Of a DNA stretch of 64,000 nucleotides, positions 1-64,000 are shown piece after piece; positions within the stretch are counted from its first letter, which is position 1; each line of letters begins with the position of its first letter. This stretch comes from an uncultured Polyangiales bacterium. Its GTDB lineage: Bacteria; Myxococcota_A; Polyangia; Polyangiales; GCA-016699535. The DNA lies in the NCBI GenBank assembly GCA_964640175.1, contig CAZXFW010000010.1, positions 30,638 through 94,637 of the forward strand, given 5' to 3'. The position numbers were made by a program, and so were the translations under genes. Under the pieces are notes generated by a model. The model did no database searches and was not told the origin of the DNA. It worked only from the letters and a program-made list of their open reading frames with translations.

Positions 1-453
1 GGTGTCGGTGTACGTGCCAGTGACATCGACCGTGGTGACAGTCATGCCAGCGATGGTTCGCTTATCGATGTCAGCACGTGATTTGCCTTTAGGGTGGTTA
101 GGCGCTTTGAATTGGCCCACCCAGCGATCGATGTTGCTTTGCACATCGCCTCCCTGACCAGGACCAAAAAAGAATACCGCTAAGATCGCATCAGGTTCAC
201 CTTGCCCTTCCACGCGATACTCTGCTGCTCGCATTGCGCTTTTAGGTGTCTGTGCGATGAAGCGCTGAGGGGCGTTCCAGCGAATCCCGCCTGCAGTGGG
301 CAATCCAGTCGATGTGGATGCATTGGCAGTGACAGCAGAGGGGGCTGGTTGGGGTTTAGAGGCAGGCTTTTCTGTGGGGGGCTGATCCGATGCTCCACGT
401 TGGTTGCAACCAAGCAGTAACAACGTTCCAAGCAACAATGGAATTCTATGCAT
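1..453 (-). CDS. Lipoprotein of unknown function, runs off the window edge (not in ORF track)
   Basis: Manual translation from ATG at 453: MHRIPLLLGTLLLLGC (lipobox), Pro/Ala/Ser linker, then ...AVFFFGPGQGGDVQSNIDRWVGQF...; open to base 1. Confidence 0.75.
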   Translation of the reverse strand, partial: MHRIPLLLGTLLLLGCNQRGASDQPPTEKPASKPQPAPSAVTANASTSTGLPTAGGIRWNAPQRFIAQTPKSAMRAAEYRVEGQGEPDAILAVFFFGPGQGGDVQSNIDRWVGQFKAPNHPKGKSRADIDKRTIAGMTVTTVDVTGTYTDT

Positions 454-463
454 AGGGACGGTT

Positions 464-1522
464 TTAGGGAAAAATGGCCGTGGCTTCAAGGCTTGCGGTT
501 TCAGGCCAGCCAAACCGTATATTCATGCACTGAATGGCTTGTCCAGAAGCGCCTTTTACAAGGTTATCCAGCGCGCTTTGTATAATTACCCAGCCACTGT
601 GGGGATCCAGCGTATAGTTGAGCAGCGTGTGATTGGTGCCGCGAATCCACAGTGTATCTGGGTTTTGGTCCTCTGGAAGTACGCGAATGAAGGGTGCATT
701 GACATAGAATTCGCGAGCCGCTTGGCGACATGCCTGGGCGGTAAGTCCAGGGGTGATTGCCTTGGCATAGGCTGTCACCAACATGCCACGCGTCATCGGG
801 ACAAGATGTGGGGTAAACGTGACAGCAACAGGCGTGGCGCTTAGAGTGTTTAGTGTTTGCAAGATCTCAGGAAGATGTCGATGGTGTCCTCCGACTTTAT
901 AGCTTCGGATGCCTTCTGCCACATCGGGGTAATGGGTGGCTGCTGTAGGCGTGCGGCCCGCACCTGAGACGCCGCTTTTGGCATCGACAATGACATGACT
1001 TGAATCGATCAGGCCTGCCTTGAGCAGTGGTGCAAGCGCGAGAATGGTTGCCGTGGGATAGCATCCAGGCACCGCAATGAGATCGGTTTGAGTGAGGGCG
1101 TGACGGAAAAGCTCCGGAAGGCCGTACACGGCTTCTTTTAACAAAGCAGAAGCCGTATGAGGTCCATACCATTGCTCATACGTGGTGTGATCACGAAGTC
1201 GAAAATCGGCCGATAAATCAAAGACGGTCACTCGACGTTCACGCAGTGCTTTGACAATGTCCATGCTGGCCGCATGGGGAAGAGCACAAAAGACAGCACG
1301 TGCATTGGCCGCAATCTTGTCAGGGTCTATCCCGTCGATGCGAAGGCCTGCTTCGGGGCCGAGTTGTGGATGAACTGTTCCTAGGGACTCGCCCACATGA
1401 CTTCGTCCACCCACATACGAAAGAGCTGCATAGGGATGCTTTAGCAGCAACCTTAATAGCTCCATGCCCGTATAACCGGTGCTGCCTAGCACGGCTACAG
1501 GCAATGCGGAGGTGCTCCCCAT
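464..1522 (-). CDS. argC: N-acetyl-gamma-glutamyl-phosphate reductase
   Basis: GSTGYTG Rossmann motif, VPGCYPT catalytic Cys, SGVSGAG, DNLVKGASGQA. Confidence 0.97.
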   Translation of the reverse strand: MGSTSALPVAVLGSTGYTGMELLRLLLKHPYAALSYVGGRSHVGESLGTVHPQLGPEAGLRIDGIDPDKIAANARAVFCALPHAASMDIVKALRERRVTVFDLSADFRLRDHTTYEQWYGPHTASALLKEAVYGLPELFRHALTQTDLIAVPGCYPTATILALAPLLKAGLIDSSHVIVDAKSGVSGAGRTPTAATHYPDVAEGIRSYKVGGHHRHLPEILQTLNTLSATPVAVTFTPHLVPMTRGMLVTAYAKAITPGLTAQACRQAAREFYVNAPFIRVLPEDQNPDTLWIRGTNHTLLNYTLDPHSGWVIIQSALDNLVKGASGQAIQCMNIRFGWPETASLEATAIFP

Positions 1523-1525
1523 GGC

Positions 1526-1924
1526 TCAGCGCTTAGAGTACTGGAACTTCTTACGCGCGCCAGGCTGACCTGGTTTTTTTCGTTCCTTTTCGCGTGCGTC
1601 ACGGGTGAGAAGGCCAGCTTTTTTCAAGGGTGAGCGAAACTCGCCGTCTACATCCAACAAGGCACGAGAAATCCCATGACGAATGGCTTCTGCCTGTGAA
1701 GAAAGGCCACCGCCGTACACATTACACTCGACGTCGTAGGTGTTGCCTTTTCCCAAAACATCGAAAGGCTGCTCGATAATCATGCGAGATGTCTCTCGAT
1801 CGAAGTAAGTGTCCATGCTCTTACCGTTTACAACAATGGAGCCAGAGCCATTCTGGAGAAATACTCGAGCTACGGCACGTTTGCGTCGGCCTGTGGCGTA
1901 ATGTCGACCGTGTATACTTGGCAT
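1526..1924 (-). CDS. rpsI: 30S ribosomal protein S9
   Basis: [32 protein letters not shown]-terminal KKFQYSKR; start taken at ATG 1924. Confidence 0.98.
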
Positions 1925-1929
1925 ATGAG

Positions 1930-2373
1930 TTACGCCTGTCCTTTCCAAGGTTGAGGTTGCTGTGCAGCATGAGGGTGAGTGGGACCCGCATACACCTTAA
2001 GCTTGGTACGCATGGCGCGCCCAAGCGGTGAGTAGGGCAACATCCCTCGTACAGCTTTTTCAATGACAAACTCGGGCTTACGGCTGAGCAGCTTGCGGTA
2101 GCTTTCAGAGCGGATGCCACCTGGGTAGCCCGAATGATGATAGTAGTGCTTGTCGTCAAGCTTGTTGCCTGTCAGGCGAACTTTGTCGGCATTGATCACC
2201 ACGACGAAATCCCCTGTGTCTACATGCGGCGTGTATTGCGGCTTATGCTTGCCACGCAGCAACGTGGCGATTTGGGTGGCAATGCGGCCCAGCGTTTGCC
2301 CTTCCGCATCGAGCAGATGCCACGCTTGAGAGACTTGGTTTACTTTGGCTTGATAGGTTTTTTGCATGCGCAT
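1930..2373 (-). CDS. rplM: 50S ribosomal protein L13
   Basis: [39 protein letters not shown]. Confidence 0.98.
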
Positions 2374-2397
2374 ACGACGTTTTCCGACAGGTGGCGC

Positions 2398-2426
2398 AGT
2401 GTGACTCCTAGGCTACAGCCTGTCAA
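2398..2426 (-). promoter_or_regulatory. Putative sigma70 promoter of rplM-rpsI-argC
   Basis: Minus strand TTGACA (2426-2421), 17-nt spacer, CACACT (2403-2398). Confidence 0.55.
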
Positions 2427-2536
2427 GGCATGGGGAGAACCGGTGAATAGATCCTGGCTAGGAGCGTCTGAACCAGTAGTCCCAAGGAGGGTTGCTCCGA
2501 AGCAAACGATAGGCGTATCCTATCAAAAGGAACGGC

Positions 2537-3085
2537 ATGTTGAATAAAAAAATCGCATTTTTAGGCATAATATCTGTGTTTGGGGTCCTGGTCGTCAGTT
2601 TTGGGGCCCAGGCCCAGGGCAAAAAAAAGGGTCAGCTGGACTGCGCGATCGAGGAAAATGGGGCTACGGCGTTTGGGGTTATGGTAGTGCGCCGGGACGG
2701 GAAGGAGATCGCGACGAGCAGTTGTGGCAAGGCCATCCTGCTCGAAAAAGGCCACTACGAGGCGGCGGTTCGGTTGGATGGGGCACTCGATCTTCCTGAA
2801 AAAGCACACCCTGTGACGATCCGTCCAGGAGGACAGGAACTGGTTCGGGCAACGTTTCAAACAGGCACGCTAGAGGTGCATGCCATCCAAGGAGGCCGCA
2901 AAGCAGCCGCTTTGGCGACGATTTTTCAGGAGGGGCATCGCGTTGGCACTTTAGGTATGGGTGTGACAGGCAGACTGAGTGCGGGGACGTACATGGTCGT
3001 TGTGCGTTATCGCGGTGAAGAAAAGACCTTCAATGCGGTGGCGATTGCATCCCAAGAACGCCGTGTATTGAACGCCGAGTTTTAA
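2537..3085 (+). CDS. Exported protein of unknown function
   Basis: Signal peptide ending AQA, beta-rich mature part, 182 aa. Confidence 0.7.
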   Translation: MLNKKIAFLGIISVFGVLVVSFGAQAQGKKKGQLDCAIEENGATAFGVMVVRRDGKEIATSSCGKAILLEKGHYEAAVRLDGALDLPEKAHPVTIRPGGQELVRATFQTGTLEVHAIQGGRKAAALATIFQEGHRVGTLGMGVTGRLSAGTYMVVVRYRGEEKTFNAVAIASQERRVLNAEF

Positions 3086-3163
3086 TCGATAAGTTTCCGG
3101 GAATGCTTGGTGGCAACCCAAGATGGGTTCTAGTGGCAAGCGCTCTCTGATAGCGTCCCGTGT

Positions 3164-5788
3164 GTGACGGACGATACCACAGGCCAGTTCTCCTTGCCGC
3201 CACAGCAGTCGTACGAACCGCATCCCATCCTTCGATGGCTTTACCGGCGGTTTTTTGCGCATATTCATGTAGATGAACACTGGAGTGGCGTGGTGCGTCA
3301 AGCGGCGGACACTGGCACCGTTGTGTATGTGATGCGGTCACTGTCCTGGCTGGACTTTTTATGTCTGGACTTTTTGTTGAAGCGGTATGGACTGCCAGTG
3401 GTTCATTTTGTGACCGATTTGGGGTTATGGATTTTGGAGCCTTTTGGGAAAGGGGACAGAAGGCTGAGTTTGCGGCGCCAGGTCCCTGAAGTGCTTGCGC
3501 TTAAGAAAACCCTTGAGCACGGTGCGAGTGCATTGCTCTTTTTGCGTCGTCCACCCCGCTTTGCCAAAAGCCGCCGTCGCAGTGAGCAAATGAATGTCGA
3601 TTTGTTTCAAACCTTGGTTCAGATGCAAAGGGAACTCAATCGGCCTATTCTGGTGGTGCCGCAGGCCTTTGTTTGGACCAAGCTTCCGCCTCATCACAGG
3701 CGCTCGGTGTTTGATGTTTTTTTCGGTCCGAGTGAATCGCCTGGAAGGATTCGTGTATTTTTTCAGTTCTTGCTCAACTATCGCAATGTCCTATTGCGAT
3801 CAGGACAGCCGTTTAATCTGCAAGAGTTTGTTCAGCAGCACCGTGATCTGAGTGACATCGAGTTATCGGATAAGGTTCGTTACGCGTTGTTTCGGCGCAT
3901 CGAGCGAGAGCGGATGTTGGTGCTTGGCCCCACCAAAAAGACTTCCCAGCGTCTTCGTGATGAGATCCTTCGAAGTCCACGCGTGCAAAAACATATTCAC
4001 TCTGCTGCACGGTCTGCCAGAAAATCGATTCACGCTGTGACGCGGGAGGCTGGCAAAGACCTGCAAAAAATGATCGCAGCTCCCGATCCGTATGTGCTCG
4101 GTATGTTGCACCGATTTTGCACATGGTTATGGCACAAGATTTACGACGGCGTGGTTGTGGATCAGGAGGGGATCGAACGTGTACGTGAAGCAGCACGTCG
4201 AGGCACCTTGGTGCTATTACCAAGCCATCGAAGTCACATTGACTACATGGTGCTTGATGACGTGCTTTATGCAAATGCAATGAACACGCCATTGATTGCT
4301 GCAGGGGATAATCTTAATTTTTGGCCTATTGGCCCCATTCTAAGGCGCGCAGGCGCGTTTTTTATCAGACGTTCTTTTCGTGGACGCAAGCTCTATAGTG
4401 CACTGGTTGATGCGTACATCCGCAAGCTTATCGTAGAAGGATTTAATATTGAGTTCTTCTTGGAGGGGGGGAGGTCCAGGACGGGGAAATTGCTTATGCC
4501 TAAGTTTGGCCTGCTGTCGATGGTTGTCGATGCGGTTTTAGCGCTGCGTAATAAAAAGGTATTCTTCGTGCCTATCTATATTGGGTATGATCGCATTATT
4601 CAGATTGAAGAACGCGCGTATGAACACGAAGTGGGTGGAGGCGATAAGCGCAAAGAAAGTTTTGGGGATTTTCTCAAAAGTTCGAAGGTGTTGCAGTCTA
4701 AGTATGGCCGGCTGTATGTCGAGTTTGGCAAGATCTTGGACTTTGACCAGGTGGCATCAGAGTACAAGGCGCGTCGTCATAAGGGCGATGTGATTCCTAG
4801 CGAGTCGCGAGAGTTAACGCCTGCCGTCCGTAGAGCTGTAGTCCAGCATCTAGCCTATCGTACAGCGTATGAAACCAGCCAAGTGACCGTGGTGACCCCG
4901 ACGGCGTTGTTGGCGTTGGTGCTATTGCAACATGAAAAGCGCGGAATGCATTTTGACGAGCTTCTGCTAAGCAGTGCGATCGTGATCGGACTTTTGAAAA
5001 AACTGGGGGCGCGAATTTCAGCTCCCATTCTTTCTCCGAAAAATTCTATGTATCGCGATGCGATTACACAAGCGCTACAGTTGTTTGTTCAAGGGCATAT
5101 GATTGATTTATCTGGAGAAGGCGATGGAGCCGTTTACAGTGTGCCTGAAGAACGCCGCATAGCCCTTGAGTATTACAAAAACAACATTTTACACTTTTTT
5201 GTTCCACAAGGGCTGATTGCATTGGCACTGTTGCCATACAAAGGCACGCCCGTTGCTAAGGCGGAACTACGTGATTCTGTCAAAGAGCTGTCACGTTTTT
5301 TTAAGTATGATTTTGTGTTTCGGGTTGGTGTGGATTTCGACACGGCCTTTGACGATGTGTTGCAGCGTATGATTTCTGGTAATGAAGTCGTGGAAAAAGA
5401 TGGGATGTGCGGGATTTCTCAAGCGGCCGAGGCGGCGCATTTGGAGCTTTACGCAGGGATGCTGCAAAGCTTCTTGGAAAGCTACCGACTTGCAGCACGT
5501 GGCACTACGTTTTTGTTCAAAGGGAAAGTCTCCGTCAAGGATTGGCTCAAGCGCACCTTAGCGCTGGGTCAACGCATGTATTTGTCAGGAGAGATTCGAC
5601 GTAGAGAAGCGCTATCCAGGCCAAATTTGGAAAGCGCGCTTCAGCTTCTCAAAGACCAACATTGGGTGCAGGCGGATGCAACGCAGAGCTTAATGGCAGG
5701 AGCCATGTTGAAAGATAAAACAGATGCGGACAAAGTCGAGCATCAGATTGCTAAGTACTTAATAAACAGTAATTCGTTTAATCCCTAG
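3164..5788 (+). CDS. plsB: Glycerol-3-phosphate O-acyltransferase (PlsB-like)
   Basis: HRSHIDY (HX4D), GAFFIRR, FFLEGGRSRTGK, C-terminal YYKNNILH; 874 aa. Confidence 0.85.
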   Translation: MTDDTTGQFSLPPQQSYEPHPILRWLYRRFFAHIHVDEHWSGVVRQAADTGTVVYVMRSLSWLDFLCLDFLLKRYGLPVVHFVTDLGLWILEPFGKGDRRLSLRRQVPEVLALKKTLEHGASALLFLRRPPRFAKSRRRSEQMNVDLFQTLVQMQRELNRPILVVPQAFVWTKLPPHHRRSVFDVFFGPSESPGRIRVFFQFLLNYRNVLLRSGQPFNLQEFVQQHRDLSDIELSDKVRYALFRRIERERMLVLGPTKKTSQRLRDEILRSPRVQKHIHSAARSARKSIHAVTREAGKDLQKMIAAPDPYVLGMLHRFCTWLWHKIYDGVVVDQEGIERVREAARRGTLVLLPSHRSHIDYMVLDDVLYANAMNTPLIAAGDNLNFWPIGPILRRAGAFFIRRSFRGRKLYSALVDAYIRKLIVEGFNIEFFLEGGRSRTGKLLMPKFGLLSMVVDAVLALRNKKVFFVPIYIGYDRIIQIEERAYEHEVGGGDKRKESFGDFLKSSKVLQSKYGRLYVEFGKILDFDQVASEYKARRHKGDVIPSESRELTPAVRRAVVQHLAYRTAYETSQVTVVTPTALLALVLLQHEKRGMHFDELLLSSAIVIGLLKKLGARISAPILSPKNSMYRDAITQALQLFVQGHMIDLSGEGDGAVYSVPEERRIALEYYKNNILHFFVPQGLIALALLPYKGTPVAKAELRDSVKELSRFFKYDFVFRVGVDFDTAFDDVLQRMISGNEVVEKDGMCGISQAAEAAHLELYAGMLQSFLESYRLAARGTTFLFKGKVSVKDWLKRTLALGQRMYLSGEIRRREALSRPNLESALQLLKDQHWVQADATQSLMAGAMLKDKTDADKVEHQIAKYLINSNSFNP

Positions 5789-5794
5789 TACGCC

Positions 5795-6892
5795 ATGTTT
5801 GAAGACTTTGTATTAGGTTACAATCAAGGATGGTTTTCTACGTGTTATGGCTCTGATCTGAGTACTGGGTGGTCAGAAGCGACCGCAGTCTATGCTGCGA
5901 TGAGGTATCTCGACGGTAAAGTGGAGCCTTGTGCTGAGGGAATGCCGGTTGATTCAGGAATTGATGGTTTTTTTGCTATGGCTCGTGGTTGTGGCGCACG
6001 CGTCGTGCGTTTGTGGGCCTTTGAGAGTTACAGCAAAGAGGGCTGTGACTATGGTTCACGGGAAAGCCTTGATGGAATAAAGGGGCTTACCCCAGCGTTT
6101 GAGCACCATGTTCATCAGGTTATGCAGGCGGCTATGCGCTATGGGGTCCAGGTGTATTGGACTGCGCTTGTGGGGAATTGGCCAAGGCATTGGAGATCGC
6201 CGGAAATAAAGGACATCGGGCGGTGGAGGAGAATTCACTATAACATTCTTCACAACCGTTATAACGCACAACAAGCGTACCATGAACATGCATTGGGCCC
6301 GTTTGTGAAGTTGTTGAGTGCCTATGAGAACAATGTGTATGCATTGGATTTGATGAATGAGGTTCAAGGTTCATTGCGTGATTTTTGGGGTTCGGATTGG
6401 AATAGAGTACGGCGCTGGATTAAACATGGACGGGAGTTTGTGCGTGGTGTCATGCCATCGTTGAAGGTGACGGCAAGCTGTGGGCATCACACAGCGGTTA
6501 CGGATGTGTTGGAAGGGCGGGTGAGTGATCTCGGGCTTGATTTCTACGATCTCCATCTCTACAACGACGAAGGCCGCATCCCTCAGATGCAAGCATTGGG
6601 CCGTTTGGCTTTGGCGGATGCAACGCCATTGTTGTTGGGTGAGTTTGGGCAACGGGACGGTAGTTACAACGATGAAGTGCAGACTCGAGTGGTGCGAGAG
6701 TTTATCCAAAAGGCTTATGACCATGGGTTTTTGGGAGCGCTTGCTTGGCGATTGGACGACTATCGGCCAGGTGAGTCATTAGATGCATCACGGCACACCT
6801 ATGTGTATCCCCATACAGAGGAAGGAGAACGTATTTACTATGCGCGCCCAGCGGTGCGAGTAATTCAGGCGGGAATTAGTCGGGTTGCGTAG
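5795..6892 (+). CDS. GH5/clan GH-A-like glycoside hydrolase
   Basis: VVRLWAF, LDLMNE (acid/base Glu), YDLHLY, LLLGEFG (nucleophile Glu), LAW. Confidence 0.7.
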   Translation: MFEDFVLGYNQGWFSTCYGSDLSTGWSEATAVYAAMRYLDGKVEPCAEGMPVDSGIDGFFAMARGCGARVVRLWAFESYSKEGCDYGSRESLDGIKGLTPAFEHHVHQVMQAAMRYGVQVYWTALVGNWPRHWRSPEIKDIGRWRRIHYNILHNRYNAQQAYHEHALGPFVKLLSAYENNVYALDLMNEVQGSLRDFWGSDWNRVRRWIKHGREFVRGVMPSLKVTASCGHHTAVTDVLEGRVSDLGLDFYDLHLYNDEGRIPQMQALGRLALADATPLLLGEFGQRDGSYNDEVQTRVVREFIQKAYDHGFLGALAWRLDDYRPGESLDASRHTYVYPHTEEGERIYYARPAVRVIQAGISRVA

Positions 6893-7493
6893 TTATGTCT
6901 TTGCGTCCTATGCCGTACAGAAAAAGCTCATAGCTTTCTTTACGAGTGGCTTCAGGACGAAACACGCGCACTTGTTTGAAGTGCAATGTGAGTGCGCGTT
7001 TTGCTTCTGGAAATTCACCTCCGGTAAAGAGCTTGCCTAAGAAAGCGCCATCCGACGTAAGAACCTCCGTTGCGATGCTAAAGGCTCTCATGAATAGCTC
7101 GAAGCTCCGATACTGATCGAGGTGCTTTTGACCACTTGTATGAGGTGCCATATCACTCATCACCACGTCAAAAGGGCCTTTAGCTTTTAATGCCTCAAGA
7201 TCCATGGCGAAAATGTCTGCCTGTTCCACATGTACATGATGAGGCAGTGCGAATTGCATGGGCTGAATGTCAATGGCGTAGACTGATCCACCGGGCAAAA
7301 TGCGTTGAGCGGCATACAGAGCCCAGGATCCAGGAGCTGCTCCTAAATCAAGTACACGCATGCCGCGTTTAAAAAGTGCTGCCCGGCGGTCGATTTCTTC
7401 GAGTTTGAAGACAGAGCGTGCTGGAAAACCTGCTGCCTTAGCGCGTTGAGTGAAATGATCGGCAGACCGTGTAGACGAGCGTCGCTTGCTCAA
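6876..7493 (-). CDS. rlmE: 23S rRNA U2552 2'-O-methyltransferase (FtsJ/RrmJ)
   Basis: RSVFKLEEID, VLDLGAAPGSW, VMSDMAP, RPEATRKESYE. Confidence 0.93.
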   Translation of the reverse strand: MSKRRSSTRSADHFTQRAKAAGFPARSVFKLEEIDRRAALFKRGMRVLDLGAAPGSWALYAAQRILPGGSVYAIDIQPMQFALPHHVHVEQADIFAMDLEALKAKGPFDVVMSDMAPHTSGQKHLDQYRSFELFMRAFSIATEVLTSDGAFLGKLFTGGEFPEAKRALTLHFKQVRVFRPEATRKESYELFLYGIGRKDITTQPD

Positions 7494-7495
7494 AA

Positions 7496-8161
7496 CTAGT
7501 TGGTTGTTGTTTTGGGCTTAATGGTGCCTTGAACGGTGACAAGACCATTACGCGGGCCGGGTACAGCGCCTTGCACAAGAACAATCTGCTCGTCGTCGAG
7601 CACTTTTTCGATGCTTAATCGAAGCACCGTGACGCGCTCGTTGCCATAATGGCCTGGCATCTTGAGGTTAGGCAGGGTTCGGCCTGGTGTCATGTTTGTA
7701 CCAATCGAACCACCATGTCGGCGATATTCGTGCGTACCGTGTGTATCGCTGGCTGCCCCTGAGAAATTCCAGCGCTTCATAACACCGGTAAATCCTCGTC
7801 CTTTGCTCCGACCGCATACATCCACGAACTGGCCTACTTCAAAGACCTCGGAGGGCTTGAGGGTTTGGCCAACTTCGTATTTGGCACATGCTTCTTCAGG
7901 CAAGCGGAACTCGCGCAACACACGCGCAGCCTTGACTCCGAGCTTCTTGAAAAAGCCTGCTTCAGATTGATTGACCAACTTGTCGCGTTTGGTACCAAAG
8001 CCCAAAATGAGGGCAGAGTAACCATCGCGTTCGATCGTACGCTTGCCGATGACAATGCAGGGACCAACCTGAATGACCGTAACACGGCTGACGCTACCGT
8101 CATCGCGAAAGATCTGAGTGTTTCCGAGCTTGCGCCCGATGAGGCCCATATTCGTGTTCAT
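7496..8161 (-). CDS. rplC: 50S ribosomal protein L3 (outside an S10 operon)
   Basis: GLIGRKLG, VTVIQVGPC, SKGRGFTGVMKRWNF, HGGSIG, KMPGHYG, GAVPGPRNGLV. Confidence 0.96.
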   Translation of the reverse strand: MNTNMGLIGRKLGNTQIFRDDGSVSRVTVIQVGPCIVIGKRTIERDGYSALILGFGTKRDKLVNQSEAGFFKKLGVKAARVLREFRLPEEACAKYEVGQTLKPSEVFEVGQFVDVCGRSKGRGFTGVMKRWNFSGAASDTHGTHEYRRHGGSIGTNMTPGRTLPNLKMPGHYGNERVTVLRLSIEKVLDDEQIVLVQGAVPGPRNGLVTVQGTIKPKTTTN

Positions 8162-8234
8162 GTTGTGCTCCTGTACCTCGTTGCTTTGCCAGGGCCTGCT
8201 GAGGGGGTTAGATGGTCTGGCTAGCCGGCCGCGA

Positions 8235-8262
8235 AGAATACGTTATTCGGCCTAAAGGTCAA
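8235..8262 (-). promoter_or_regulatory. Putative sigma70 promoter of rplC-rlmE
   Basis: Minus strand TTGACC (8262-8257), 16-nt spacer, TATTCT (8240-8235); AGGAG RBS before the rplC ATG. Confidence 0.5.
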
Positions 8263-8292
8263 GGCCATGGTCACTAAAGCCGCCTAAAAAGG

Positions 8293-9084
8293 CTAGATTA
8301 ACTGGTATAAACGGCGTGCATTTTGTGTAGAACGTTCGCAGAATTCAAGAAAATCCTCTCCACGAACCTCTGCCAGTTTTTCGGCCGTATGGACCAAAAA
8401 AGCGGGTTCATTGCGTTTGCCACGTAGTGGGACAGGGGCAAGAAAGGGTGCATCTGTCTCAATCAGAATAGCATCTTTAGGCTGCTTGCGTGCAGCGTCC
8501 TGAATGGCTTCAGTTTTTTTTGGAAATGTGGTGATGCCGCTGAACGAAGCGACAAAACCAAGATCTAGAGCCGCTTTGGCAAATGCCGCATCTTCGCTAA
8601 AGCAATGAATCACGCCTCCCACCTCTGAGGCATGCTCTTCGCGAAGAATGGTCAATGTATCGGCTGCGGCGCCGCGAGTATGAACCACGATGGGTTTGCG
8701 CTGCGTGCGTGCTAACGCGATAAATCTGCGGAATACGTCTTGTTGCACCGTTCTTGGCGATCGTAAGTAAAAGTAATCCAAGCCTGTTTCTCCAATGGCA
8801 ACGACGTGAGGATCGCTGGATAATGCGGTGACGGCATCAAAGAGGGAGTCGGTGACTTCGGTGGCATGATGAGGATGGACGCCAACCGTTGCAAAGATGC
8901 GTTCAGGATGTGCATGGGCCAGTTCGATGGCGCCTTGCGCATCGCTAAGCCCTGCGCCGGAACCAATGGTCGTCATGTATCGAAGCCCTGCAGCGTGAGC
9001 ACGTTCGATGACAGCGCCGAGGTCATCTCCGTAGTCCTCGCGGTCAAGATGGCAGTGAGAGTCAAACAGCGTCGGCGTAGTCAT
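8293..9084 (-). CDS. tatD: TatD family nuclease
   Basis: DSHCHL, GVHPH, AIGETGLDY, VVHTR, HCFS, ILIETDAPFLAP. Confidence 0.95.
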   Translation of the reverse strand: MTTPTLFDSHCHLDREDYGDDLGAVIERAHAAGLRYMTTIGSGAGLSDAQGAIELAHAHPERIFATVGVHPHHATEVTDSLFDAVTALSSDPHVVAIGETGLDYFYLRSPRTVQQDVFRRFIALARTQRKPIVVHTRGAAADTLTILREEHASEVGGVIHCFSEDAAFAKAALDLGFVASFSGITTFPKKTEAIQDAARKQPKDAILIETDAPFLAPVPLRGKRNEPAFLVHTAEKLAEVRGEDFLEFCERSTQNARRLYQLI

Positions 9085-9096
9085 GATTAAAAAAAG

Positions 9097-11136
9097 TCAG
9101 CTAATGCGCGTTCCTGGCGGAAGCTCGCGATCCACACTCAATACGGATAGCCCTTGGTCGTCGCTTGCCGCTAATACCATGCCTTGAGATTCAAACCCCA
9201 TCATGGTGCGGGGAGGCAAGTTTGCAACGACGGCCAGATGTTTGCCGATCAATTGCTCTGGCGTATACGTCTTGCCAATGCCAGCAAGAATTTGCCGTGG
9301 CGAGGCTTCGCCGAGTTCTACGGTAAGACGCAAAAGTTTATCGCTCTTAGGGACGCGCTCGGCAGTGAGTACTTTGGCGATTCGTAGTTCAACCTTGCTT
9401 AGATCATCGATTGTAATGGAAGACGTCACTGGTTTCTCCGTAGGGGTGTGACTGCGTGGCTTAGACGCAGTAGGCGGTGTCTGAGAGGCAGGTTTGCTGA
9501 TTCGGGGTGCTCCGAGTCGCTCGCGCACAGATTGCTCTTGATCTTTATCGAACCGAGCAAACAAAGGAGCCCCTGGACGCAGCTGCGTGTGCGATGCCAA
9601 TCCACCCCATGCATTGGGCCAACGATCTGCGCCTTCAATAGGCATGACTGGAGGCAGGCCAAGCTGCGTGCGTAATGCGGTGCTTTTGGTCGGCATCACA
9701 GGCCATATCATCACACTAAGCCAGCGCAATGCTTCCAAAACTGTGTAACTGACTTCACCAAGCCGTTTAAGATCTCCTTGCTTGGCAAGTGTCCACGGTG
9801 CCGTTTCATCGACATATTTGTTACACGCTGCGACAAGTTCCCAGGTGATATCCAAGCTACGATTGACGGCCATAACCTCAAAATGAGAAGAAGCCGTTTT
9901 TGCGCACCGTGCAGCAACCTGGATCAGCTGTTGGTCAACGCTTGGAAGTTGTGCAAGGACTATGGATGGCACTTTGGCATGGAGATGCGTTTGGACAAGG
10001 CCAAGAATTCGATGCAATAAGTTGCCGAGCCCATTGGATAACTCGCCTTGATAACGCGCTAATAAGTTTGCATGACTGAAGTCACCGTCTTGGCCAAAGC
10101 CAATGTCACGCATGAGGTAGTAGCGCAGGACATCCGCGCCAAGTGTTTCCACTAAGGGCTCAGGCGTTAAGAAATTGCCCAAACTTTTGGACATTTTTTC
10201 GCCATTGACGGTAAGCCAACCATGCGCCCAAACCTGCGTGGGAGGGTTGAGCTTTGCGCTCATCAGAAATGCTGGCCAATAGACCGCATGAAAGCGCAGA
10301 ATATCTTTGCCCACGATATGAATGGCATCGCTATGGGGTGGCCAGAATTGATCAAATAACGGTGCAGATTGGCCTTGGTCGGCAGGAGCGCCTAGAGCGC
10401 TGATATAGTTTGCGAGCGCATCCAACCACACATACATTACGTGTGCAGAGTTGCCTGGGACAGGAATACCCCATCGAAAACTGGTGCGAGAGATGGATAG
10501 ATCACGCAGACCTTCGCGCACAAAGCTTTTGACTTCGTTGAAACGGCTTTCTGGTTTTACGAAGTCGGGATGAGACTCGTAGAATGCCAGCAATATGTCG
10601 GTGTATTTACTCAACCGAAAGAAATAGCTTTCCTCTTTGATACGTTCTACAGGTTTTTTATGCGTGGGACACAGGTCGCCATCAAGCAAATCTTTTTGTG
10701 TGTAGAAGGTCTCGCAATCGACACAATAGGAGTCTTCGTAATGCCCGAGGTAGATATCATCATTGGCTTGCATTTGCGCCCATAGCGCTTGTGCTCGCCT
10801 TTTGTGACGAGGCTCGGTGGTGCGAATGAAGTCGTTATACTCACATCCCAGTTGATTCCATGCTGTACGGAATGGGGCTGCCATACGATCGACAAAATCT
10901 TGAGGACTGAGGGCCTCCTGTTTCGCGCGTCGCTCGATCTTTAATCCATGCTCATCTAAACCAGTTAGAAAACGAGTCGGTCGTCCGCGAAGCTTGTGGT
11001 ATCGGGCTATCACATCGGTCGCCACGGTCGAGTAGGTGGTCCCAAGGTGGGGACGGTCGTTACAATAGTAGATGGGTGTGGTGATATAAAAGGGCTTCAC
11101 GTCGAGGGGCGTTTTATCACGACTCTGAGAGTTCAA
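9097..11136 (-). CDS. metG: Methionyl-tRNA synthetase with C-terminal tRNA-binding domain
   Basis: ITTPIYY, HLGT (HIGH-like), YVWLDAL, GKDILRFH, KMSKS, OB-fold tail ESQGMVLAA. Confidence 0.97.
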   Translation of the reverse strand: MNSQSRDKTPLDVKPFYITTPIYYCNDRPHLGTTYSTVATDVIARYHKLRGRPTRFLTGLDEHGLKIERRAKQEALSPQDFVDRMAAPFRTAWNQLGCEYNDFIRTTEPRHKRRAQALWAQMQANDDIYLGHYEDSYCVDCETFYTQKDLLDGDLCPTHKKPVERIKEESYFFRLSKYTDILLAFYESHPDFVKPESRFNEVKSFVREGLRDLSISRTSFRWGIPVPGNSAHVMYVWLDALANYISALGAPADQGQSAPLFDQFWPPHSDAIHIVGKDILRFHAVYWPAFLMSAKLNPPTQVWAHGWLTVNGEKMSKSLGNFLTPEPLVETLGADVLRYYLMRDIGFGQDGDFSHANLLARYQGELSNGLGNLLHRILGLVQTHLHAKVPSIVLAQLPSVDQQLIQVAARCAKTASSHFEVMAVNRSLDITWELVAACNKYVDETAPWTLAKQGDLKRLGEVSYTVLEALRWLSVMIWPVMPTKSTALRTQLGLPPVMPIEGADRWPNAWGGLASHTQLRPGAPLFARFDKDQEQSVRERLGAPRISKPASQTPPTASKPRSHTPTEKPVTSSITIDDLSKVELRIAKVLTAERVPKSDKLLRLTVELGEASPRQILAGIGKTYTPEQLIGKHLAVVANLPPRTMMGFESQGMVLAASDDQGLSVLSVDRELPPGTRIS

Positions 11137-12118
11137 AAAGTAGAGATTCGATCACAAGCTGTTTGTTGGCTGTTCGTTCGAGTAAACGTGTGGTGCGGCG
11201 TATGGCAAAAACCCTAGCGGCCAGTCGGTCGATATAAATAGGCTTTGCACAACGATTCAGAGCTGCCATGACATCCAAAGTGGAAAAGGCGGCTGGTTTG
11301 AGTTCGCTACTGAGATGGCTAACGGCTATGTCACGGTAGAGCCAGGCCAAGGTATCTAGGACGACATCGAGGTGTTCGTCCTGTGTGAGTGTTTCTGCAA
11401 GGCCAAGCACTTCGGAATTGGTTCCTTGAGACACGGTGTCATTAATGGCGATTGCTTGTTTTACCAAAGTGCTTGTACGATTTTCTTGTGCTAGCCACAA
11501 AGCACGATCAGCACGACCTTTGGCAAGAGCTGCGGCGATGTCCACGAGGGCTTTGTCAGTATGGTGCTCTGTTAAGATCTGTTTTACAGCAGCTTCTGGT
11601 AGTCGGCTAAACCTTAAGCTTTGACAACGTGAGCGAATGGTGTCGAGTAGTCGTTTTGGCCTGCTGCTTATTAGGATAAAGTGGACATGTGGCCGTGGCT
11701 CTTCTAAGGTTTTCAACAATGCATTGGCAGCTTCGGGTTGATGAGGGGGGAAGCTGAGCTCCGCATCTGGAAAAATCAAAACGGCAGCACGTCCTTCGAA
11801 AGGTGCATAACGAGTAAACGGAAGAATCTCTTCTCTTACAAATTCCACTTTGAGATTGCCGCCACCTTCTTTGCGTGGGAAAATTATGCGCACATCAGGG
11901 TGTTGTCCTTCTAAGATGCGATGGCAAATAGCGCAGGCACCACACCCCGTTAGAGATTTTTTTTGGCACAACAATGCGCAAGCGAGTGCATAGGCTGTTT
12001 TTGTCTTTCCCACGCCTCCAGGCCCTTCAAACAAGTATGCATGTGCAAGATGGTGATTCGCGACAGAACGCTTTAGTGTTTCAGTCACGCTATCTTGAGC
12101 AAGGATCTGGGTTAACAT
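11117..12118 (-). CDS. holB: DNA polymerase III delta-prime subunit
   Basis: HAYLFEGPGGVGKT, CGACAIC, HPDV, AANALLKTLEEP, TIRSRCQ. Confidence 0.93.
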   Translation of the reverse strand: MLTQILAQDSVTETLKRSVANHHLAHAYLFEGPGGVGKTKTAYALACALLCQKKSLTGCGACAICHRILEGQHPDVRIIFPRKEGGGNLKVEFVREEILPFTRYAPFEGRAAVLIFPDAELSFPPHQPEAANALLKTLEEPRPHVHFILISSRPKRLLDTIRSRCQSLRFSRLPEAAVKQILTEHHTDKALVDIAAALAKGRADRALWLAQENRTSTLVKQAIAINDTVSQGTNSEVLGLAETLTQDEHLDVVLDTLAWLYRDIAVSHLSSELKPAAFSTLDVMAALNRCAKPIYIDRLAARVFAIRRTTRLLERTANKQLVIESLLFELSES

Positions 12119-12123
12119 AGGTG

Positions 12124-12732
12124 TTAGGTGGGCTCGAACATATAAGCAGCAAGGATTTCCAGAGATGTGACGACGCGGTCAGCGTCAAGGGCATCTGGAT
12201 CGACGATCGTTTGCATAACCAAGCCATCCAATAGCCCGTTAAGGATACGAGGTAGCATGTCGATTGGCAAACGTGGCTGTAATCCGAGTGTTTGAAGACG
12301 AGGTTCAAGGTACTCAATCACCTGAGAAGCAGCCAACTCATAGTAGCGCGCCAGCTGCGGCCTTAACGTGGAATCGTGTAGGCTTTGAGCAAGTAAATCG
12401 GCAATTACAGCGGCTTCATCGTTGCGATCGACGCGAACGTGCCATAGCTCGCGTAAAGAAGCCCTTACAGATTCGATTGGGTCGCCGGCTTGGTTCCACA
12501 CGGCCTGTGCGCGTTCTGCGACTCGATTGCAGGCTCGTTCGAGAACTTTGGAGATTAAGGCCTCTTTGGTGGGAAAGTGGTAATGGAGAGCCCCTTTGGA
12601 CATGCCTGCCTCCATGGCGATATCAAGAAGGCTGGTGCGGGCGTATCCTTGGCGAGCCAACACACGTGTTGCCGCTTCAACAATGTGAGCAACGCTTGTT
12701 TCTGACTTTTTATAACCCATAGGACGGTCCAA
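12124..12732 (-). CDS. TetR/AcrR family regulator
   Basis: N-terminal HTH: QGYARTSLLDIAMEAGMSKGALHYHFPTKEAL. Confidence 0.9.
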   Translation of the reverse strand: MDRPMGYKKSETSVAHIVEAATRVLARQGYARTSLLDIAMEAGMSKGALHYHFPTKEALISKVLERACNRVAERAQAVWNQAGDPIESVRASLRELWHVRVDRNDEAAVIADLLAQSLHDSTLRPQLARYYELAASQVIEYLEPRLQTLGLQPRLPIDMLPRILNGLLDGLVMQTIVDPDALDADRVVTSLEILAAYMFEPT

Positions 12733-12800
12733 AAATGCCGGTAATAAGTGCGTACGTCAAGCTTTTCAGTAGGTTCACGATGTGTTAGGGCAGGGGAACG

Positions 12801-13589
12801 ATGACTCACCAATTGCAGGGCGAAAATCTCCCACGTTTGGTACAAATCATGCAGCGGTTGCTTGCTCCAGGTGGATGCCCTTGGGATCGTGAACAGACAC
12901 TAGAGACTCTTCGAGCCTATGTCATTGAGGAGGCGTTTGAAGTCGTGGATGCCATTGATTCTGGAGATTCCGGAAGCTTAAAAGAGGAGCTGGGAGACCT
13001 GTTGTTGCAGGTAGTGTTCCAAGCAGAACTGGCTCGAGATAAAGGCTGGTTTGGCCCTAATGATGTGATTGAAAGCATTTGTGACAAATTGGTACGGCGA
13101 CATCCGCATGTATTTGGTGAGCTGCAAGCCAATGACAGCCGCGCAGCACTTCAAAATTGGGAAGCCATCAAGGCTCAGGAAAACGGACCAAAGGGCCGTG
13201 GCCGACTCGATGGTGTGCCGCTTGCCATGCCAGCATTGTTGCGGGCGTTTCGGATTGGAGAGAAAGCGGCTCAGGTGGGGTATGACTGGTCTGATGCGGC
13301 TCACGTTAGAGTTAAAGTCAATGAAGAATTGAGTGAATTGGATGCAGCGATTGCATATCAGGATTTGGATGCTGTTGAAGCGGAGCTCGGAGATGTGCTT
13401 TTTGCAGTAGCCAGTCTGGCTCGAAAACACGGCCTCGATCCTGAAATGGCACTACGAAAAACGCTCCAGCGGTTTACAGAAAGATTTGGCAAAGTAGAAG
13501 CGCGTGCCAAAAAGGAAGATAGGGAGTTAGCCTCATTAACAGATGCCGAGCGTGATGTTTGGTGGCAAGAAGCTAAGCGCGACGAGTGA
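12801..13589 (+). CDS. mazG: Nucleoside triphosphate pyrophosphohydrolase MazG
   Basis: GCPWDREQT, EELGDLLLQVVF, KLVRRHPHVF, ELGDVLF. Confidence 0.95.
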   Translation: MTHQLQGENLPRLVQIMQRLLAPGGCPWDREQTLETLRAYVIEEAFEVVDAIDSGDSGSLKEELGDLLLQVVFQAELARDKGWFGPNDVIESICDKLVRRHPHVFGELQANDSRAALQNWEAIKAQENGPKGRGRLDGVPLAMPALLRAFRIGEKAAQVGYDWSDAAHVRVKVNEELSELDAAIAYQDLDAVEAELGDVLFAVASLARKHGLDPEMALRKTLQRFTERFGKVEARAKKEDRELASLTDAERDVWWQEAKRDE

Positions 13590-13600
13590 CGCCAATTATT

Positions 13601-14572
13601 CTAAAGCCTCGCATTGGCAAAGGCAATCACATCTTGAATGTCTTGGGTCCCCGCTAACAACATCATCAGCCGGTCAAACCCTAGAGCCATTCCCACACAC
13701 GGAGGAAGGCCTTGAATGAGTGCGGAAAGGAAACGCTCATCCAAAGGATAATTGGGCTTGGCAAGGACACGCCGCCGTTCCAAGTCGTGTTCGTGACGTG
13801 AACGCTGTTCGTGAGCGTCTGTGAGTTCAACATAGCCATTACAAAGTTCCATGCCTGCTATATAGGCTTCCGTGCGTTCTGCAAGGGCTGGGTTAGCTGC
13901 TTTCAGACGAGCAAGCGAAGCCATGGGGGCTGGATAGTCAAACAAAAAGCAAGGTTGATTGCGTCCTAAATGGTGTTCTACCTCATCGACCAAGACTCGA
14001 AAAAATCGCTCTTCATCTTCTGCGAGTTCGAGGGCACTCTGGTTTGCAAATCGTTGAAACGCCTCTTCTACACTTAGACGTTGCCAGGGGGGAGCAAGCT
14101 CATAGGTATCGTTCCCAAGTTGAACACGGGTGCGTCCAAGAACCTGTTGCGATACAAAGGCAACAAGGTTTTCAGTTTCCTGTAAGAGTTCCTCGTAGGT
14201 GCTACCAACTTGGTACCATTCCACCATGGTAAATTCAGGCTCATGCCGTGAGCCTTTTTCGTCACGGCGGAAACATGGACATATTTGAAATATACGATTA
14301 AACCCCGCGCTTAGCAGGCGTTTCATCTGGTACTCCGGGCTAGTGATTAGCCAACGTGCTTCAGGGTGTCCTTGGATTTCAAAGGCATCAAGATGAACCT
14401 CTGTGCCCGGACTTGGCACCATAAGGGGCGTTTGGACTTCGAGGTAGCCTCTGTTTTCGAAGTACTCACGCACAGCACGTAGCGCAGACGCTCGCAATTG
14501 TAGAATGGTATGTCGTCTGCTTGAATCTTCCGCGAACCAAGCTTGATCGCTACTTTTTGTGGACACGTTCAA
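13601..14572 (-). CDS. epmA: EF-P lysine beta-lysylase (GenX/PoxA)
   Basis: LysRS-like catalytic domain only: TSPEYQMKRLL, HEPEFTMVEWY, ELCNGY, GMALGFDRL; adjacent to efp. Confidence 0.93.
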   Translation of the reverse strand: MNVSTKSSDQAWFAEDSSRRHTILQLRASALRAVREYFENRGYLEVQTPLMVPSPGTEVHLDAFEIQGHPEARWLITSPEYQMKRLLSAGFNRIFQICPCFRRDEKGSRHEPEFTMVEWYQVGSTYEELLQETENLVAFVSQQVLGRTRVQLGNDTYELAPPWQRLSVEEAFQRFANQSALELAEDEERFFRVLVDEVEHHLGRNQPCFLFDYPAPMASLARLKAANPALAERTEAYIAGMELCNGYVELTDAHEQRSRHEHDLERRRVLAKPNYPLDERFLSALIQGLPPCVGMALGFDRLMMLLAGTQDIQDVIAFANARL

Positions 14573-15116
14573 CGTAAGCGATCGTCCGCGTGTCGATTTT
14601 TAAGTATTCACCTTCATTCACAAACAAAGGCACATTCACTTGTAAGCCTGTTTCCAGGGTTGCAGGTTTGGTGGAACCTGTTGCCGTATCTCCTTTAAAC
14701 CCTGGATCGGTCTGTACTACTTTAAGCACAACAAAGGTGGGTGGTGTAACTCCGATGGGTTTGCCTTCAAAAAGCAATACGTCAACCATTGTTCCATCAA
14801 GCAGATAAAAGCGGTTATCCCCGATCTGGGCTTGTGTAATATGCATCTGGTCGTAGCTTGTTGTGTCCATAAACACAAAATGATCACCTTCTGCATACAA
14901 GTACTGCATCTGTCGCTCTTCCATGTCCGCTTTATCAAGCTTTTCGCCCGATTTATAAGTGCGTTCCACAACGCTGCCTGTCAGCATGTTACGTAGCTTG
15001 GTGCGTGTGAAAGGCTGGCCTTTGCCCGGCTTGACGAACTGAAAGTCGACCACCGTGTACGGCGTGCCGTCGATCTGAATCTTCAGACCTTTGCGTATTT
15101 CGGACGTATCGTACAT
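14550..15116 (-). CDS. efp: Elongation factor P
   Basis: FVKPGKG loop with Lys, PGFKGDTA, LETG, VPLFVNEGE. Confidence 0.98.
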   Translation of the reverse strand: MYDTSEIRKGLKIQIDGTPYTVVDFQFVKPGKGQPFTRTKLRNMLTGSVVERTYKSGEKLDKADMEERQMQYLYAEGDHFVFMDTTSYDQMHITQAQIGDNRFYLLDGTMVDVLLFEGKPIGVTPPTFVVLKVVQTDPGFKGDTATGSTKPATLETGLQVNVPLFVNEGEYLKIDTRTIAYVERVHKK

Positions 15117-15142
15117 AGGGCGTAATCCAAAGAAAGAGGAAA

Positions 15143-15562
15143 CTAGTCAGTGTTGACGTGCTGCTCTACAATAACAACGCTGCTAGGGGCTGTCGCCTTT
15201 TCATTGGATTCGGCAGTAACTTTAAAAATAAAGTTATCAAGCGGTGTCGTCGCCATCACATTGCCTTCGCGGCTGTCTTCATCAAATGCAAGCGTTCCCG
15301 CGTTGATGGGAGCCCTATAGGGTGGGAGGATCCACGCCACATAAGACTCAAGTCCTTCACCCAGTTGTTGTGGCCTTGGCAAGTGTTCAAGTTTGAGGGT
15401 CACCATGTTGTTACCACCATCGATTTCTTCGATTTGCAGATCACCTTTTGCGCCTACCGCTTTAGGAGTGCCTTCCACAAGATATTCCGAAGAACCTGCA
15501 CAACCGCTCAGTGCGGTTAGCAATAACAATAAACCACCAACTCCATAGTAAAATGCTTTCAT
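15143..15562 (-). CDS. Lipoprotein of unknown function
   Basis: Lipobox LSGC, beta-rich 139 aa. Confidence 0.75.
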   Translation of the reverse strand: MKAFYYGVGGLLLLLTALSGCAGSSEYLVEGTPKAVGAKGDLQIEEIDGGNNMVTLKLEHLPRPQQLGEGLESYVAWILPPYRAPINAGTLAFDEDSREGNVMATTPLDNFIFKVTAESNEKATAPSSVVIVEQHVNTD

Positions 15563-15584
15563 AGCGTAACCTCGACACGTTTTT

Positions 15585-16526
15585 ATGCGTTATATGACAC
15601 CTCGTCAAGAGCATGAAAGCTGGCATAATATAACCATGATGGAGAAGTCCCGTTCTATTGAAGACATTCATCAAGGTGGTTCGTTCCATTGGGTGGGGGA
15701 CGGTTTTCACGTTCGTACGATGTTTCCAAGTCGGACATTACCCGTAGAGCGCGTGAGTCCTTTTGTTCTACTCGATCACCACCCGCCCTTGGAATATCCA
15801 GCGCTTGCCCAAGGTCAACGCGGGGTTGGTTGGCATCCGCATCGAGGGTTTGAAACAGTCACCTTCGCTTGGCAAGGGGCTGTGGCACATCGTGACACTG
15901 CGGGTCATTCGGGCGTGATCCAACCTGGCGATGTGCAGTGGATGACAGCGGCATCTGGCGTCTTACATGAAGAATACCATGAGCTAGCGTTTTCCCGTCA
16001 AGGCGGAGTGTTTGAAGTGGCGCAGCTATGGGTCAACTTGCCTGCGAAGTACAAAATGACATCACCGAGGTATCAAGGGATTACTCAAGACCAAATCCCG
16101 ACAGTTGCTGTGGGCGGTAGAGAGAAAAGCAGGGTACGCGTGGTTGCGGGTGAGTTTGCTGGAGTAAAGGGGCCTGCTCGGACATTCACGCCCATGACCA
16201 TTCTTGATGTGCAGATGCATGGCAAAGATTCCGTTCAAGTGGATCTTCCGCCGGGCTATAATGCGATGGCGTTGGTGGCTACCGGGAAACTAGACTTTGG
16301 CATACGACAGGCAAGCATGGGGGAGCTTGTAGTGTTTGCCAACGATGGCAACCCCTATGTGGTGTTACCATCACAAGAAGACGCCCATGTGCTTCTTCTG
16401 GCGGGCGAGCCGATTGACGAGCCCATTGTGCAATACGGACCGTTTGTCATGAACACACAAAAGGAAATCTCAGAAGCAATTCAAGACGTTCAAGCAGGCA
16501 ATTTTGGTCCGATTCCTGAAGATTAA
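15585..16526 (+). CDS. Pirin family bicupin
   Basis: PFVLLDH, HPHRGFETVT, VQWMTAASGVLHEE, QLWVNLP, YGPFVMNT; true start may be downstream. Confidence 0.93.
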   Translation: MRYMTPRQEHESWHNITMMEKSRSIEDIHQGGSFHWVGDGFHVRTMFPSRTLPVERVSPFVLLDHHPPLEYPALAQGQRGVGWHPHRGFETVTFAWQGAVAHRDTAGHSGVIQPGDVQWMTAASGVLHEEYHELAFSRQGGVFEVAQLWVNLPAKYKMTSPRYQGITQDQIPTVAVGGREKSRVRVVAGEFAGVKGPARTFTPMTILDVQMHGKDSVQVDLPPGYNAMALVATGKLDFGIRQASMGELVVFANDGNPYVVLPSQEDAHVLLLAGEPIDEPIVQYGPFVMNTQKEISEAIQDVQAGNFGPIPED

Positions 16527-16544
16527 AGGGATAGCGTTTGGAGC

Positions 16545-17198
16545 ATGGGAAAATCAATGTCGCTGGCTAAGTCGATCGATCATACCTTGCTTGATGTTTC
16601 CGCCTCTGAGGCAGACATTCGACGGTTATGTCAGGAAGCCGTACGTTATCAGTTTGCGGCTGTGTGTGTGCAGCCCCAATGGGTGGCGTTGTGTAAAGAG
16701 AATCTTAATGGCGATGTAGCAATCGCAACTGTAGTAGGGTTTCCCGACGGTGCATGTTCTGCCATGATAAAAACGGCGGATGCCAAAGCTGCTGTTCGAG
16801 CAGGGGCATCAGAAATTGACATGGTCATCGATTATCGCGCTTTAAAAGAGCGGAGCTATCGTCAAGTGTTTATGGATATAAGGGCGGTAGTCGAGAGTGC
16901 AGCGCCAGCGTTAGTCAAAGTTATCTTGGAAACAGGGGTGCTCAGTCATGACGCCAAAGTCAGTGGGTGTGTCTTGGCGAAAGCTGCGGGCGCAGCATTT
17001 GTTAAATCTTCTACAGGATTGATCAAACCAGGAGCGACCGTAGGTGATATCGCTTTAATGCGATCTGTGGTGGGTGCCGACATGGGAGTCAAAGCCTCTG
17101 GTGGGATTCGCACCATCGGATGTGCCAGAGCCATGCTTGCTGCCGGGGCTAACCGCCTTGGCACAAGCGCCGGGGTTGGGCTTGTGGAAGTCCTTTAG
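16545..17198 (+). CDS. deoC: Deoxyribose-phosphate aldolase
   Basis: IDHTLL, GFPDG, EIDMV, VKVILET, FVKSSTG, VKASGGIR. Confidence 0.95.
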   Translation: MGKSMSLAKSIDHTLLDVSASEADIRRLCQEAVRYQFAAVCVQPQWVALCKENLNGDVAIATVVGFPDGACSAMIKTADAKAAVRAGASEIDMVIDYRALKERSYRQVFMDIRAVVESAAPALVKVILETGVLSHDAKVSGCVLAKAAGAAFVKSSTGLIKPGATVGDIALMRSVVGADMGVKASGGIRTIGCARAMLAAGANRLGTSAGVGLVEVL

Positions 17199-18001
17199 CG
17201 CGACATCAGCGATGTTGAAACGGTTGTTCGAGAGCTGAACGTGCGTTGCAGCCAACGCCGAAAACCAAAATACGTTACCGCATCTTTAATGTCGTTCATA
17301 AACATTCGACTGATCGTCATATGAGGAGACGTCACATACTGCAGTGAAAGGACCATCCGCCGTTGGTTATGCCCCAAGGGTGTCACTTTATGGAGTATGC
17401 GATCACCGTTGAAAATAACAACAGTGCCAGGGTCTGTGGCTACTTCCAGTTGCTCTGGCGTCTTTGCCGGAGAGGATTTGGTATACAGGCGACATACCAG
17501 CTTGCTTTCGCTTTGGTTGACGAGCCCGATAAGGACAGTAATGCGAGTCCCCTTATAGTGGGAGACATCATAATGATAACCAATTGAATCGCCGGCTCTG
17601 GTGTAGTTGTAAATCGCAGCCGCGTGCATGTCGCGAGAGGGACAGGGAACTAAAGTTTCTCCCGTAATGTTGTTCAATAAGCGGATAAAGGATTCTGAGT
17701 GATACAATTGAACGATGGAGGGACACGACTGTAAAATTTGATCGTAACTCACACTGCTGCTGGCTTTGTAACCAGGAACGGACTTGCGACACGCTTGGCT
17801 TCGTGCTTGCTCGGCTTCGTGGATTAAGGCATCCAGTGTTGTTTGCGACAAAAGAGATTGTGATACCACGAACTGATCTTGGTCGAGATAACGTGTTCGG
17901 ATACTAGCCAGATTGGAATCTGCTGGTTCAGACCTGGAAGGGTCGCCCAACAGAGGTAACTCCTGCTCTGAAGTGGCTATGGATATCATAATATTGGGCA
18001 C
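17195..18001 (-). CDS. 2-oxoglutarate/Fe(II)-dependent oxygenase
   Basis: HYD...H facial triad (YHYDVS; ILHKVT) and RMVLSLQY. Confidence 0.75.
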   Translation of the reverse strand: MPNIMISIATSEQELPLLGDPSRSEPADSNLASIRTRYLDQDQFVVSQSLLSQTTLDALIHEAEQARSQACRKSVPGYKASSSVSYDQILQSCPSIVQLYHSESFIRLLNNITGETLVPCPSRDMHAAAIYNYTRAGDSIGYHYDVSHYKGTRITVLIGLVNQSESKLVCRLYTKSSPAKTPEQLEVATDPGTVVIFNGDRILHKVTPLGHNQRRMVLSLQYVTSPHMTISRMFMNDIKDAVTYFGFRRWLQRTFSSRTTVSTSLMSR

Positions 18002-18046
18002 TCTGTACTTGTGTTTGTGCGGTGAGTCAAGGATTTGGGTACATAT

Positions 18047-20632
18047 TTATGGCGAATCCGCACGAGGTGAGACAATTCCAGGGATGGTCAGATCGGGCTC
18101 AATATCCTTGGCAGAGATGGCGGAAGAAGGGGCAGGCGGGTGCGCTTGATGCCGTTTCCAGAGCATAATAATGGCAGGCATCGTAAGTACGGCTGCTGCC
18201 AAGCAGGCGATTTCGCTAATGCCCATAGCAGCACCAAATGAGTTGATGGCCATGTTTGAGCTGGCATGGAGTGAGAGATAGCCAATGACGGTGGTGAGTG
18301 AGCACAAGATGACAGCGCCGCCTGTTTCTTCGATAGCATAGCGGATAGCCGTTTTGCGTTCTGCCCCACGGTGGGTTTCCGCCGCATAGCGGCGCATGAC
18401 GTTAACGCCATAATCCACACCGTTGCCAAAGGTGATCGGAAACGCGATGAAGTTAAGAAAATTTAATTTAATTCCCATGAGCGCCATGGTTGCTCCCATC
18501 CAAAGCACGCCTAAAAACAATGTTGCGAGTGTTAACAATCGGCGGCGCCAACGGTTAAAAGCAAGACATACCAGTATGAGTGTTGCAATAAGTGAGGCTG
18601 CAATCGCAAGCGGGCCATCATGCCAAATTGCCTCTAACATGTCGGCAAAAATGGGAGGGCGTCCTGCCAGTGGAGGGTGTTTTCCCGTAGAAGTTTTAAC
18701 AGCACGCGCATCGTGGGCCCACGCGACCAAATAACGCCCGTCCCAATTGGATCCTTTATCGGATTGCTCGATAAAAACTAGACGTCCCACGGTGCCGTCT
18801 CGCTCGGTAAAAGGAGCAAGAATTGCTTTAGGCAAATCGCGGTCATAGACTTGTGTGATAGTTTCAGGTGGAGCAAACTCGTCCACCGTGATTTGTTGGG
18901 TTGAATCGAGATACGGGCGAATCTTTTCGAGTAAGGTGTGTATCTCTTTTAAGATAACAATTTTTTTCGCCTGATCAGAGGGCAGCAGATCGTTGATGCT
19001 TCGGACTTCTCCGTACACTGCTTTTCCTGTATCACGTCGGGTTTCGAGTTGTTTCTGAAGATAACCAACGTCTTGGCGGGAAGGTGCCATCAGAATGATG
19101 ACGGTGCCTGAGGCGGTACGTGTCATGAATTCATTAACGCGATCATTGAGAACTTGGGTGCGCGTACTTTCCTTATGGACAGACCGAAGTTTGTTGATGT
19201 CGTATTCAAGAGGATCTTTAGAAATGGCAATTCCGACAATGACAGCACTCACTATTCCGAGGACAGTGGAGATGGTGACGATTCCTTTGGGATATCGGTA
19301 GATGAGAGCAGCAAAGAGCTGTCCGTAAGGCGCCTGTCGGCTAACACGATGAGGGGCGACAATCGGCCTGATTTTGTCGGTAAGCCCTATAAGGGCTGGA
19401 AGAATGATCACGGAGCCGAGCCAGCACACAATCATTCCTGTGGCACCAATGATGCCGGAGTCATGAAAACCTCGAAATCCGGTAATTATCAATGAACCAT
19501 ACGAAGTAGCAGATGCCAGTGAGGCTGTGAGTGTAGCCGCCCATACTCCGCGATGAGTTGCAGCAAGAGCTGTGACCCAGTTTCGACCATTTCGGCGTTC
19601 TTCAAAGTAACGGGCTAACCAGATGATGTAGGGGTTTATGCCGTTGCCAATTACAATGCTGACGAGGAACGCAGAAGATGTATTAAGCTGGCCGACTAAC
19701 CCTTCAGCCAACGCGTAGGTAAGGGTGACACACGGAATCAGTCCAAGCGCCAATAAGGGAACGGCTCGCCACCTTAGAAAGAAAATATAAATGGCTAACA
19801 GCACCAATACCGTAGTTACCGATATGGCAATGGTAAGCTCTTCAGCGATGGCGCGGTGTTCTTCGAGGGCCTCTGGAATGTCGCCAGCAAGCTCGACACG
19901 CATATCCGGGGCATAGCGAGCAGGGTTGAGTTCCTTGATCACCTGTTGGATGTTTTCGATTAATTGTTCGGAGCGTGTTGCATCGCCACCCTCGAAATCA
20001 GCCCGAACAAAGAACACCAGGAGATCTTTTTTCGGGTGGACATAAAACCCGTTGGGAAATTGATCCAATGTGGCCGCACGCTCTCCAACTGACGCTTTGA
20101 CGTTCTCGATCAACGTGGAGATATTTTCAGGCTCTTCTCCGCTTAGATCGATATACAATGGATTGGCACGGAGCGTTTCGTATTCGATCCGGCTTTCAAG
20201 TCCATCACGGACGCGCTCGAGATCTTGCAACGGAACAAAAAGGTGGCGATGTTGCGTGACAAAGTCTTTGTACGAACCTAAGTTCCAATCAATGCGTGTG
20301 ATTTGTCCATGGAGCTCTTGGTTTAAACGCGACACAGCGTCGCGGGCAAACTGCTGCATGGCATGGAGATCATGCGATTGAACCACGACACTCAGGGATG
20401 ATAAGCCGCCAATCTTGTCTCCGATGCGGTCGAGGTCGCGTACACTAATTTTGTTATCGGGCAAAAGAGCACGCCAATGGCTATTAAGCTCGAGCTTCAT
20501 GGCGATTGGGATCGAGCCTAAAGTGACAAGCGTCGCAACGATCAAAATCCGAAGTGGATGTTTGACTTGTTGTCGTAGCAGCCAAAGATACAGTGCTTTA
20601 AACGCGTCTTTCACAGCTCGGGAACCTAGCAT
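18047..20632 (-). CDS. MMPL/RND family transporter
   Basis: Two repeats of TM + periplasmic loop + 5 TM; GNGINPYI and GNGVDYGV motifs. Confidence 0.9.
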   Translation of the reverse strand: MLGSRAVKDAFKALYLWLLRQQVKHPLRILIVATLVTLGSIPIAMKLELNSHWRALLPDNKISVRDLDRIGDKIGGLSSLSVVVQSHDLHAMQQFARDAVSRLNQELHGQITRIDWNLGSYKDFVTQHRHLFVPLQDLERVRDGLESRIEYETLRANPLYIDLSGEEPENISTLIENVKASVGERAATLDQFPNGFYVHPKKDLLVFFVRADFEGGDATRSEQLIENIQQVIKELNPARYAPDMRVELAGDIPEALEEHRAIAEELTIAISVTTVLVLLAIYIFFLRWRAVPLLALGLIPCVTLTYALAEGLVGQLNTSSAFLVSIVIGNGINPYIIWLARYFEERRNGRNWVTALAATHRGVWAATLTASLASATSYGSLIITGFRGFHDSGIIGATGMIVCWLGSVIILPALIGLTDKIRPIVAPHRVSRQAPYGQLFAALIYRYPKGIVTISTVLGIVSAVIVGIAISKDPLEYDINKLRSVHKESTRTQVLNDRVNEFMTRTASGTVIILMAPSRQDVGYLQKQLETRRDTGKAVYGEVRSINDLLPSDQAKKIVILKEIHTLLEKIRPYLDSTQQITVDEFAPPETITQVYDRDLPKAILAPFTERDGTVGRLVFIEQSDKGSNWDGRYLVAWAHDARAVKTSTGKHPPLAGRPPIFADMLEAIWHDGPLAIAASLIATLILVCLAFNRWRRRLLTLATLFLGVLWMGATMALMGIKLNFLNFIAFPITFGNGVDYGVNVMRRYAAETHRGAERKTAIRYAIEETGGAVILCSLTTVIGYLSLHASSNMAINSFGAAMGISEIACLAAAVLTMPAIIMLWKRHQAHPPAPSSAISAKDIEPDLTIPGIVSPRADSP

Positions 20633-20634
20633 GC

Positions 20635-21162
20635 TTAGGATGCAAGGGACGAGATGTTTTGCGCCAGATTTTTAAGCACGGCAGGCCTGGGCTCGGACAG
20701 CCATGCATCGATATGCCCAATCTGTGATAGGGCATGGGTAGCCGTTCCAGATAAAGGGCGGCCGATCAGGATGCTAAGCGTGGTTTGGTAGATAAAATGC
20801 CATGCAAATATGTCCACGACGATGACTTTGCAGGCAGAATGCCTCGTATGTGCTAAGGAAAGGCCTTCGCGCAGCTGGCTAGGATGAACGCTTAGCGTGC
20901 ATGCATGGATAGGGCCGTGCACAAAGGGCGATGCTGAGGCATCTGTCTGCCAAGCGACTTGCACGAAAAGAGCGGTGTCACGCGAGGGCAAGGCCTCATA
21001 AAAAAAGTGAGCTCCATCTTCTACGACGCTACTACCGCGTATGCTGCCGAGGCAGATTAATGGGCACGGGGGACAATGGCGTTGTTTGGCGTATGTATGG
21101 AGACTCTCCTCATCCCAAGCCACGTTAGGTGGGCTTTCCCAGAGAGGGAGGTGGGCTTTCAT
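20635..21162 (-). CDS. Hypothetical protein
   Basis: Fits exactly between thioredoxin and MMPL genes on the same strand; no recognised motif. Confidence 0.45.
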   Translation of the reverse strand: MKAHLPLWESPPNVAWDEESLHTYAKQRHCPPCPLICLGSIRGSSVVEDGAHFFYEALPSRDTALFVQVAWQTDASASPFVHGPIHACTLSVHPSQLREGLSLAHTRHSACKVIVVDIFAWHFIYQTTLSILIGRPLSGTATHALSQIGHIDAWLSEPRPAVLKNLAQNISSLAS

Positions 21163-21803
21163 GATCCCCGTTCAACCTCAAGCCCTTCAGATTCCCAATG
21201 GAGGAATCCCCCCGCCAAGTATGCGACAGGGATGCCTTGGGCAAGTAAGCGTTCTGCAAGTTCTTTTGCTTGGTCCGTGCTACGACTATACAGCACGCGA
21301 GTACGGCCGTCAGTGGTCTGGAGCTCTTGGGTGTGTTGGTCGATTGTTTCCGCTTGAGCATGAATCGCGGAAGGTATGCGGTAACGCTGATAGGAACCTG
21401 AGTCCCGAATGTCGACTGGTACGGCGCGGCCTTGGGCAATGAGTGAAGCAAGCTCCTTGGGCGATAGCTCGGAAGCATCGGTGGGCAATACAGGCTTGAT
21501 CCACTCAAGTAATGCCTGTTTATCAGCGAGGCCCACTAGTTGATCGACGGGGCGTCCTTTATGAAAGAGCAGTAAGGTAGGGATGGATTGTACTTGGAAT
21601 GACTGTGCAATCACGGGGCTTCGCTCGATATCCACGCGTACCACTTTGAGTTTTCCGGCCAATTCGTGAGCAATTTCTGCAAGGATCGGCTCCAAAACCT
21701 TGCATGGCTGGCACCAGTCAGCGTACAGATCAACCAGAGTTGGCAACTCAGCTTGTAACACTTCTTGCTGAAACGTTTGTTCGGTGATCTGCTGGATAGC
21801 CAT
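21159..21803 (-). CDS. Thioredoxin fused to rhodanese-like domain
   Basis: DLYADWCQPC and QSIPTL; C-terminal VDIRD...RIPSA...YLAGGFLHW rhodanese fold. Confidence 0.88.
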   Translation of the reverse strand: MAIQQITEQTFQQEVLQAELPTLVDLYADWCQPCKVLEPILAEIAHELAGKLKVVRVDIERSPVIAQSFQVQSIPTLLLFHKGRPVDQLVGLADKQALLEWIKPVLPTDASELSPKELASLIAQGRAVPVDIRDSGSYQRYRIPSAIHAQAETIDQHTQELQTTDGRTRVLYSRSTDQAKELAERLLAQGIPVAYLAGGFLHWESEGLEVERGS

Positions 21804-21912
21804 AACAGTGGGAGCGTGTTACGGGCTTATTTAGGCGAGGTTTGAGAATTTTTCAAGGCATGCGGTTGCTGTTCGTCTACGATCGATTTATTAGGGTTAG
21901 CGGAGGGGAAAG

Positions 21913-22704
21913 ATGGTTTTAAACTGGTTAAAAGCCATAATGATAGCCGTAGCTGTGCTGGTTGGTTTTACGCCAGATGCGCACGCTCAACAGACCTATC
22001 CACGTCGCTATGTCAATCGTCCCTTATGGTTGCCACATGGTGGCGTTCGGGTGGACGGGGCATTCCCCCTTCACTCCGTGGACGCTCCAGGCCAGGATCG
22101 GCTCAATACATTTTCTGCGCTTATAGGCATAGGAGTTGGGATAATCCCGAACTTGGAGATAGGGGCTGTCGCGCTTCCACTTCAGCTTGCAGAAGAATTC
22201 GATTACCGTAATCCCAGTTTCTATGCCTCTTACCGTTGGGTGAGCACCAAACTGCTTGATCTTGGATTAAGGGCGGATGTTTCCATACCGTTCCAAGATG
22301 CCCGAGAGTCGTTTGACGGTGCAGTGATACCGTTTTCTCCGTGGTTTGGAGATGTGGCTGTAGGCATTCCTCTGCGATTACGCTTTGTCGATGCAGTTCG
22401 CCTTGATATAGGCGCACATCTAGGTTTTGTATTTACGGATCCGTTGGGGACTCGGATCACTTTACCGGTGAAACTGGCATTTCAGTTAACAGACACGGTG
22501 TTTATGGGGCCACAGTCTGGGGTGCAGATTATCAACGGCGATGAGGCCACTGTTCCGGCAGGGCTGTTTGTGGGAACAAACCTGGGCGCGTTCTCGGAAC
22601 GGCCCACATGTGATTTGGTAGGGACGTTTCTTCTGCCTGATACCAACAAAGGGTTTGACGAATTTGTGGTAGGAGTGGCCCTTAACGTGTATCTGTTTTT
22701 GTAA
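21913..22704 (+). CDS. Exported, probable outer-membrane beta-barrel-like protein
   Basis: Signal peptide (AHA), alternating amphipathic strands, aromatic C-terminus NVYLFL. Confidence 0.65.
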   Translation: MVLNWLKAIMIAVAVLVGFTPDAHAQQTYPRRYVNRPLWLPHGGVRVDGAFPLHSVDAPGQDRLNTFSALIGIGVGIIPNLEIGAVALPLQLAEEFDYRNPSFYASYRWVSTKLLDLGLRADVSIPFQDARESFDGAVIPFSPWFGDVAVGIPLRLRFVDAVRLDIGAHLGFVFTDPLGTRITLPVKLAFQLTDTVFMGPQSGVQIINGDEATVPAGLFVGTNLGAFSERPTCDLVGTFLLPDTNKGFDEFVVGVALNVYLFL

Positions 22705-22707
22705 TCT

Positions 22708-24978
22708 ATGGCGCTCGCGCATCCATCCTACGGCAAAACACGCATGATGTGGGCTCGGGCAGCCGAGTCCATGGTTGCTGGCGAGGGTTTGGCACTCAAT
22801 GCCATGGGTGTGCTTCATGAACGAGCCATGCGTCATTTTGGGGAAGGAATTCGTCAATATCTCGTGGTGCGCCTTTCCCAGCTCGACTTAGTCGATCAAG
22901 TGTACAATCAGATGCATCAATACAGCTCAGCCTGGCCAGCCGAGCGTTTTTTGAAACCACCGGGCGCGAAGGCACAGCTTTATGCATTGGCTCGTCAGAT
23001 GGCAGATCGTGCCCTTGCGCACTCGGGTTCTGCTACACGTAACCGCCACAGCTTGCCATGGAAAGCTCCGCGGACAGATCTTCCTACAAGTTACATCAAG
23101 GCGCTTGATTACTTTCGCACAGGCTTGAGTGTTTCAGATGCGGAACTTCTAGAGCTCTACTTTGTGCGAGAGCTTGCGTTTGATGAAATCGCATTCGTTG
23201 TGGGACGTCCTTTGCGTGAGATCGAAAGCGAGATGGCGCGCTTGATCCCCCATGCACAACAGATTGCAGGCGAGTCCCCACCTAGCAAGATTCCGGGGTT
23301 AGCAGGCGCGCTAATTGAAGCCTATGCGCTTGGTCCCACCGATTCACTGACATTCAATGCATCCGTAGAGGAGGAAGAGCGCCCCGCGTTACCACGAGGG
23401 ACGTTAATCGGCGGGCGCTATGCCCTTGAAACCCGAGCGGGAACAGGATCTTTTGGAGACGTCTATCGCGCCAGTGACACCGAAGTGGACGGCCACACTG
23501 TAGCGCTCAAAATACTTCATCATGCTGCAATTTCTGAAAAAGCCAGAGCAACGGCCTTGCGTGAGTTGCGCTTGATTGCTTCGGTGTTTCATCCCTCCAT
23601 CGTGCTGTTTAAAGATCACGGTTGGTTTGAAGACCGTTTGTGGTTCGTCATGCCGTGGTACCATGGAGAAACGCTGGAAGAGCGTATTAAGCGGCAACCT
23701 TTGAGCCGCGCTGAAGCGCGCCAGATATTTGAGCCTTTGGCACGCGCGCTTGCGGCGATGCATGCGGTAGGCGTACGGCACCAGGACATCAAACCGGACA
23801 ACATTTTTTTGGCACAGACCTCTGGTTTTGGATTGGGCATGTCCAAAGACAGCGTGTTGCCTGTCCTTTTGGATTTAGGTGTGGCGGCCACTGAGGCAGA
23901 GGTGTTTCTTGCAGGCACGCCGATGTATTTTGCTCCTGAAGTTGCAGCACCGTTTGCTTCTGTGCCTAACCGTGTTGAGATCACTGGTCAAGCGGATGTG
24001 TTTTCGCTCGCATTAGCGCTTCGCAATGCGCTCGAGCCTGAAACGCAAGAAGAAGTGGAGGGTGGGGCAGTTGAGGCCTTTGTTCAGCACCGTGTGGCCA
24101 ACGTGCCAGCTCTTCCTAAAGCCAAAAAATTACAATTTCTAGAATCGCATTTCAAACGTTGGCTTGCGGTGGATCCGCATGATCGCCCAACTGCGGAGGA
24201 ATTTGCAGATGAATTAGCAGTACTGACGCGTCCTGAAGAGCGGCGTGCTCGCGTGATGCGAACACTCAGGTGGCTTGGGCCAGCATCTGCTGCTATCTTA
24301 ATTACGTTCGGTGCGGTTGTGTTATTACTTGCCAATCAAGCAGAGATTCAGAAATACCGTGCACAGCGAGCTCGTACCGAAGCTGCTCAAGCCAAGGCAG
24401 GACTTTCCGAGCTTGCAGCGGACATTTCGGTGCTGCAGGAGCAATATCAAAACAGCCGCTGGACGCGTCAGCAATTGGCATCAAAACTTGCAGAAACAGA
24501 AAGCGAAGTCAAAGTCATTTCGGAGCGGCTAGATCGTGCTCAGCGTCACCGCAAAACATTGCAAACGAATCTGGATGAAGAGATTAGAAAAGGCGCAGAA
24601 CTCAGCCAGCAACTTTACAATACACGAACAGCGCTTGAGCAAGAGACGGCTCGGTCAACTCGATTGCGAGCAGATTTGACCACGGCACAGACAGAAGTTG
24701 CGCAGTTGACGGGTGACCTGCAGCGGGAGCGTCAGCGAGTTAATGAAATTAAAGACGAGCTCAGTCAAAGCCGGAAATCCCAAGAATCCATGCGTTCTGA
24801 GCTGAGTCAACTACGCCGTGATCTTGGTGATGAACGCAGTAAAGTGCGAGAGTTGGAAGGTCAACTTCGTATGGCTCAAGGTGCACAGCGCAATGCCGAG
24901 CGTGAAGCAGCCGACGTTCGTCGAAGACTTGATCGCCAAGGTGGGCGTGGCACTTTTTCGCCGGAGCCTAGCAGGTAA
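22708..24978 (+). CDS. Hanks-type Ser/Thr kinase with N-terminal ECF-sigma-like region, TM helix and long coiled coil
   Basis: GTGSFGDVY, VALK, HQDIKPDN, DLG, GTPMYFAPE, DVFSL; N-terminal LELYFVRELAFDEIAFVVGRP (sigma4-like); TM WLGPASAAILITFGAVVLLLA. Confidence 0.85.
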   Translation: MALAHPSYGKTRMMWARAAESMVAGEGLALNAMGVLHERAMRHFGEGIRQYLVVRLSQLDLVDQVYNQMHQYSSAWPAERFLKPPGAKAQLYALARQMADRALAHSGSATRNRHSLPWKAPRTDLPTSYIKALDYFRTGLSVSDAELLELYFVRELAFDEIAFVVGRPLREIESEMARLIPHAQQIAGESPPSKIPGLAGALIEAYALGPTDSLTFNASVEEEERPALPRGTLIGGRYALETRAGTGSFGDVYRASDTEVDGHTVALKILHHAAISEKARATALRELRLIASVFHPSIVLFKDHGWFEDRLWFVMPWYHGETLEERIKRQPLSRAEARQIFEPLARALAAMHAVGVRHQDIKPDNIFLAQTSGFGLGMSKDSVLPVLLDLGVAATEAEVFLAGTPMYFAPEVAAPFASVPNRVEITGQADVFSLALALRNALEPETQEEVEGGAVEAFVQHRVANVPALPKAKKLQFLESHFKRWLAVDPHDRPTAEEFADELAVLTRPEERRARVMRTLRWLGPASAAILITFGAVVLLLANQAEIQKYRAQRARTEAAQAKAGLSELAADISVLQEQYQNSRWTRQQLASKLAETESEVKVISERLDRAQRHRKTLQTNLDEEIRKGAELSQQLYNTRTALEQETARSTRLRADLTTAQTEVAQLTGDLQRERQRVNEIKDELSQSRKSQESMRSELSQLRRDLGDERSKVRELEGQLRMAQGAQRNAEREAADVRRRLDRQGGRGTFSPEPSR

Positions 24979-24983
24979 GGGTC

Positions 24984-25457
24984 GTGAGGTTGTTTCGAAG
25001 CACATGGTGGATGGCTATTGCTGGGTTGAGCGTACTAAGTTGTGCTCAAGGTGGATCCCCCAACCCTTCTGACGCAAGTGTTTCTAAAGACGTTATCCAT
25101 GACAGTTCTGGCTTGGATTCAGATGTTCTAGATCATGATCAAGTCGATCCCGATCCGCTCTGTGCACAAGCATGTCACGTGGTAGGCACATGTTTGACGG
25201 GTCCCACAGCATATCCTCCTCCAGGGCACAGCTCATGGGAATGTCTCGATCGTGCAGGGGGTTGTAAAGATGGCCAGTGCAAGATCTGGTGTCCCCACGA
25301 CAATACGATTGACGGTCCACAGTATACGGAGGCGTGCTATCTGGATGATGCGGAACGCAACATGAATTACGAAGATGCGTGTCGGTCGTGCTGTGAGCGC
25401 TTCGGAGCTGTGTGGAACAGCGACGGACATTACTGTGCGCCGCCACCATCTCCTTAG
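24984..25457 (+). CDS. Cys-rich lipoprotein
   Basis: Lipobox VLSC, acidic linker, many Cys. Confidence 0.65.
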   Translation: MRLFRSTWWMAIAGLSVLSCAQGGSPNPSDASVSKDVIHDSSGLDSDVLDHDQVDPDPLCAQACHVVGTCLTGPTAYPPPGHSSWECLDRAGGCKDGQCKIWCPHDNTIDGPQYTEACYLDDAERNMNYEDACRSCCERFGAVWNSDGHYCAPPPSP

Positions 25458-27520
25458 CCATTCACAACACGTTGACGCGGCGCAATCACTGGAGCCGCGC
25501 TTGGGTAGCCCAGGAAATATCCTTGGGCTTCGTCACATCCCGCATCTTTTAGGAAATCGAGTTGTTCTTGGGTTTCAACGCCTTCTCCAATGACTTCAAG
25601 TCCTAGCGCATGAGCAAGCCCAATCACGCCCTTGCATATGGCTTCTGCTTCGGCGCTTCGACCAATATCCGCTACAAACGATCGGTCAATTTTAAGTGCA
25701 TGAATAGGCAGCCGTTTAAGATACACCAATGAAGAGTAGCCGGTTCCAAAATCGTCCACTGCAATGCGTACGCCGAACTCCCCAAGCTGTTCTAAAATGC
25801 GCACGGTGGCGTCCAGGTTCGCAATCAACACGCCTTCGGTAAGCTCAAGCTCGAGTAAACAAGGATCAATGCCAGTGCGTGTAACCGCATGAATTACATG
25901 AGCTGCGAAATTAGGAGAGTCAAGTTCATGCGCTGACACATTAACTGCAATCCGTGCGCCTGCGAGTTCAGGAGTATTCCATTGGGCTTTTTGTTCGCAC
26001 GCCTCCGTGAGCACCCACTGCCCTACGCGGTGAATCATGCCTCCGCGTTCTAACAAAGGAACGAATTCATTGGGTGAGATTGAGACATCGCGGTGGTGCC
26101 ACCTTAACAACGCTTCGAAACCCACCAGCCGTTGATCTGCCAATGCATACTGCACTTGATAATCCAAGTGCAGTTCATTGCGGTCCACGGCATCTCGTAG
26201 ATTGCGTTCCATTTGTTGGCCATGCAATTCGCGTGCGTGATCTTCTGCGCTATAAAAATGGGCCGCCATGCCTCGAGTCATTTTGGCCACATGCATGGCT
26301 TGTTCTGCGCATTGAATGATATCGTCGGTGGTGTGGCCGTTGTCGGGATAAAGCGCAATGCCAATGCTCAAGGTGACGGTGTGCGCTTGAGGTCCTACCC
26401 ATACAGGTTGGGCTAGGGCAGTGCTAATCTGTTGAGTGATTTCACGTGCTTTTCGTTCGAGATTGCGTCCTTCGATGACAATGCCAAATTCGTCCGCTCC
26501 AATACGTGCAAGGCATTCGGTTTGGGAAATTGCATGTTGCATGCGGGAAGCAATGTCGCGCAGCATGCCATCGGCAACAGTATGCCCACGCTCTTCATTG
26601 ATAAGATGAAAATGATCGATGTCTATGACAAGCAATGCTGCTCCGCTTCGAGAGGTGCGCGCACGTGAAATGGCTCGATGTAGGTGATCATGGCATAGCC
26701 GACGGTTTGGGAGATTGGTCAGTTGGTCAAAGTGCACCAAACGTGCAATCCGTTGCATCATTTCCCGGCGCTCGATGGCAAATCCAATCGCTCGCCGGAG
26801 CTCGTCGCCGCTCGCGAGACTCTTAAAAAGATAATCCTGAGCGCCATTTTGCACAGCCCTTAACGCAAGCGCTTCGTCTTGAGAGCCACTGAGCACCACA
26901 ATAGGCACACCAGGGACACGTTGTTGAATAGCCATAAGCCCTGAGAGTTCATTCGCATCGGGTAATGTTAGATCCAGCAAAATGGCGGAGTACGTGTCTT
27001 GGGACAATGCAGAAAATGCATCTTGAAGGGTGTGCACGGGTACTAAACTGCCAGGCCAGCCAGAGCGCTCAAGAAGATCCGAAACAAGCTCTGCATACTC
27101 GGTATCGTCTTCTATAAAAAGCACTTTAGGTTTTTCGAGGCGAGTACGGCGGACCAAGCTCATCTCAATGCCACGATGAAGCGCTCTAGCAAGTTCTTTC
27201 GGATCCCAAGGTTTGTAGATTAGCGAGGCAATCGCTTCAGACACCAATAAGGTTGCAGGATCTTCCTCAAGTTGGTCGCTTAAAATGACAAACGTCGTGT
27301 AAGGCTGTTTTTGTTGAATGCGATGGATGAGTTCCAGTCCATGCATTTCCCGCATTCCAAAATCAACCGCCACCACCGCATAATTTTTCCTGCCGATGCA
27401 TTCAAGTGCTTCCCGAGGGCTAGATGCTGTATCAACCTCCAGTCCAAAGGAGCCTAACGCCCGAACCGCTGCGCGTAATACAAGCGGCTCGTCGTCCACG
27501 ATGAGGATGCGGGCGAGCAC
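25454..27520 (-). CDS. REC-REC-GGDEF-EAL c-di-GMP signalling protein
   Basis: ILIVDDE and VLFIEDD receivers, LLDLTLPD; RIGADEF (GGDEF variant); EALLRW, LELTE, DDFGTGYSSL, LKIDRSF. Confidence 0.93.
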   Translation of the reverse strand: MLARILIVDDEPLVLRAAVRALGSFGLEVDTASSPREALECIGRKNYAVVAVDFGMREMHGLELIHRIQQKQPYTTFVILSDQLEEDPATLLVSEAIASLIYKPWDPKELARALHRGIEMSLVRRTRLEKPKVLFIEDDTEYAELVSDLLERSGWPGSLVPVHTLQDAFSALSQDTYSAILLDLTLPDANELSGLMAIQQRVPGVPIVVLSGSQDEALALRAVQNGAQDYLFKSLASGDELRRAIGFAIERREMMQRIARLVHFDQLTNLPNRRLCHDHLHRAISRARTSRSGAALLVIDIDHFHLINEERGHTVADGMLRDIASRMQHAISQTECLARIGADEFGIVIEGRNLERKAREITQQISTALAQPVWVGPQAHTVTLSIGIALYPDNGHTTDDIIQCAEQAMHVAKMTRGMAAHFYSAEDHARELHGQQMERNLRDAVDRNELHLDYQVQYALADQRLVGFEALLRWHHRDVSISPNEFVPLLERGGMIHRVGQWVLTEACEQKAQWNTPELAGARIAVNVSAHELDSPNFAAHVIHAVTRTGIDPCLLELELTEGVLIANLDATVRILEQLGEFGVRIAVDDFGTGYSSLVYLKRLPIHALKIDRSFVADIGRSAEAEAICKGVIGLAHALGLEVIGEGVETQEQLDFLKDAGCDEAQGYFLGYPSAAPVIAPRQRVVNG

Positions 27521-27668
27521 TGAGGAAGTCTAGGCTGATCTGACGATAAGGCCAACGAGGGGTGGGTGTTTCCCCGCGGATTTGGGGGATGGAGCACGAC
27601 ATGGATGTCAGTGTGATCCTTCAACGTAGAGTGTGGGGAATTTTCGATGTCAATGAAAAGGTACACTT

Positions 27669-27687
27669 GAAAATGATTGTCAGAAAC
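27669..27687 (+). promoter_or_regulatory. Putative Fur box upstream of tonB
   Basis: GAAAATGATTGTCAGAAAC, 13/19 to consensus GATAATGATAATCATTATC. Confidence 0.55.
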
Positions 27688-27715
27688 AGTAAATTGCCAA
27701 TCGCAGCAACGTGGT

Positions 27716-28462
27716 ATGTTTATGCAATCCTCCAGCCGATGGTTAAGAATGACCAGCATTTTTGGGGCTTCTCTTGGTCTTCACGCGGTGGCGTTTGCGG
27801 TGCTTTCGTTGTTGTCGGTCTCGTCGTTAAAAGCATTGGATCTCCATCCTCAGAATCTGGAAGTCGAAATTGGTTTTTTTGATACAGGTGGCTCCGGACA
27901 AGAGCCTTCTTTAGATACAGCCAAACAAACCGGTCAGCCGACAAGTGCATCAACACCTGCCAAGCCAGTTTTCACAAAGACACCAGAGAATGCAGAGCCT
28001 GAGGTTGCCACAACGTCGGTGATTGAAGCCGCACCGTCGTCCCCTGAGCCGACATCTTCTGAAGGCCAAACTGGCTCTTCAGAAGCGGCGACTGCTGCAA
28101 CTGGGGCAGCGTCTGGGAGTGGTGGTGGGCAAGGTGGAATGGGAGTGGGTCCGGGCAGCGCTCAGGGATTAGCCAGATCATGGTTGCAGGGAGTCGGCAA
28201 TCTTATTTTCTCGAATGCTGCACGTCACTATCCTGCAAAGGCACGCCAAGCCCATATCGAAGGAACAGTGGCGCTCGCGATCACCATTGATGGTCTTGGA
28301 AAGATTACTCAAGTGCAAATCAAACGTTCCTCAGGACATGATGTCTTAGATCAGGCAGCACTTGCTGCTGTCCAAGCGATTCACAGCGTGCCTGCACCTC
28401 CTGCGAGGTTACAATGGCAGCCCCGCGCGCTGACACTTCCAATTGTATACCGGCTTCATTGA
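27716..28462 (+). CDS. tonB: Energy transducer TonB
   Basis: N-terminal TM with HAV, Pro/Ser/Gly-rich spacer, C-terminal YPAKARQAHIEGTV...SSGHDVLDQAAL; start taken at ATG 27716. Confidence 0.88.
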   Translation: MFMQSSSRWLRMTSIFGASLGLHAVAFAVLSLLSVSSLKALDLHPQNLEVEIGFFDTGGSGQEPSLDTAKQTGQPTSASTPAKPVFTKTPENAEPEVATTSVIEAAPSSPEPTSSEGQTGSSEAATAATGAASGSGGGQGGMGVGPGSAQGLARSWLQGVGNLIFSNAARHYPAKARQAHIEGTVALAITIDGLGKITQVQIKRSSGHDVLDQAALAAVQAIHSVPAPPARLQWQPRALTLPIVYRLH

Positions 28463-28513
28463 CTCTCGGTCTTGACGGGTAGTAATTGCCGTGTTACGCC
28501 CCCGTTGCATTTT

Positions 28514-28532
28514 GAAAATGATTTTCATTTGC
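28514..28532 (+). promoter_or_regulatory. Putative Fur box upstream of imelysin operon
   Basis: GAAAATGATTTTCATTTGC, 14/19 to consensus, internal AATGA-N3-TCATT inverted repeat. Confidence 0.7.
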
Positions 28533-28556
28533 TAAGGGACTGCTGAAAGAGGTTGG

Positions 28557-29759
28557 ATGATGCGAGTGTGGTGGGCGCCAGGGTGTGTCGCGTTCGGAAT
28601 GCTCGCGATGGGTTGCGGTGGTTCTTCAAAATCCAATACCAATAACGATAATTTTGATAGGCCTGCCCTGATTCAAAGTTGGGCTAACGACGTTATTTTG
28701 CCGAGTTATGCAGCATTTGTAACAGACGCAATCGCATTGCGCGATGCAGTTGCTTCTTACAATGCATCGATGGCCTCTGATGCCGACGCACAAGAGCAGG
28801 CGTTGAACGAGGCGCAAGATGCATGGCGTCTTGCCATGGTTCAATGGCAGAAAAATGAAGCCCTTAGAATGGGGCCTGCAGGTTCAAGCAGTGTAACGGG
28901 TTTCAAGGGGGGCGAGGACCTTCGCGATAAAATCTATTCTTGGCCGACTGTGAGTTCCTGCCGTGTCGATCAAGAGCTTGTGTCACGCGAGTATGATGAT
29001 GACGATTTTTTTCAAAGTGAAACGGTCAACGTCTATGGAATGGCGGCTTTGGAATATCTGCTGTTCAATGAATCGTTAGAACATAGCTGCCCATCTCAAG
29101 TGGCGTTAAATGAATCGTGGGATGCCTTAAGTGAGTCTGAAATCATCCAACGCCGTGCGAAGTATGCAGAGCGTGTAGCAGGGTATGTTTTAGATGTCGC
29201 TGAAACACTGGCGGATCAGTGGAGTGCTCAAGGCGGAAATTTCGTGGAGCAATTTGTTCATCCTGGTGTGGGCGATTCGGTTTACGATGACGAGCGGTGT
29301 GTGATTGATGAAGTATTTGCTTCGATATTTTATGTTGAGTTCACCGTAAAAGATATGAAGCTTGGGATTCCTGTCGGTGTGCGCCCTGAATGCACCCAGG
29401 CGCAGTGTCCAGAAGCCGTAGAGTCGCGGTGGTCGGCACACTCCAAAGAAAACATTCTGGCGAACTATGCAGGCTTTGAGTTGGTGTTTTGGGGCAAGGA
29501 CGGCGGACTAGGGTTTGATGACTATCTTGAGGGGGTACAAGCGCAAGAACTTGAAGCACGTATCAGGCAGAGCTTTGACGCTGCAAAAGCAGCGGCCGAT
29601 GCCATTCCGGGCTCTTTGGAAGACGCGGTAGTGGAACAACATGACCTCGTGCTGGCTGCTTACACGGCGCTCAAAGGCTTAACGGACATTCTCAAGACTG
29701 AACTCGTTAGCACCTTAAGCTTAAGGGTGCCTGCGGAGGGTGCAGGTGACAACGACTAG
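28557..29759 (+). CDS. Imelysin family (peptidase M75-like) lipoprotein
   Basis: Lipobox AMGC, IYSWP, YGMAALEYLLF, acidic C-terminus GAGDND; upstream Fur-like box. Confidence 0.8.
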   Translation: MMRVWWAPGCVAFGMLAMGCGGSSKSNTNNDNFDRPALIQSWANDVILPSYAAFVTDAIALRDAVASYNASMASDADAQEQALNEAQDAWRLAMVQWQKNEALRMGPAGSSSVTGFKGGEDLRDKIYSWPTVSSCRVDQELVSREYDDDDFFQSETVNVYGMAALEYLLFNESLEHSCPSQVALNESWDALSESEIIQRRAKYAERVAGYVLDVAETLADQWSAQGGNFVEQFVHPGVGDSVYDDERCVIDEVFASIFYVEFTVKDMKLGIPVGVRPECTQAQCPEAVESRWSAHSKENILANYAGFELVFWGKDGGLGFDDYLEGVQAQELEARIRQSFDAAKAAADAIPGSLEDAVVEQHDLVLAAYTALKGLTDILKTELVSTLSLRVPAEGAGDND

Positions 29760-29766
29760 TCCATGG

Positions 29767-31146
29767 ATGGATCGGCTATTCCGACCGATAGACATCGCGT
29801 CACTCGCTTTGTTTCGGGTATTGTTTGGTGCGGTGATGTGCGCGGGGACGACGCGCTTCTTATTGTCAGGATGGGTTGACACTCTTTTTGTAGAGCCGCG
29901 GCATTTTTTGAAGTATTACGGCTTTGCGTGGGTTCAGCCTTGGCCTGAATGGGGCATGTATGTGCATTACACTGCGATGGCCGTTGCCGCGTTATTTCTC
30001 AGCATCGGACTATTCTATCGACTAAGTGCCATAGCGTTCTTCTTGTTATTCACCTATGCGCAGCTCATCGATATCAGCAACTACTTGAACCATTACTACC
30101 TTGTGGTGTTGCTTGCAGGGTTGCTTATCTTCTTGCCTGCAGACCGGGCATGGTCCGTGGATGTTTGGAGGCGTCCTGAAAAACGCGCCACAGAGGTTCC
30201 CGCATGGTGCGTTTATCTTCTGCGCTTTCAGATGGGGGTAGTGTATAGCTATGCTGCATTAGCCAAGCTCAATGCTGAGTGGCTATTGCACGCACGGCCA
30301 CTTACGTTATGGATGCGTGCACGCGTCCACATGCCGTGGATCGGAGCATGGTTGGGTGAGCAGTGGGTGGCTTACGCCATGAGTTGGGCGGGGTTTTTGT
30401 ACGACAGCCTTATCGTCGTGTTTTTGCTGATTACGCGAACACGGCCGTATGCGTATGCCGCTGTACTGTTGTTTCATGGATTGACGTGGGCGTTCTTTGA
30501 CATTGGGATGTTTCCCTTCATCATGACTACTGCCACGCTGATTTTCTTTTCTCCCAGCTGGCCTCGTTCACTTTGGTCATGGCTCATTCGACGAAAGAAT
30601 TCATACGCGTCGCACAAAGAGCCTGTGTTGGCTATGCCGAGCATACAAATGGCCACGTCAAAACGGGCAGTGACAGCGATTTTGATGGTGTATGCTGTGT
30701 TGCAAGTAGCGATCCCTTTGCGCCACTACTTATATCCGGGCGATGTGTTGTGGAATGAGCAGGGCATGCGCTTTGCATGGAAAGTTTTAGTGCGCGAAAA
30801 AAATGGCAGCGTGACGTATCACGTTCGTGAACGCCGCACAGGTCGCTATTATCAAGTGAGTCCACACGACTATCTCACCTGGGCACAGGTTTCCGAGATG
30901 TCGAGCCAGCCAGACCTTATTCTTCAACTGGCACATGACATTGCCAAAGACTTCCGCAGTAAGGGCAGGGGAGAGGTGGAAGTACGTGCAGAGGCGTGGG
31001 TTTCGTTGAACGGCCGCAAGGCAAAACTGATGTTGGATCCGACCCGTGATCTTACATTAGTACAAGATGGATTAGGGATTGCTGACTGGATAAAGCCGGG
31101 GCCCACAGATGCGTTTGGCCTTCATAGACAATGGGCAACTCGATGA
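29767..31146 (+). CDS. HTTM domain / vitamin K-dependent gamma-carboxylase-like membrane protein
   Basis: LALFRVLFG, YLNHYYL, LRFQMGVVY, AKLNAEWL, IGMFP, EQGMRFAW, QPDLILQLAH, SLNGR; start taken at ATG 29767. Confidence 0.9.
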   Translation: MDRLFRPIDIASLALFRVLFGAVMCAGTTRFLLSGWVDTLFVEPRHFLKYYGFAWVQPWPEWGMYVHYTAMAVAALFLSIGLFYRLSAIAFFLLFTYAQLIDISNYLNHYYLVVLLAGLLIFLPADRAWSVDVWRRPEKRATEVPAWCVYLLRFQMGVVYSYAALAKLNAEWLLHARPLTLWMRARVHMPWIGAWLGEQWVAYAMSWAGFLYDSLIVVFLLITRTRPYAYAAVLLFHGLTWAFFDIGMFPFIMTTATLIFFSPSWPRSLWSWLIRRKNSYASHKEPVLAMPSIQMATSKRAVTAILMVYAVLQVAIPLRHYLYPGDVLWNEQGMRFAWKVLVREKNGSVTYHVRERRTGRYYQVSPHDYLTWAQVSEMSSQPDLILQLAHDIAKDFRSKGRGEVEVRAEAWVSLNGRKAKLMLDPTRDLTLVQDGLGIADWIKPGPTDAFGLHRQWATR

Positions 31147-33389
31147 AAGCGTGGCGACTTAGCATAGGTTTGGCACTTAGCCTTGTTCCGACATTGACGC
31201 TGGCTCAAGACAAGCCTCCACAAAAACAGGCACCAAAGCAAAAGACCCAGGAAGAATTGGATTTTGAAAAATTGCTCGAAATTGATCCTGTGGTCGTGCA
31301 GAGCACGCCTATCGACACCTCACGTGTGGGTGGCTCTGCTCATGTGGTGACTAAAGAAGAACTGGAAAGATTTAATTATGACGATGTGCATCGAGTGCTC
31401 AGCCAAGTGCCAGGCGTTTATGTACGCCAAGAAGATGGATATGGATTACGTCCCAACATTGGCATGCGTGGGGTGAGTTCGGATCGCAGCAGCAAAATCA
31501 CGCTCATGGAGGACGGCGTACTATTAGGTCCTGCGCCGTATTCTGCTCCGGCGGCGTATTACTTTCCTATCATCACACGTATGGAAGGGCTTGAGGTGTT
31601 CAAAGGGCCCGCGTCGATTCAGTATGGGCCACAAACCGTGGGTGGAGCCCTTAACTGGCTTACACGGCCTATCCCTCTTACCCACACCGGTACGTTAGAC
31701 ATTGCTGCTGGGCAATACAGATCTGGGAAGTTTCATGGAAGCTGGGGGACCCGCGGCAAATATGTGGGAGCCTTAGTGGAGGGTGTTCATTTGCGCACCG
31801 ATGGATTTAAAGATCTAGACGGTGGTGGCAATACGGGCTTCGACAAGAATGAGATCTTGACCAAGTTTCAGGTTAATACCGATCTTTCTAAGTCGTCCTA
31901 TCAGATTATGGAGTTGCGGTTGGGGTATTCCGATGAACGGTCATCCGAAACCTACTCGGGACTTACTGACGCGGATTTTGCAGCCACTCCCAATCGACGG
32001 TACGTAAGCAGCTCGCTTGATTTAATGAAGTGGTACCGAACACAGGTGCAAGTCCGCCATGTGTTGCAGTGGGGAGAAGACCTTCAAGTTCGCACGACGT
32101 TTTATCGCCACGATTTTTCACGTAAGTGGCGCAAGCTTAATAGATTTCGCGGTGGACCTGGATTGCACGACCTATTGACCTATCCAACCGGGCAATCCAC
32201 GGTCTACCTCGATGTGTTACGGGGCACACAAGATTCTGAAGGTGACGCCCAAGACTTACTCATAGGGACCAATGCACGCGACTTTGTATCTCAAGGCATC
32301 CAGACGGTGGCAACCTGGCGGTATGACAACAAGTGGTTTTCGCAAGAACTTGAGTTAGGCGCACGTTTTCATAACGACTTAATCAAACGCGATCACACCG
32401 AAAAAGGCTATTGGATGCGCAATGCAACGTTAGTCTATAATCAGCTCGGAAAAGACACGATTTTGCAGAATGACGTTTCAACGTTTGCTTGGGCGTTTCA
32501 TGCGCTTGATCGCATTCAGCTTGGTGAACAGTGGTTTGTGAATCCAGGGGTTCGTCTTGAACTCATTGATTGGCATTATCGCGATACCACCGATACTACG
32601 CAGCCCGTCGATCAAAGTGATTTCTATGCTGTGGTGATTCCAGGGATAGGAGTGGTTTTCCAGCCACTTAGTTGGCTTAACTTGGTAGGCGGAATTCATC
32701 GAGGATTTAGCCCCGCAGCACCAGGGCCTGACAAGAATGTCGACTACGAGAGCAGCATAAACTATGAAGCAGGTGTACGCTTGGCGTATGCATTAAGTCG
32801 CCTTGAGGTGATAGGATTTTTAAACGATTACTCCAACCTCACAGCGATATGCTCACTTAATCGTGGTTGTTCGGAAGAGCAAGTCGATCAGCAAACCAAT
32901 GCGGGTAGGGTGCACGTGTATGGTGTGGAGACCAGTGTTGAACAGAAAGTAAATCTGCCACTGCATTTGGTAGGCCTTGGGCGCCTGGCCTATACGTTGA
33001 CGCTTTCAGAATTTCAAGAAGCGTTTGAAAGCTCAGACCCGTTATTGGGCGATGTGAATGTAGGCGATGCATTACCTTACGTTCCAGTGCATCAGGGCAC
33101 GCTCATTTTGGGCGTGCAGCATAAAATGTTTGATGTCAGTGTATCGACAGCGTATGTGGGTGAAATGCGAGATGTAGCCGGGCAAGGTGATATTCCAGAC
33201 CCAGAGCGCATCGCAGACTATATTGCTGTGGACTTTGCCGGTTCGGTGCAAGTGAGCAAGACCGATCAACTCTACGTTCACATCGACAACGTATTAAACA
33301 ACGAATACATGGTCTCACGGCGGCCCTATGGCGCACGGCCAGGGATGCCGTTTCAATTTATGGTGGGCTACAAAGGTACGTTTCAGTAG
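31143..33389 (+). CDS. TonB-dependent receptor (FecA-like)
   Basis: Plug LSQVPGVY...RPNIGMRG, LMEDGV, EVFKGPASIQYG; C-terminal DNVLNNEY and aromatic end; ATGA overlap with HTTM stop. Confidence 0.92.
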   Translation: MKAWRLSIGLALSLVPTLTLAQDKPPQKQAPKQKTQEELDFEKLLEIDPVVVQSTPIDTSRVGGSAHVVTKEELERFNYDDVHRVLSQVPGVYVRQEDGYGLRPNIGMRGVSSDRSSKITLMEDGVLLGPAPYSAPAAYYFPIITRMEGLEVFKGPASIQYGPQTVGGALNWLTRPIPLTHTGTLDIAAGQYRSGKFHGSWGTRGKYVGALVEGVHLRTDGFKDLDGGGNTGFDKNEILTKFQVNTDLSKSSYQIMELRLGYSDERSSETYSGLTDADFAATPNRRYVSSSLDLMKWYRTQVQVRHVLQWGEDLQVRTTFYRHDFSRKWRKLNRFRGGPGLHDLLTYPTGQSTVYLDVLRGTQDSEGDAQDLLIGTNARDFVSQGIQTVATWRYDNKWFSQELELGARFHNDLIKRDHTEKGYWMRNATLVYNQLGKDTILQNDVSTFAWAFHALDRIQLGEQWFVNPGVRLELIDWHYRDTTDTTQPVDQSDFYAVVIPGIGVVFQPLSWLNLVGGIHRGFSPAAPGPDKNVDYESSINYEAGVRLAYALSRLEVIGFLNDYSNLTAICSLNRGCSEEQVDQQTNAGRVHVYGVETSVEQKVNLPLHLVGLGRLAYTLTLSEFQEAFESSDPLLGDVNVGDALPYVPVHQGTLILGVQHKMFDVSVSTAYVGEMRDVAGQGDIPDPERIADYIAVDFAGSVQVSKTDQLYVHIDNVLNNEYMVSRRPYGARPGMPFQFMVGYKGTFQ

Positions 33390-33445
33390 CCTACGTAACA
33401 AAGGCGTGCGTTAAAGGGGTGCGTTGTGGTAAATCCCTGCAGACG

Positions 33446-34603
33446 ATGCAGTTTTCTTCGGAGCTTCTGTTATTAGCGCCGTATTGGCTAGTGATGCGGA
33501 GTAAGGCTAGCTTTAGCGCGGTAGACTTGCGCGGGCTTGGTCGGATCGATGTCGAAGGAAAGCTTGCTGAGCAGATGCTTCAACGATCCCAGGATATGTC
33601 CTGGATCGATTCAGTCATTACACTGCACAATCCATTGTATCGAGAATTTTTCCAGGCAATGCAGCAGGCTGAGCTTCGGCCGATGAACACACGTGCTGAA
33701 CTCTTACGTGGCATGGGATTTGAGCGATTGTTTTTGGAATTGACAGCACAGTGCAATGAGCAATGTGAACATTGTTATGCAGAGTCAACTCCTTTGCGCA
33801 AGGAATCCTTGAGAGAAGACACAGTGTATGCGCTGTTAGCTGATGCCAAGGCGTTGGGATTTAGATCGGTGCAACTCACTGGGGGAGATCCCTTGATCAG
33901 TAATTGTTGTGTCCCAGCGGTGCGCTATGCAGCAGAGTTGGGTTTTGCATTCATTGAAATCTATACCAACGGACTAGCATTGCGTGGGGCTCTCTATGCT
34001 GACATCAAAGAGTTTCCTGTGAGTTTTGCGTTTTCTTTTTATTCGAACGATGCCGCTGTGCACGATGCGATCACACGTACTCACGGTAGTCACCAACGCA
34101 CTTTGGCTGCGATAGCGCTTTGTCAAAACGATGGTATCCCATTTCGGGTGGGCATCATTGCCATGTCATCGAATATCCAGGATGTAGATTCCACTGTGAA
34201 TTTTTTAACTGACCGTGGCGTCCCTGCAGACGCCATTGGCATCGATGTGGCGAGGAGTGTAGGTCGAGGCCTTTTTTCGTTGCGTTCGAAATCCGGAGTT
34301 TCATCTGGCAAACAAATGGCATCAGCTCAACACAATCCAAAGCATGAACGTTCTTTTGGGGGGTCGATCGCAGTTTCTTATGACGGTAATGTATATCCTT
34401 GTGTTTTTAGTAGAAAAAATGTGTTAGGGAATATTTATCAGCAGTCATTGCGGGATATTATAGAGGATCCTATGCCAGTGCATACAGACCAGCTCGACAT
34501 GGGACGTGCTCATGCAGAATGGTCTTCCCAGCTTTCCTGTTGGGAATGCCGAGCACGTGCTGCATTATTACTGCCGTCTACAAGAAGTTCTTGTCATGTT
34601 TAA
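33446..34603 (+). CDS. Radical SAM enzyme with reduced SPASM/Twitch-like C-terminal domain (peptide maturase type)
   Basis: CNEQCEHCY (CxxxCxxC), LTGGDP, YTNG, DGNVYPC...LGNI, distal CWEC; start ATG 33446 (ORF track GTG 33419). Confidence 0.88.
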   Translation: MQFSSELLLLAPYWLVMRSKASFSAVDLRGLGRIDVEGKLAEQMLQRSQDMSWIDSVITLHNPLYREFFQAMQQAELRPMNTRAELLRGMGFERLFLELTAQCNEQCEHCYAESTPLRKESLREDTVYALLADAKALGFRSVQLTGGDPLISNCCVPAVRYAAELGFAFIEIYTNGLALRGALYADIKEFPVSFAFSFYSNDAAVHDAITRTHGSHQRTLAAIALCQNDGIPFRVGIIAMSSNIQDVDSTVNFLTDRGVPADAIGIDVARSVGRGLFSLRSKSGVSSGKQMASAQHNPKHERSFGGSIAVSYDGNVYPCVFSRKNVLGNIYQQSLRDIIEDPMPVHTDQLDMGRAHAEWSSQLSCWECRARAALLLPSTRSSCHV

Positions 34604-34892
34604 TGCTACGCAGACAGTGGGTTCTTTGCTTAGAGTACCCAAAAGACAAAGCACTGTGGTACACAAGCTTGCCGAGGAGCAGACGGTATTGGTTGATGAA
34701 GAAGGCTCCCATTTGTTTTTACTTAACGAGATGGGAACGATTGTGTGGCATCTGATGGATGGCCATCGCAATGTGATCGATATCGTCAAGGAAATCGTGT
34801 CTGTGCTTTCTGTTTCTGAGGAACAGGTGTCGCGTGATGTCCAGGAATTTTTAGGGCAGCTTGAGGAAAAACGCCTCGTTTCCCTAGACTGA
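34596..34892 (+). CDS. Stand-alone PqqD family RiPP recognition element (RRE)
   Basis: 98 aa, LFLLNEMGTIVWHLMDG...IVKEI...VSRDVQEFLGQLEEKRLV matches the PqqD winged-helix pattern; overlaps rSAM stop. Confidence 0.88.
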   Translation: MFNATQTVGSLLRVPKRQSTVVHKLAEEQTVLVDEEGSHLFLLNEMGTIVWHLMDGHRNVIDIVKEIVSVLSVSEEQVSRDVQEFLGQLEEKRLVSLD

Positions 34893-34896
34893 TTGC

Positions 34897-35742
34897 ATGC
34901 GTAGTGTGTTTTATTTTCTGCATCACGAAGTTTCTGTTGATGCTGATTTGCCGCAGGTGCATCAGGGTCTGGACTTGATATGGCGGCAATGCAAACGACC
35001 TGTCCTGAATGTTTTTTCAACTGTGCACTATGACGTGCACGCCCTCAACGGGTATCATTTGCAATGTGGGAAAAAGCATCTTGCAACATTTCACGATGTC
35101 GAGGACATCGTGCCCATGCTTGAATTGCAGGTATATTCAGCGCTTAGAGCACAGTCTGTCCCAGGTGAACTCACGATGCATGCGGCTGCGGTATCGTATG
35201 AAGACCATGTGATTATTTTTACAGGGCCTTCTTCTGCAGGAAAATCGTCGTTGGCCTTGGCTGCGGTGCGGCAAGGATGGTCTTACATTAGTGATGAAAT
35301 CGTCAGTGCTAATTGTAAGCATGTATGGGGGATTCCGCGTTCGATCGGCTTTGATAAACAAACGCCTGTGACAGCTTCATGGTTAGTGGCACAGGATTTG
35401 GTGCAACGACATGTCGTGCTCCAGACTGGGCTATTAAGTGCAATGCCGTTGTATCTGCCAACGGATGAGCAAGTTCCGCTATTGCCACCGTCTGCTCGGA
35501 ATGTATGGATTATGTTGATTCGACAAGGACCCCGCAATTTTCTAGTGCCGTGCCCAGCATGGAAGGCTTTGCAGGGCATCTATGCTGCCGCTTTTCAGAA
35601 ACCCGATACGAATTTGGGGTGGCTTATTCAGCCTGGGCGGACATGGGAGTTAGGTTGGAGTAACCCTGACGAAGCATTCGCTTTACTTAGGCGTAACGTT
35701 CATCTCTCGGTTGAGCGCGGTACGAGCACTGCATGGGGGTAA
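34897..35742 (+). CDS. HPr-kinase-like P-loop kinase
   Basis: MHAAAV, FTGPSSAGKSSL (Walker A), WSYISDE. Confidence 0.82.
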   Translation: MRSVFYFLHHEVSVDADLPQVHQGLDLIWRQCKRPVLNVFSTVHYDVHALNGYHLQCGKKHLATFHDVEDIVPMLELQVYSALRAQSVPGELTMHAAAVSYEDHVIIFTGPSSAGKSSLALAAVRQGWSYISDEIVSANCKHVWGIPRSIGFDKQTPVTASWLVAQDLVQRHVVLQTGLLSAMPLYLPTDEQVPLLPPSARNVWIMLIRQGPRNFLVPCPAWKALQGIYAAAFQKPDTNLGWLIQPGRTWELGWSNPDEAFALLRRNVHLSVERGTSTAWG

Positions 35743-36572
35743 GGGGGCTCTTGTTGACAGTATGCGATTTCATATCCGGCTTGTGCAACGATGCCTTCAA
35801 ATTCTGATGGAGTGAAGCAGTGCACAAACCCCTCATGAGTAGTATAATAATCGCTTTCAGGAGCTGTATTAACTCCTAGACGTTTTAAGATGTTTCGCAC
35901 TTGCAACTGCCCGCGAGAAGGGCCGCGTGCAACCCAGCTGATAAGTAAGGGTCCTGATCCACAGAGTTGATGGAAAATTTTCAAAACAGCCGTTCGCTCG
36001 GATGGCGTTGCAATGTGCGCAAAGCTTCCAAATCCCACAATACCTGCTGCAAACGGAGCATGCGTTTGAAGTGGCGCTAGTCCCTGAATAAAAGTTGTGT
36101 AGTCCGCTGTTAAACAACAAAGCAACTTCGAATGAGGCACATGATGTTGACACAGCGATACTAATTCTTTTGCAGGATCAAACCCAGCAACCTGGTATCC
36201 GAGTGTGGCCAAAGCGTACATTTCGCGCCCGGTGCCGCAGGCGCCGACAAGCACCCGAGCAGGTGGAGGTACAAAATAGTTACGGATGCAGCTTACTTCC
36301 CAGTCGTAGAGGCTTCGGTTGTATGCCTCGTTGTGATAGCCCGTGTTCGTGTTATAGGCGTGTGTATTCAGCCTTGGCCAGTCCTCTGGGCTTGAGCTAT
36401 TCATGATAATTTCTGTGCGAATTGCATTCGCACAGGCGGAAAGCCGATGTAATGCCCATTGTGTGCCTTGGGCTAAAGCTTGAGGTGTTTTGTGAAGTTT
36501 TTTATACAACGTGTTTCGATTTTTTGAGATATACTGCGCGGGTTCGGTTCGTGGGTGTCTTATGGTTGACAA
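35700..36572 (-). CDS. Class I SAM-dependent methyltransferase (start uncertain, possibly TTG 36509)
   Basis: RVLVGACGTGRE motif I, VAGFDPAKELV acidic motif II, GFGSFAHI. Confidence 0.8.
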   Translation of the reverse strand: MSTIRHPRTEPAQYISKNRNTLYKKLHKTPQALAQGTQWALHRLSACANAIRTEIIMNSSSPEDWPRLNTHAYNTNTGYHNEAYNRSLYDWEVSCIRNYFVPPPARVLVGACGTGREMYALATLGYQVAGFDPAKELVSLCQHHVPHSKLLCCLTADYTTFIQGLAPLQTHAPFAAGIVGFGSFAHIATPSERTAVLKIFHQLCGSGPLLISWVARGPSRGQLQVRNILKRLGVNTAPESDYYTTHEGFVHCFTPSEFEGIVAQAGYEIAYCQQEPPYPHAVLVPRSTER

Positions 36573-36819
36573 TAAACCAGACCAGTCTCCTTCGCCATCC
36601 GTCTCAGAGACAATCTCTATGCAAAAAGACGATGGAAGTTATCACATTGCGCGCCGTACTCTTTTGCGGATTGCAGTATATACGGCACCCGCAATTGTGG
36701 GTTCAATGGTGGTGACGAGCCATGCGTCCGCGCAAGTCTCATGCATGCCAATCACCTGTATGCCGGTGACCTGCATGCCAGCGACGTGCATGCCCGTGAC
36801 TTGCATGCCAAATCGTTAG
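36562..36819 (+). CDS. Putative RiPP precursor peptide, 85 aa, with five Cys-Met-Pro repeats
   Basis: MVDNK...RRTLLRIAVYTAPAIVGSMVVTSHASA-QVSCMPITCMPVTCMPATCMPVTCMPNR; repeats differ mostly at synonymous positions; next to RRE/rSAM/kinase/MTase. Confidence 0.8.
   Translation: MVDNKPDQSPSPSVSETISMQKDDGSYHIARRTLLRIAVYTAPAIVGSMVVTSHASAQVSCMPITCMPVTCMPATCMPVTCMPNR
36739..36813 (+). repeat. Five tandem 15-bp coding repeats (S/T-C-M-P-x)
   Basis: tcatgcatgccaatc acctgtatgccggtg acctgcatgccagcg acgtgcatgcccgtg acttgcatgccaaat. Confidence 0.95.
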
Positions 36820-36862
36820 AGTTTTTCGACTTACACGGTAGTGATGAAGTGATAAGCCAAAG

Positions 36863-37879
36863 CTATCGGCTAGAGAGCTTGAAATAACTCCGATACCATT
36901 GAACGAAGCGCTCAGTCCCGTCTTCGATCGATGTTGAAGGCTTGTAGCCAAGTTCTTTAGTCAAATTGTCGATGTCAGCGTAAGTGTCAGGTACGTCACC
37001 AGGCTGTAGTGGTAACAACGTCATTTCAGCTTGCTTACCAAGGGCTTTTTCCAGTCCTTTAATGTAGTCCATCAGTTCTACAGGATGGCTATTGCCGATG
37101 TTGTAGATGCGCCATGGAGCTTGACTTGTGCCGGGATCAGGACGCGCGCTTTCCCAACGAGGATTTGCTTTGGCGGGAACATCCAAAACTCGAACAATGC
37201 CTTCCACGATGTCATCAATGTATGTGAAATCTCGACGGTGCTTGCCATGATTGAACACTTCAATCGGTTTGCCACTAAGAATGGCTTGCGTAAATTTGAA
37301 AGGCGCCATATCGGGACGCCCCCACGGCCCATAGACCGTAAAAAATCGCAATCCGGTAGTAGGCAACCCATAAAGGTGACTGTAGGTGTGTGCCATGAGT
37401 TCATTGGACTTTTTACTTGCAGCATAAAGGCTCAAAGGGTGGTCTACATTGTGGTGTACAGAAAACGGCATGGCGGTATTACCGCCGTACACACTTGAGC
37501 TGCTGGCATAGACAAGATGCTCAATACGATGGTTCCGGCAACCTTCTAAGATATGCGCAAACGCGACAATATTGCTTTGGATATACGCCAGTGGATTCTC
37601 AATGGAGTAACGCACTCCAGGTTGAGCTGCTAAATGTGCAACGCGTTGTGGTTTGTAATCCGCAAAGACTGCGCTTGCTGCCGATGGATCGGCAAGGTCT
37701 ATACGTATATGTGTGTAATTGGGATGCTTGGCGTGACGTTCAAGGCGAGCTTCTTTAAGGGCAGGGTCATAATAGCTACTGTGATTGTCGACGCCAATGA
37801 CAGTGTCACCACGTGCTAAAAGACGAAGTGTTAATGCAGACCCTATAAAACCTGCAGAGCCTGTGACAAGTATATTCAT
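36863..37879 (-). CDS. NAD-dependent UDP-glucuronate 4-epimerase-like protein
   Basis: VTGSAGFIG, HLAAQPGVRYS, YASSSSVYG, YAASKKSNE, RFFTVYGPWGRPDMA. Confidence 0.92.
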   Translation of the reverse strand: MNILVTGSAGFIGSALTLRLLARGDTVIGVDNHSSYYDPALKEARLERHAKHPNYTHIRIDLADPSAASAVFADYKPQRVAHLAAQPGVRYSIENPLAYIQSNIVAFAHILEGCRNHRIEHLVYASSSSVYGGNTAMPFSVHHNVDHPLSLYAASKKSNELMAHTYSHLYGLPTTGLRFFTVYGPWGRPDMAPFKFTQAILSGKPIEVFNHGKHRRDFTYIDDIVEGIVRVLDVPAKANPRWESARPDPGTSQAPWRIYNIGNSHPVELMDYIKGLEKALGKQAEMTLLPLQPGDVPDTYADIDNLTKELGYKPSTSIEDGTERFVQWYRSYFKLSSR

Positions 37880-37892
37880 AGAACTTAAAGCC

Positions 37893-38051
37893 TTAGTTAG
37901 CGAAGATAGTTTTCCAGTCAGCTTTCATATTTACCAGTGTCCAGCCTTTTCGGGAGGCTTCATCAACCGCTGTATGAAGCTTACCGATGGGCTTGCCTCC
38001 TTTGTCATCGATGAAATCAACAGCAGGTAGCTTTACCACATGCCCACTTGG
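37893..38051 (-). pseudogene. C-terminal remnant of a HAD-family hydrolase with apparent internal deletion
   Basis: Manual translation PSGHVVKLPAVDFIDDKGGKP-IGKLHTAVDEASRKGWTLVNMKADWKTIFAN*; in-frame stop upstream at 38055-38057; family recognised from memory. Confidence 0.6.
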
Positions 38052-38063
38052 ATTTCATCCGCC

Positions 38064-39032
38064 TTAATCGCTCCCGAAATTATTGCGAGGGGATGCGCCA
38101 AGTATCGATTCAAGTTTGTCAAACGACCCTGTCCAACCGCCGGTCATGCCGGTTTTTGCGTCGTGGAATGTTTGACGTTCGGCTTCCGTGGCTTCGCCAA
38201 AAATCTCCCATGTAACGGTCACGCGTGTGTCCTGTGGCCCCTCTTCTGAGAATATTACCGTAGTCAACAGCCTGTCAGGCCATGTCGAAAGAAAAGGAGG
38301 TTTTTCCAAGTTGCCGTCTTTGTCACAAAAATGTTGAGTATAGACCAACAGCTCAGGTGGCCTGATTGTTTGATAGGTGATTGTGCCATACATGATCTGT
38401 CCCTCGGCATTTGTCATCGAATAGCGGGAGCTTCTTCCTTCCTGAATGTTGATAGTAATGAAGGACGTAGTGGACCCTCCGGGAGCAAGCCATCTTGAGA
38501 GGTGTTCAGGGTTAATCCACATATCAAACATGGTTTTGGTGTCCGTCTCGAATGAGCGGTTGATGATGAATACGTCTTTTTCTCTAGTTTCATTCTCAAG
38601 GTATTCGCCCAATCTGTCCCACGTTGTGTTCCCGCCCACGTCTTTTATAAATTGCTTGGCTGTTTTTGCTTCGTTTGCGGAAGGAAGCGTCATGGTCATC
38701 GTCATGACTGTTTTTCCATGCGCTTCTTTGAAGGTCACCGTCACGGTAAAAAGTTTATCTCTTTCAGCATTTCCGCCGTGGTCATAAACAAGTTTTTCGT
38801 ATTTGATGACCTCATGGTACGTCGTGATATTGGGGTAGTCTGTTCCATCAGGTCCGTGCATCGTGTAAATCCACTGTCCTCCCGGCCGCAGGTTCTTGCT
38901 ATGGGTGGTCAATGTAAATCCTCTAGGCCCCCACCATTGTTCAACGTGTTTGAGGTCAGTCCAGGTCTCCCATACGAGTTTTAAAGGAGCATCGTAGGTA
39001 CGAATAATTTGAATTTCATTTGGATTTGGCAT
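38064..39032 (-). CDS. Tandem SRPBCC/AHSA1 domain protein
   Basis: Two repeats: RTYDAPLKLVWETWT...WWGP and RSFETDTKTMFDMW...WLAP, each ending GW-type helix. Confidence 0.9.
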   Translation of the reverse strand: MPNPNEIQIIRTYDAPLKLVWETWTDLKHVEQWWGPRGFTLTTHSKNLRPGGQWIYTMHGPDGTDYPNITTYHEVIKYEKLVYDHGGNAERDKLFTVTVTFKEAHGKTVMTMTMTLPSANEAKTAKQFIKDVGGNTTWDRLGEYLENETREKDVFIINRSFETDTKTMFDMWINPEHLSRWLAPGGSTTSFITINIQEGRSSRYSMTNAEGQIMYGTITYQTIRPPELLVYTQHFCDKDGNLEKPPFLSTWPDRLLTTVIFSEEGPQDTRVTVTWEIFGEATEAERQTFHDAKTGMTGGWTGSFDKLESILGASPRNNFGSD

Positions 39033-39381
39033 GAGCGTTCCTTTTTCGTTTTTTCTTGGATTGGATTTCTTTTAAATAGACATCAAGGCGGTCAAAACTT
39101 TCTTCCCAGAATCGGCGATATTGTTCCATCCAGCAGGAAGCCTCTTCGAGAGGGGCGGCGCTGATCGAGCAGGTTCTCCATTGAGCAGATTTTGTTTTGT
39201 GAATGAGACCTGCACCTTCCAATACTTTGAGATGTTTGGTGATGGCCGGCAGGGTCATGTCCTTCATGAAAGGCTTTGCAAGCTCCGAGACATTCGCTTC
39301 CCCTCGGGTGAGTTGAGCCAGAATGGCTCGACGCGTCGGATCGGCCAGAGCCGAAAACGTCGTACTTAACGGGTCCCTCAT
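39016..39381 (-). CDS. ArsR/SmtB family regulator
   Basis: FSALADPTRRAIL, ITKHLKVLEGAGLI, WEESFDRL. Confidence 0.92.
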   Translation of the reverse strand: MRDPLSTTFSALADPTRRAILAQLTRGEANVSELAKPFMKDMTLPAITKHLKVLEGAGLIHKTKSAQWRTCSISAAPLEEASCWMEQYRRFWEESFDRLDVYLKEIQSKKKRKRNAHAKSK

Positions 39382-39382
39382 T

Positions 39383-39418
39383 ATTTCACCGTCCGGTTAA
39401 TTAACCGGATAGTAAATT
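39383..39418. promoter_or_regulatory. Two overlapping inverted-repeat operators upstream of the ArsR gene
   Basis: ATTTCACC-GTCC-GGTTAATT (39383-39402) and AATTAACC-GGAT-AGTAAATT (39399-39418); junction gives perfect palindrome TCCGGTTAATTAACCGGA (39392-39409). Confidence 0.7.
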
Positions 39419-39688
39419 ACAAAACCTCGAGCGTCAAGTCAGCGTATACGTATGCGTTGGTGCGAATAGTGCTGTCATTCAAGTGGGGATTGTCCCCACA
39501 GTCTAAATTGTTCGAACCCAACGCCAAACGCAGTAGCTTGAGCCCGATGAGCAGCGAGGGTCCTCTAATGGGTCTGTGATCTTCTCGTCGTCGGAGCAGG
39601 CACAGATCATCAACGTGAGAAGCACAATTCGTATTCGGCTGCAAAGAGCGGTAGTCCTCTTCGGGCACCATAAGCGTACTGGTGCCAT
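39417..39688 (-). pseudogene. Probable frameshifted, truncated paralog of the upstream Cys-rich lipoprotein
   Basis: One frame gives VLLTLMICACSDDEK...RCSSGSSYC then stop at 39503; a second frame continues LGSNNLDCG, resembling the repeat LQSDAAHCG of the neighbour. Confidence 0.4.
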
Positions 39689-41526
39689 CACCATGATCGT
39701 CTGCGCCAGATGAAGGCTTCGTCGGGAGTAGAAGGGGCACTCAACAACTTTTTCTGTCCTGCGACATAGACGGTCTTGTTTGCGTCGGTCCACATATGGG
39801 TTGCCTCATAACGGTAATTATTTAACTGGCTTATGGTGGGACTTTCGTTGGTCCACGTGGCGCCGCCATTGCTGCTATGGAATAACATGTTGTCGTTCCA
39901 TCCCCTCCCGCCGGCGAATAGATGTTGTCCAGCCGCAGCGACTGCATTCAACACTACGTCGTCCACCTGCCAAAGGGTTATCCATGTCGCGCCACGGTTG
40001 GTGGAACGCCACACATAGCTGCGGAAGTAGGGTTGCGTATCACGCAGCTCGAATCCAACAATAATCAATGCCCCATCTGTATTTACTTCCAACGAAGAAG
40101 TAGACCAACAAAGCTTATTATTTGGCAGACTGCATGCCTTGGCGCCTTTCGTCCATGGGCCGTCACGGTCGGGGGATGCATAGACAAGGCTGTTGTGTTC
40201 AAGAAAGAATCCACCCTGCCTGTCCTCACGAATGGTACTAAATCCTCCACTGTTATCGGTTTCACTCGCAACGACAGAATACGTCCACTCACACGCGTCA
40301 TCGGATTGGTTGGGGTGCCAAAGGATGCCCCGGTTTGGGTCAACTGTGTCTCCCACCACATACGAATTGTAATCTGACGAAGCCCAAATGCTTCGTATAG
40401 TCCCCCACGCATTGCCTGCATTCAATGTCCATTGACCGTGAGGCGCTCCCCATTGGTAGAGGCCAAGTTTATCATTCTGAAAACCAGCCCAGGTCCACTG
40501 AATATCGTACTTATCGCGAGGCAACACGAATAGGGCGTACGCAGGAGAGTCCAGCCAGGCGCTGGGGCGCCCACTTACTGCCGACACGATAAAATACCGA
40601 CTTGTATTATTTGTCTGGCGGAACGTGGCACCTACAAGCACATCTCCCTTACTCACGTCGCGGCCATGCAGGGCGGTAATCTCCGTGTAAACTCCTGTTA
40701 GGCCTGTGGGTGCACGGAGGGGAACATTTTGCCATAGTGGTTCGCATTTAGTGCCCACCTTGACGTATCCCTGGTAACAGGCAAACCCACAGTCGGTTCC
40801 GTCGCAGGTGGCATACCCGTTGGCGGGTACCGCGCATGGCGTGCAGCGCGTGCCACACGAGGCGACGGAAGTATTGGATAGGCATTGGGCAGGGGTTCCA
40901 CACGCGTGATAGCCACTAAAGCATGCGATGCCGCACGATCCTGCTTGGCATTGTGCAGAGCCGTTTTGTGGTATGGAACACGCGGTCTCACAATCACCAC
41001 AATGGGCAGCATCTGATTGCAAATTCGTGCAAGAGCTTCCACACAAATCACCCGTGGGTGATGTGCACGTATCGATGCATTGCGGAGTTTCGGATGCTTC
41101 ACATAGCGGGGTAGGGTTTTCACACGCTGTGTCGCAGTCACCGCAGTGTTCAGCTTCCATCAACGAAACTTCACAACCGTTGCTGGTCTCGCCATCGCAG
41201 TTGCCATATCTGCTCTGGCAGACAAGTGTGCATGAGCCCTCGGCGCATGTAGTGGCTTGAGGATCTGCATTGGGCAGATTGCGGCAGTCGTTATGACACG
41301 CTCCGCAATGTTCGGTGGAGTCATCCAAGTTGGCGCAAAACCCGTCGCAAAATGTCATGCCCGAGTCGCACTCAGGTTCTTCCGGCGGCGGAAGCGTGTC
41401 GGGCACAGGAAGGCCACCGTCTTCGGTAGGTTCTGGGACGCCTTGATGGTCTTCCGAACAAGCAACACACATTATGAATAGGGCTATTGAAATGATCCGA
41501 ACGTGTAGGTGCTTAGGGTTATACAT
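39688..41526 (-). CDS. Lipoprotein with Stigma1-like Cys-rich repeats and C-terminal Asp-box beta-propeller-like domain
   Basis: Lipobox CVAC after start at ATG 41526; repeats such as CANLDDSTEHCGACHNDC; Asp-box-like RSTNRGATW, HSSNGGATW. Confidence 0.8.
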   Translation of the reverse strand: MYNPKHLHVRIISIALFIMCVACSEDHQGVPEPTEDGGLPVPDTLPPPEEPECDSGMTFCDGFCANLDDSTEHCGACHNDCRNLPNADPQATTCAEGSCTLVCQSRYGNCDGETSNGCEVSLMEAEHCGDCDTACENPTPLCEASETPQCIDTCTSPTGDLCGSSCTNLQSDAAHCGDCETACSIPQNGSAQCQAGSCGIACFSGYHACGTPAQCLSNTSVASCGTRCTPCAVPANGYATCDGTDCGFACYQGYVKVGTKCEPLWQNVPLRAPTGLTGVYTEITALHGRDVSKGDVLVGATFRQTNNTSRYFIVSAVSGRPSAWLDSPAYALFVLPRDKYDIQWTWAGFQNDKLGLYQWGAPHGQWTLNAGNAWGTIRSIWASSDYNSYVVGDTVDPNRGILWHPNQSDDACEWTYSVVASETDNSGGFSTIREDRQGGFFLEHNSLVYASPDRDGPWTKGAKACSLPNNKLCWSTSSLEVNTDGALIIVGFELRDTQPYFRSYVWRSTNRGATWITLWQVDDVVLNAVAAAGQHLFAGGRGWNDNMLFHSSNGGATWTNESPTISQLNNYRYEATHMWTDANKTVYVAGQKKLLSAPSTPDEAFIWRRRSW

Positions 41527-41558
41527 AGGTTTAAAGGGCCTTTCTGTGAGTAGCTCCA

Positions 41559-43121
41559 TCAGTTGCACTGTGCATGTTTGACGATTCCATCGAAACTGTG
41601 TTGCATGTCTTGAAAAATCATGTGGGCATTGCCTTGGCCATCCAGTGCAAGGGCGGCATCGAGGGTTACATCGGCTGTGCCGGATGCCAACGTGGTTTGC
41701 CATTGACCGTGTTTGTTGGTGGCATAATGAAGGTCACTGTTGGCGATGTATGCAAGATGCACGGCGTCGTTGGCATCGATCGCGATGTCCGCCGCGCCAG
41801 AATGTAATGCATCGATGCTGTCGATTTTTGTGATCACCCAACTTCCAGTTGTGTTGGTGGCGTAGTTGATGGTTTCTTCGGATAGATTCAAAAAGCTCAT
41901 GTGCAGAAACCCTTCTGAGTCGACTGCCAAGTTGACTGGATTGGTATCGTATTCAGGCGCTAGCCGGCTTGAGGTTTTTTCGAGCACCGGCGTTTCTGAC
42001 CAGATATTGCTTTCTTTGAACATGACGCCTAAATTCCAACCTTCGGAAAATCGGTTGGTGGCGTGTGCGATGTACGTGGTGCCTTGGTATCGCACTAGAT
42101 CTGCTGACCATGGGTTGTGATCGGCAGGAATTGTTTCGGAAGTCCAGACGCCAGTGGCGTTCGTGACGAGCTCGAACGTATCGAAGGGCTCTTCGGGCGG
42201 CCTCTCGCGCGTATAAGTAAGGTACACGCCTGTGTCGTCCACGGCGATGTCACATGACGGTTTGTTGGTGTAGGCTCGGGGCCCTACGACGTGTGCGCTC
42301 CAGCCGAGTTTATTAGTCAGGTACGCTATCGGATATAGTTGGTTGACGTCTTCGACCTGATAACACGCATGGACGTAGCCCTCGGCGTCCAGGGCAAGGT
42401 CAATGTAAAAGAGCGCGCCTTGGGGAATACCCGGGATGAGTTGGTGCGACCATGCTGCAGTGCCCGTTTTGGTGGCGTAGTGCATTTGGGTGTTAAGAGG
42501 AGGCACTATTTCTGTATAAAGGGCAACAAGCGTGTCTCCGTATGCTGCAATCGCCACGCCGTCGCCTGTAGAAGGTGTATCGTCAATGACGGTGGAGGTG
42601 CACTCGAGAGCTGGGAGAGCTGGCGGCGTTAATGGTTCCGGCTCAGTGTCGGTAGAAGAAGAGGTTGGTGGTTTCGGTTCGCCCACGAAGAGTATGCCGC
42701 TTCGCACCAACGTGGCAGTGAATTTCATGCCGGAAGCCTGGCCACCTCGCGACTCAAAGGGGGCATCGATGTTTGGCGCGGTATACAATGCGGTCTTGTC
42801 TGTGACATGGCTGACCTGCAAGGTGACCGATGCAGGGGTGGCTGGATCAAAGGTCACATCCGGCACAATTTCATACATCGCCGAATAGCCAATGAACCCT
42901 TCTGGAATGGGCGCGTTGATGCGACGCAAATAGATGCGGACAGGCGTCGGATGTTGAAGGGAATCCGGTGGAATCGTGATTTCGCCGTCTTCAAGGCGCA
43001 ATGTTCCGCCCTTAGCCGGAACGATGATGTCGGAGGTTTCTGTAAGCGGCGGGTTGCCGGTTTCAGTTCCGTTACAGGCGAACACGGTAAGAATGATACA
43101 TAGCGATAGGAATGGTTTCAT
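41559..43121 (-). CDS. Lipoprotein with GTETGNP N-terminus, ZU5-like domain and beta-propeller-like repeats
   Basis: Lipobox FAC then NGTETGNPP; KGGTLRLEDGEITIPPDSL; repeated LxVDxxGxxHxxY...YATNxxGxW. Confidence 0.78.
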   Translation of the reverse strand: MKPFLSLCIILTVFACNGTETGNPPLTETSDIIVPAKGGTLRLEDGEITIPPDSLQHPTPVRIYLRRINAPIPEGFIGYSAMYEIVPDVTFDPATPASVTLQVSHVTDKTALYTAPNIDAPFESRGGQASGMKFTATLVRSGILFVGEPKPPTSSSTDTEPEPLTPPALPALECTSTVIDDTPSTGDGVAIAAYGDTLVALYTEIVPPLNTQMHYATKTGTAAWSHQLIPGIPQGALFYIDLALDAEGYVHACYQVEDVNQLYPIAYLTNKLGWSAHVVGPRAYTNKPSCDIAVDDTGVYLTYTRERPPEEPFDTFELVTNATGVWTSETIPADHNPWSADLVRYQGTTYIAHATNRFSEGWNLGVMFKESNIWSETPVLEKTSSRLAPEYDTNPVNLAVDSEGFLHMSFLNLSEETINYATNTTGSWVITKIDSIDALHSGAADIAIDANDAVHLAYIANSDLHYATNKHGQWQTTLASGTADVTLDAALALDGQGNAHMIFQDMQHSFDGIVKHAQCN

Positions 43122-43960
43122 AACTGCTTTCTTGAACGCGACATGGGAAACATTTGAAAGTTGATTTGCACCACGCGGTCCGAGTTCGTGTCGGTGACGG
43201 AAAGCTCAAGTATTTCCTGACGCAAGGCTTGGATGCACTCCTTGACGCGGATGAGCATCGCATCGCTTAGGCATACCGTCAGTGAAGAGATATCTCTGTC
43301 TTTGGCAGGGATGTCATCGATGGATGCGGCTGCACGCTGCAGCATGGTGCGATGGTAGTTGCCGATGTGCAGGCCTGTGGTTTCTGGGCCGGTCGATACC
43401 ACGGCGTCCACCTGACGGAGCTTGCCATGGCGGTCGCGGCAGAGCATGCCGAGGTCCCACAGTACTTTGAGTGCGGCCTCTGCTTCGGATTTTGTGATCG
43501 AGGGGATGAGCTGGCAGGCGATCCAAGCTGGATCCTCTTGAAAATCTGGGGTCGTGATCAATTCGCGAATCGCAGGAATGTACCACGTGCTGTGATATGC
43601 CGCGTGCGTGACATCAAGACGATGGGCTCGACGATAGAAACGGCTTGCCACGAGGCGTTGGTAGTGTCCGTCGCGTTCTATAGAATTGCGTGCTTGGGTA
43701 AACATCACCATATCGACGAAATACGACTGTTCGTGCGGGCCCAGCTGGCATCCGCGGGCAAACTTGTGTGCCATGGCAAGCGTCAGGTTGCGCTGGCCAT
43801 CGATGTAAAGTTTCAAGTAGTTGGGGGAACGTAGTCCTGCTCGCTTCGAAAACGCACGATACGAAAACCCGCGAAACTGACGCTTCTTGCTGCTGTAGAA
43901 CTCACGTAAGTAGACACGTGCATCCAGGTATTCAAACACGTTAGGCTCGCCGTCGGCCAT
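43118..43960 (-). CDS. TIGR02147/DUF4423-like HTH protein
   Basis: NVFEYLDARVYLREFY, FSYRAFSKRAGLRSPNYLKLYIDGQRNL, WYIPAIREL, RDISSLT, VVQINFQMFP; start taken at ATG 43960. Confidence 0.85.
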   Translation of the reverse strand: MADGEPNVFEYLDARVYLREFYSSKKRQFRGFSYRAFSKRAGLRSPNYLKLYIDGQRNLTLAMAHKFARGCQLGPHEQSYFVDMVMFTQARNSIERDGHYQRLVASRFYRRAHRLDVTHAAYHSTWYIPAIRELITTPDFQEDPAWIACQLIPSITKSEAEAALKVLWDLGMLCRDRHGKLRQVDAVVSTGPETTGLHIGNYHRTMLQRAAASIDDIPAKDRDISSLTVCLSDAMLIRVKECIQALRQEILELSVTDTNSDRVVQINFQMFPMSRSRKQL

Positions 43961-44146
43961 GGAGACATCGTGGAAGCACTCCGGTAGGAATGCAAGTCGG
44001 GTGTTGAACAATGTGTATGCATGAGTATACGAAAATCAAAAAATCACTAATAATATCAGTGTTATCAATGATATGATTACGTCTTATCGTATACGGAGCA
44101 GACAGGGATGCCCATCGCTGCGTCCCGGCAACGGCCAATTTGCTGC

Positions 44147-46015
44147 TTAGTCTATGAGCTGTCGGATGTTGTGCTCAAGCGCTTCAAGCGTCAGTTCATT
44201 GGGCTTGATTGGAGAGCCAATGGTTAGCGTGATGGTTTTCCAGAATTTTCTTGGAGGACGAATTAACCGAGGGGCATCTTTGCGGCTGAACATGCTGCCC
44301 CATAGATTGTTGATAGCCATAGGAACAACGGTAACGGGATTGCTTTCAACAATTTTAAGAATTCCAGGCTTCAATTCCGATAAATCGCCATCGGAAGTAA
44401 TTTTGCCTTCGGGGAATATACATACAACTTCGCCTGCTTTTAGTTCTTCCGAGAGTCGGTCATAGGCCTTCTTGAGTAATTCCGGATCTTCATCGCGCCC
44501 GGCAATTGGAATGACGCGAGCCTGTTTCAACAGGTAGCTCAATATCGGAATATCTAAAAATTTATAATACATCACAAATCGAGTTGGTCGACGAATCGCT
44601 CCAGCGATGATAAGCCAATCCACAAAACTGACGTGATTGCACGCTAAGATCACAGCGCCTTCTTTGGGAATGTTTTCGCTGCCTTTCAATTTAGGTCGGT
44701 ACATCAAGTGAACTAAAATCCAGCTAAGAAATCTCAGCGTAAACTCAGGCGCAATGGAGTAGATATACGTAGCCACGACCGCATTGAGGATACAAATGGC
44801 TAAAAGTATTTGTGGAAACGTCATTCCTAACGAATAAAAAACCAGTATCAGGATGCTTGCGCCAACCATGAATAAAGCGTTCATCACATTGTTTGCGGCG
44901 ATGACACGAGATCGACTGTCAGGATGGCTGTGCTCCTGCATCAGTGCATAGAGCGGTACAATAAAGAGGCCGCCGAATACCGATGTGAGAAAGAAATCAA
45001 GCAACAAGCGTCGGCCTGTTGAGTTTTCAAGAAACTGCTGAATGCCGATCAGATGTGTGCCGTTGACGATCCAATCCGGCTTGATCAGACACAAGTCAAA
45101 TAGAAAGAGTGTCATTCCAAGAGATCCCAATGGCACGAGGCCGATTTCGACCCGTTCAAAGGAAAGCTTTTCGCAAATGATAGCCCCAACGCCAATGCCA
45201 ACAGTGAACATTGCGAGAAACGCGGTGACAACCTGTTCGTTTACTCCCAGAAAATTCTTGCAGTAAACTGGAAGAACCGAAAGTATGCTGGCTCCAAAAA
45301 ACCAAAACCACGAAATGCCGAGAATGGAATTGAAGATAGTCTTCTTTTCGTTGAGCAAAAACCACATCTGCGAGAATGAAGGCAATGGGTTCAAAGAAAT
45401 AACCAACTTAGGATTTCCGATTTCAACGGCGGGTAACTTGCAACTCGTCACGATGCCGAGGCCTGCGATCACTAATAAGGTTGCCGATACAATCAATGTT
45501 GCGTTCGGGCTGGTTACGGCAAGCCCACCCGCTATCGTGCCAAGTAAAATGGCTAAGAAAGTCCCCAGCTCCACATAGGCGTTACCTTCCACGAGCTTTT
45601 CCGATGTTACAATCTGGGGAATCATACTGTATTTCATGGGTCCAAAAAAAGTTGATTGAACTCCCATAAAAAACAGCACGCACAACAGTAACCAAAATTG
45701 GTCGTATTGGAATCCAATGGCTGCCAATACCATAATTCCGAATTCCCACACCTTCGTGTAACGAACCAGTTTTGATTTTTCGAATTTATCTGCGATCTGG
45801 CCGGCAATCGGCGAAAACAAAAAGAATGGCAAAATAAATATCCCGCCCGCAACTGCAACCAGTTTATCGGTTTGTAGGCTGGCAATTGAGATTCCTTTGA
45901 AAGTGATCAAAACAAGGAGAGCATTTTTTAGAAAGTTGTCGTTAAGGGCCCCGAGAAACTGTGTCCAGAAGAGCGGACTAAATTTCTTGTCGCTCACGAT
46001 CATTTTTATCGACAT
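44147..46015 (-). CDS. MFS transporter fused to acyltransferase (LplT-PlsC type)
   Basis: WTQFLGALNDNFLKN, GQIADKF, FFGPMKYS; C-terminal CNHVSFVD and IFPEGKIT. Confidence 0.92.
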   Translation of the reverse strand: MSIKMIVSDKKFSPLFWTQFLGALNDNFLKNALLVLITFKGISIASLQTDKLVAVAGGIFILPFFLFSPIAGQIADKFEKSKLVRYTKVWEFGIMVLAAIGFQYDQFWLLLCVLFFMGVQSTFFGPMKYSMIPQIVTSEKLVEGNAYVELGTFLAILLGTIAGGLAVTSPNATLIVSATLLVIAGLGIVTSCKLPAVEIGNPKLVISLNPLPSFSQMWFLLNEKKTIFNSILGISWFWFFGASILSVLPVYCKNFLGVNEQVVTAFLAMFTVGIGVGAIICEKLSFERVEIGLVPLGSLGMTLFLFDLCLIKPDWIVNGTHLIGIQQFLENSTGRRLLLDFFLTSVFGGLFIVPLYALMQEHSHPDSRSRVIAANNVMNALFMVGASILILVFYSLGMTFPQILLAICILNAVVATYIYSIAPEFTLRFLSWILVHLMYRPKLKGSENIPKEGAVILACNHVSFVDWLIIAGAIRRPTRFVMYYKFLDIPILSYLLKQARVIPIAGRDEDPELLKKAYDRLSEELKAGEVVCIFPEGKITSDGDLSELKPGILKIVESNPVTVVPMAINNLWGSMFSRKDAPRLIRPPRKFWKTITLTIGSPIKPNELTLEALEHNIRQLID

Positions 46016-46333
46016 CTTAACCTATTCTCTCCATAGCTCTCGTTTGAAAGTACTGTTGTTAACAGCGCTACCTGCTCTTGGCAGCGGTGTGGTGGGGACA
46101 TAGCCTGGCTGGTTAGGTACCACAAGGAGATACCCCAATGACAGAACTCGTGACATGAGGACTGTCGTTAGGACAAGTAGCTGGGGCGAGTGAGCGTAGG
46201 CATCGTTAAGTCTTGTTGGGCTAGAACCAAGGCGGTGAAATGCTGAAACACTTTGATGACCTCGCCCGGTCATGGAAGGATTGAGCCCAAGGTCCCGAGG
46301 TGTATGGAAAGACACCAAAGCATTTGGCTTACC

Positions 46334-47449
46334 CTATGGAAGCTTGCTCCGTATAAGCATGGTTGCCAAGGTAAGCGTCACAGCTGCGATAAGAGCCATT
46401 GGCCACATGTTTGAAAGAATGTCGGTAGGAGACAAGGCCTTGAGAAAGCTGCCTTGCAGGATGATGAGGAAATGCTTGAGTGGGATGCCCTCAGCCAGCC
46501 ATTGAAGCACGATGGGCATGTTTTCAATGGGTGTGGCAAAGCCTGACATGATCACAGTGGGCACCGCGATTGTAAACGTGCCCAAGATGGCCTGCTGCTG
46601 GGTTGAGCAAATCGCCGACACCATCAATCCGATCCCTACTACCGACAAAATAAAGAGAAGCAGGCACAGATAGAGCATCCACAGCGATCCTGTGAAGGGA
46701 ACATGGAACACCCAGACACCCGCACTCAGCATTACAGACGCCAGTACCATGCCCACGCAGAATGCTGGGATTGTCTTGGCAATGATGATCTCAGTGGGTG
46801 TACAGGGCGAAACCAGTAGTTGGTCGAACGTGCCGAGCTCCCGTTCGCGAGCAATTGATAGAGCCGTCACCATCAATGAAACGAGCATGACAAGCATTCC
46901 CATCAAACTCGGGACGACAAACCACCTGTAATTAAGGTTCGGGTTGAACCAGTGTCGCTCCACGGCCAAGTTGCGTGGCATCTCCGAAGAGCTCATTCTT
47001 CGCGCGAACGGGACATTGCCGACGATGGTCTGCAGATAGCCGAATGTGATTTGGGAAGCGTTGGCCTTGCGGCCATCCAGGATGACCTGCGCTGTGCCGC
47101 CTCGCCCAGCTGCAACATCACGCGAGAAGGTATCAGGAAAGACAACGCCGGCAATTACTGTCTGCTTGTCAATTAGTTCAGCAAGTTCTTTTTCGCTTTC
47201 AACTGGATGAATCTTGCGTACGAGATCAGAAGCTTCGAGTTGTTGCACAACTTCCCACGAGGCTCCGCCTGAGTCGCGATTGAAGATGGCGATGTCGATG
47301 CTCTTGACCTCGAGGGTGACGGCGAAGGAGAAGATAAAAAGCTGAACGATCGGGGGAATGATCAGAATAATTCGGCTCTTTGGATCACGCAAAAGGCAGC
47401 GCAACTCCTTCATGATCTGTGCGCGGATGCGAATCAGGCTTGCTTGCAT
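46334..47449 (-). CDS. ybhR: ABC-2 permease, YbhR-like
   Basis: WFNPNLNYRWF, IARERELGTFDQLLVSP, SGFATPIENMP. Confidence 0.85.
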   Translation of the reverse strand: MQASLIRIRAQIMKELRCLLRDPKSRIILIIPPIVQLFIFSFAVTLEVKSIDIAIFNRDSGGASWEVVQQLEASDLVRKIHPVESEKELAELIDKQTVIAGVVFPDTFSRDVAAGRGGTAQVILDGRKANASQITFGYLQTIVGNVPFARRMSSSEMPRNLAVERHWFNPNLNYRWFVVPSLMGMLVMLVSLMVTALSIARERELGTFDQLLVSPCTPTEIIIAKTIPAFCVGMVLASVMLSAGVWVFHVPFTGSLWMLYLCLLLFILSVVGIGLMVSAICSTQQQAILGTFTIAVPTVIMSGFATPIENMPIVLQWLAEGIPLKHFLIILQGSFLKALSPTDILSNMWPMALIAAVTLTLATMLIRSKLP

Positions 47450-47452
47450 GTC

Positions 47453-48595
47453 TCAGGCCTCCAGACTTTTGCGCGTTGTCTTGATGACTGCGACGAAAAA
47501 AAGCGCGCCAATTAAAGACATCGCGCACAGTGAAGGGATGAGTAACGACCATACATTGCCGGCGAGAAAGACAGTCTGCAACGCGGAATTGAAATAGCGC
47601 GCTGGCACCAAATAGGTTACGTACTGCATCGCGATGGGCATCGATCTGATCTCAAAGATGAACCCGGACAAGAGGAAAGCAGGCAGAAACCCTGAAAGCA
47701 GCGCAACCAGTGCGGCCACAAATTGATTGCGCGCCAGGGTCGATATCAACAGGCCTTGTCCAAGTGAGGGAACCAAAAAGACCGACGACAGTAGCAGCAA
47801 GGTCAGCACCGAACCGCGCAAGGGAACGCCCAACACAAATACCGCTAGAACAACGCTTACGGCTGTGGCCAGAAGTCCAAGGCCGAAATAGGGCAGCAGT
47901 TTACCTATGACGATCTCAAAAACGGTGGCAGGCGTGGAGAGAAGTCCTTCCATCGTTCCCCGCTCCCATTCGCGCGCCACCACCAGCGCGGTTAGAAGTG
48001 TGCCAATGATGGTCATGACGATCGCCAAGGCGCCTGGCACCAATGCGCGGCGGCTTTCAATCTCGGGATTAAACCAGAAGCGTTGTTGCAGGGCGACGAC
48101 GGGGGTTACTTGGTTTTGTGCGGCACTATGCGAAACGCTCCAGTTCATGACCACCCCGCGGGTGTAGTTGGCAACGAAGGTTGCCGTGTTGGGCTGCGTG
48201 CCGTCTGTAATGATTTGTACCAGGCCATCTGAGTAGCCACGGTTTAGCCGTTGTGTGAAATCCTGAGGAATGACGACATATCCGCGTAGATGCCCGGCAA
48301 TGACTTGCGGCTCGACTTCTCGTCGGTCCCGTGCCGGAGTGATCGAGAAATAGCGACTAGCTGCGAACGCAGTCGCCAGTGACTGGGCAGCTTCGGAATC
48401 AGACTCCAGCACGACGCCGATGCGGACGTTACGGATATCCAAAGATATAGCGTAGGCAAATAAAAACAGCATCATGATCGGCAATGCCAAGGCCACGAGC
48501 CACGTGGAGGGGTCACGAAAAATCTGCAACATTTCCTTGCGTGCAATGGCTCCCAAGCGTCGGGGGCTGAGCAGTTGAACGTGAGATGAATTCAT
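47453..48595 (-). CDS. ybhS: ABC-2 permease, YbhS-like
   Basis: RKEMLQIFRDP, WFNPEIESR, VAREWERGTMEGLLSTP. Confidence 0.85.
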   Translation of the reverse strand: MNSSHVQLLSPRRLGAIARKEMLQIFRDPSTWLVALALPIMMLFLFAYAISLDIRNVRIGVVLESDSEAAQSLATAFAASRYFSITPARDRREVEPQVIAGHLRGYVVIPQDFTQRLNRGYSDGLVQIITDGTQPNTATFVANYTRGVVMNWSVSHSAAQNQVTPVVALQQRFWFNPEIESRRALVPGALAIVMTIIGTLLTALVVAREWERGTMEGLLSTPATVFEIVIGKLLPYFGLGLLATAVSVVLAVFVLGVPLRGSVLTLLLLSSVFLVPSLGQGLLISTLARNQFVAALVALLSGFLPAFLLSGFIFEIRSMPIAMQYVTYLVPARYFNSALQTVFLAGNVWSLLIPSLCAMSLIGALFFVAVIKTTRKSLEA

Positions 48596-50382
48596 GACGC
48601 GCCCTCCATTGTGTCCACTTGTTTGATAAGGTGAATGAAGGCGTCCTCCATAGTCGGTTCATGATCGGTATGCCGAACGGCCTGCCGTTTTAGCGCATCG
48701 GGTGTGTCAAGCGCGATCAGTTTTGATCGGTATATGAGTGCGACTCGATCGCAGTACTCGGCTTCATCCATAAAGTGCGTCGTCACCATGACGGTGACTC
48801 CCTTGCGCACCAGTCCATTGATGTGGGTCCAAAATTCACGGCGCGTGATCGGATCGACCCCGGAGGTGGGCTCATCGAGAAAGAGCACAGGCGGCCGGTG
48901 CATCAATGAGCATGCAAGTGCTAAGCGCTGTTTGTAGCCGAGTGACAGCTCATCTGGAGCAGAGTCAAGAAACCGGGCGAGTTCAAAGGCCTTGATCATT
49001 TCATTGATCCGCTGCTGTTTTAGATTGCCTGTCAGGCCATAGACGCCAGCTGAAAAATCCAGGTTCTGCCGAACGGACATGAGTCCATAGAGGGAAAATT
49101 TTTGCGCCATGTAGCCCAGTTTGTTTTTGGCTTGGCTTGGGGCATGCGCAAGGTTTAGCCCAACGACATGTGCGGATCCTTCTGTGGGAGTCAGCAATCC
49201 GCAGAGCATCTTAAACGTTGTCGATTTGCCAGCTCCATTGGGGCCAAGAAGACCAAAAATCTCACCCTGTTTTACCTCGAAGCTTACATGATCGGTTGCT
49301 GTGAAGTCGCCAAACCGGCGCGTCAGATCTGAACATGACACAGCAATCGCGCTATCAATTTTGACCGGAGTCATTAGCTCGGCGATGACGGAGGTTCCTC
49401 CTGGTCCACCTCCCAAGAGATCTACAAACGCATCTTCGAATCTCGGTGCGACGGCTTCGAGATGAGAATGCACTGTGTTGGCGAACTGATAGGCAGGTTC
49501 AACCGCTTCGTCCGCACGTGTTACGAGGCGGAGTGAGCTTCCTTGAATGACGCCGTCACTGATGGAGGGAAGGTCTAACGCTCGAGATAATATATGTCGG
49601 CGGTCACCTTCTGGGTTAACCAGTCGGAAACTTCGGCCCGCGAGCCGTTGGGTTAGCACCTCAGGTTTTCCATTGAATTCCAGCTTTCCTTTGTCGAGCA
49701 GGAGCACTGATTCACACTGTTCCGCTTCATCCAGATAAGCAGTCGACCATAAAACCGCCATCCCTTCGTCTGTCAGTTCGCCGACCATGCGCCACAGATC
49801 CAGGCGACTGACGGGATCGACACCGACGCCCGGTTCATCGAGGAGAAGCACTTGGGGACGCGCCATCAATGCACAGGCCAGTCCAAGTTTTTGCTTCATG
49901 CCACCAGACAGCTTGCCTGCGAGACGGTTGGTGAATGGGCCGAGCTTGGTGAATTCAAGCAGGCGCTCAAAAGCGGACTTACGCTCGGGCGGTGGCAACT
50001 CGCGCAACTCGGCATAAAGGTGCAGGTTCTCCATAACCGATAGATCTTCGTAGAGACCAAAACGCTGCGGCATGTAGCCTACGAGGTGAGCAATTTCGTT
50101 CTGCTCGCGAACGGTATCCCTTCCCAGTACATGGATTGAACCTTCGTCCGGCGTCAGTAGGCCTGCTATCAATCGCATGAGTGTTGTTTTGCCTGCACCA
50201 TCAGGGCCAACTAAACCCGTAAGCCGGCCCGGTAGGATGTTGGCGGCAATGCCATCCAGTGCAAGCACCCCTGAAAAGCGTTTGACAAGATCAGCCACCC
50301 GGACGCTTGGGTTTGTGTCCGCAAATTCCGATGTCTGACCGGTGGGTTGCGTGGTGGCTTCGTTCATGGTCCGAGGGCTCAT
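48592..50382 (-). CDS. ybhF: Double-domain ABC ATPase, YbhF-like
   Basis: GPDGAGKT/LSGGMKQ/LLLDEP and GPNGAGKS/LSLGYKQ/LFLDEPT. Confidence 0.9.
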   Translation of the reverse strand: MSPRTMNEATTQPTGQTSEFADTNPSVRVADLVKRFSGVLALDGIAANILPGRLTGLVGPDGAGKTTLMRLIAGLLTPDEGSIHVLGRDTVREQNEIAHLVGYMPQRFGLYEDLSVMENLHLYAELRELPPPERKSAFERLLEFTKLGPFTNRLAGKLSGGMKQKLGLACALMARPQVLLLDEPGVGVDPVSRLDLWRMVGELTDEGMAVLWSTAYLDEAEQCESVLLLDKGKLEFNGKPEVLTQRLAGRSFRLVNPEGDRRHILSRALDLPSISDGVIQGSSLRLVTRADEAVEPAYQFANTVHSHLEAVAPRFEDAFVDLLGGGPGGTSVIAELMTPVKIDSAIAVSCSDLTRRFGDFTATDHVSFEVKQGEIFGLLGPNGAGKSTTFKMLCGLLTPTEGSAHVVGLNLAHAPSQAKNKLGYMAQKFSLYGLMSVRQNLDFSAGVYGLTGNLKQQRINEMIKAFELARFLDSAPDELSLGYKQRLALACSLMHRPPVLFLDEPTSGVDPITRREFWTHINGLVRKGVTVMVTTHFMDEAEYCDRVALIYRSKLIALDTPDALKRQAVRHTDHEPTMEDAFIHLIKQVDTMEGAS

Positions 50383-51380
50383 AAATGCTGGCGTTCATTC
50401 ACAGTGACCGTAACCGGCATACCCTGACGCAACACCTTCGCGCTCGCCGGAAGCACGATACGAACGCGGTATACGAGGTCGGTGCGCAACTCGGTGGTTT
50501 CCACCGATTTTGGTGTGAACTCAGCTTTGGGTGAGATAAAGCCAATGTGTCCCTTGAATTTTTCGTCCGTTCCATCCGTTTGTACTGTCACGCGGGTTCC
50601 AGGTTGCACTTTGATTAACTGGGACTGGCTGACATACGCGCGCACATAAATCGGATCCTGCAAAGACAGCGTATATACAGGCGTGTTGCTAGTCACCATA
50701 CTGCCGACTTCGCGAACCCGAGCCGAAATCAGGCCGTCGGACGGTGCGACCAAACGCGTGTCTGCCAATGCTGTTTCTGCTTGGGCGAGTTGCGCCTCTG
50801 CAGCCTCAAGGTGTGCTTTCGCGGCGGCAATGTCTTCCTTACGGAAGCCTTCTTTTCGTAGCAAGAGTTCTTGCTTGGCTGAGTACAACAACGCCTGAGC
50901 CTGATCCCGGGCGCTCGTGGCTGCTTCCAGTGTCTGCGCGCTTACCGCGCCCGCTTTCACCAACGCGGTTTGTCTTGCGAAGTTCAGTTCAGCCTCGGTT
51001 ACTGCTGCTTTGGCTTGTCGCACAGAGGCATCGGCTTGCGCGACCTCTTGCTTGCGAGAGCCGCTTGTGGCTTTCTGAAGGTCTGCTGCCGCCTGTGCCC
51101 TGTTGGCTTTGGCAAGCGCCAGAGCTTCCTTGAAAGGTGTGGCATCCAGTTCCGCGATCAACGCTCCTTGTTTGACCGTCGCGCCTTCGTCGAATCTCAA
51201 TACGGTAATACGACCTGACTGCCGGAAGGCGAGATCCACCTCGCGAATATCCACATTGCCAAAGAGAACCACAGCCGCTGGAGCGTTCCCCTTGTGCTTT
51301 AAGAAATAGCCGATGCCCAAGGCAGCCACAATCACCATTAACACAACTGCAATGATTTTTTGGTGCGTCATAGGGATCAT
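50379..51380 (-). CDS. ybhG: HlyD family membrane fusion protein, YbhG-like
   Basis: N-terminal TM, GNVDIREVDLAF, EFTPKSVETTELRTDLVYR; ATGA overlap with regulator stop. Confidence 0.88.
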   Translation of the reverse strand: MIPMTHQKIIAVVLMVIVAALGIGYFLKHKGNAPAAVVLFGNVDIREVDLAFRQSGRITVLRFDEGATVKQGALIAELDATPFKEALALAKANRAQAAADLQKATSGSRKQEVAQADASVRQAKAAVTEAELNFARQTALVKAGAVSAQTLEAATSARDQAQALLYSAKQELLLRKEGFRKEDIAAAKAHLEAAEAQLAQAETALADTRLVAPSDGLISARVREVGSMVTSNTPVYTLSLQDPIYVRAYVSQSQLIKVQPGTRVTVQTDGTDEKFKGHIGFISPKAEFTPKSVETTELRTDLVYRVRIVLPASAKVLRQGMPVTVTVNERQHL

Positions 51381-52066
51381 TCCTTTGTTGAAAGCAGCGC
51401 ACACACGTTTGCCCTTGTCTGCTTGATTAGCACTTCAAACTCAGATGGGCCGATGTCTTTCCAGCCCAGATGGCGTAGCAAGGTGCTTCGAGCTGCTCTA
51501 AATACGAGTGTCTGTCCGAGGATGGCTGCAACCGATAGAGAGGCTTCCTGGTGAGATAGGGTTGGCCTGATGCGCTGGACCAGAGTAGTAACCACATCCA
51601 GGGAGCGCTTCATAAAACCTTCGTAAAGGATGTCGAAGGCTGTCGTAGGCTCATGCTGTTCGCGCATAATCAACTGCGCCGAGGTGCTCATCTGGGCCGA
51701 GGCGAACAGGCGCACCATGTCTTCAACAAGACTTAGAGCAAGCAGGACGCACTGTTTCCGTTCAGTATTCGTCAGCTCGCGATCGCAAGGGAGCACTGCC
51801 AGATGCGCTTCGATTCTGTCAATTCCCGGACCAATGTAGGTTTGGATTTGCTCGCAAATAAAACGAAAAACCGCCAGGTACAATCCTTCCTTGTTGCCGA
51901 AGTGATAGCGGATCAACGCTTGATTGACCTTGGCGCGACGCGCTATCTCACGTTGGCCTGTGCCGTAATAACCGCTGCTAGCGAACTCAATCAAGGCCGC
52001 CTCGACCAGCGCACGCCGGGTTATGTTCCCCCGGTCCGTGGGTTTATCGGTATTGTCCACGTGCAC
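51377..52066 (-). CDS. cecR: TetR family regulator, CecR/YbiH-like
   Basis: HTH GYYGTGQREIARRAKVNQALIRYHFGNKEGLY; DUF1956-like C-terminus; heads a ybhGFSR-type operon. Confidence 0.75.
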   Translation of the reverse strand: MHVDNTDKPTDRGNITRRALVEAALIEFASSGYYGTGQREIARRAKVNQALIRYHFGNKEGLYLAVFRFICEQIQTYIGPGIDRIEAHLAVLPCDRELTNTERKQCVLLALSLVEDMVRLFASAQMSTSAQLIMREQHEPTTAFDILYEGFMKRSLDVVTTLVQRIRPTLSHQEASLSVAAILGQTLVFRAARSTLLRHLGWKDIGPSEFEVLIKQTRANVCALLSTKE

Positions 52067-52105
52067 AATTTAATCATATGATTAAATTAGTCAAACGATT
52101 AAATT
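52067..52105. promoter_or_regulatory. Tandem TetR operators
   Basis: Perfect 22-bp palindrome AATTTAATCATATGATTAAATT (52067-52088) abutting the GTG start, plus degenerate copy AAATTAGTCAAACGATTAAATT (52084-52105). Confidence 0.8.
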
Positions 52106-52110
52106 CAATC

Positions 52111-52276
52111 CCATCAAAGCTCAGCGGCCGAGCATTGTTAGACGAAGATTTCGTGCGCGAACGCGGTTGGCCGTTGGACGGATCTTAGCCACTACCTGTG
52201 CGATCCTAACCATGAACCGCCTCGCGTAAGCCTACAAGGACTGGGAGTCGAACGTCTTCGTCAGCTGCCTGCATAA
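52111..52276 (+). pseudogene. Frameshifted 3' fragment homologous to the SDR gene at 61970-62800
   Basis: PSKLSGRALLDEDFVRERGW[7-nt insertion]TDLSHYLCDPNHEPPRV versus PSELSGQALLDEDFLRQRGWTDFSAYRCDPNHEPPRV. Confidence 0.8.
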
Positions 52277-52368
52277 CACGGCTCAACGTATAAGCACGAT
52301 CAAAAAGTACTCTCAGATGCACCCCACAATTCATTTGTGGTGGAGGGGTTCAACTTACAGCAAGCCTA

Positions 52369-52608
52369 TCAAGAAATCAGTCCCAAGCGGCGAAGGTCAT
52401 CCTCGTTCCACTCAGCACCTGAGATCATGGAAGCGAGCGTTTTGGGTGGGAAGGTTGCTCCCGGTCTGTGATAAGCAACGATGACACGTCGTCCGTCGTG
52501 ATGACGGTAGACACGGTGGCTGCCTTTACTGCGAACGTAGCTAAAACCATCCGCTTCAAGTGCACGGATCAATTCTCGGGTTGTAGTGTTTTTCAGCTCT
52601 GGGTTCAT
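52369..52608 (-). CDS. hicA: HicA family toxin (mRNA interferase)
   Basis: ELIRALEADGFSYVRSKGSHRVY...VIVAYH...TLASMI; GSH motif. Confidence 0.88.
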   Translation of the reverse strand: MNPELKNTTTRELIRALEADGFSYVRSKGSHRVYRHHDGRRVIVAYHRPGATFPPKTLASMISGAEWNEDDLRRLGLIS

Positions 52609-52838
52609 CCCGCCAGGACACTGATCGCGGGCGATTCCAAAACCTGGCGAGCAGGAGGAATCGACTCACCAGATGCCACAAGATCTTCGACATAAACTTC
52701 TACGGCTTCACGTATATTTCGAATGGCTTCCTCTTCGGTTTTGCCCCAAGTGGTGCATCCCGGAAGCGATGGACAGCTAGCGCTCCATCGGCCGTCTTCG
52801 TCTTGCTCGATAGAAATGTCGAATACGTAGGTTTTCAT
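52605..52838 (-). CDS. hicB: HicB family antitoxin (short form)
   Basis: WSASCPSLPGCTTWGKTEEEAIRNIREAV; RBS AGAGGA before ATG 52838. Confidence 0.9.
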   Translation of the reverse strand: MKTYVFDISIEQDEDGRWSASCPSLPGCTTWGKTEEEAIRNIREAVEVYVEDLVASGESIPPARQVLESPAISVLAG

Positions 52839-52920
52839 GTTGAATCCTCTTATAATGGTGAAACGCGCCGGATATTTTGTCAATTTGAGCCTGCAATCGA
52901 TCCGTATCAGGGAGTTCGGG

Positions 52921-52943
52921 CTTGTTGCCCGAAGGGCAACAAG
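52921..52943 (-). terminator. Hairpin following the displaced tmRNA 3' fragment
   Basis: CTTGTTGCCC-GAA-GGGCAACAAG perfect 10-bp inverted repeat; no U-tract. Confidence 0.5.
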
Positions 52944-52945
52944 GA

Positions 52946-52968
52946 GTGGTGGAGGCGCTGGGACTCGA
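52946..52968 (-). repeat. Direct repeat of the tmRNA 3' end (att-like)
   Basis: GTGGTGGAGGCGCTGGGAcTCGA matches 53079-53101 at 22 of 23 nt. Confidence 0.85.
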
Positions 52969-53053
52969 CCAAATGTGAAATCTTGCAGAACGGAACGGAC
53001 GCGAGTCCGTGGAGTTGCAAGATTTCAGGGTTGGCGATGGACAGCTAAGTGTG

Positions 53054-53078
53054 GCTCGGAGACTGAAAGTCTCCGAGC
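53054..53078 (-). terminator. Hairpin immediately downstream of tmRNA
   Basis: GCTCGGAGAC-TGAAA-GTCTCCGAGC perfect 10-bp inverted repeat; no U-tract. Confidence 0.55.
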
Positions 53079-53079
53079 G

Positions 53080-53441
53080 TGGTGGAGGCGCTGGGAGTCG
53101 AACCCAGGTCCGAAAGCAATCCGCGATGGCTTCTACATGTGTAGTCTGTAGTTTGATGTCGCTATGAAGCACGCCCACAGACAGGCTTGCTTTTTAGCCA
53201 GTAGCTCTAACGCTTCGCCAACTTCCCAAGCTACGAGGATTAGGCTAGCCAGTTCGGTTACGCCTCCCTGAGAGTACTGACAGACTCTTCAGTTCAACGG
53301 CTCTTTTGGCTTAATTAGGCCGCGAGAGCGAGTTCTGCATCATTGTTTGCAGTTGTGTTTCCCCGAGGTATTTACGTCGTATCGAGGACCGACGACACGC
53401 CACCAGCACTTCAACACCCCCGTCGAAGCCGGAACGCCCCC
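53080..53441 (-). ncRNA. ssrA: tmRNA; tag peptide ANNDAELALAA (53350-53315)
   Basis: 5' GGGGGCG...GGCTTCGAC pairs with 3' CGCCTCC-ACCA, T-loop GGTTCGACTCC, internal tag ending ALAA-stop; 362 nt. Confidence 0.96.
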
Positions 53442-53464
53442 AACATGTCAAAGAACACCTCCTT

Positions 53465-53492
53465 ATTATAAGGCCTGGGTGGGCGGCTGCAA
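53465..53492 (-). promoter_or_regulatory. Putative sigma70 promoter of ssrA
   Basis: TTGCAG (53492-53487), 16-nt spacer, TATAAT (53470-53465). Confidence 0.6.
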
Positions 53493-53564
53493 GGCCTGAA
53501 ACGCTTGCCTGCGCTAAGAGTGCCGACAGACGCATGTTTTTCAGGTAGGACTAGGGTTGTGAAG

Positions 53565-54686
53565 ATGGATCCTCAAGACGCAGTAGTTCACTTTTTGGGA
53601 AGCATAGCCCCGGCATCCGAGGCGGAGTTTTACCTCAACCTGTTCCGGGCGCAGGCGCGGGAAAGCTTTGCGGTGATTGCTGTCCAACGGGGGATTGCCG
53701 AGCACGCGATGGATGCGGTTGCCGTGGATTTGCGTTGTCTGGCTGTGATGGGGCTGACACCGGTGGTGCTCCTTGGCGTGGATAGCAGCAGTCATGCGCA
53801 ACAGGGCGCCGAGCATTTGGTCCAACTGCTGACGGATTCAGGAGTGCAGGCGGCGCATGCGTCTCCTTTAGTCACTGACATACGTCAACTTGCGTCGTCG
53901 GCAACGATTCCGGTGGTGGTGCTACCTTCGACGAAGAGTCACGTTGAGTTTCTAGCGGAGCTTTTGGGGAGCCTAAGTTCGAAGAAACTGGTGTTCTTGC
54001 ATCGTCGTGGCGGATTGCGACGTAACCGGCATCGCCTTGATGTGATTAACCTCAGTGCGGACTTTAGTGATGTGATGGCGTGTAAGGACATCACCAAAGA
54101 ACAGCGGGCGATGATCGAGCTTTCCAAGGAGCTAATCTGGCGTAACGAATCCGAACGGCTGCTTGTAGCCATCACGGCACCTTGGGATCTGTTACGGGAA
54201 TTGTTTTCTGTGAAAGGGGCGGGTACGTTGCTTCGCCGTGGCAGCATTGTTGAGCGACACGTGGCGTTAACCAACATAGACAACGCGCGGTTGACAGCAT
54301 TGCTCGAAGCAAGTTTTGGACGCAAGATTAAGACTGGCATGCTTAATCGACCGATCAGCGAGGTTTATCTCGAACAAGCGTATCGAGGCGTGGCGATGAT
54401 CGTGAATACGCCGCTCGGCGTTTATCTCACGAAGTTTGCAGTGACCAAGGACGCCCAAGGTGAAGGTATCGGTGGTGACTTATGGGCCGCGCTTATTGCA
54501 GATCATCCACAGCTCTTTTGGCGCGCACGCAGCGATAATCCTATTTTACCGTGGTACGTCAAACAATGCACCGGGATGCACCATCACGGTGACTGGTATG
54601 TGTTTTGGCGAGGAATTGATCCGTCTGCTGTGTCCGAGGTGGTGGAGTATTGCGTGACACAGCCAGTCGATCTCGAAGGGCCTTAA
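53565..54686 (+). CDS. N-acetylglutamate synthase of the NAGS/K (AAK + DUF619 GNAT) type with degenerate kinase domain
   Basis: EAEFYLNLF...FAVI, GLTPVV, LLRELFSVKGAGTLLRRG, YLTKFAV...AQGEGIG, LFWRARSDNP; start taken at ATG 53565. Confidence 0.8.
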   Translation: MDPQDAVVHFLGSIAPASEAEFYLNLFRAQARESFAVIAVQRGIAEHAMDAVAVDLRCLAVMGLTPVVLLGVDSSSHAQQGAEHLVQLLTDSGVQAAHASPLVTDIRQLASSATIPVVVLPSTKSHVEFLAELLGSLSSKKLVFLHRRGGLRRNRHRLDVINLSADFSDVMACKDITKEQRAMIELSKELIWRNESERLLVAITAPWDLLRELFSVKGAGTLLRRGSIVERHVALTNIDNARLTALLEASFGRKIKTGMLNRPISEVYLEQAYRGVAMIVNTPLGVYLTKFAVTKDAQGEGIGGDLWAALIADHPQLFWRARSDNPILPWYVKQCTGMHHHGDWYVFWRGIDPSAVSEVVEYCVTQPVDLEGP

Positions 54687-54880
54687 CAACATCACCGCTC
54701 AGTGGCGGTGTAGCATCTCTTGAATCCAAAGTTTCCCGTAGAAACGGGTATAATACAGCTCAGGATGTAGTATAGTACAACACACAATGCTACAGAATTT
54801 AGCGGTAGTTGTACTCTTTCATGGTTTCTGTTGCATAATTGGGGCAAGCCGACTCTTGTGTGGGGGGTAAGGTGCGGACG

Positions 54881-55924
54881 ATGCGATGGTGGTGGGCAAC
54901 AAACAAAGACATGTGGATCGGTTTGATCTGCATTGCAGTGATGGCTTTAAGCATAGTGCCGTATTCCGCCTATGCACAGGATGACGACGGCACGACAAAG
55001 CAAGAAAATCGGGAAGCAGCCGCTGCAGCGTATGATCGTGGAACCAAGGCTTACGTCGCGGGAGATTATGCGCGTGCTGCACGTTTTTATGAAACGGCGT
55101 TCCGGTTAGCGCCTGCGGCTCCTGCGTTGATTCAAGCGGTGAAAGCCTATCAGCAGGCAGGCGATGATCGACGTGCAGGCACGGCTGCGTTGGCTTTGCA
55201 AGAAGAATATGGCGTCAGCCAGATGGCCGAACACACCACTCAGGCTTTGGAGAAAGCAAGAGCTCAATATTTTCGTGTGGATATTGTGTGCGAGAACTGC
55301 AAGCTGGAAATCGAAGGAGAGCGCCAAGAGTTTCTTTCTGTTTTTCTAGAGCCTGACAAAACGCACACCATTACTGCGGTGTTTGAGTCTGGGCCTACAT
55401 CAAAGTCTGTCAAAGGGGCGGCTGGAGAACAAAAGATGGTGGCGCTTATCGCGCCTCGCCCCGGTGAAGGCGATGTGACCGTGACAGAAAAAGAGCCCGA
55501 GGCTAACGCCAATGAAAAGGCTTCAGAGGCTTCTCGGGAGGATTCTAAAACGACGTCTGCAGAAACGAGCGGCTCCGAAGGATTGTCTCCAGTGTTTTTC
55601 TGGACTGGCGTGGGGCTGACTGCGGTGGTGACTGGGGTGACCATTTGGTCCGGGCTGGACACGCAATCAGCGGCCGATACATACGAGAAAAATCCTACCC
55701 AAAAAGGGCTCGACGATGGTCGTAGTTTGGAGTTACGTACCGACATATTAATTGGTGTGAGTGCGGCGTTGGCGGTTGGGACAGCTGTGGTGGGGATTTT
55801 CTTTACGGACTGGAATGGAAGTGAAGCAAAGTCCAGCCAAACTGCGGCCAGGTCGCCACAGTTCAGGGTTGCAGCGACATGGGTTCCTGGCGGTGGAGTC
55901 GCCATGGTGCGGGGGCAGTTTTGA
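54881..55924 (+). CDS. Exported TPR protein with PEGA-like region and C-terminal hydrophobic segments
   Basis: Signal AYA; AYDRGTKAYVAGDYARAARFYETAFRL TPR; two TM-like helices near C-terminus. Confidence 0.75.
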   Translation: MRWWWATNKDMWIGLICIAVMALSIVPYSAYAQDDDGTTKQENREAAAAAYDRGTKAYVAGDYARAARFYETAFRLAPAAPALIQAVKAYQQAGDDRRAGTAALALQEEYGVSQMAEHTTQALEKARAQYFRVDIVCENCKLEIEGERQEFLSVFLEPDKTHTITAVFESGPTSKSVKGAAGEQKMVALIAPRPGEGDVTVTEKEPEANANEKASEASREDSKTTSAETSGSEGLSPVFFWTGVGLTAVVTGVTIWSGLDTQSAADTYEKNPTQKGLDDGRSLELRTDILIGVSAALAVGTAVVGIFFTDWNGSEAKSSQTAARSPQFRVAATWVPGGGVAMVRGQF

Positions 55925-57553
55925 ATGGGAGGTATGGCCGTTAGCTCGATTCCTTCGGACCGTAGAAAGGTAGCTGGTCAACGACTCGGTCGTTATGATG
56001 TGTTGTATCTTTTAGCTTCCGGAGGAATGGGCTCGGTATATGTTGGGCGCCAATCCGGCATGGCGGGGTTTGAGCGTCTTGTCGCCATTAAGACCTTACA
56101 TCCACACCTTGCCGAAGAAGATCAATTCGTCAATATGTTTTTGGACGAAGCACGGTTGGCAGCGCGCATTCGCCATCCGAATGTGGTTGCTACGCTCGAT
56201 ATTTCTGAGTCTCCGATGGATGGCTATTTTCTCGTCATGGAATATGTGGAGGGCGAGAACTTAGCGGCATTACTTAAGCGCAGTGTGTCTTCAGGCACTC
56301 AGCTTCCAGTAACGATTGCACTACGCATTGTGTTGGACGCTTTGCAGGGGTTGGCAGCGGCACACGGGTTGACGGAGAGGGATGGTAGACGTCTCAATCT
56401 GGTACACCGGGATGTATCTCCTCAAAATGTGCTTGTCGGTGCCGATGGGATTTCACGCCTTACAGATTTTGGTATCGCCAAGGCTGAAGTTAACGTTTCC
56501 ACGACGCGTCATGGTCAGCTCAAGGGCAAGTTGTCGTATATGGCGCCTGAGCAAGCCACTCATGGCAAGGTTGAACAGCGTTCAGACTTGTTTTCGATGG
56601 GAATTGTGCTGTGGGAAGCCTTGACTCAGAAGCGATTGTTTCGTGGGAAAACCAACGCAGAAACGTTGCACAAGGTGTTAATTTCAGAATCTCCACCACC
56701 CTCAAGTGTGCGTCGAGAGCTGGCCCCGTTCGATAAAATATTGGCGCGTGCGCTGGCAAAATCGATCGACGAGCGATTTCAAACTGCCCAGGAAATGATA
56801 GAGGCGATTGAATCGGTGGCTCCAAAAGTGGGAGGGATTGCTCCTGCCCGCGCAGTGAGTTTACTTGTACATCAGCTGAGTAAAGAAAAGCTTTTGCAAG
56901 AGTCGGCGGCTATCAATGATGCTCTGAAAGGCATTCCTCGCGACAACAGCATTGCCGTGGCGATTCCGATTGATATCGATGAGGACGAGCGGACTCCGAT
57001 TACGGACGCGCCTGGCGAATTGCGAGCAAGCGATAGCTTCCCGGCGGGCAGTCTGTGGCGTTCCAAGCGGCTTCTTTGGATGGGCGGGACTGCGGCGATA
57101 GGTATCGTGATGATGGGTGTCGGTGTGTGGTGGTTTGGAAGGACCCATGCCATGGAACAGCCTGCCACATCGTTAGGGACAACGACCAAGGCGTTGCCAG
57201 TTTCCCCTGCTATGCCATCAACGTCGGTGCGTTCAGCGATACCTGCTGCACCATTGCCTGAGCCGCCAACACACGCGGTTCCTTCAGGGGCAGAAAAATC
57301 TACGGAGAAATCTCCAGGTTCACATGAGGAGGGTGATCCGCACGAGGACCAGAAGGCCTCGACAGCTTCTATGCCTGAGTCCGAACCGGAGCCTTCTCTT
57401 GAGCAGGATTCCTCCTCCAAGGATGCAGTGTTACGACCAAAGCGGGTGGTGCGTCGATCTGCTTCCAAACGGAAACAATCCTCAACCAGTACTTCTGCGC
57501 CGAGTGCACCCGCTTCAAAGCCACAGGAAGTGTTAACTAACCCGTATCGATAG
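55925..57553 (+). CDS. Membrane Ser/Thr protein kinase
   Basis: ASGGMGSVY, VAIK, HRDVSPQN, DFGIAK, GKLSYMAPEQ; TM; Pro/Ser-rich tail ending NPYR. Confidence 0.95.
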   Translation: MGGMAVSSIPSDRRKVAGQRLGRYDVLYLLASGGMGSVYVGRQSGMAGFERLVAIKTLHPHLAEEDQFVNMFLDEARLAARIRHPNVVATLDISESPMDGYFLVMEYVEGENLAALLKRSVSSGTQLPVTIALRIVLDALQGLAAAHGLTERDGRRLNLVHRDVSPQNVLVGADGISRLTDFGIAKAEVNVSTTRHGQLKGKLSYMAPEQATHGKVEQRSDLFSMGIVLWEALTQKRLFRGKTNAETLHKVLISESPPPSSVRRELAPFDKILARALAKSIDERFQTAQEMIEAIESVAPKVGGIAPARAVSLLVHQLSKEKLLQESAAINDALKGIPRDNSIAVAIPIDIDEDERTPITDAPGELRASDSFPAGSLWRSKRLLWMGGTAAIGIVMMGVGVWWFGRTHAMEQPATSLGTTTKALPVSPAMPSTSVRSAIPAAPLPEPPTHAVPSGAEKSTEKSPGSHEEGDPHEDQKASTASMPESEPEPSLEQDSSSKDAVLRPKRVVRRSASKRKQSSTSTSAPSAPASKPQEVLTNPYR

Positions 57554-57555
57554 TT

Positions 57556-58368
57556 TTGCTTGTGTATCGTATCGAGTATTGGATGTTCCAAAGATTACGT
57601 TATTCAAAAACCGTAGGCGCCCTGTTGTTTGGTGTGTTGGTAGTTGGTTTAGGAGGATGCAAGCAAGCGACAGCAGCATACGATAGATTGGCAGGCACAA
57701 ACGCTCCTGTTATCCAACCTTCTTCGGTAGATAAAGAGGTACGAACGGCCATCTACAGTTATGTCAACGACGAAGGTCGTACCGTGTATGTCGACCATCC
57801 CGATAAGATCCCGGCCAAGTTTCGAAACAAGCACGAAACGCTCAATGTGTCTCATGTCTCGCTTAACAACGAGGTTGCTCGCGATCTGGAACGCCAAGTG
57901 CTCCAAGAGCACAAAGAACTTGCGGCTTCACCATTCTGCGGGGAAGCGCAGTACCGCGCCAAGCAGCCTTGGTGGAAGCAGATGTGGCATTCAAGTGGGT
58001 ATCTCTTGCTGATTGCTTTTGCGGGGATCTTTATCTTGGGGCTAACGCCGATAGCAATTCAAAGTTTTGATCCATCGATATGGACCCGTTTTATGACCGT
58101 GGCGTTTCCTTCCTTACTTGTCATTGGCGTGTTGACCTATAGCGTGGTTGAAACTTCACGGGTGAAAGAGGAAGTCACATTGACGGCATCGTTATGTGAT
58201 CCTGGACACATTAAGACAGGCGATCAGGAAAGCACACAATCACGTATTAAGGTTGTCCAGATGCTTCGCACAATGATGCAGGAGTCTGAAAAGCGCCGAT
58301 CTGCCATACTGAAAGAGGCATTTCGGGACACCCGGTTAGTACAGGAAGAAGCCCCTCTAACGGAGTAG
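57556..58368 (+). CDS. Membrane/lipoprotein with DUF4124-like segment
   Basis: LGGC lipobox-like, YSYVNDEGRTVYVDHP, two TM helices. Confidence 0.65.
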   Translation: MLVYRIEYWMFQRLRYSKTVGALLFGVLVVGLGGCKQATAAYDRLAGTNAPVIQPSSVDKEVRTAIYSYVNDEGRTVYVDHPDKIPAKFRNKHETLNVSHVSLNNEVARDLERQVLQEHKELAASPFCGEAQYRAKQPWWKQMWHSSGYLLLIAFAGIFILGLTPIAIQSFDPSIWTRFMTVAFPSLLVIGVLTYSVVETSRVKEEVTLTASLCDPGHIKTGDQESTQSRIKVVQMLRTMMQESEKRRSAILKEAFRDTRLVQEEAPLTE

Positions 58369-58412
58369 TGGGGCGCGGGATGTTGGCTCCAGGAAAAGGT
58401 GCACCGAGGGAT

Positions 58413-58943
58413 TTACAGGGTGGCTTGCCCGGGTTTCCATTCCACGGGGCACAACTCACCCGTTTGCAACGCAGACAGGGTGCGCAGCACTTCATCAACG
58501 CTTCGACCTACAGAAAGATCGTTGACACTTACAAAGCGTATGACGTTTTCCGGATCTACGATAAACGTTGCACGCAGAGCCACCCCGGTTTGTTTATGTA
58601 AAATGCCAAGAGCGGTGGAAAGCTCACGCTTGGTATCCGCGAGCATGGGAAAGGGGAGCGACTTGAGATCCGCATGATCCTTACGCCATGCCAGATGGAC
58701 GTAGTGGGTATCTGTGCTTGCACCTAACACAACAGCATTCTTTTCCTGGAATTCTTTTTCTTTGGTTCCAAACGCAGCAATTTCGGTGGGGCAGATAAAC
58801 GTGAAATCCATGGGCCAAAAGAACACGACTTTCCATTTTTTCGAAAAGCTGTCCTGAGTGATTTCTTGGAATTCTTTACCGGGTTCAAGGCGGACGCATG
58901 CTTGAAGCTGAAAGTCTGGAAACGTATCTCCCACGGTGAGCAT
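58413..58943 (-). CDS. ahpC: Peroxiredoxin, AhpC type
   Basis: FFWPMDFTFICPTE, GASTD, GELCP. Confidence 0.92.
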   Translation of the reverse strand: MLTVGDTFPDFQLQACVRLEPGKEFQEITQDSFSKKWKVVFFWPMDFTFICPTEIAAFGTKEKEFQEKNAVVLGASTDTHYVHLAWRKDHADLKSLPFPMLADTKRELSTALGILHKQTGVALRATFIVDPENVIRFVSVNDLSVGRSVDEVLRTLSALQTGELCPVEWKPGQATL

Positions 58944-59180
58944 GGTTGGGACTCCTTCACTTAGTCAGATTGGATCGGGAGCTTAGCGGGCATGAAGACG
59001 AGACACAAGGATATAGTTAACTTAGTGATCTCAATATGTTACGGAAAGACGCTCTGCTGCCTTCATTATAAAGGGAGATGTGGGATGTCATCGGGTTTGG
59101 ACAAAAACGGCGAAAATGCTGGCTATCATGGCCGTTCCGCCTTATACGACGAGCCCAAAGAGTGGTTCTAAGGAGAAGCA

Positions 59181-59441
59181 GTGGCGAGACATCGACGCAG
59201 AGATGATTTTGAGCAAGAGGCAAGTGGCAGAGACGATCACGTTAAGCTTGAAGGCGTGATCACTAACGTCTTTGCAGGGGGACAGTTTGAAGTCACTACC
59301 GATGCCGGCGCAGTCGTGCGTGCCCAACTGTGTGGACGCATGCGCAAATTTCGTATCCGTGTGATCCTTGGAGATAGGGTGACGGTGGCGCTTTCTCCTT
59401 ACGACTTAAGCCACGGCATGATCACCTACCGTGCCAAGTAA
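59181..59441 (+). CDS. infA: Translation initiation factor IF-1
   Basis: LEGVI, CGRMRKFRIRVILGDRVTVALSPYDLSHGMITYR. Confidence 0.93.
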   Translation: MARHRRRDDFEQEASGRDDHVKLEGVITNVFAGGQFEVTTDAGAVVRAQLCGRMRKFRIRVILGDRVTVALSPYDLSHGMITYRAK

Positions 59442-59480
59442 ATTGGCGTTCTTGGCAAATGTGAATGGTGCCGAGTGCGC

Positions 59481-61097
59481 TTAGTGAGCCTTCAGGTAAT
59501 CCAGCGTCCAGTTTAAAACTTGGTGTGCTTTTTGAGATGCAGCAGTTTTTGCATGAGAGAGGCTGCCCTCGGAGTTTAAGGGTTCGCATATGTCGATATA
59601 AATCTTCATCTTGGGCTCTGTCCCGCTCGGGCGGAGCATGACGCGATGATGGCCTTTGAGTTCAAAGCCTATCACGTTGCTGCTAGGTAACTTTAAAGAA
59701 GAACGCATGCCATCGGCCAAGATGCGTGTTTGGTTTTCATAGTCGATCACCGCTTCGATGGGATGATGCGCCCATTCGGCAGGCGGATGTTTTCGAAGGT
59801 GGCTAAGCGTAGCGTCCATGGCCATGACCTCTTCGGGGCGGTGCATTTCGATAGAGCCCAATAGGCTTTGATACACGCCAAAGCGACGCCATAGGGATTC
59901 CAGTTGGGTGTACAAGGTTTGGCCGGAATGCTTGAGTTTTGAAGCCAGGCTCATTAACAGGATAGCTGCTGAGATGCCGTCTTTGTCAGCAACGGCATCA
60001 CTGACGGCATAGCCAAGGGCCTCTTCGTAGGCAAAGACAAACGTGTAGTGCTCTTTGTTGAGCTCGTGCGCTCGATTCATTAACCACTTGAATCCTGTCA
60101 ACGTGTGTTCCCACCGTGCTCCATACGCTTCAGCAATGCGGCCTAGTAGGGGAGAGCTTACAATGGTGGATAACACGAGCCGCTGCTCATCTGGCGAACT
60201 CAATGCAAGTAGGTAATCCCCAAGCAAAGCGCCAACCTCGTTGCCAGTTAAGAGATGCCATGCGCCTTGGGCATCGGGTGCTGCGACAGCCAGCCGGTCA
60301 GCGTCGGGATCGTGGGCAATGGCAAGATCGGCGTTTTCATGCTGTGCAAGCGAGAGAACCCGATCCATGGCGTGTGGTTCTTCAGGGTTGGGAAAGGCCA
60401 CCGTAGGGAAATCAGGATCTGGCTGTGCTTGTTCTGGGACGACCATGGCGGGGCGAAAGCCCACCGTGGCGAGCGCTTCTTTGAACAGGGCAGCGCCCAC
60501 ACCATGAAGCGGGGTATAGGCAACGCAAAGTGAAGCGGGTGCGCGTTCTTTAGGAAGCAAGCTTTGGATATAATCGAGGTAAGCTTTTCGGACGGACGTG
60601 TCCATGTTGGTGATCAAGCCTGCATCGCGGGCGTTTTTTGCGGAGGTGCGTGCTATGTGAGGCGGCAGGGCTGCCAACTCAGCCAGCATACGTTCATCGT
60701 GCGGAGGAAGGATTTGGGCGCCGTTTTCCCAATACAGCTTGTATCCATTGTATTGAGGTGGATTGTGACTCGCTGTGATCATGATTCCCGCGGCTGCGTG
60801 CGTATGTTTGACAGAAAAGGCGAGAAGGGGCGTAGGCACGACATCATTAAAAATATGGACATGAATGCCTTGAGCGGTAAGGACTTCGCACGCGATTTCA
60901 GCAAACTCGCGGCTGTGATGGCGCGCATCAAAACCAATGCACACACCTCGATGCGCCGCATCGGAAATGACCCGTGGTAAATAAAGGCAAAGTGCTGCGG
61001 TGATGCGTTCAACCACGCTGACATTGAACTGCCCTTCTTCAGGGCCCATGACACCGCGCACCCCGGCTGTGCCAAACACAAGAGCAGAAGCAGTCAT
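59481..61097 (-). CDS. Phosphoglucomutase/phosphomannomutase
   Basis: FGTAGVRG, ITASHNP, HDPDADRL, YEEALG, LRPSGTEPK. Confidence 0.95.
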   Translation of the reverse strand: MTASALVFGTAGVRGVMGPEEGQFNVSVVERITAALCLYLPRVISDAAHRGVCIGFDARHHSREFAEIACEVLTAQGIHVHIFNDVVPTPLLAFSVKHTHAAAGIMITASHNPPQYNGYKLYWENGAQILPPHDERMLAELAALPPHIARTSAKNARDAGLITNMDTSVRKAYLDYIQSLLPKERAPASLCVAYTPLHGVGAALFKEALATVGFRPAMVVPEQAQPDPDFPTVAFPNPEEPHAMDRVLSLAQHENADLAIAHDPDADRLAVAAPDAQGAWHLLTGNEVGALLGDYLLALSSPDEQRLVLSTIVSSPLLGRIAEAYGARWEHTLTGFKWLMNRAHELNKEHYTFVFAYEEALGYAVSDAVADKDGISAAILLMSLASKLKHSGQTLYTQLESLWRRFGVYQSLLGSIEMHRPEEVMAMDATLSHLRKHPPAEWAHHPIEAVIDYENQTRILADGMRSSLKLPSSNVIGFELKGHHRVMLRPSGTEPKMKIYIDICEPLNSEGSLSHAKTAASQKAHQVLNWTLDYLKAH

Positions 61098-61939
61098 AAT
61101 TTCATCTGAAGCAACATGGCACGGTAACCATCCCGAAAACTCGGGTACCGTAGGGTGTAGCCGGTTTCAAGCAGCTTGTCATTGCAACAACGCTTATTGG
61201 TGTTACGTGCAGAGGAAGTGCTTGGTAGTGCTTGAGGCGAAGAGGCATTGAGTTGGGCGGCTAACCATGTGAGCACGGTTTTGAGATCGGTGGGATCAGA
61301 ATCCACGCCGATGTAGAGGCTGTCTGGGTTGCGTAAGCCCATCAAGTGATGCAGCGCACCTGCACAGTCGTCACGATGGATGCGATTGGTATACTGCACC
61401 ATGTCAGTGGGATACGTGGCTTTGCCTTCGCGCACCTTGGTTAACAAACGTGTGCGAGTTGGCCCGTAGATGCCACCTGCGCGTAGGATGGTGTAGGGCA
61501 AGCCTGAAGCCCTTAGCAAGGCTTCGCTTTGTAGGAGGATTTGTCCGCTTGATTGTGTGGGTGTGGTATCTGAAGTTTCATCGACCCATTCACCTTGGGA
61601 TTGTCCATACACTGAGGTGCTGGAGATCATGAAGACTCGTCGAGGCAGATGACGGCTGTGTTCGAGGGCGGCCAGCGTGTATTCAAGGCCTCGAAGATAA
61701 ATCGCGGCGTAGGACTCGTTGTCACTTCGGTCGGGCGCTGCGGCAAACACGACGATGTCTGTCTGAGGAAGCCTGCTTAAGGTGCGTGGTACTGTAAGAT
61801 CGGCTTCTACGGGTTTAAAGGCCACGGGGAGCTTGGAAACGTCCCTTCGAAGTCCCCAGACCACGTGTTGCTCTGCTGCCAAGCGTAATCCCAAGGCGGT
61901 GCCCACATAGCCGCAGCCGACAATCAAGACATGTGCCAT
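61094..61939 (-). CDS. NAD(P)-binding atypical SDR (YeeZ-like)
   Basis: IVGCGYVG, ISSTSVYG, GIYGPTR, NRIHRDD, YPSFRDG. Confidence 0.88.
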   Translation of the reverse strand: MAHVLIVGCGYVGTALGLRLAAEQHVVWGLRRDVSKLPVAFKPVEADLTVPRTLSRLPQTDIVVFAAAPDRSDNESYAAIYLRGLEYTLAALEHSRHLPRRVFMISSTSVYGQSQGEWVDETSDTTPTQSSGQILLQSEALLRASGLPYTILRAGGIYGPTRTRLLTKVREGKATYPTDMVQYTNRIHRDDCAGALHHLMGLRNPDSLYIGVDSDPTDLKTVLTWLAAQLNASSPQALPSTSSARNTNKRCCNDKLLETGYTLRYPSFRDGYRAMLLQMKL

Positions 61940-61969
61940 AGAACGTCAATCCAATGTAAGCTGGCGTCC

Positions 61970-62800
61970 ATGCAGGCACAAGCACGATTAAAAGGTAAAG
62001 TGGCTATTGTGACAGGCGCAAGCCGTGGAATTGGCCGTGCGGTTGCGCTGACGTTTGCGCGGCATGGCGCTGATGTGGTGATTGCCGCCAAGAGTGAGAC
62101 TGAAACCGCTGCGCTGGAGGGCACCATTTACACTGTGGCCAAGGAAGTGGACGCGCTTGGGGCTCGTGCTTTACCCGTGCGTGTGGATGTACGCCAGGAT
62201 GCCGATATCCAAGCCATGGTGGATAAAACCATGGCTACGTTTGGCCGAGTGGATATATTGATCAACAACGCAGGCGCGCTGTGGTGGCGCGACGTCCAAG
62301 AGACCCCCATGAAGCGGTTTGATTTGGTGATGGGTGTCAACGTGAGAGCGGCGTTTGCATGCACGCAAGCGTGCTTGCCCCACCTAAAAGCGCATGGCGC
62401 AGGTCATGTGCTGATGTATTCTCCTCCTGTGGATTTAAAGGCTTTGCGGGGCAAGGTTGCGTATTTGATCAGTAAATACGGCATGACGATGCTGGCGCAT
62501 GGTTTGGCAGAGGAAATGGCAGGCAAAGGCGTAGCCGTTAACGCACTCTGGCCCGTGACGGCGATTGAAAGCCAAGCCACAAAGCATTTTCAATTGGGAG
62601 AGCCTTCCACCTGGCGCAAACCAGAGATTTTGGCGGATGCAACCTTGGAGATTGTGACGACTTCTCCTTCAGAGCTCAGTGGTCAAGCGCTTTTGGATGA
62701 AGACTTTTTGAGACAACGGGGCTGGACTGACTTCAGCGCTTACCGATGTGATCCCAATCACGAACCGCCTCGCGTCCATTTGCGGGATCTGCAGCACTAA
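61970..62800 (+). CDS. SDR oxidoreductase (HSDL2-like, no SCP2 domain)
   Basis: TGASRGIG, LINNAG, MKRFDLVMGVN, YLISK, ALWP; start taken at ATG 61970. Confidence 0.88.
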   Translation: MQAQARLKGKVAIVTGASRGIGRAVALTFARHGADVVIAAKSETETAALEGTIYTVAKEVDALGARALPVRVDVRQDADIQAMVDKTMATFGRVDILINNAGALWWRDVQETPMKRFDLVMGVNVRAAFACTQACLPHLKAHGAGHVLMYSPPVDLKALRGKVAYLISKYGMTMLAHGLAEEMAGKGVAVNALWPVTAIESQATKHFQLGEPSTWRKPEILADATLEIVTTSPSELSGQALLDEDFLRQRGWTDFSAYRCDPNHEPPRVHLRDLQH

Positions 62801-62849
62801 TGCCATGTGTTGAGTGGTGATGTTTGATCGGGCTGGCGTTGGTGTGATC

Positions 62850-64000
62850 TCAGGCAGGAAGGCCTTTTCTGCAAACGTCGTTTACAGCATGGCAAAACCT
62901 GTCGAGTTCTTCGGTGGTTGTAAATATGTGTGGAGAGATGCGTAACCCCTGGAACTCATCGTGGATCATCAGTCCGGTGAAGATGCGATGGGTGTTGAGC
63001 AAATATGTATAGAGGGCACGGGTATCGATGCCGTCGAGGTAGAAGGTAGCCATGGCGCATGACGCCGTATTGTCCATAGGCGTAAGAAAACGCACGCGTG
63101 TTTCTTTCTTGAGTCGGCTGATCCAATAGTTCTTGAGGTAGCGCAAGCGTGCGGCGATGCGTGCTCTACCGACTTCTCGATGAAACACGAGGGCTTCGCC
63201 AATGGCCAGGGTTGGGGCAATGGAATGAGTGCCAATTTCTTCGAACTTCCGGATGTCAGAGGCTTGTTTTTTGTCTGCGGCCATAAGGGGCCAAATAGTT
63301 GAAATTTTTGATTTTTTTACGTAAAGAAGCCCTGTGCCTTTAGGCGCGCCCAGCCATTTGTGCAAACTGGTGCCAAAATAATCGCAGCTAAGATCGGACT
63401 GTCTGAACTCGAACTGTCCAAACGAGTGGGCCCCATCCACGATGACTTCGATGCCGCGGGCTTGTCCCAACGAGCACAGTTGTTTCACGGGTAAAATGGT
63501 GCCCGTTAAGTTAATCTGATGGGACACTAATATCAGTTTGGTGTTGGGCGTGATGGCAGCTTCAAACGCCTTAACGACATCGTGAGGACTGAGGATAGGA
63601 ACCTCGAGTTTAATGGTCGTGACCCGTAACCCTTCACGTGTTTCACGCTGGCGCAGCGTATTGAGCATGCGTGGATAGTCCTGTGTGGTTGTCAGGATTT
63701 CATCCCCTGTCCGTAGGTTCATGCCCATCAAAAGAATTTCTAAGGACTCAGAGGCGCTGCGAGTTAATGCAATTTCTTCTTTGTCGCACCCAAACATTTC
63801 TGCCATGCCCGCGCGAATCGCTTCTCGCTGGGGCGTTAGAACGTTCCAGATCATGTAAGGGGGGCAGTCTTCTTGTTGCCATTGGTAGCGTGTCAGGGCT
63901 TCGGTGACGATTCTTGGTGAGGCGCCGATGCCGCCGTTATTAAGATTGACCATGCCGCGGGTTACGGAAAAGGCGTTCTGAATCACAAACCAAAAGCGTT
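62850..64000 (-). CDS. Class V aminotransferase (isopenicillin-N epimerase-like), 5' end beyond window
   Basis: VDGAH, YFGTSLHKW (PLP Lys), GLRISPHIF; frame stays open upstream of 63986. Confidence 0.88.
   Translation of the reverse strand, partial: RFWFVIQNAFSVTRGMVNLNNGGIGASPRIVTEALTRYQWQQEDCPPYMIWNVLTPQREAIRAGMAEMFGCDKEEIALTRSASESLEILLMGMNLRTGDEILTTTQDYPRMLNTLRQRETREGLRVTTIKLEVPILSPHDVVKAFEAAITPNTKLILVSHQINLTGTILPVKQLCSLGQARGIEVIVDGAHSFGQFEFRQSDLSCDYFGTSLHKWLGAPKGTGLLYVKKSKISTIWPLMAADKKQASDIRKFEEIGTHSIAPTLAIGEALVFHREVGRARIAARLRYLKNYWISRLKKETRVRFLTPMDNTASCAMATFYLDGIDTRALYTYLLNTHRIFTGLMIHDEFQGLRISPHIFTTTEELDRFCHAVNDVCRKGLPA

Follow-up and report, generated by a model that had tools for sequence, protein, structure and literature searches.

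What might a small open reading frame (ORF) with Cys-Met-Pro repeats be doing beside genes for a radical SAM (rSAM) enzyme, a PqqD-family protein, a kinase and a methyltransferase? The question is raised by one locus in a stretch of 64,000 nucleotides from an uncultured Polyangiales bacterium, the whole of which is called the window here. All five ORFs are present as a preliminary description had laid them out, overlaps included (Table 1), and its view of the gene set as undescribed was borne out, in that no curated model or paper was found that covers the combination of rSAM enzyme, RRE, kinase and precursor. The ends of the methyltransferase and kinase genes share 43 bp, the methyltransferase ORF reaches further upstream, to a TTG at 36572, and no promoter or terminator signals above chance were found. 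The best explanation, with a probability of roughly 0.6, is that the genes form a conserved operon for an exported RiPP (a peptide made on the ribosome and modified after translation), with the mechanism proposed below.

Table 1. Genes and precursor features of the locus (positions in the window).
Feature	Position	Strand	Evidence and remarks
rSAM gene	33446..34603	+	Pfam Radical_SAM and SPASM; alternative GTG start at 33419
PqqD-family discrete RRE gene	34596..34892	+	PF05402, 62.7 bits; 8 bp overlap with rSAM gene
HPrK/PEPCK-superfamily P-loop kinase gene	34897..35742	+	Begins 4 bp past PqqD gene
Class-I SAM methyltransferase gene	35700..36404	-	Weak class-I methyltransferase matches; convergent with kinase gene
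Precursor gene	36619..36819	+	ORF call and precursor-family match; divergent from methyltransferase gene
Twin-arginine-type motif ARRTLLR	36649..36669	+	Family consensus ARRHFLK; ARR and L invariant
YTAPAI, a Y-x-x-P-x-I/V candidate RRE-recognition motif	36679..36696	+	Y, A and P invariant
A-S-A, predicted signal-peptidase-type cleavage site, invariant Gln next	36724..36732	+	A-x-A-Q invariant; cleavage inferred
Ser41 (core residue 3), candidate phosphorylation site	36739..36741	+	Only invariant hydroxyl residue
Five Cys-Met-Pro units, candidate rSAM target sites	36742..36810	+	5-residue spacing; 15-bp tandem array (TRF: period 15, 4.6 copies)

The preliminary description had taken the small ORF for a RiPP precursor and had allowed that it might not be conserved with the enzymes. 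It is kept beside them in about 50 loci, and by that conservation it is a genuine precursor of a RiPP-type system. Its architecture is repeated far beyond chance: 39 distinct homologous peptides come from 52 loci, with few exceptions in metagenome-assembled genomes of Myxococcota. Two independent scans were made, one centred on the kinase and the other on the precursor. In the first, the gene set was found to recur across Myxococcota, with a recognisable precursor in 17 of the 18 loci (in L021 it is masked) and the order precursor-rSAM-PqqD-kinase wherever it could be read; the second scan added 35 loci. No gene accompanies the precursor more constantly than the rSAM gene, which lies directly 3′ of it wherever downstream sequence exists, with the exception of L058, and the divergent rSAM clades of L067-L069 keep the same layout. 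The two loci nearest to the window by their rSAM enzyme (L028 and L029, 55% identity) showed no recognisable precursor on contigs of 6-8 kb.

In the window, the precursor likely starts at ATG 36619, which fits the family N-terminus MKDDVGD, giving a peptide of 66 residues (MQKDDGSY...) that reads MQKDDGSYHIARRTLLRIAVYTAPAIVGSMVVTSHASA up to the predicted cleavage site and QVSCMPITCMPVTCMPATCMPVTCMPNR after it. Its C-terminus (...HASAQVSCMPITCMPVTCMPATCMPVTCMPNR) contains the five CMP units, and every column that is invariant in the family is present. Codon usage places the small ORF under protein-level selection: the variable columns of the leader fall 12/8/25 by codon position over 27 codons, the third position varying most, pairwise codon differences in the family are 5540 synonymous against 2032 non-synonymous, and the Cys-x-Pro units use both Cys codons and all four Pro codons. 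Every Cys of the family cores sits in such a unit, at 4-6 units per core. CMPxT, which had been put forward as the repeat unit, does not hold across the family, where Met and Thr vary (Met is often swapped for Asn) and Cys-x-Pro alone is invariant; phosphorylation of a Thr in each repeat is therefore unlikely.

The precursor family co-occurs with the rSAM enzyme, with an HPrK-like kinase and with a discrete RRE that is, by the following comparisons, of the lasso-B1/LppB type. Its best NCBIfam matches are the lasso PqqD chaperones, below cut-off, and against the PDB the family profile retrieves TbiB1 (9e-9) and LppB (9x8z, 7e-7), then PbaB1 and TfuB1. The family-invariant N44, D81, F85 and L89 align to N33, D70, F74 and M78 of LppB, so that its leader-contacting Asn, Asp and Phe are kept, with Leu at the position of its Met. 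A Y-x-x-P-x-I/V motif in the register of lasso peptides and linear polyphosphorylated peptides (LPP) is embedded in the precursor leader, its Tyr 17 residues from the AxA-Gln junction in most relatives and 18 in the window; the positions compared in LppA are Y-16, P-13 and V-11 (PMC13381572). In the proposed mechanism the RRE would bind this motif in the lasso/LPP mode and hand the core to the enzymes. A lasso peptide was considered and rejected: the system shares no more than the B1-type RRE and the YxxP leader with lasso peptides, and neither the B2 transglutaminase-like protease nor the Asn-synthetase-like cyclase C was found in the window neighbourhood or at any locus. The preliminary description had reported lasso cyclase, B2 protease, LanB/C/M and YcaO to be missing, which holds for the window neighbourhood and for the related loci alike.

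The leader also carries what appears to be an export signal. Tat substrates have an S/T-R-R-x-F-L-K motif, an uncharged h-region of at least 13 residues and an AxA cleavage site. In the family alignment the leader runs from ARRxFLK through an uncharged stretch to AxA and then Gln, a pattern that was seen on inspection and whose key columns are invariant. TAT-signal models rank top for the family leaders, below threshold (TIGR01409, 13.4 against 16.7; PF10518, 13.3 against 22.7); the window leader (RRTLLR) gave no match to them, and tat genes lie near the cluster in two loci only. No protease or exporter gene was called at any locus, and specifically neither an SpI-like (SipW-type) leader peptidase nor an MsbA-like exporter in the window or any related locus. 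Because the cluster has no such genes and the leader has this pattern, the modified peptide probably leaves via the Tat pathway; signal peptidase I would then release a peptide of 26-40 residues with Gln first, and its N-terminus may close to pyroglutamate.

A precursor served by a general secretion signal and not by a protease and exporter of its own recalls the bufferins, MNIO-modified periplasmic Cu-binding RiPPs (PMC11626156), in which Cys are likewise the modified or functional residues and the periplasm is likewise the likely destination. Bufferins differ in having a Sec rather than a Tat-type signal and MNIO with DUF2063 rather than an rSAM enzyme with a kinase, and no MNIO (DUF692), DUF2063 or DUF2282/BUF_6/12Cys domain was found in the window neighbourhood. 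A bufferin-like product, that is, a periplasmic buffer of a metal such as Cu(I) or a metallophore, would be compatible with the operon reading, and is suggested by the Cys- and Met-rich cores, by a predicted export signal comparable to that of the Sec-routed bufferins and by the single-copy cluster, which is set among housekeeping genes in several lineages. In the window, TonB, imelysin, HTTM and TonB-dependent-receptor genes are neighbours that might handle the product, and 57 bp upstream, on the same strand, lies the end of the receptor gene. This neighbourhood, however, is found in the window and in no related locus, Asn often stands in place of Met, and conversion of Cys to thioether would remove the thiolate ligands; a metal-binding product is thus somewhat doubtful.

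The kinase gave only sub-threshold matches, to HprK_rel_A (E 2.5e-10; 39.9 bits against a cut-off of 200), HprK_rel_B and Hpr_kinase_C (E 1.3e-4), and the same HprK_rel_A/B-like ranking holds in all family members. Its P-loop in the window is GPSSAGKSS, and the Walker A motif FxGPSxAGKSSLALA is invariant across the family. Foldseek matches were to PEPCK and HPrK/P only, from an AF2 model of poor quality (pLDDT 56). Its homologues also show a faint match to PF27840 (ScmC), and both the SynChlorMet cassette (ScmC/D/E/F) and the HPr-rel-A system (TIGR04352) resemble the present set in pairing a PqqD homologue with an HPrK-related or ScmC-like protein, SynChlorMet having rSAM/SPASM enzymes as well. 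The scores are far apart (ScmD 33.3 against 100, ScmF 46.9 against 400 and HprK_rel_A 39.9 against 200 bits), and the Myxococcota set differs in having a single rSAM enzyme and an identified precursor. The SynChlorMet and HPr-rel-A systems are both in-silico systems of Haft.

A close counterpart of the kinase module is found in the LPP and paeninodin-type clusters, which combine an RRE, an HprK-like kinase and an NTP transferase, and in which LppK phosphorylates core Ser3 behind a YxxP leader at nearly equal spacing (PMC13381572). The Myxococcota clusters share the discrete lasso-type RRE and the HprK-like kinase with them, and most relatives have an NTP_transf_5-type transferase as well; Y-x-x-P-x-V/I occurs in the leader on either side, as does a cleavage site of signal-peptidase type (predicted in the Myxococcota peptides), and a Ser lies about 19-20 residues past the Tyr, at core residue 3. 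Of the LPP leader motif YxxPxVLxHQxIxFETxxS (PMC13381572), YxAPx[IV] and the similarly spaced Ser are found and the remainder differs. This Ser precedes the first Cys in 38 of 38 distinct cores and is the sole invariant hydroxyl, and the kinase may phosphorylate it (core Ser3 or Ser4) in the manner of LppK. Unlike LPP clusters, the Myxococcota cluster has neither SpI-like peptidase nor MsbA exporter, has in addition the rSAM enzyme and often a methyltransferase, and joins a twin-arginine motif in the leader to a Cys-x-Pro repeat core; the hosts are Myxococcota rather than Bacillota, and the window itself is without the NTP transferase.

The methyltransferase and the NTP_transf_5 nucleotidyltransferase are optional extras. 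The former had been described as a fixed member of the set, but its gene is missing from L005 and L067-L069, which makes it accessory. Matches of the window methyltransferase are weak (Methyltransf_25/11, TPMT; daptide methyltransferase, E 4e-5); it is 50% identical to that of L028 and homologous to the one encoded 3′ of the kinase gene in relatives (27% identity, E 6e-22), and would put a methyl group on the peptide. NTP_transf_5 was not found in the 64-kb window by tblastn and is missing also from L005, L067 and L069.

Given this likeness, the product could instead be an LPP-like phosphopeptide, in which (poly)phosphorylation of the conserved Ser, extended in most relatives by NTP_transf_5, is class-defining, Cys stay as thiols, disulfides or metal ligands, and the rSAM enzyme makes some other change (epimerisation, or modification of Pro, Met or Asn). 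The shared module, the invariant Ser of the Cys-x-Pro family at the position phosphorylated in LPP, the transferase in most loci and the epimerase EpeE among the Foldseek matches of the rSAM enzyme all speak for it. On the other hand, the precursor's most constant partner is the rSAM gene, the confinement of all Cys to strict C-x-P units suggests enzyme recognition at Cys, and the window, L005, L067 and L069 are without the transferase, all of which renders this alternative unlikely.

The operon reading, by comparison, assigns the Cys to the rSAM enzyme. This enzyme (Radical_SAM, 54.5 bits; SPASM, 35.9 bits, past cut-off) has the CX3CX2C motif CNEQCEHC, an abbreviated SPASM (Twitch-like) C-terminal domain and an N-terminal domain of about 90 residues, and shares 41-55% identity with more than 120 homologue clusters. 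Invariant Cys are C103, C107 and C110 together with C319, C365 and C368, and C155 is conserved at 90%; as only three C-terminal Cys are invariant (C155 nearly so), the enzyme can, from its sequence, hold one auxiliary cluster. No NCBIfam model came near its cut-off (StsB 69.8 against 625, AlbA 48.5 against 850 and SkfB 43.7 against 300 bits). Foldseek, with an AF2 model of pLDDT 84, ranked SkfB (1.6e-12), SuiB, CteB, BlsE and anSME as best matches. With SkfB and CteB among the best matches of this predicted structure, a likeness is suggested to the sactipeptide and ranthipeptide systems (SkfB, CteB, AlbA, PapB), which also have an rSAM enzyme with an auxiliary-cluster domain, RRE guidance and a Cys-rich core; freyrasin, with six C-x3-D rings, has a repeated short Cys spacing too. 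The differences are that all curated models score far under cut-off and that the Myxococcota set has a discrete lasso-type RRE, a kinase, an export-signal-like leader and no conserved acceptor residue. The enzyme, with room for a single auxiliary cluster, would act once per Cys-x-Pro unit, and from its resemblance to these enzymes we infer an intramolecular Cys thioether as the most likely product, giving a polycyclic peptide with 4-6 small rings. Acceptor residues are not conserved, the positions after Pro varying and including Gly, so that only an S-C-alpha link or a link to Pro could suit every unit.

Anaerobic sulfatase-maturing enzymes act on C/S-x-P-x-R, and the invariant Cys-x-Pro spacing recalls this motif. 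The rSAM enzyme might accordingly oxidise each of these Cys to C-alpha-formylglycine or another Cys-beta-oxidised product; anSMEcpe is among its top Foldseek matches (E 3e-10), and sulfatases too are modified ahead of export. Yet there is no anSME family among the 25 best NCBIfam matches, the enzyme falls short of the full SPASM motif of 7 Cys and two clusters, there is no Arg at +4, and SkfB, SuiB and CteB rank above anSME, which makes such oxidation quite improbable. That the enzymes have a sugar or polysaccharide as their substrate, the small ORF being an untranslated tandem repeat, an alternative that the preliminary description had left open and for which an SDR sugar epimerase/dehydratase gene adjoining the small ORF and the location of LPP clusters in capsule loci (PMC13381572) could be cited, is weakened to near implausibility by the occurrence of that epimerase beside the cluster in no other locus, and by the coding-type conservation of the ORF and its strict linkage to the rSAM gene.

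Within the operon reading, where thioether formation, Ser phosphorylation and Tat export are all proposed by analogy, the parts may be joined into a more specific account, less likely than not, of a first Tat-routed RiPP family. The twin-arginine signal peptide and the lasso-type (YxxP) leader would be one and the same N-terminal segment. The RRE would bring in the rSAM enzyme and the kinase, and would keep the signal covered until all modifications are in place, much as Tat proofreading chaperones do. The finished peptide, with its cross-links and phosphate, could then pass through Tat but not through Sec. It would define a class by a new scaffold, in which a phospho-Ser is followed by a ladder of 4-6 thioether rings templated on Cys-x-Pro, and it might serve in metal or redox processes of the periplasm.

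If the proposals are true, they would (i) join rSAM cross-linking with the RRE/HprK-kinase phosphorylation module, reported so far only from lasso and LPP clusters of Bacillota, and thereby two RiPP fields studied apart, (ii) widen the new notion of RiPP precursors with a general secretion signal, Sec in the bufferins, to include Tat, which would overcome the difficulty of exporting a pre-cyclised peptide, and (iii) give an uncharacterised rSAM enzyme, in the strict Cys-x-Pro, a recognition element that is simple and repeated, of appeal to enzymology and peptide engineering. Many uncultured Myxococcota from marine and soil habitats carry the precursor family, and its cluster sits among housekeeping genes; a physiological role (metal or redox handling, or an envelope function) is thereby tentatively suggested over that of a strain-specific antibiotic.

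The genes and coordinates proposed in a preliminary description of this cluster were borne out by the ORF listing and domain scans, including the 8-bp overlap and 4-bp gap between the coupled genes, and the claim that lasso, lanthipeptide and YcaO genes are missing likewise holds within ~10 kb of the cluster (domain scans). The GC content of the window is ~49%, and promoter and terminator scans of it returned sites that are no commoner than in shuffled sequence.

Genes of the radical SAM (rSAM) cluster in the window
Gene	Position	Strand	Basis and remarks
rSAM/SPASM enzyme	33446-34603	+	ORF listing and domain scans
PqqD	34596-34892	+	ORF listing and domain scans; 8 bp overlap with rSAM gene
P-loop protein (kinase)	34897-35742	+	begins 4 bp past PqqD; family matches are HPr-kinase relatives only
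Class-I methyltransferase	35700-36404	-	domain scans; convergent with kinase
Small ORF (precursor)	36619-36819	+	divergent from methyltransferase; C-terminus SCMPITCMPVTCMPATCMPVTCMPNR

On comparative sequence evidence, the small ORF is a real gene under protein-level selection. At the DNA level its repeat forms, in addition, a 15-bp tandem array. A word-index search with the window precursor found no match, and those of relatives were recovered by inspecting what is encoded upstream of homologues of the enzymes. The same type of search found only 21 homologues of the kinase (~35% identity), on contigs where rSAM, PqqD and kinase genes are followed by a weak methyltransferase match and a convergent NTP_transf_5 gene; directly upstream of the rSAM genes are encoded peptides such as ...ELDRARRHFLRATAYMAPAILATITLNKAHAQASCMPATCMPGACMPTTCMPNTCMPIGG, whose homology with the window ORF is plain. 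When GTDB species genomes were scanned with a kinase profile, 18 loci with the operon emerged, all with identical gene order (under the labels Myxococcales, Polyangiales, Sandaracinaceae or 'delta proteobacterium', apart from one bin that has no label and one labelled Coxiellaceae), and an independent precursor-profile scan of JGI metagenomes added 35 more, in which the rSAM gene follows the precursor wherever downstream sequence exists, with one exception (L058). Co-occurring sets of precursor, RRE, rSAM enzyme and kinase were thus found by both scans, mostly under Myxococcota-type labels. The precursor is also immediately upstream in three loci with divergent rSAM clades (L067-L069; 44-47% identity to the window enzyme), and in all, 52 loci encode 39 distinct peptides with 38 distinct cores.

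Within the 27-codon leader block, variable columns are distributed 12/8/25 over the three codon positions, pairwise codon differences are 5540 synonymous versus 2032 non-synonymous, and the repeats make use of both codons for Cys and all four for Pro, all of which argues for selection on the protein. The possibility that the ORF is untranslated or not conserved with the enzymes, which the preliminary description had listed among the outcomes that would refute it, therefore gives way to conservation in 52 loci with coding-type variation. Of all family members, the one in the window diverges most. Its pairwise identity to relatives is 45% for rSAM, 38% for PqqD, ~35% for the kinase and 27% (E 6e-22) for the methyltransferase. 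The precursor start in the window is placed at ATG 36619, giving 66 aa, because MQKDDGS there corresponds to MKDDVGD... at the N-terminus of the family.

A few related loci depart from the common layout. In L058 (1-600) PqqD directly follows the precursor and the rSAM gene is missing between them, which may be due to a deletion or rearrangement, or be an artefact of assembly. In L001 (6272-7661) the rSAM gene consists of two ORFs and the precursor frame is fused into it; the precursor core (ASCMPATCPPGVCGPNAPCVPDAPRAC..., with a similar core start in L061) has no stop before the rSAM frame. A frameshift, decay of the gene or a sequencing error could account for this. The locus binned as 'Coxiellaceae' (L008, contig CAXMND010000008.1) encodes exactly the same precursor as L002/L045 (contig PVMK01188981), and the bin is probably mis-assigned. 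The rSAM enzymes nearest to that of the window (55% identity) are in L028 (1-8235) and L029, where rSAM, PqqD and kinase genes are followed by a convergent methyltransferase gene, flanked by a rhodanese gene upstream and a PEP carboxylase gene downstream; these short contigs (6-8 kb) yielded no CxP precursor.

The minimal conserved set consists of precursor, rSAM enzyme, PqqD and kinase. The methyltransferase, which the preliminary description had counted in the set, is indeed present in the window, but it is missing in L005 and L067-L069 and so falls outside this minimum, while NTP_transf_5 is frequent among relatives and absent from the whole window.

Columns that never vary in the precursor alignment comprise A-R-R, L, Y-x-A-P, A-x-A-Q and S-C-x-P, as well as another four C-x-P units. 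All Cys residues of all cores are located in C-x-P units, of which a core has 4-6, with mostly Met (94) or Asn (66) in the middle. CMPxT as the repeat unit is therefore too narrow, as the family keeps only C-x-P and the Thr varies.

The leader appears to be read in the manner of lasso peptides and LPP, the linear polyphosphorylated peptides of Bacillota. Inside its hydrophobic stretch is an invariant Y-x-A-P-x-I/V motif which, given the predicted cleavage after AxA, is in the same register as in lasso peptide leaders (Tyr -17, Pro -14 and Ile -12, one residue further in the window) and close to that of the LPP precursor LppA (Y-16, P-13, V-11). On the RRE side, the PDB matches of the family PqqD profile are, in order, TbiB1 (9e-9), LppB (9x8z, 7e-7), PqqD, PbaB1 and TfuB1, and the family-invariant N44, D81, F85 and L89 align with N33, D70, F74 and M78 of LppB. 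In the LppB-leader crystal structure N33 fixes the kink at the Pro, D70 forms a hydrogen bond with the Tyr hydroxyl, F74 sandwiches the Pro and M78 lines the second pocket. Taken together, this is good indirect evidence that the RRE would recognize the Tyr-containing YxxP leader. A second RRE in the rSAM N-terminus was rejected after a negative profile-profile comparison with the PqqD family (probability 0.3). The AF2 topology and full-length SkfB/SuiB Foldseek alignments would still accommodate such a domain.

The rSAM enzyme has the cluster motif CX3CX2C and, beyond it, only three invariant Cys (GxxYPC, CWEC), a fourth being conserved at 90%; there is thus room for at most one auxiliary cluster, in a Twitch-like abbreviated SPASM domain. 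Its AF2 model is good (pLDDT 84), with SkfB (1.6e-12), SuiB, CteB, BlsE and anSME as best Foldseek matches, and the sequence matches in the PDB are BlsE, SkfB and PqqE. Inferred, like all modification chemistry of this system, a thioether at each C-x-P unit would be the most economical reading, in view of a core rich in Cys, a fold like that of SkfB/CteB and a cluster in which one coordination site may be open. Possible acceptor positions in the cores are variable. An anSME-like oxidation of the Cys residues remains a rival, as the C-x-P spacing recalls the sulfatase motif C-x-P-x-R of anSMEs. Lanthionine formation via phospho-Ser/Thr was rejected, since Thr is not conserved and a lyase/cyclase is absent.

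The P-loop protein matches HprK_rel_A (E 2.5e-10), HprK_rel_B and Hpr_kinase_C; across the family HprK_rel_A always ranks first (34-49 bits; cut-off 200) and HprK_rel_B second, and the Walker A segment is invariant. Foldseek matches are exclusively ATP-dependent PEPCK and HPrK/P, which have one common fold, but as they come from a poor AF2 model (pLDDT 56), the structure speaks for the superfamily level only. An RRE, a kinase resembling HprK, an NTP transferase, a SpI-type peptidase and an exporter make up the LPP systems (Popov et al. 2026, PMC13381572), in which LppK places 1-4 phosphates on Ser3 of a core beginning AQS (PMC13381572). Cores of the present family begin Q-(A/V/P)-S-C, and in 38/38 distinct cores the first Cys comes directly after a Ser, which is residue 3, or in some 4. 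By analogy with this like position, the invariant Ser would be the likeliest phospho-acceptor. Phosphorylation of a Thr in each repeat was rejected because that Thr is not conserved.

The leader consensus (ARRHFLK, an uncharged stretch of ~16 residues, NKAHA|Q) has, by inspection, the classical layout of a twin-arginine signal, for which the consensus is S/T-R-R-x-F-L-K. TAT-signal models are the top matches for family members, yet below cut-offs, and gave no match to the RRTLLR variant of the window leader. Protease or transporter genes were called in none of the loci, which export by Tat followed by signal peptidase I cleavage would explain. The Tat route would also permit export of an already cross-linked peptide, which work on bufferins (PMC11626156) describes as difficult for Sec-routed RiPPs. 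As tatA and tatC are near the cluster only in L069 (508-1718) and L021 (1163-2346), 4-6 kb upstream, neighbouring tat genes were dropped as evidence, and Tat export of the modified peptide is suggested by the leader itself.

The system was rated as a RiPP that depends on an rSAM enzyme, its phosphorylation module being LPP-like and its leader of the Tat type. It has the RRE/kinase (and NTP-transferase) logic in common with LPP and paeninodin, but compared with LPP it adds an rSAM enzyme and is missing the peptidase and exporter. It resembles sactipeptide and ranthipeptide maturation, yet reaches no curated maturase family and includes a kinase, and it resembles bufferins only in the use of a secretion signal. 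The window enzyme reached the cut-off of none of the curated rSAM families in NCBIfam, and all enzyme matches, including SynChlorMet and HPr-rel-A, are far below cut-offs. Neither NCBIfam (June 2026) nor Pfam has a model for the precursor, literature searches for the gene combination, Tat-signal RiPPs and Myxococcota rSAM RiPPs found no description, and a text search for 'ScmC' returned unrelated acronyms only; the system is apparently undescribed.

Around the cluster, a co-directional block (27677-33389, +) encodes TonB (PF03544), imelysin (PF09375), an HTTM/vitamin-K-carboxylase-like protein (PF05090 and PF22777) and a TonB-dependent receptor, ends 57 bp ahead of the rSAM gene and has the appearance of an operon for metal or iron uptake. 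These genes and the SDR epimerase are beside the cluster in no other locus, and were rejected as members. A 671-aa Cys-rich protein (39688-41703, -), whose N-terminal half contains numerous CxxC-like spacings, has no Pfam match, and neither has the adjoining 520-aa ORF (41559-43121). Upstream (22708-27520), a Ser/Thr protein kinase (Pkinase) is encoded along with a response-regulator-GGDEF-EAL protein, as is typical of genomes that are Myxococcota-like and rich in signalling genes, and a tmRNA gene with the tag peptide ANNDAELALAA is located at 53080-53441 (-).
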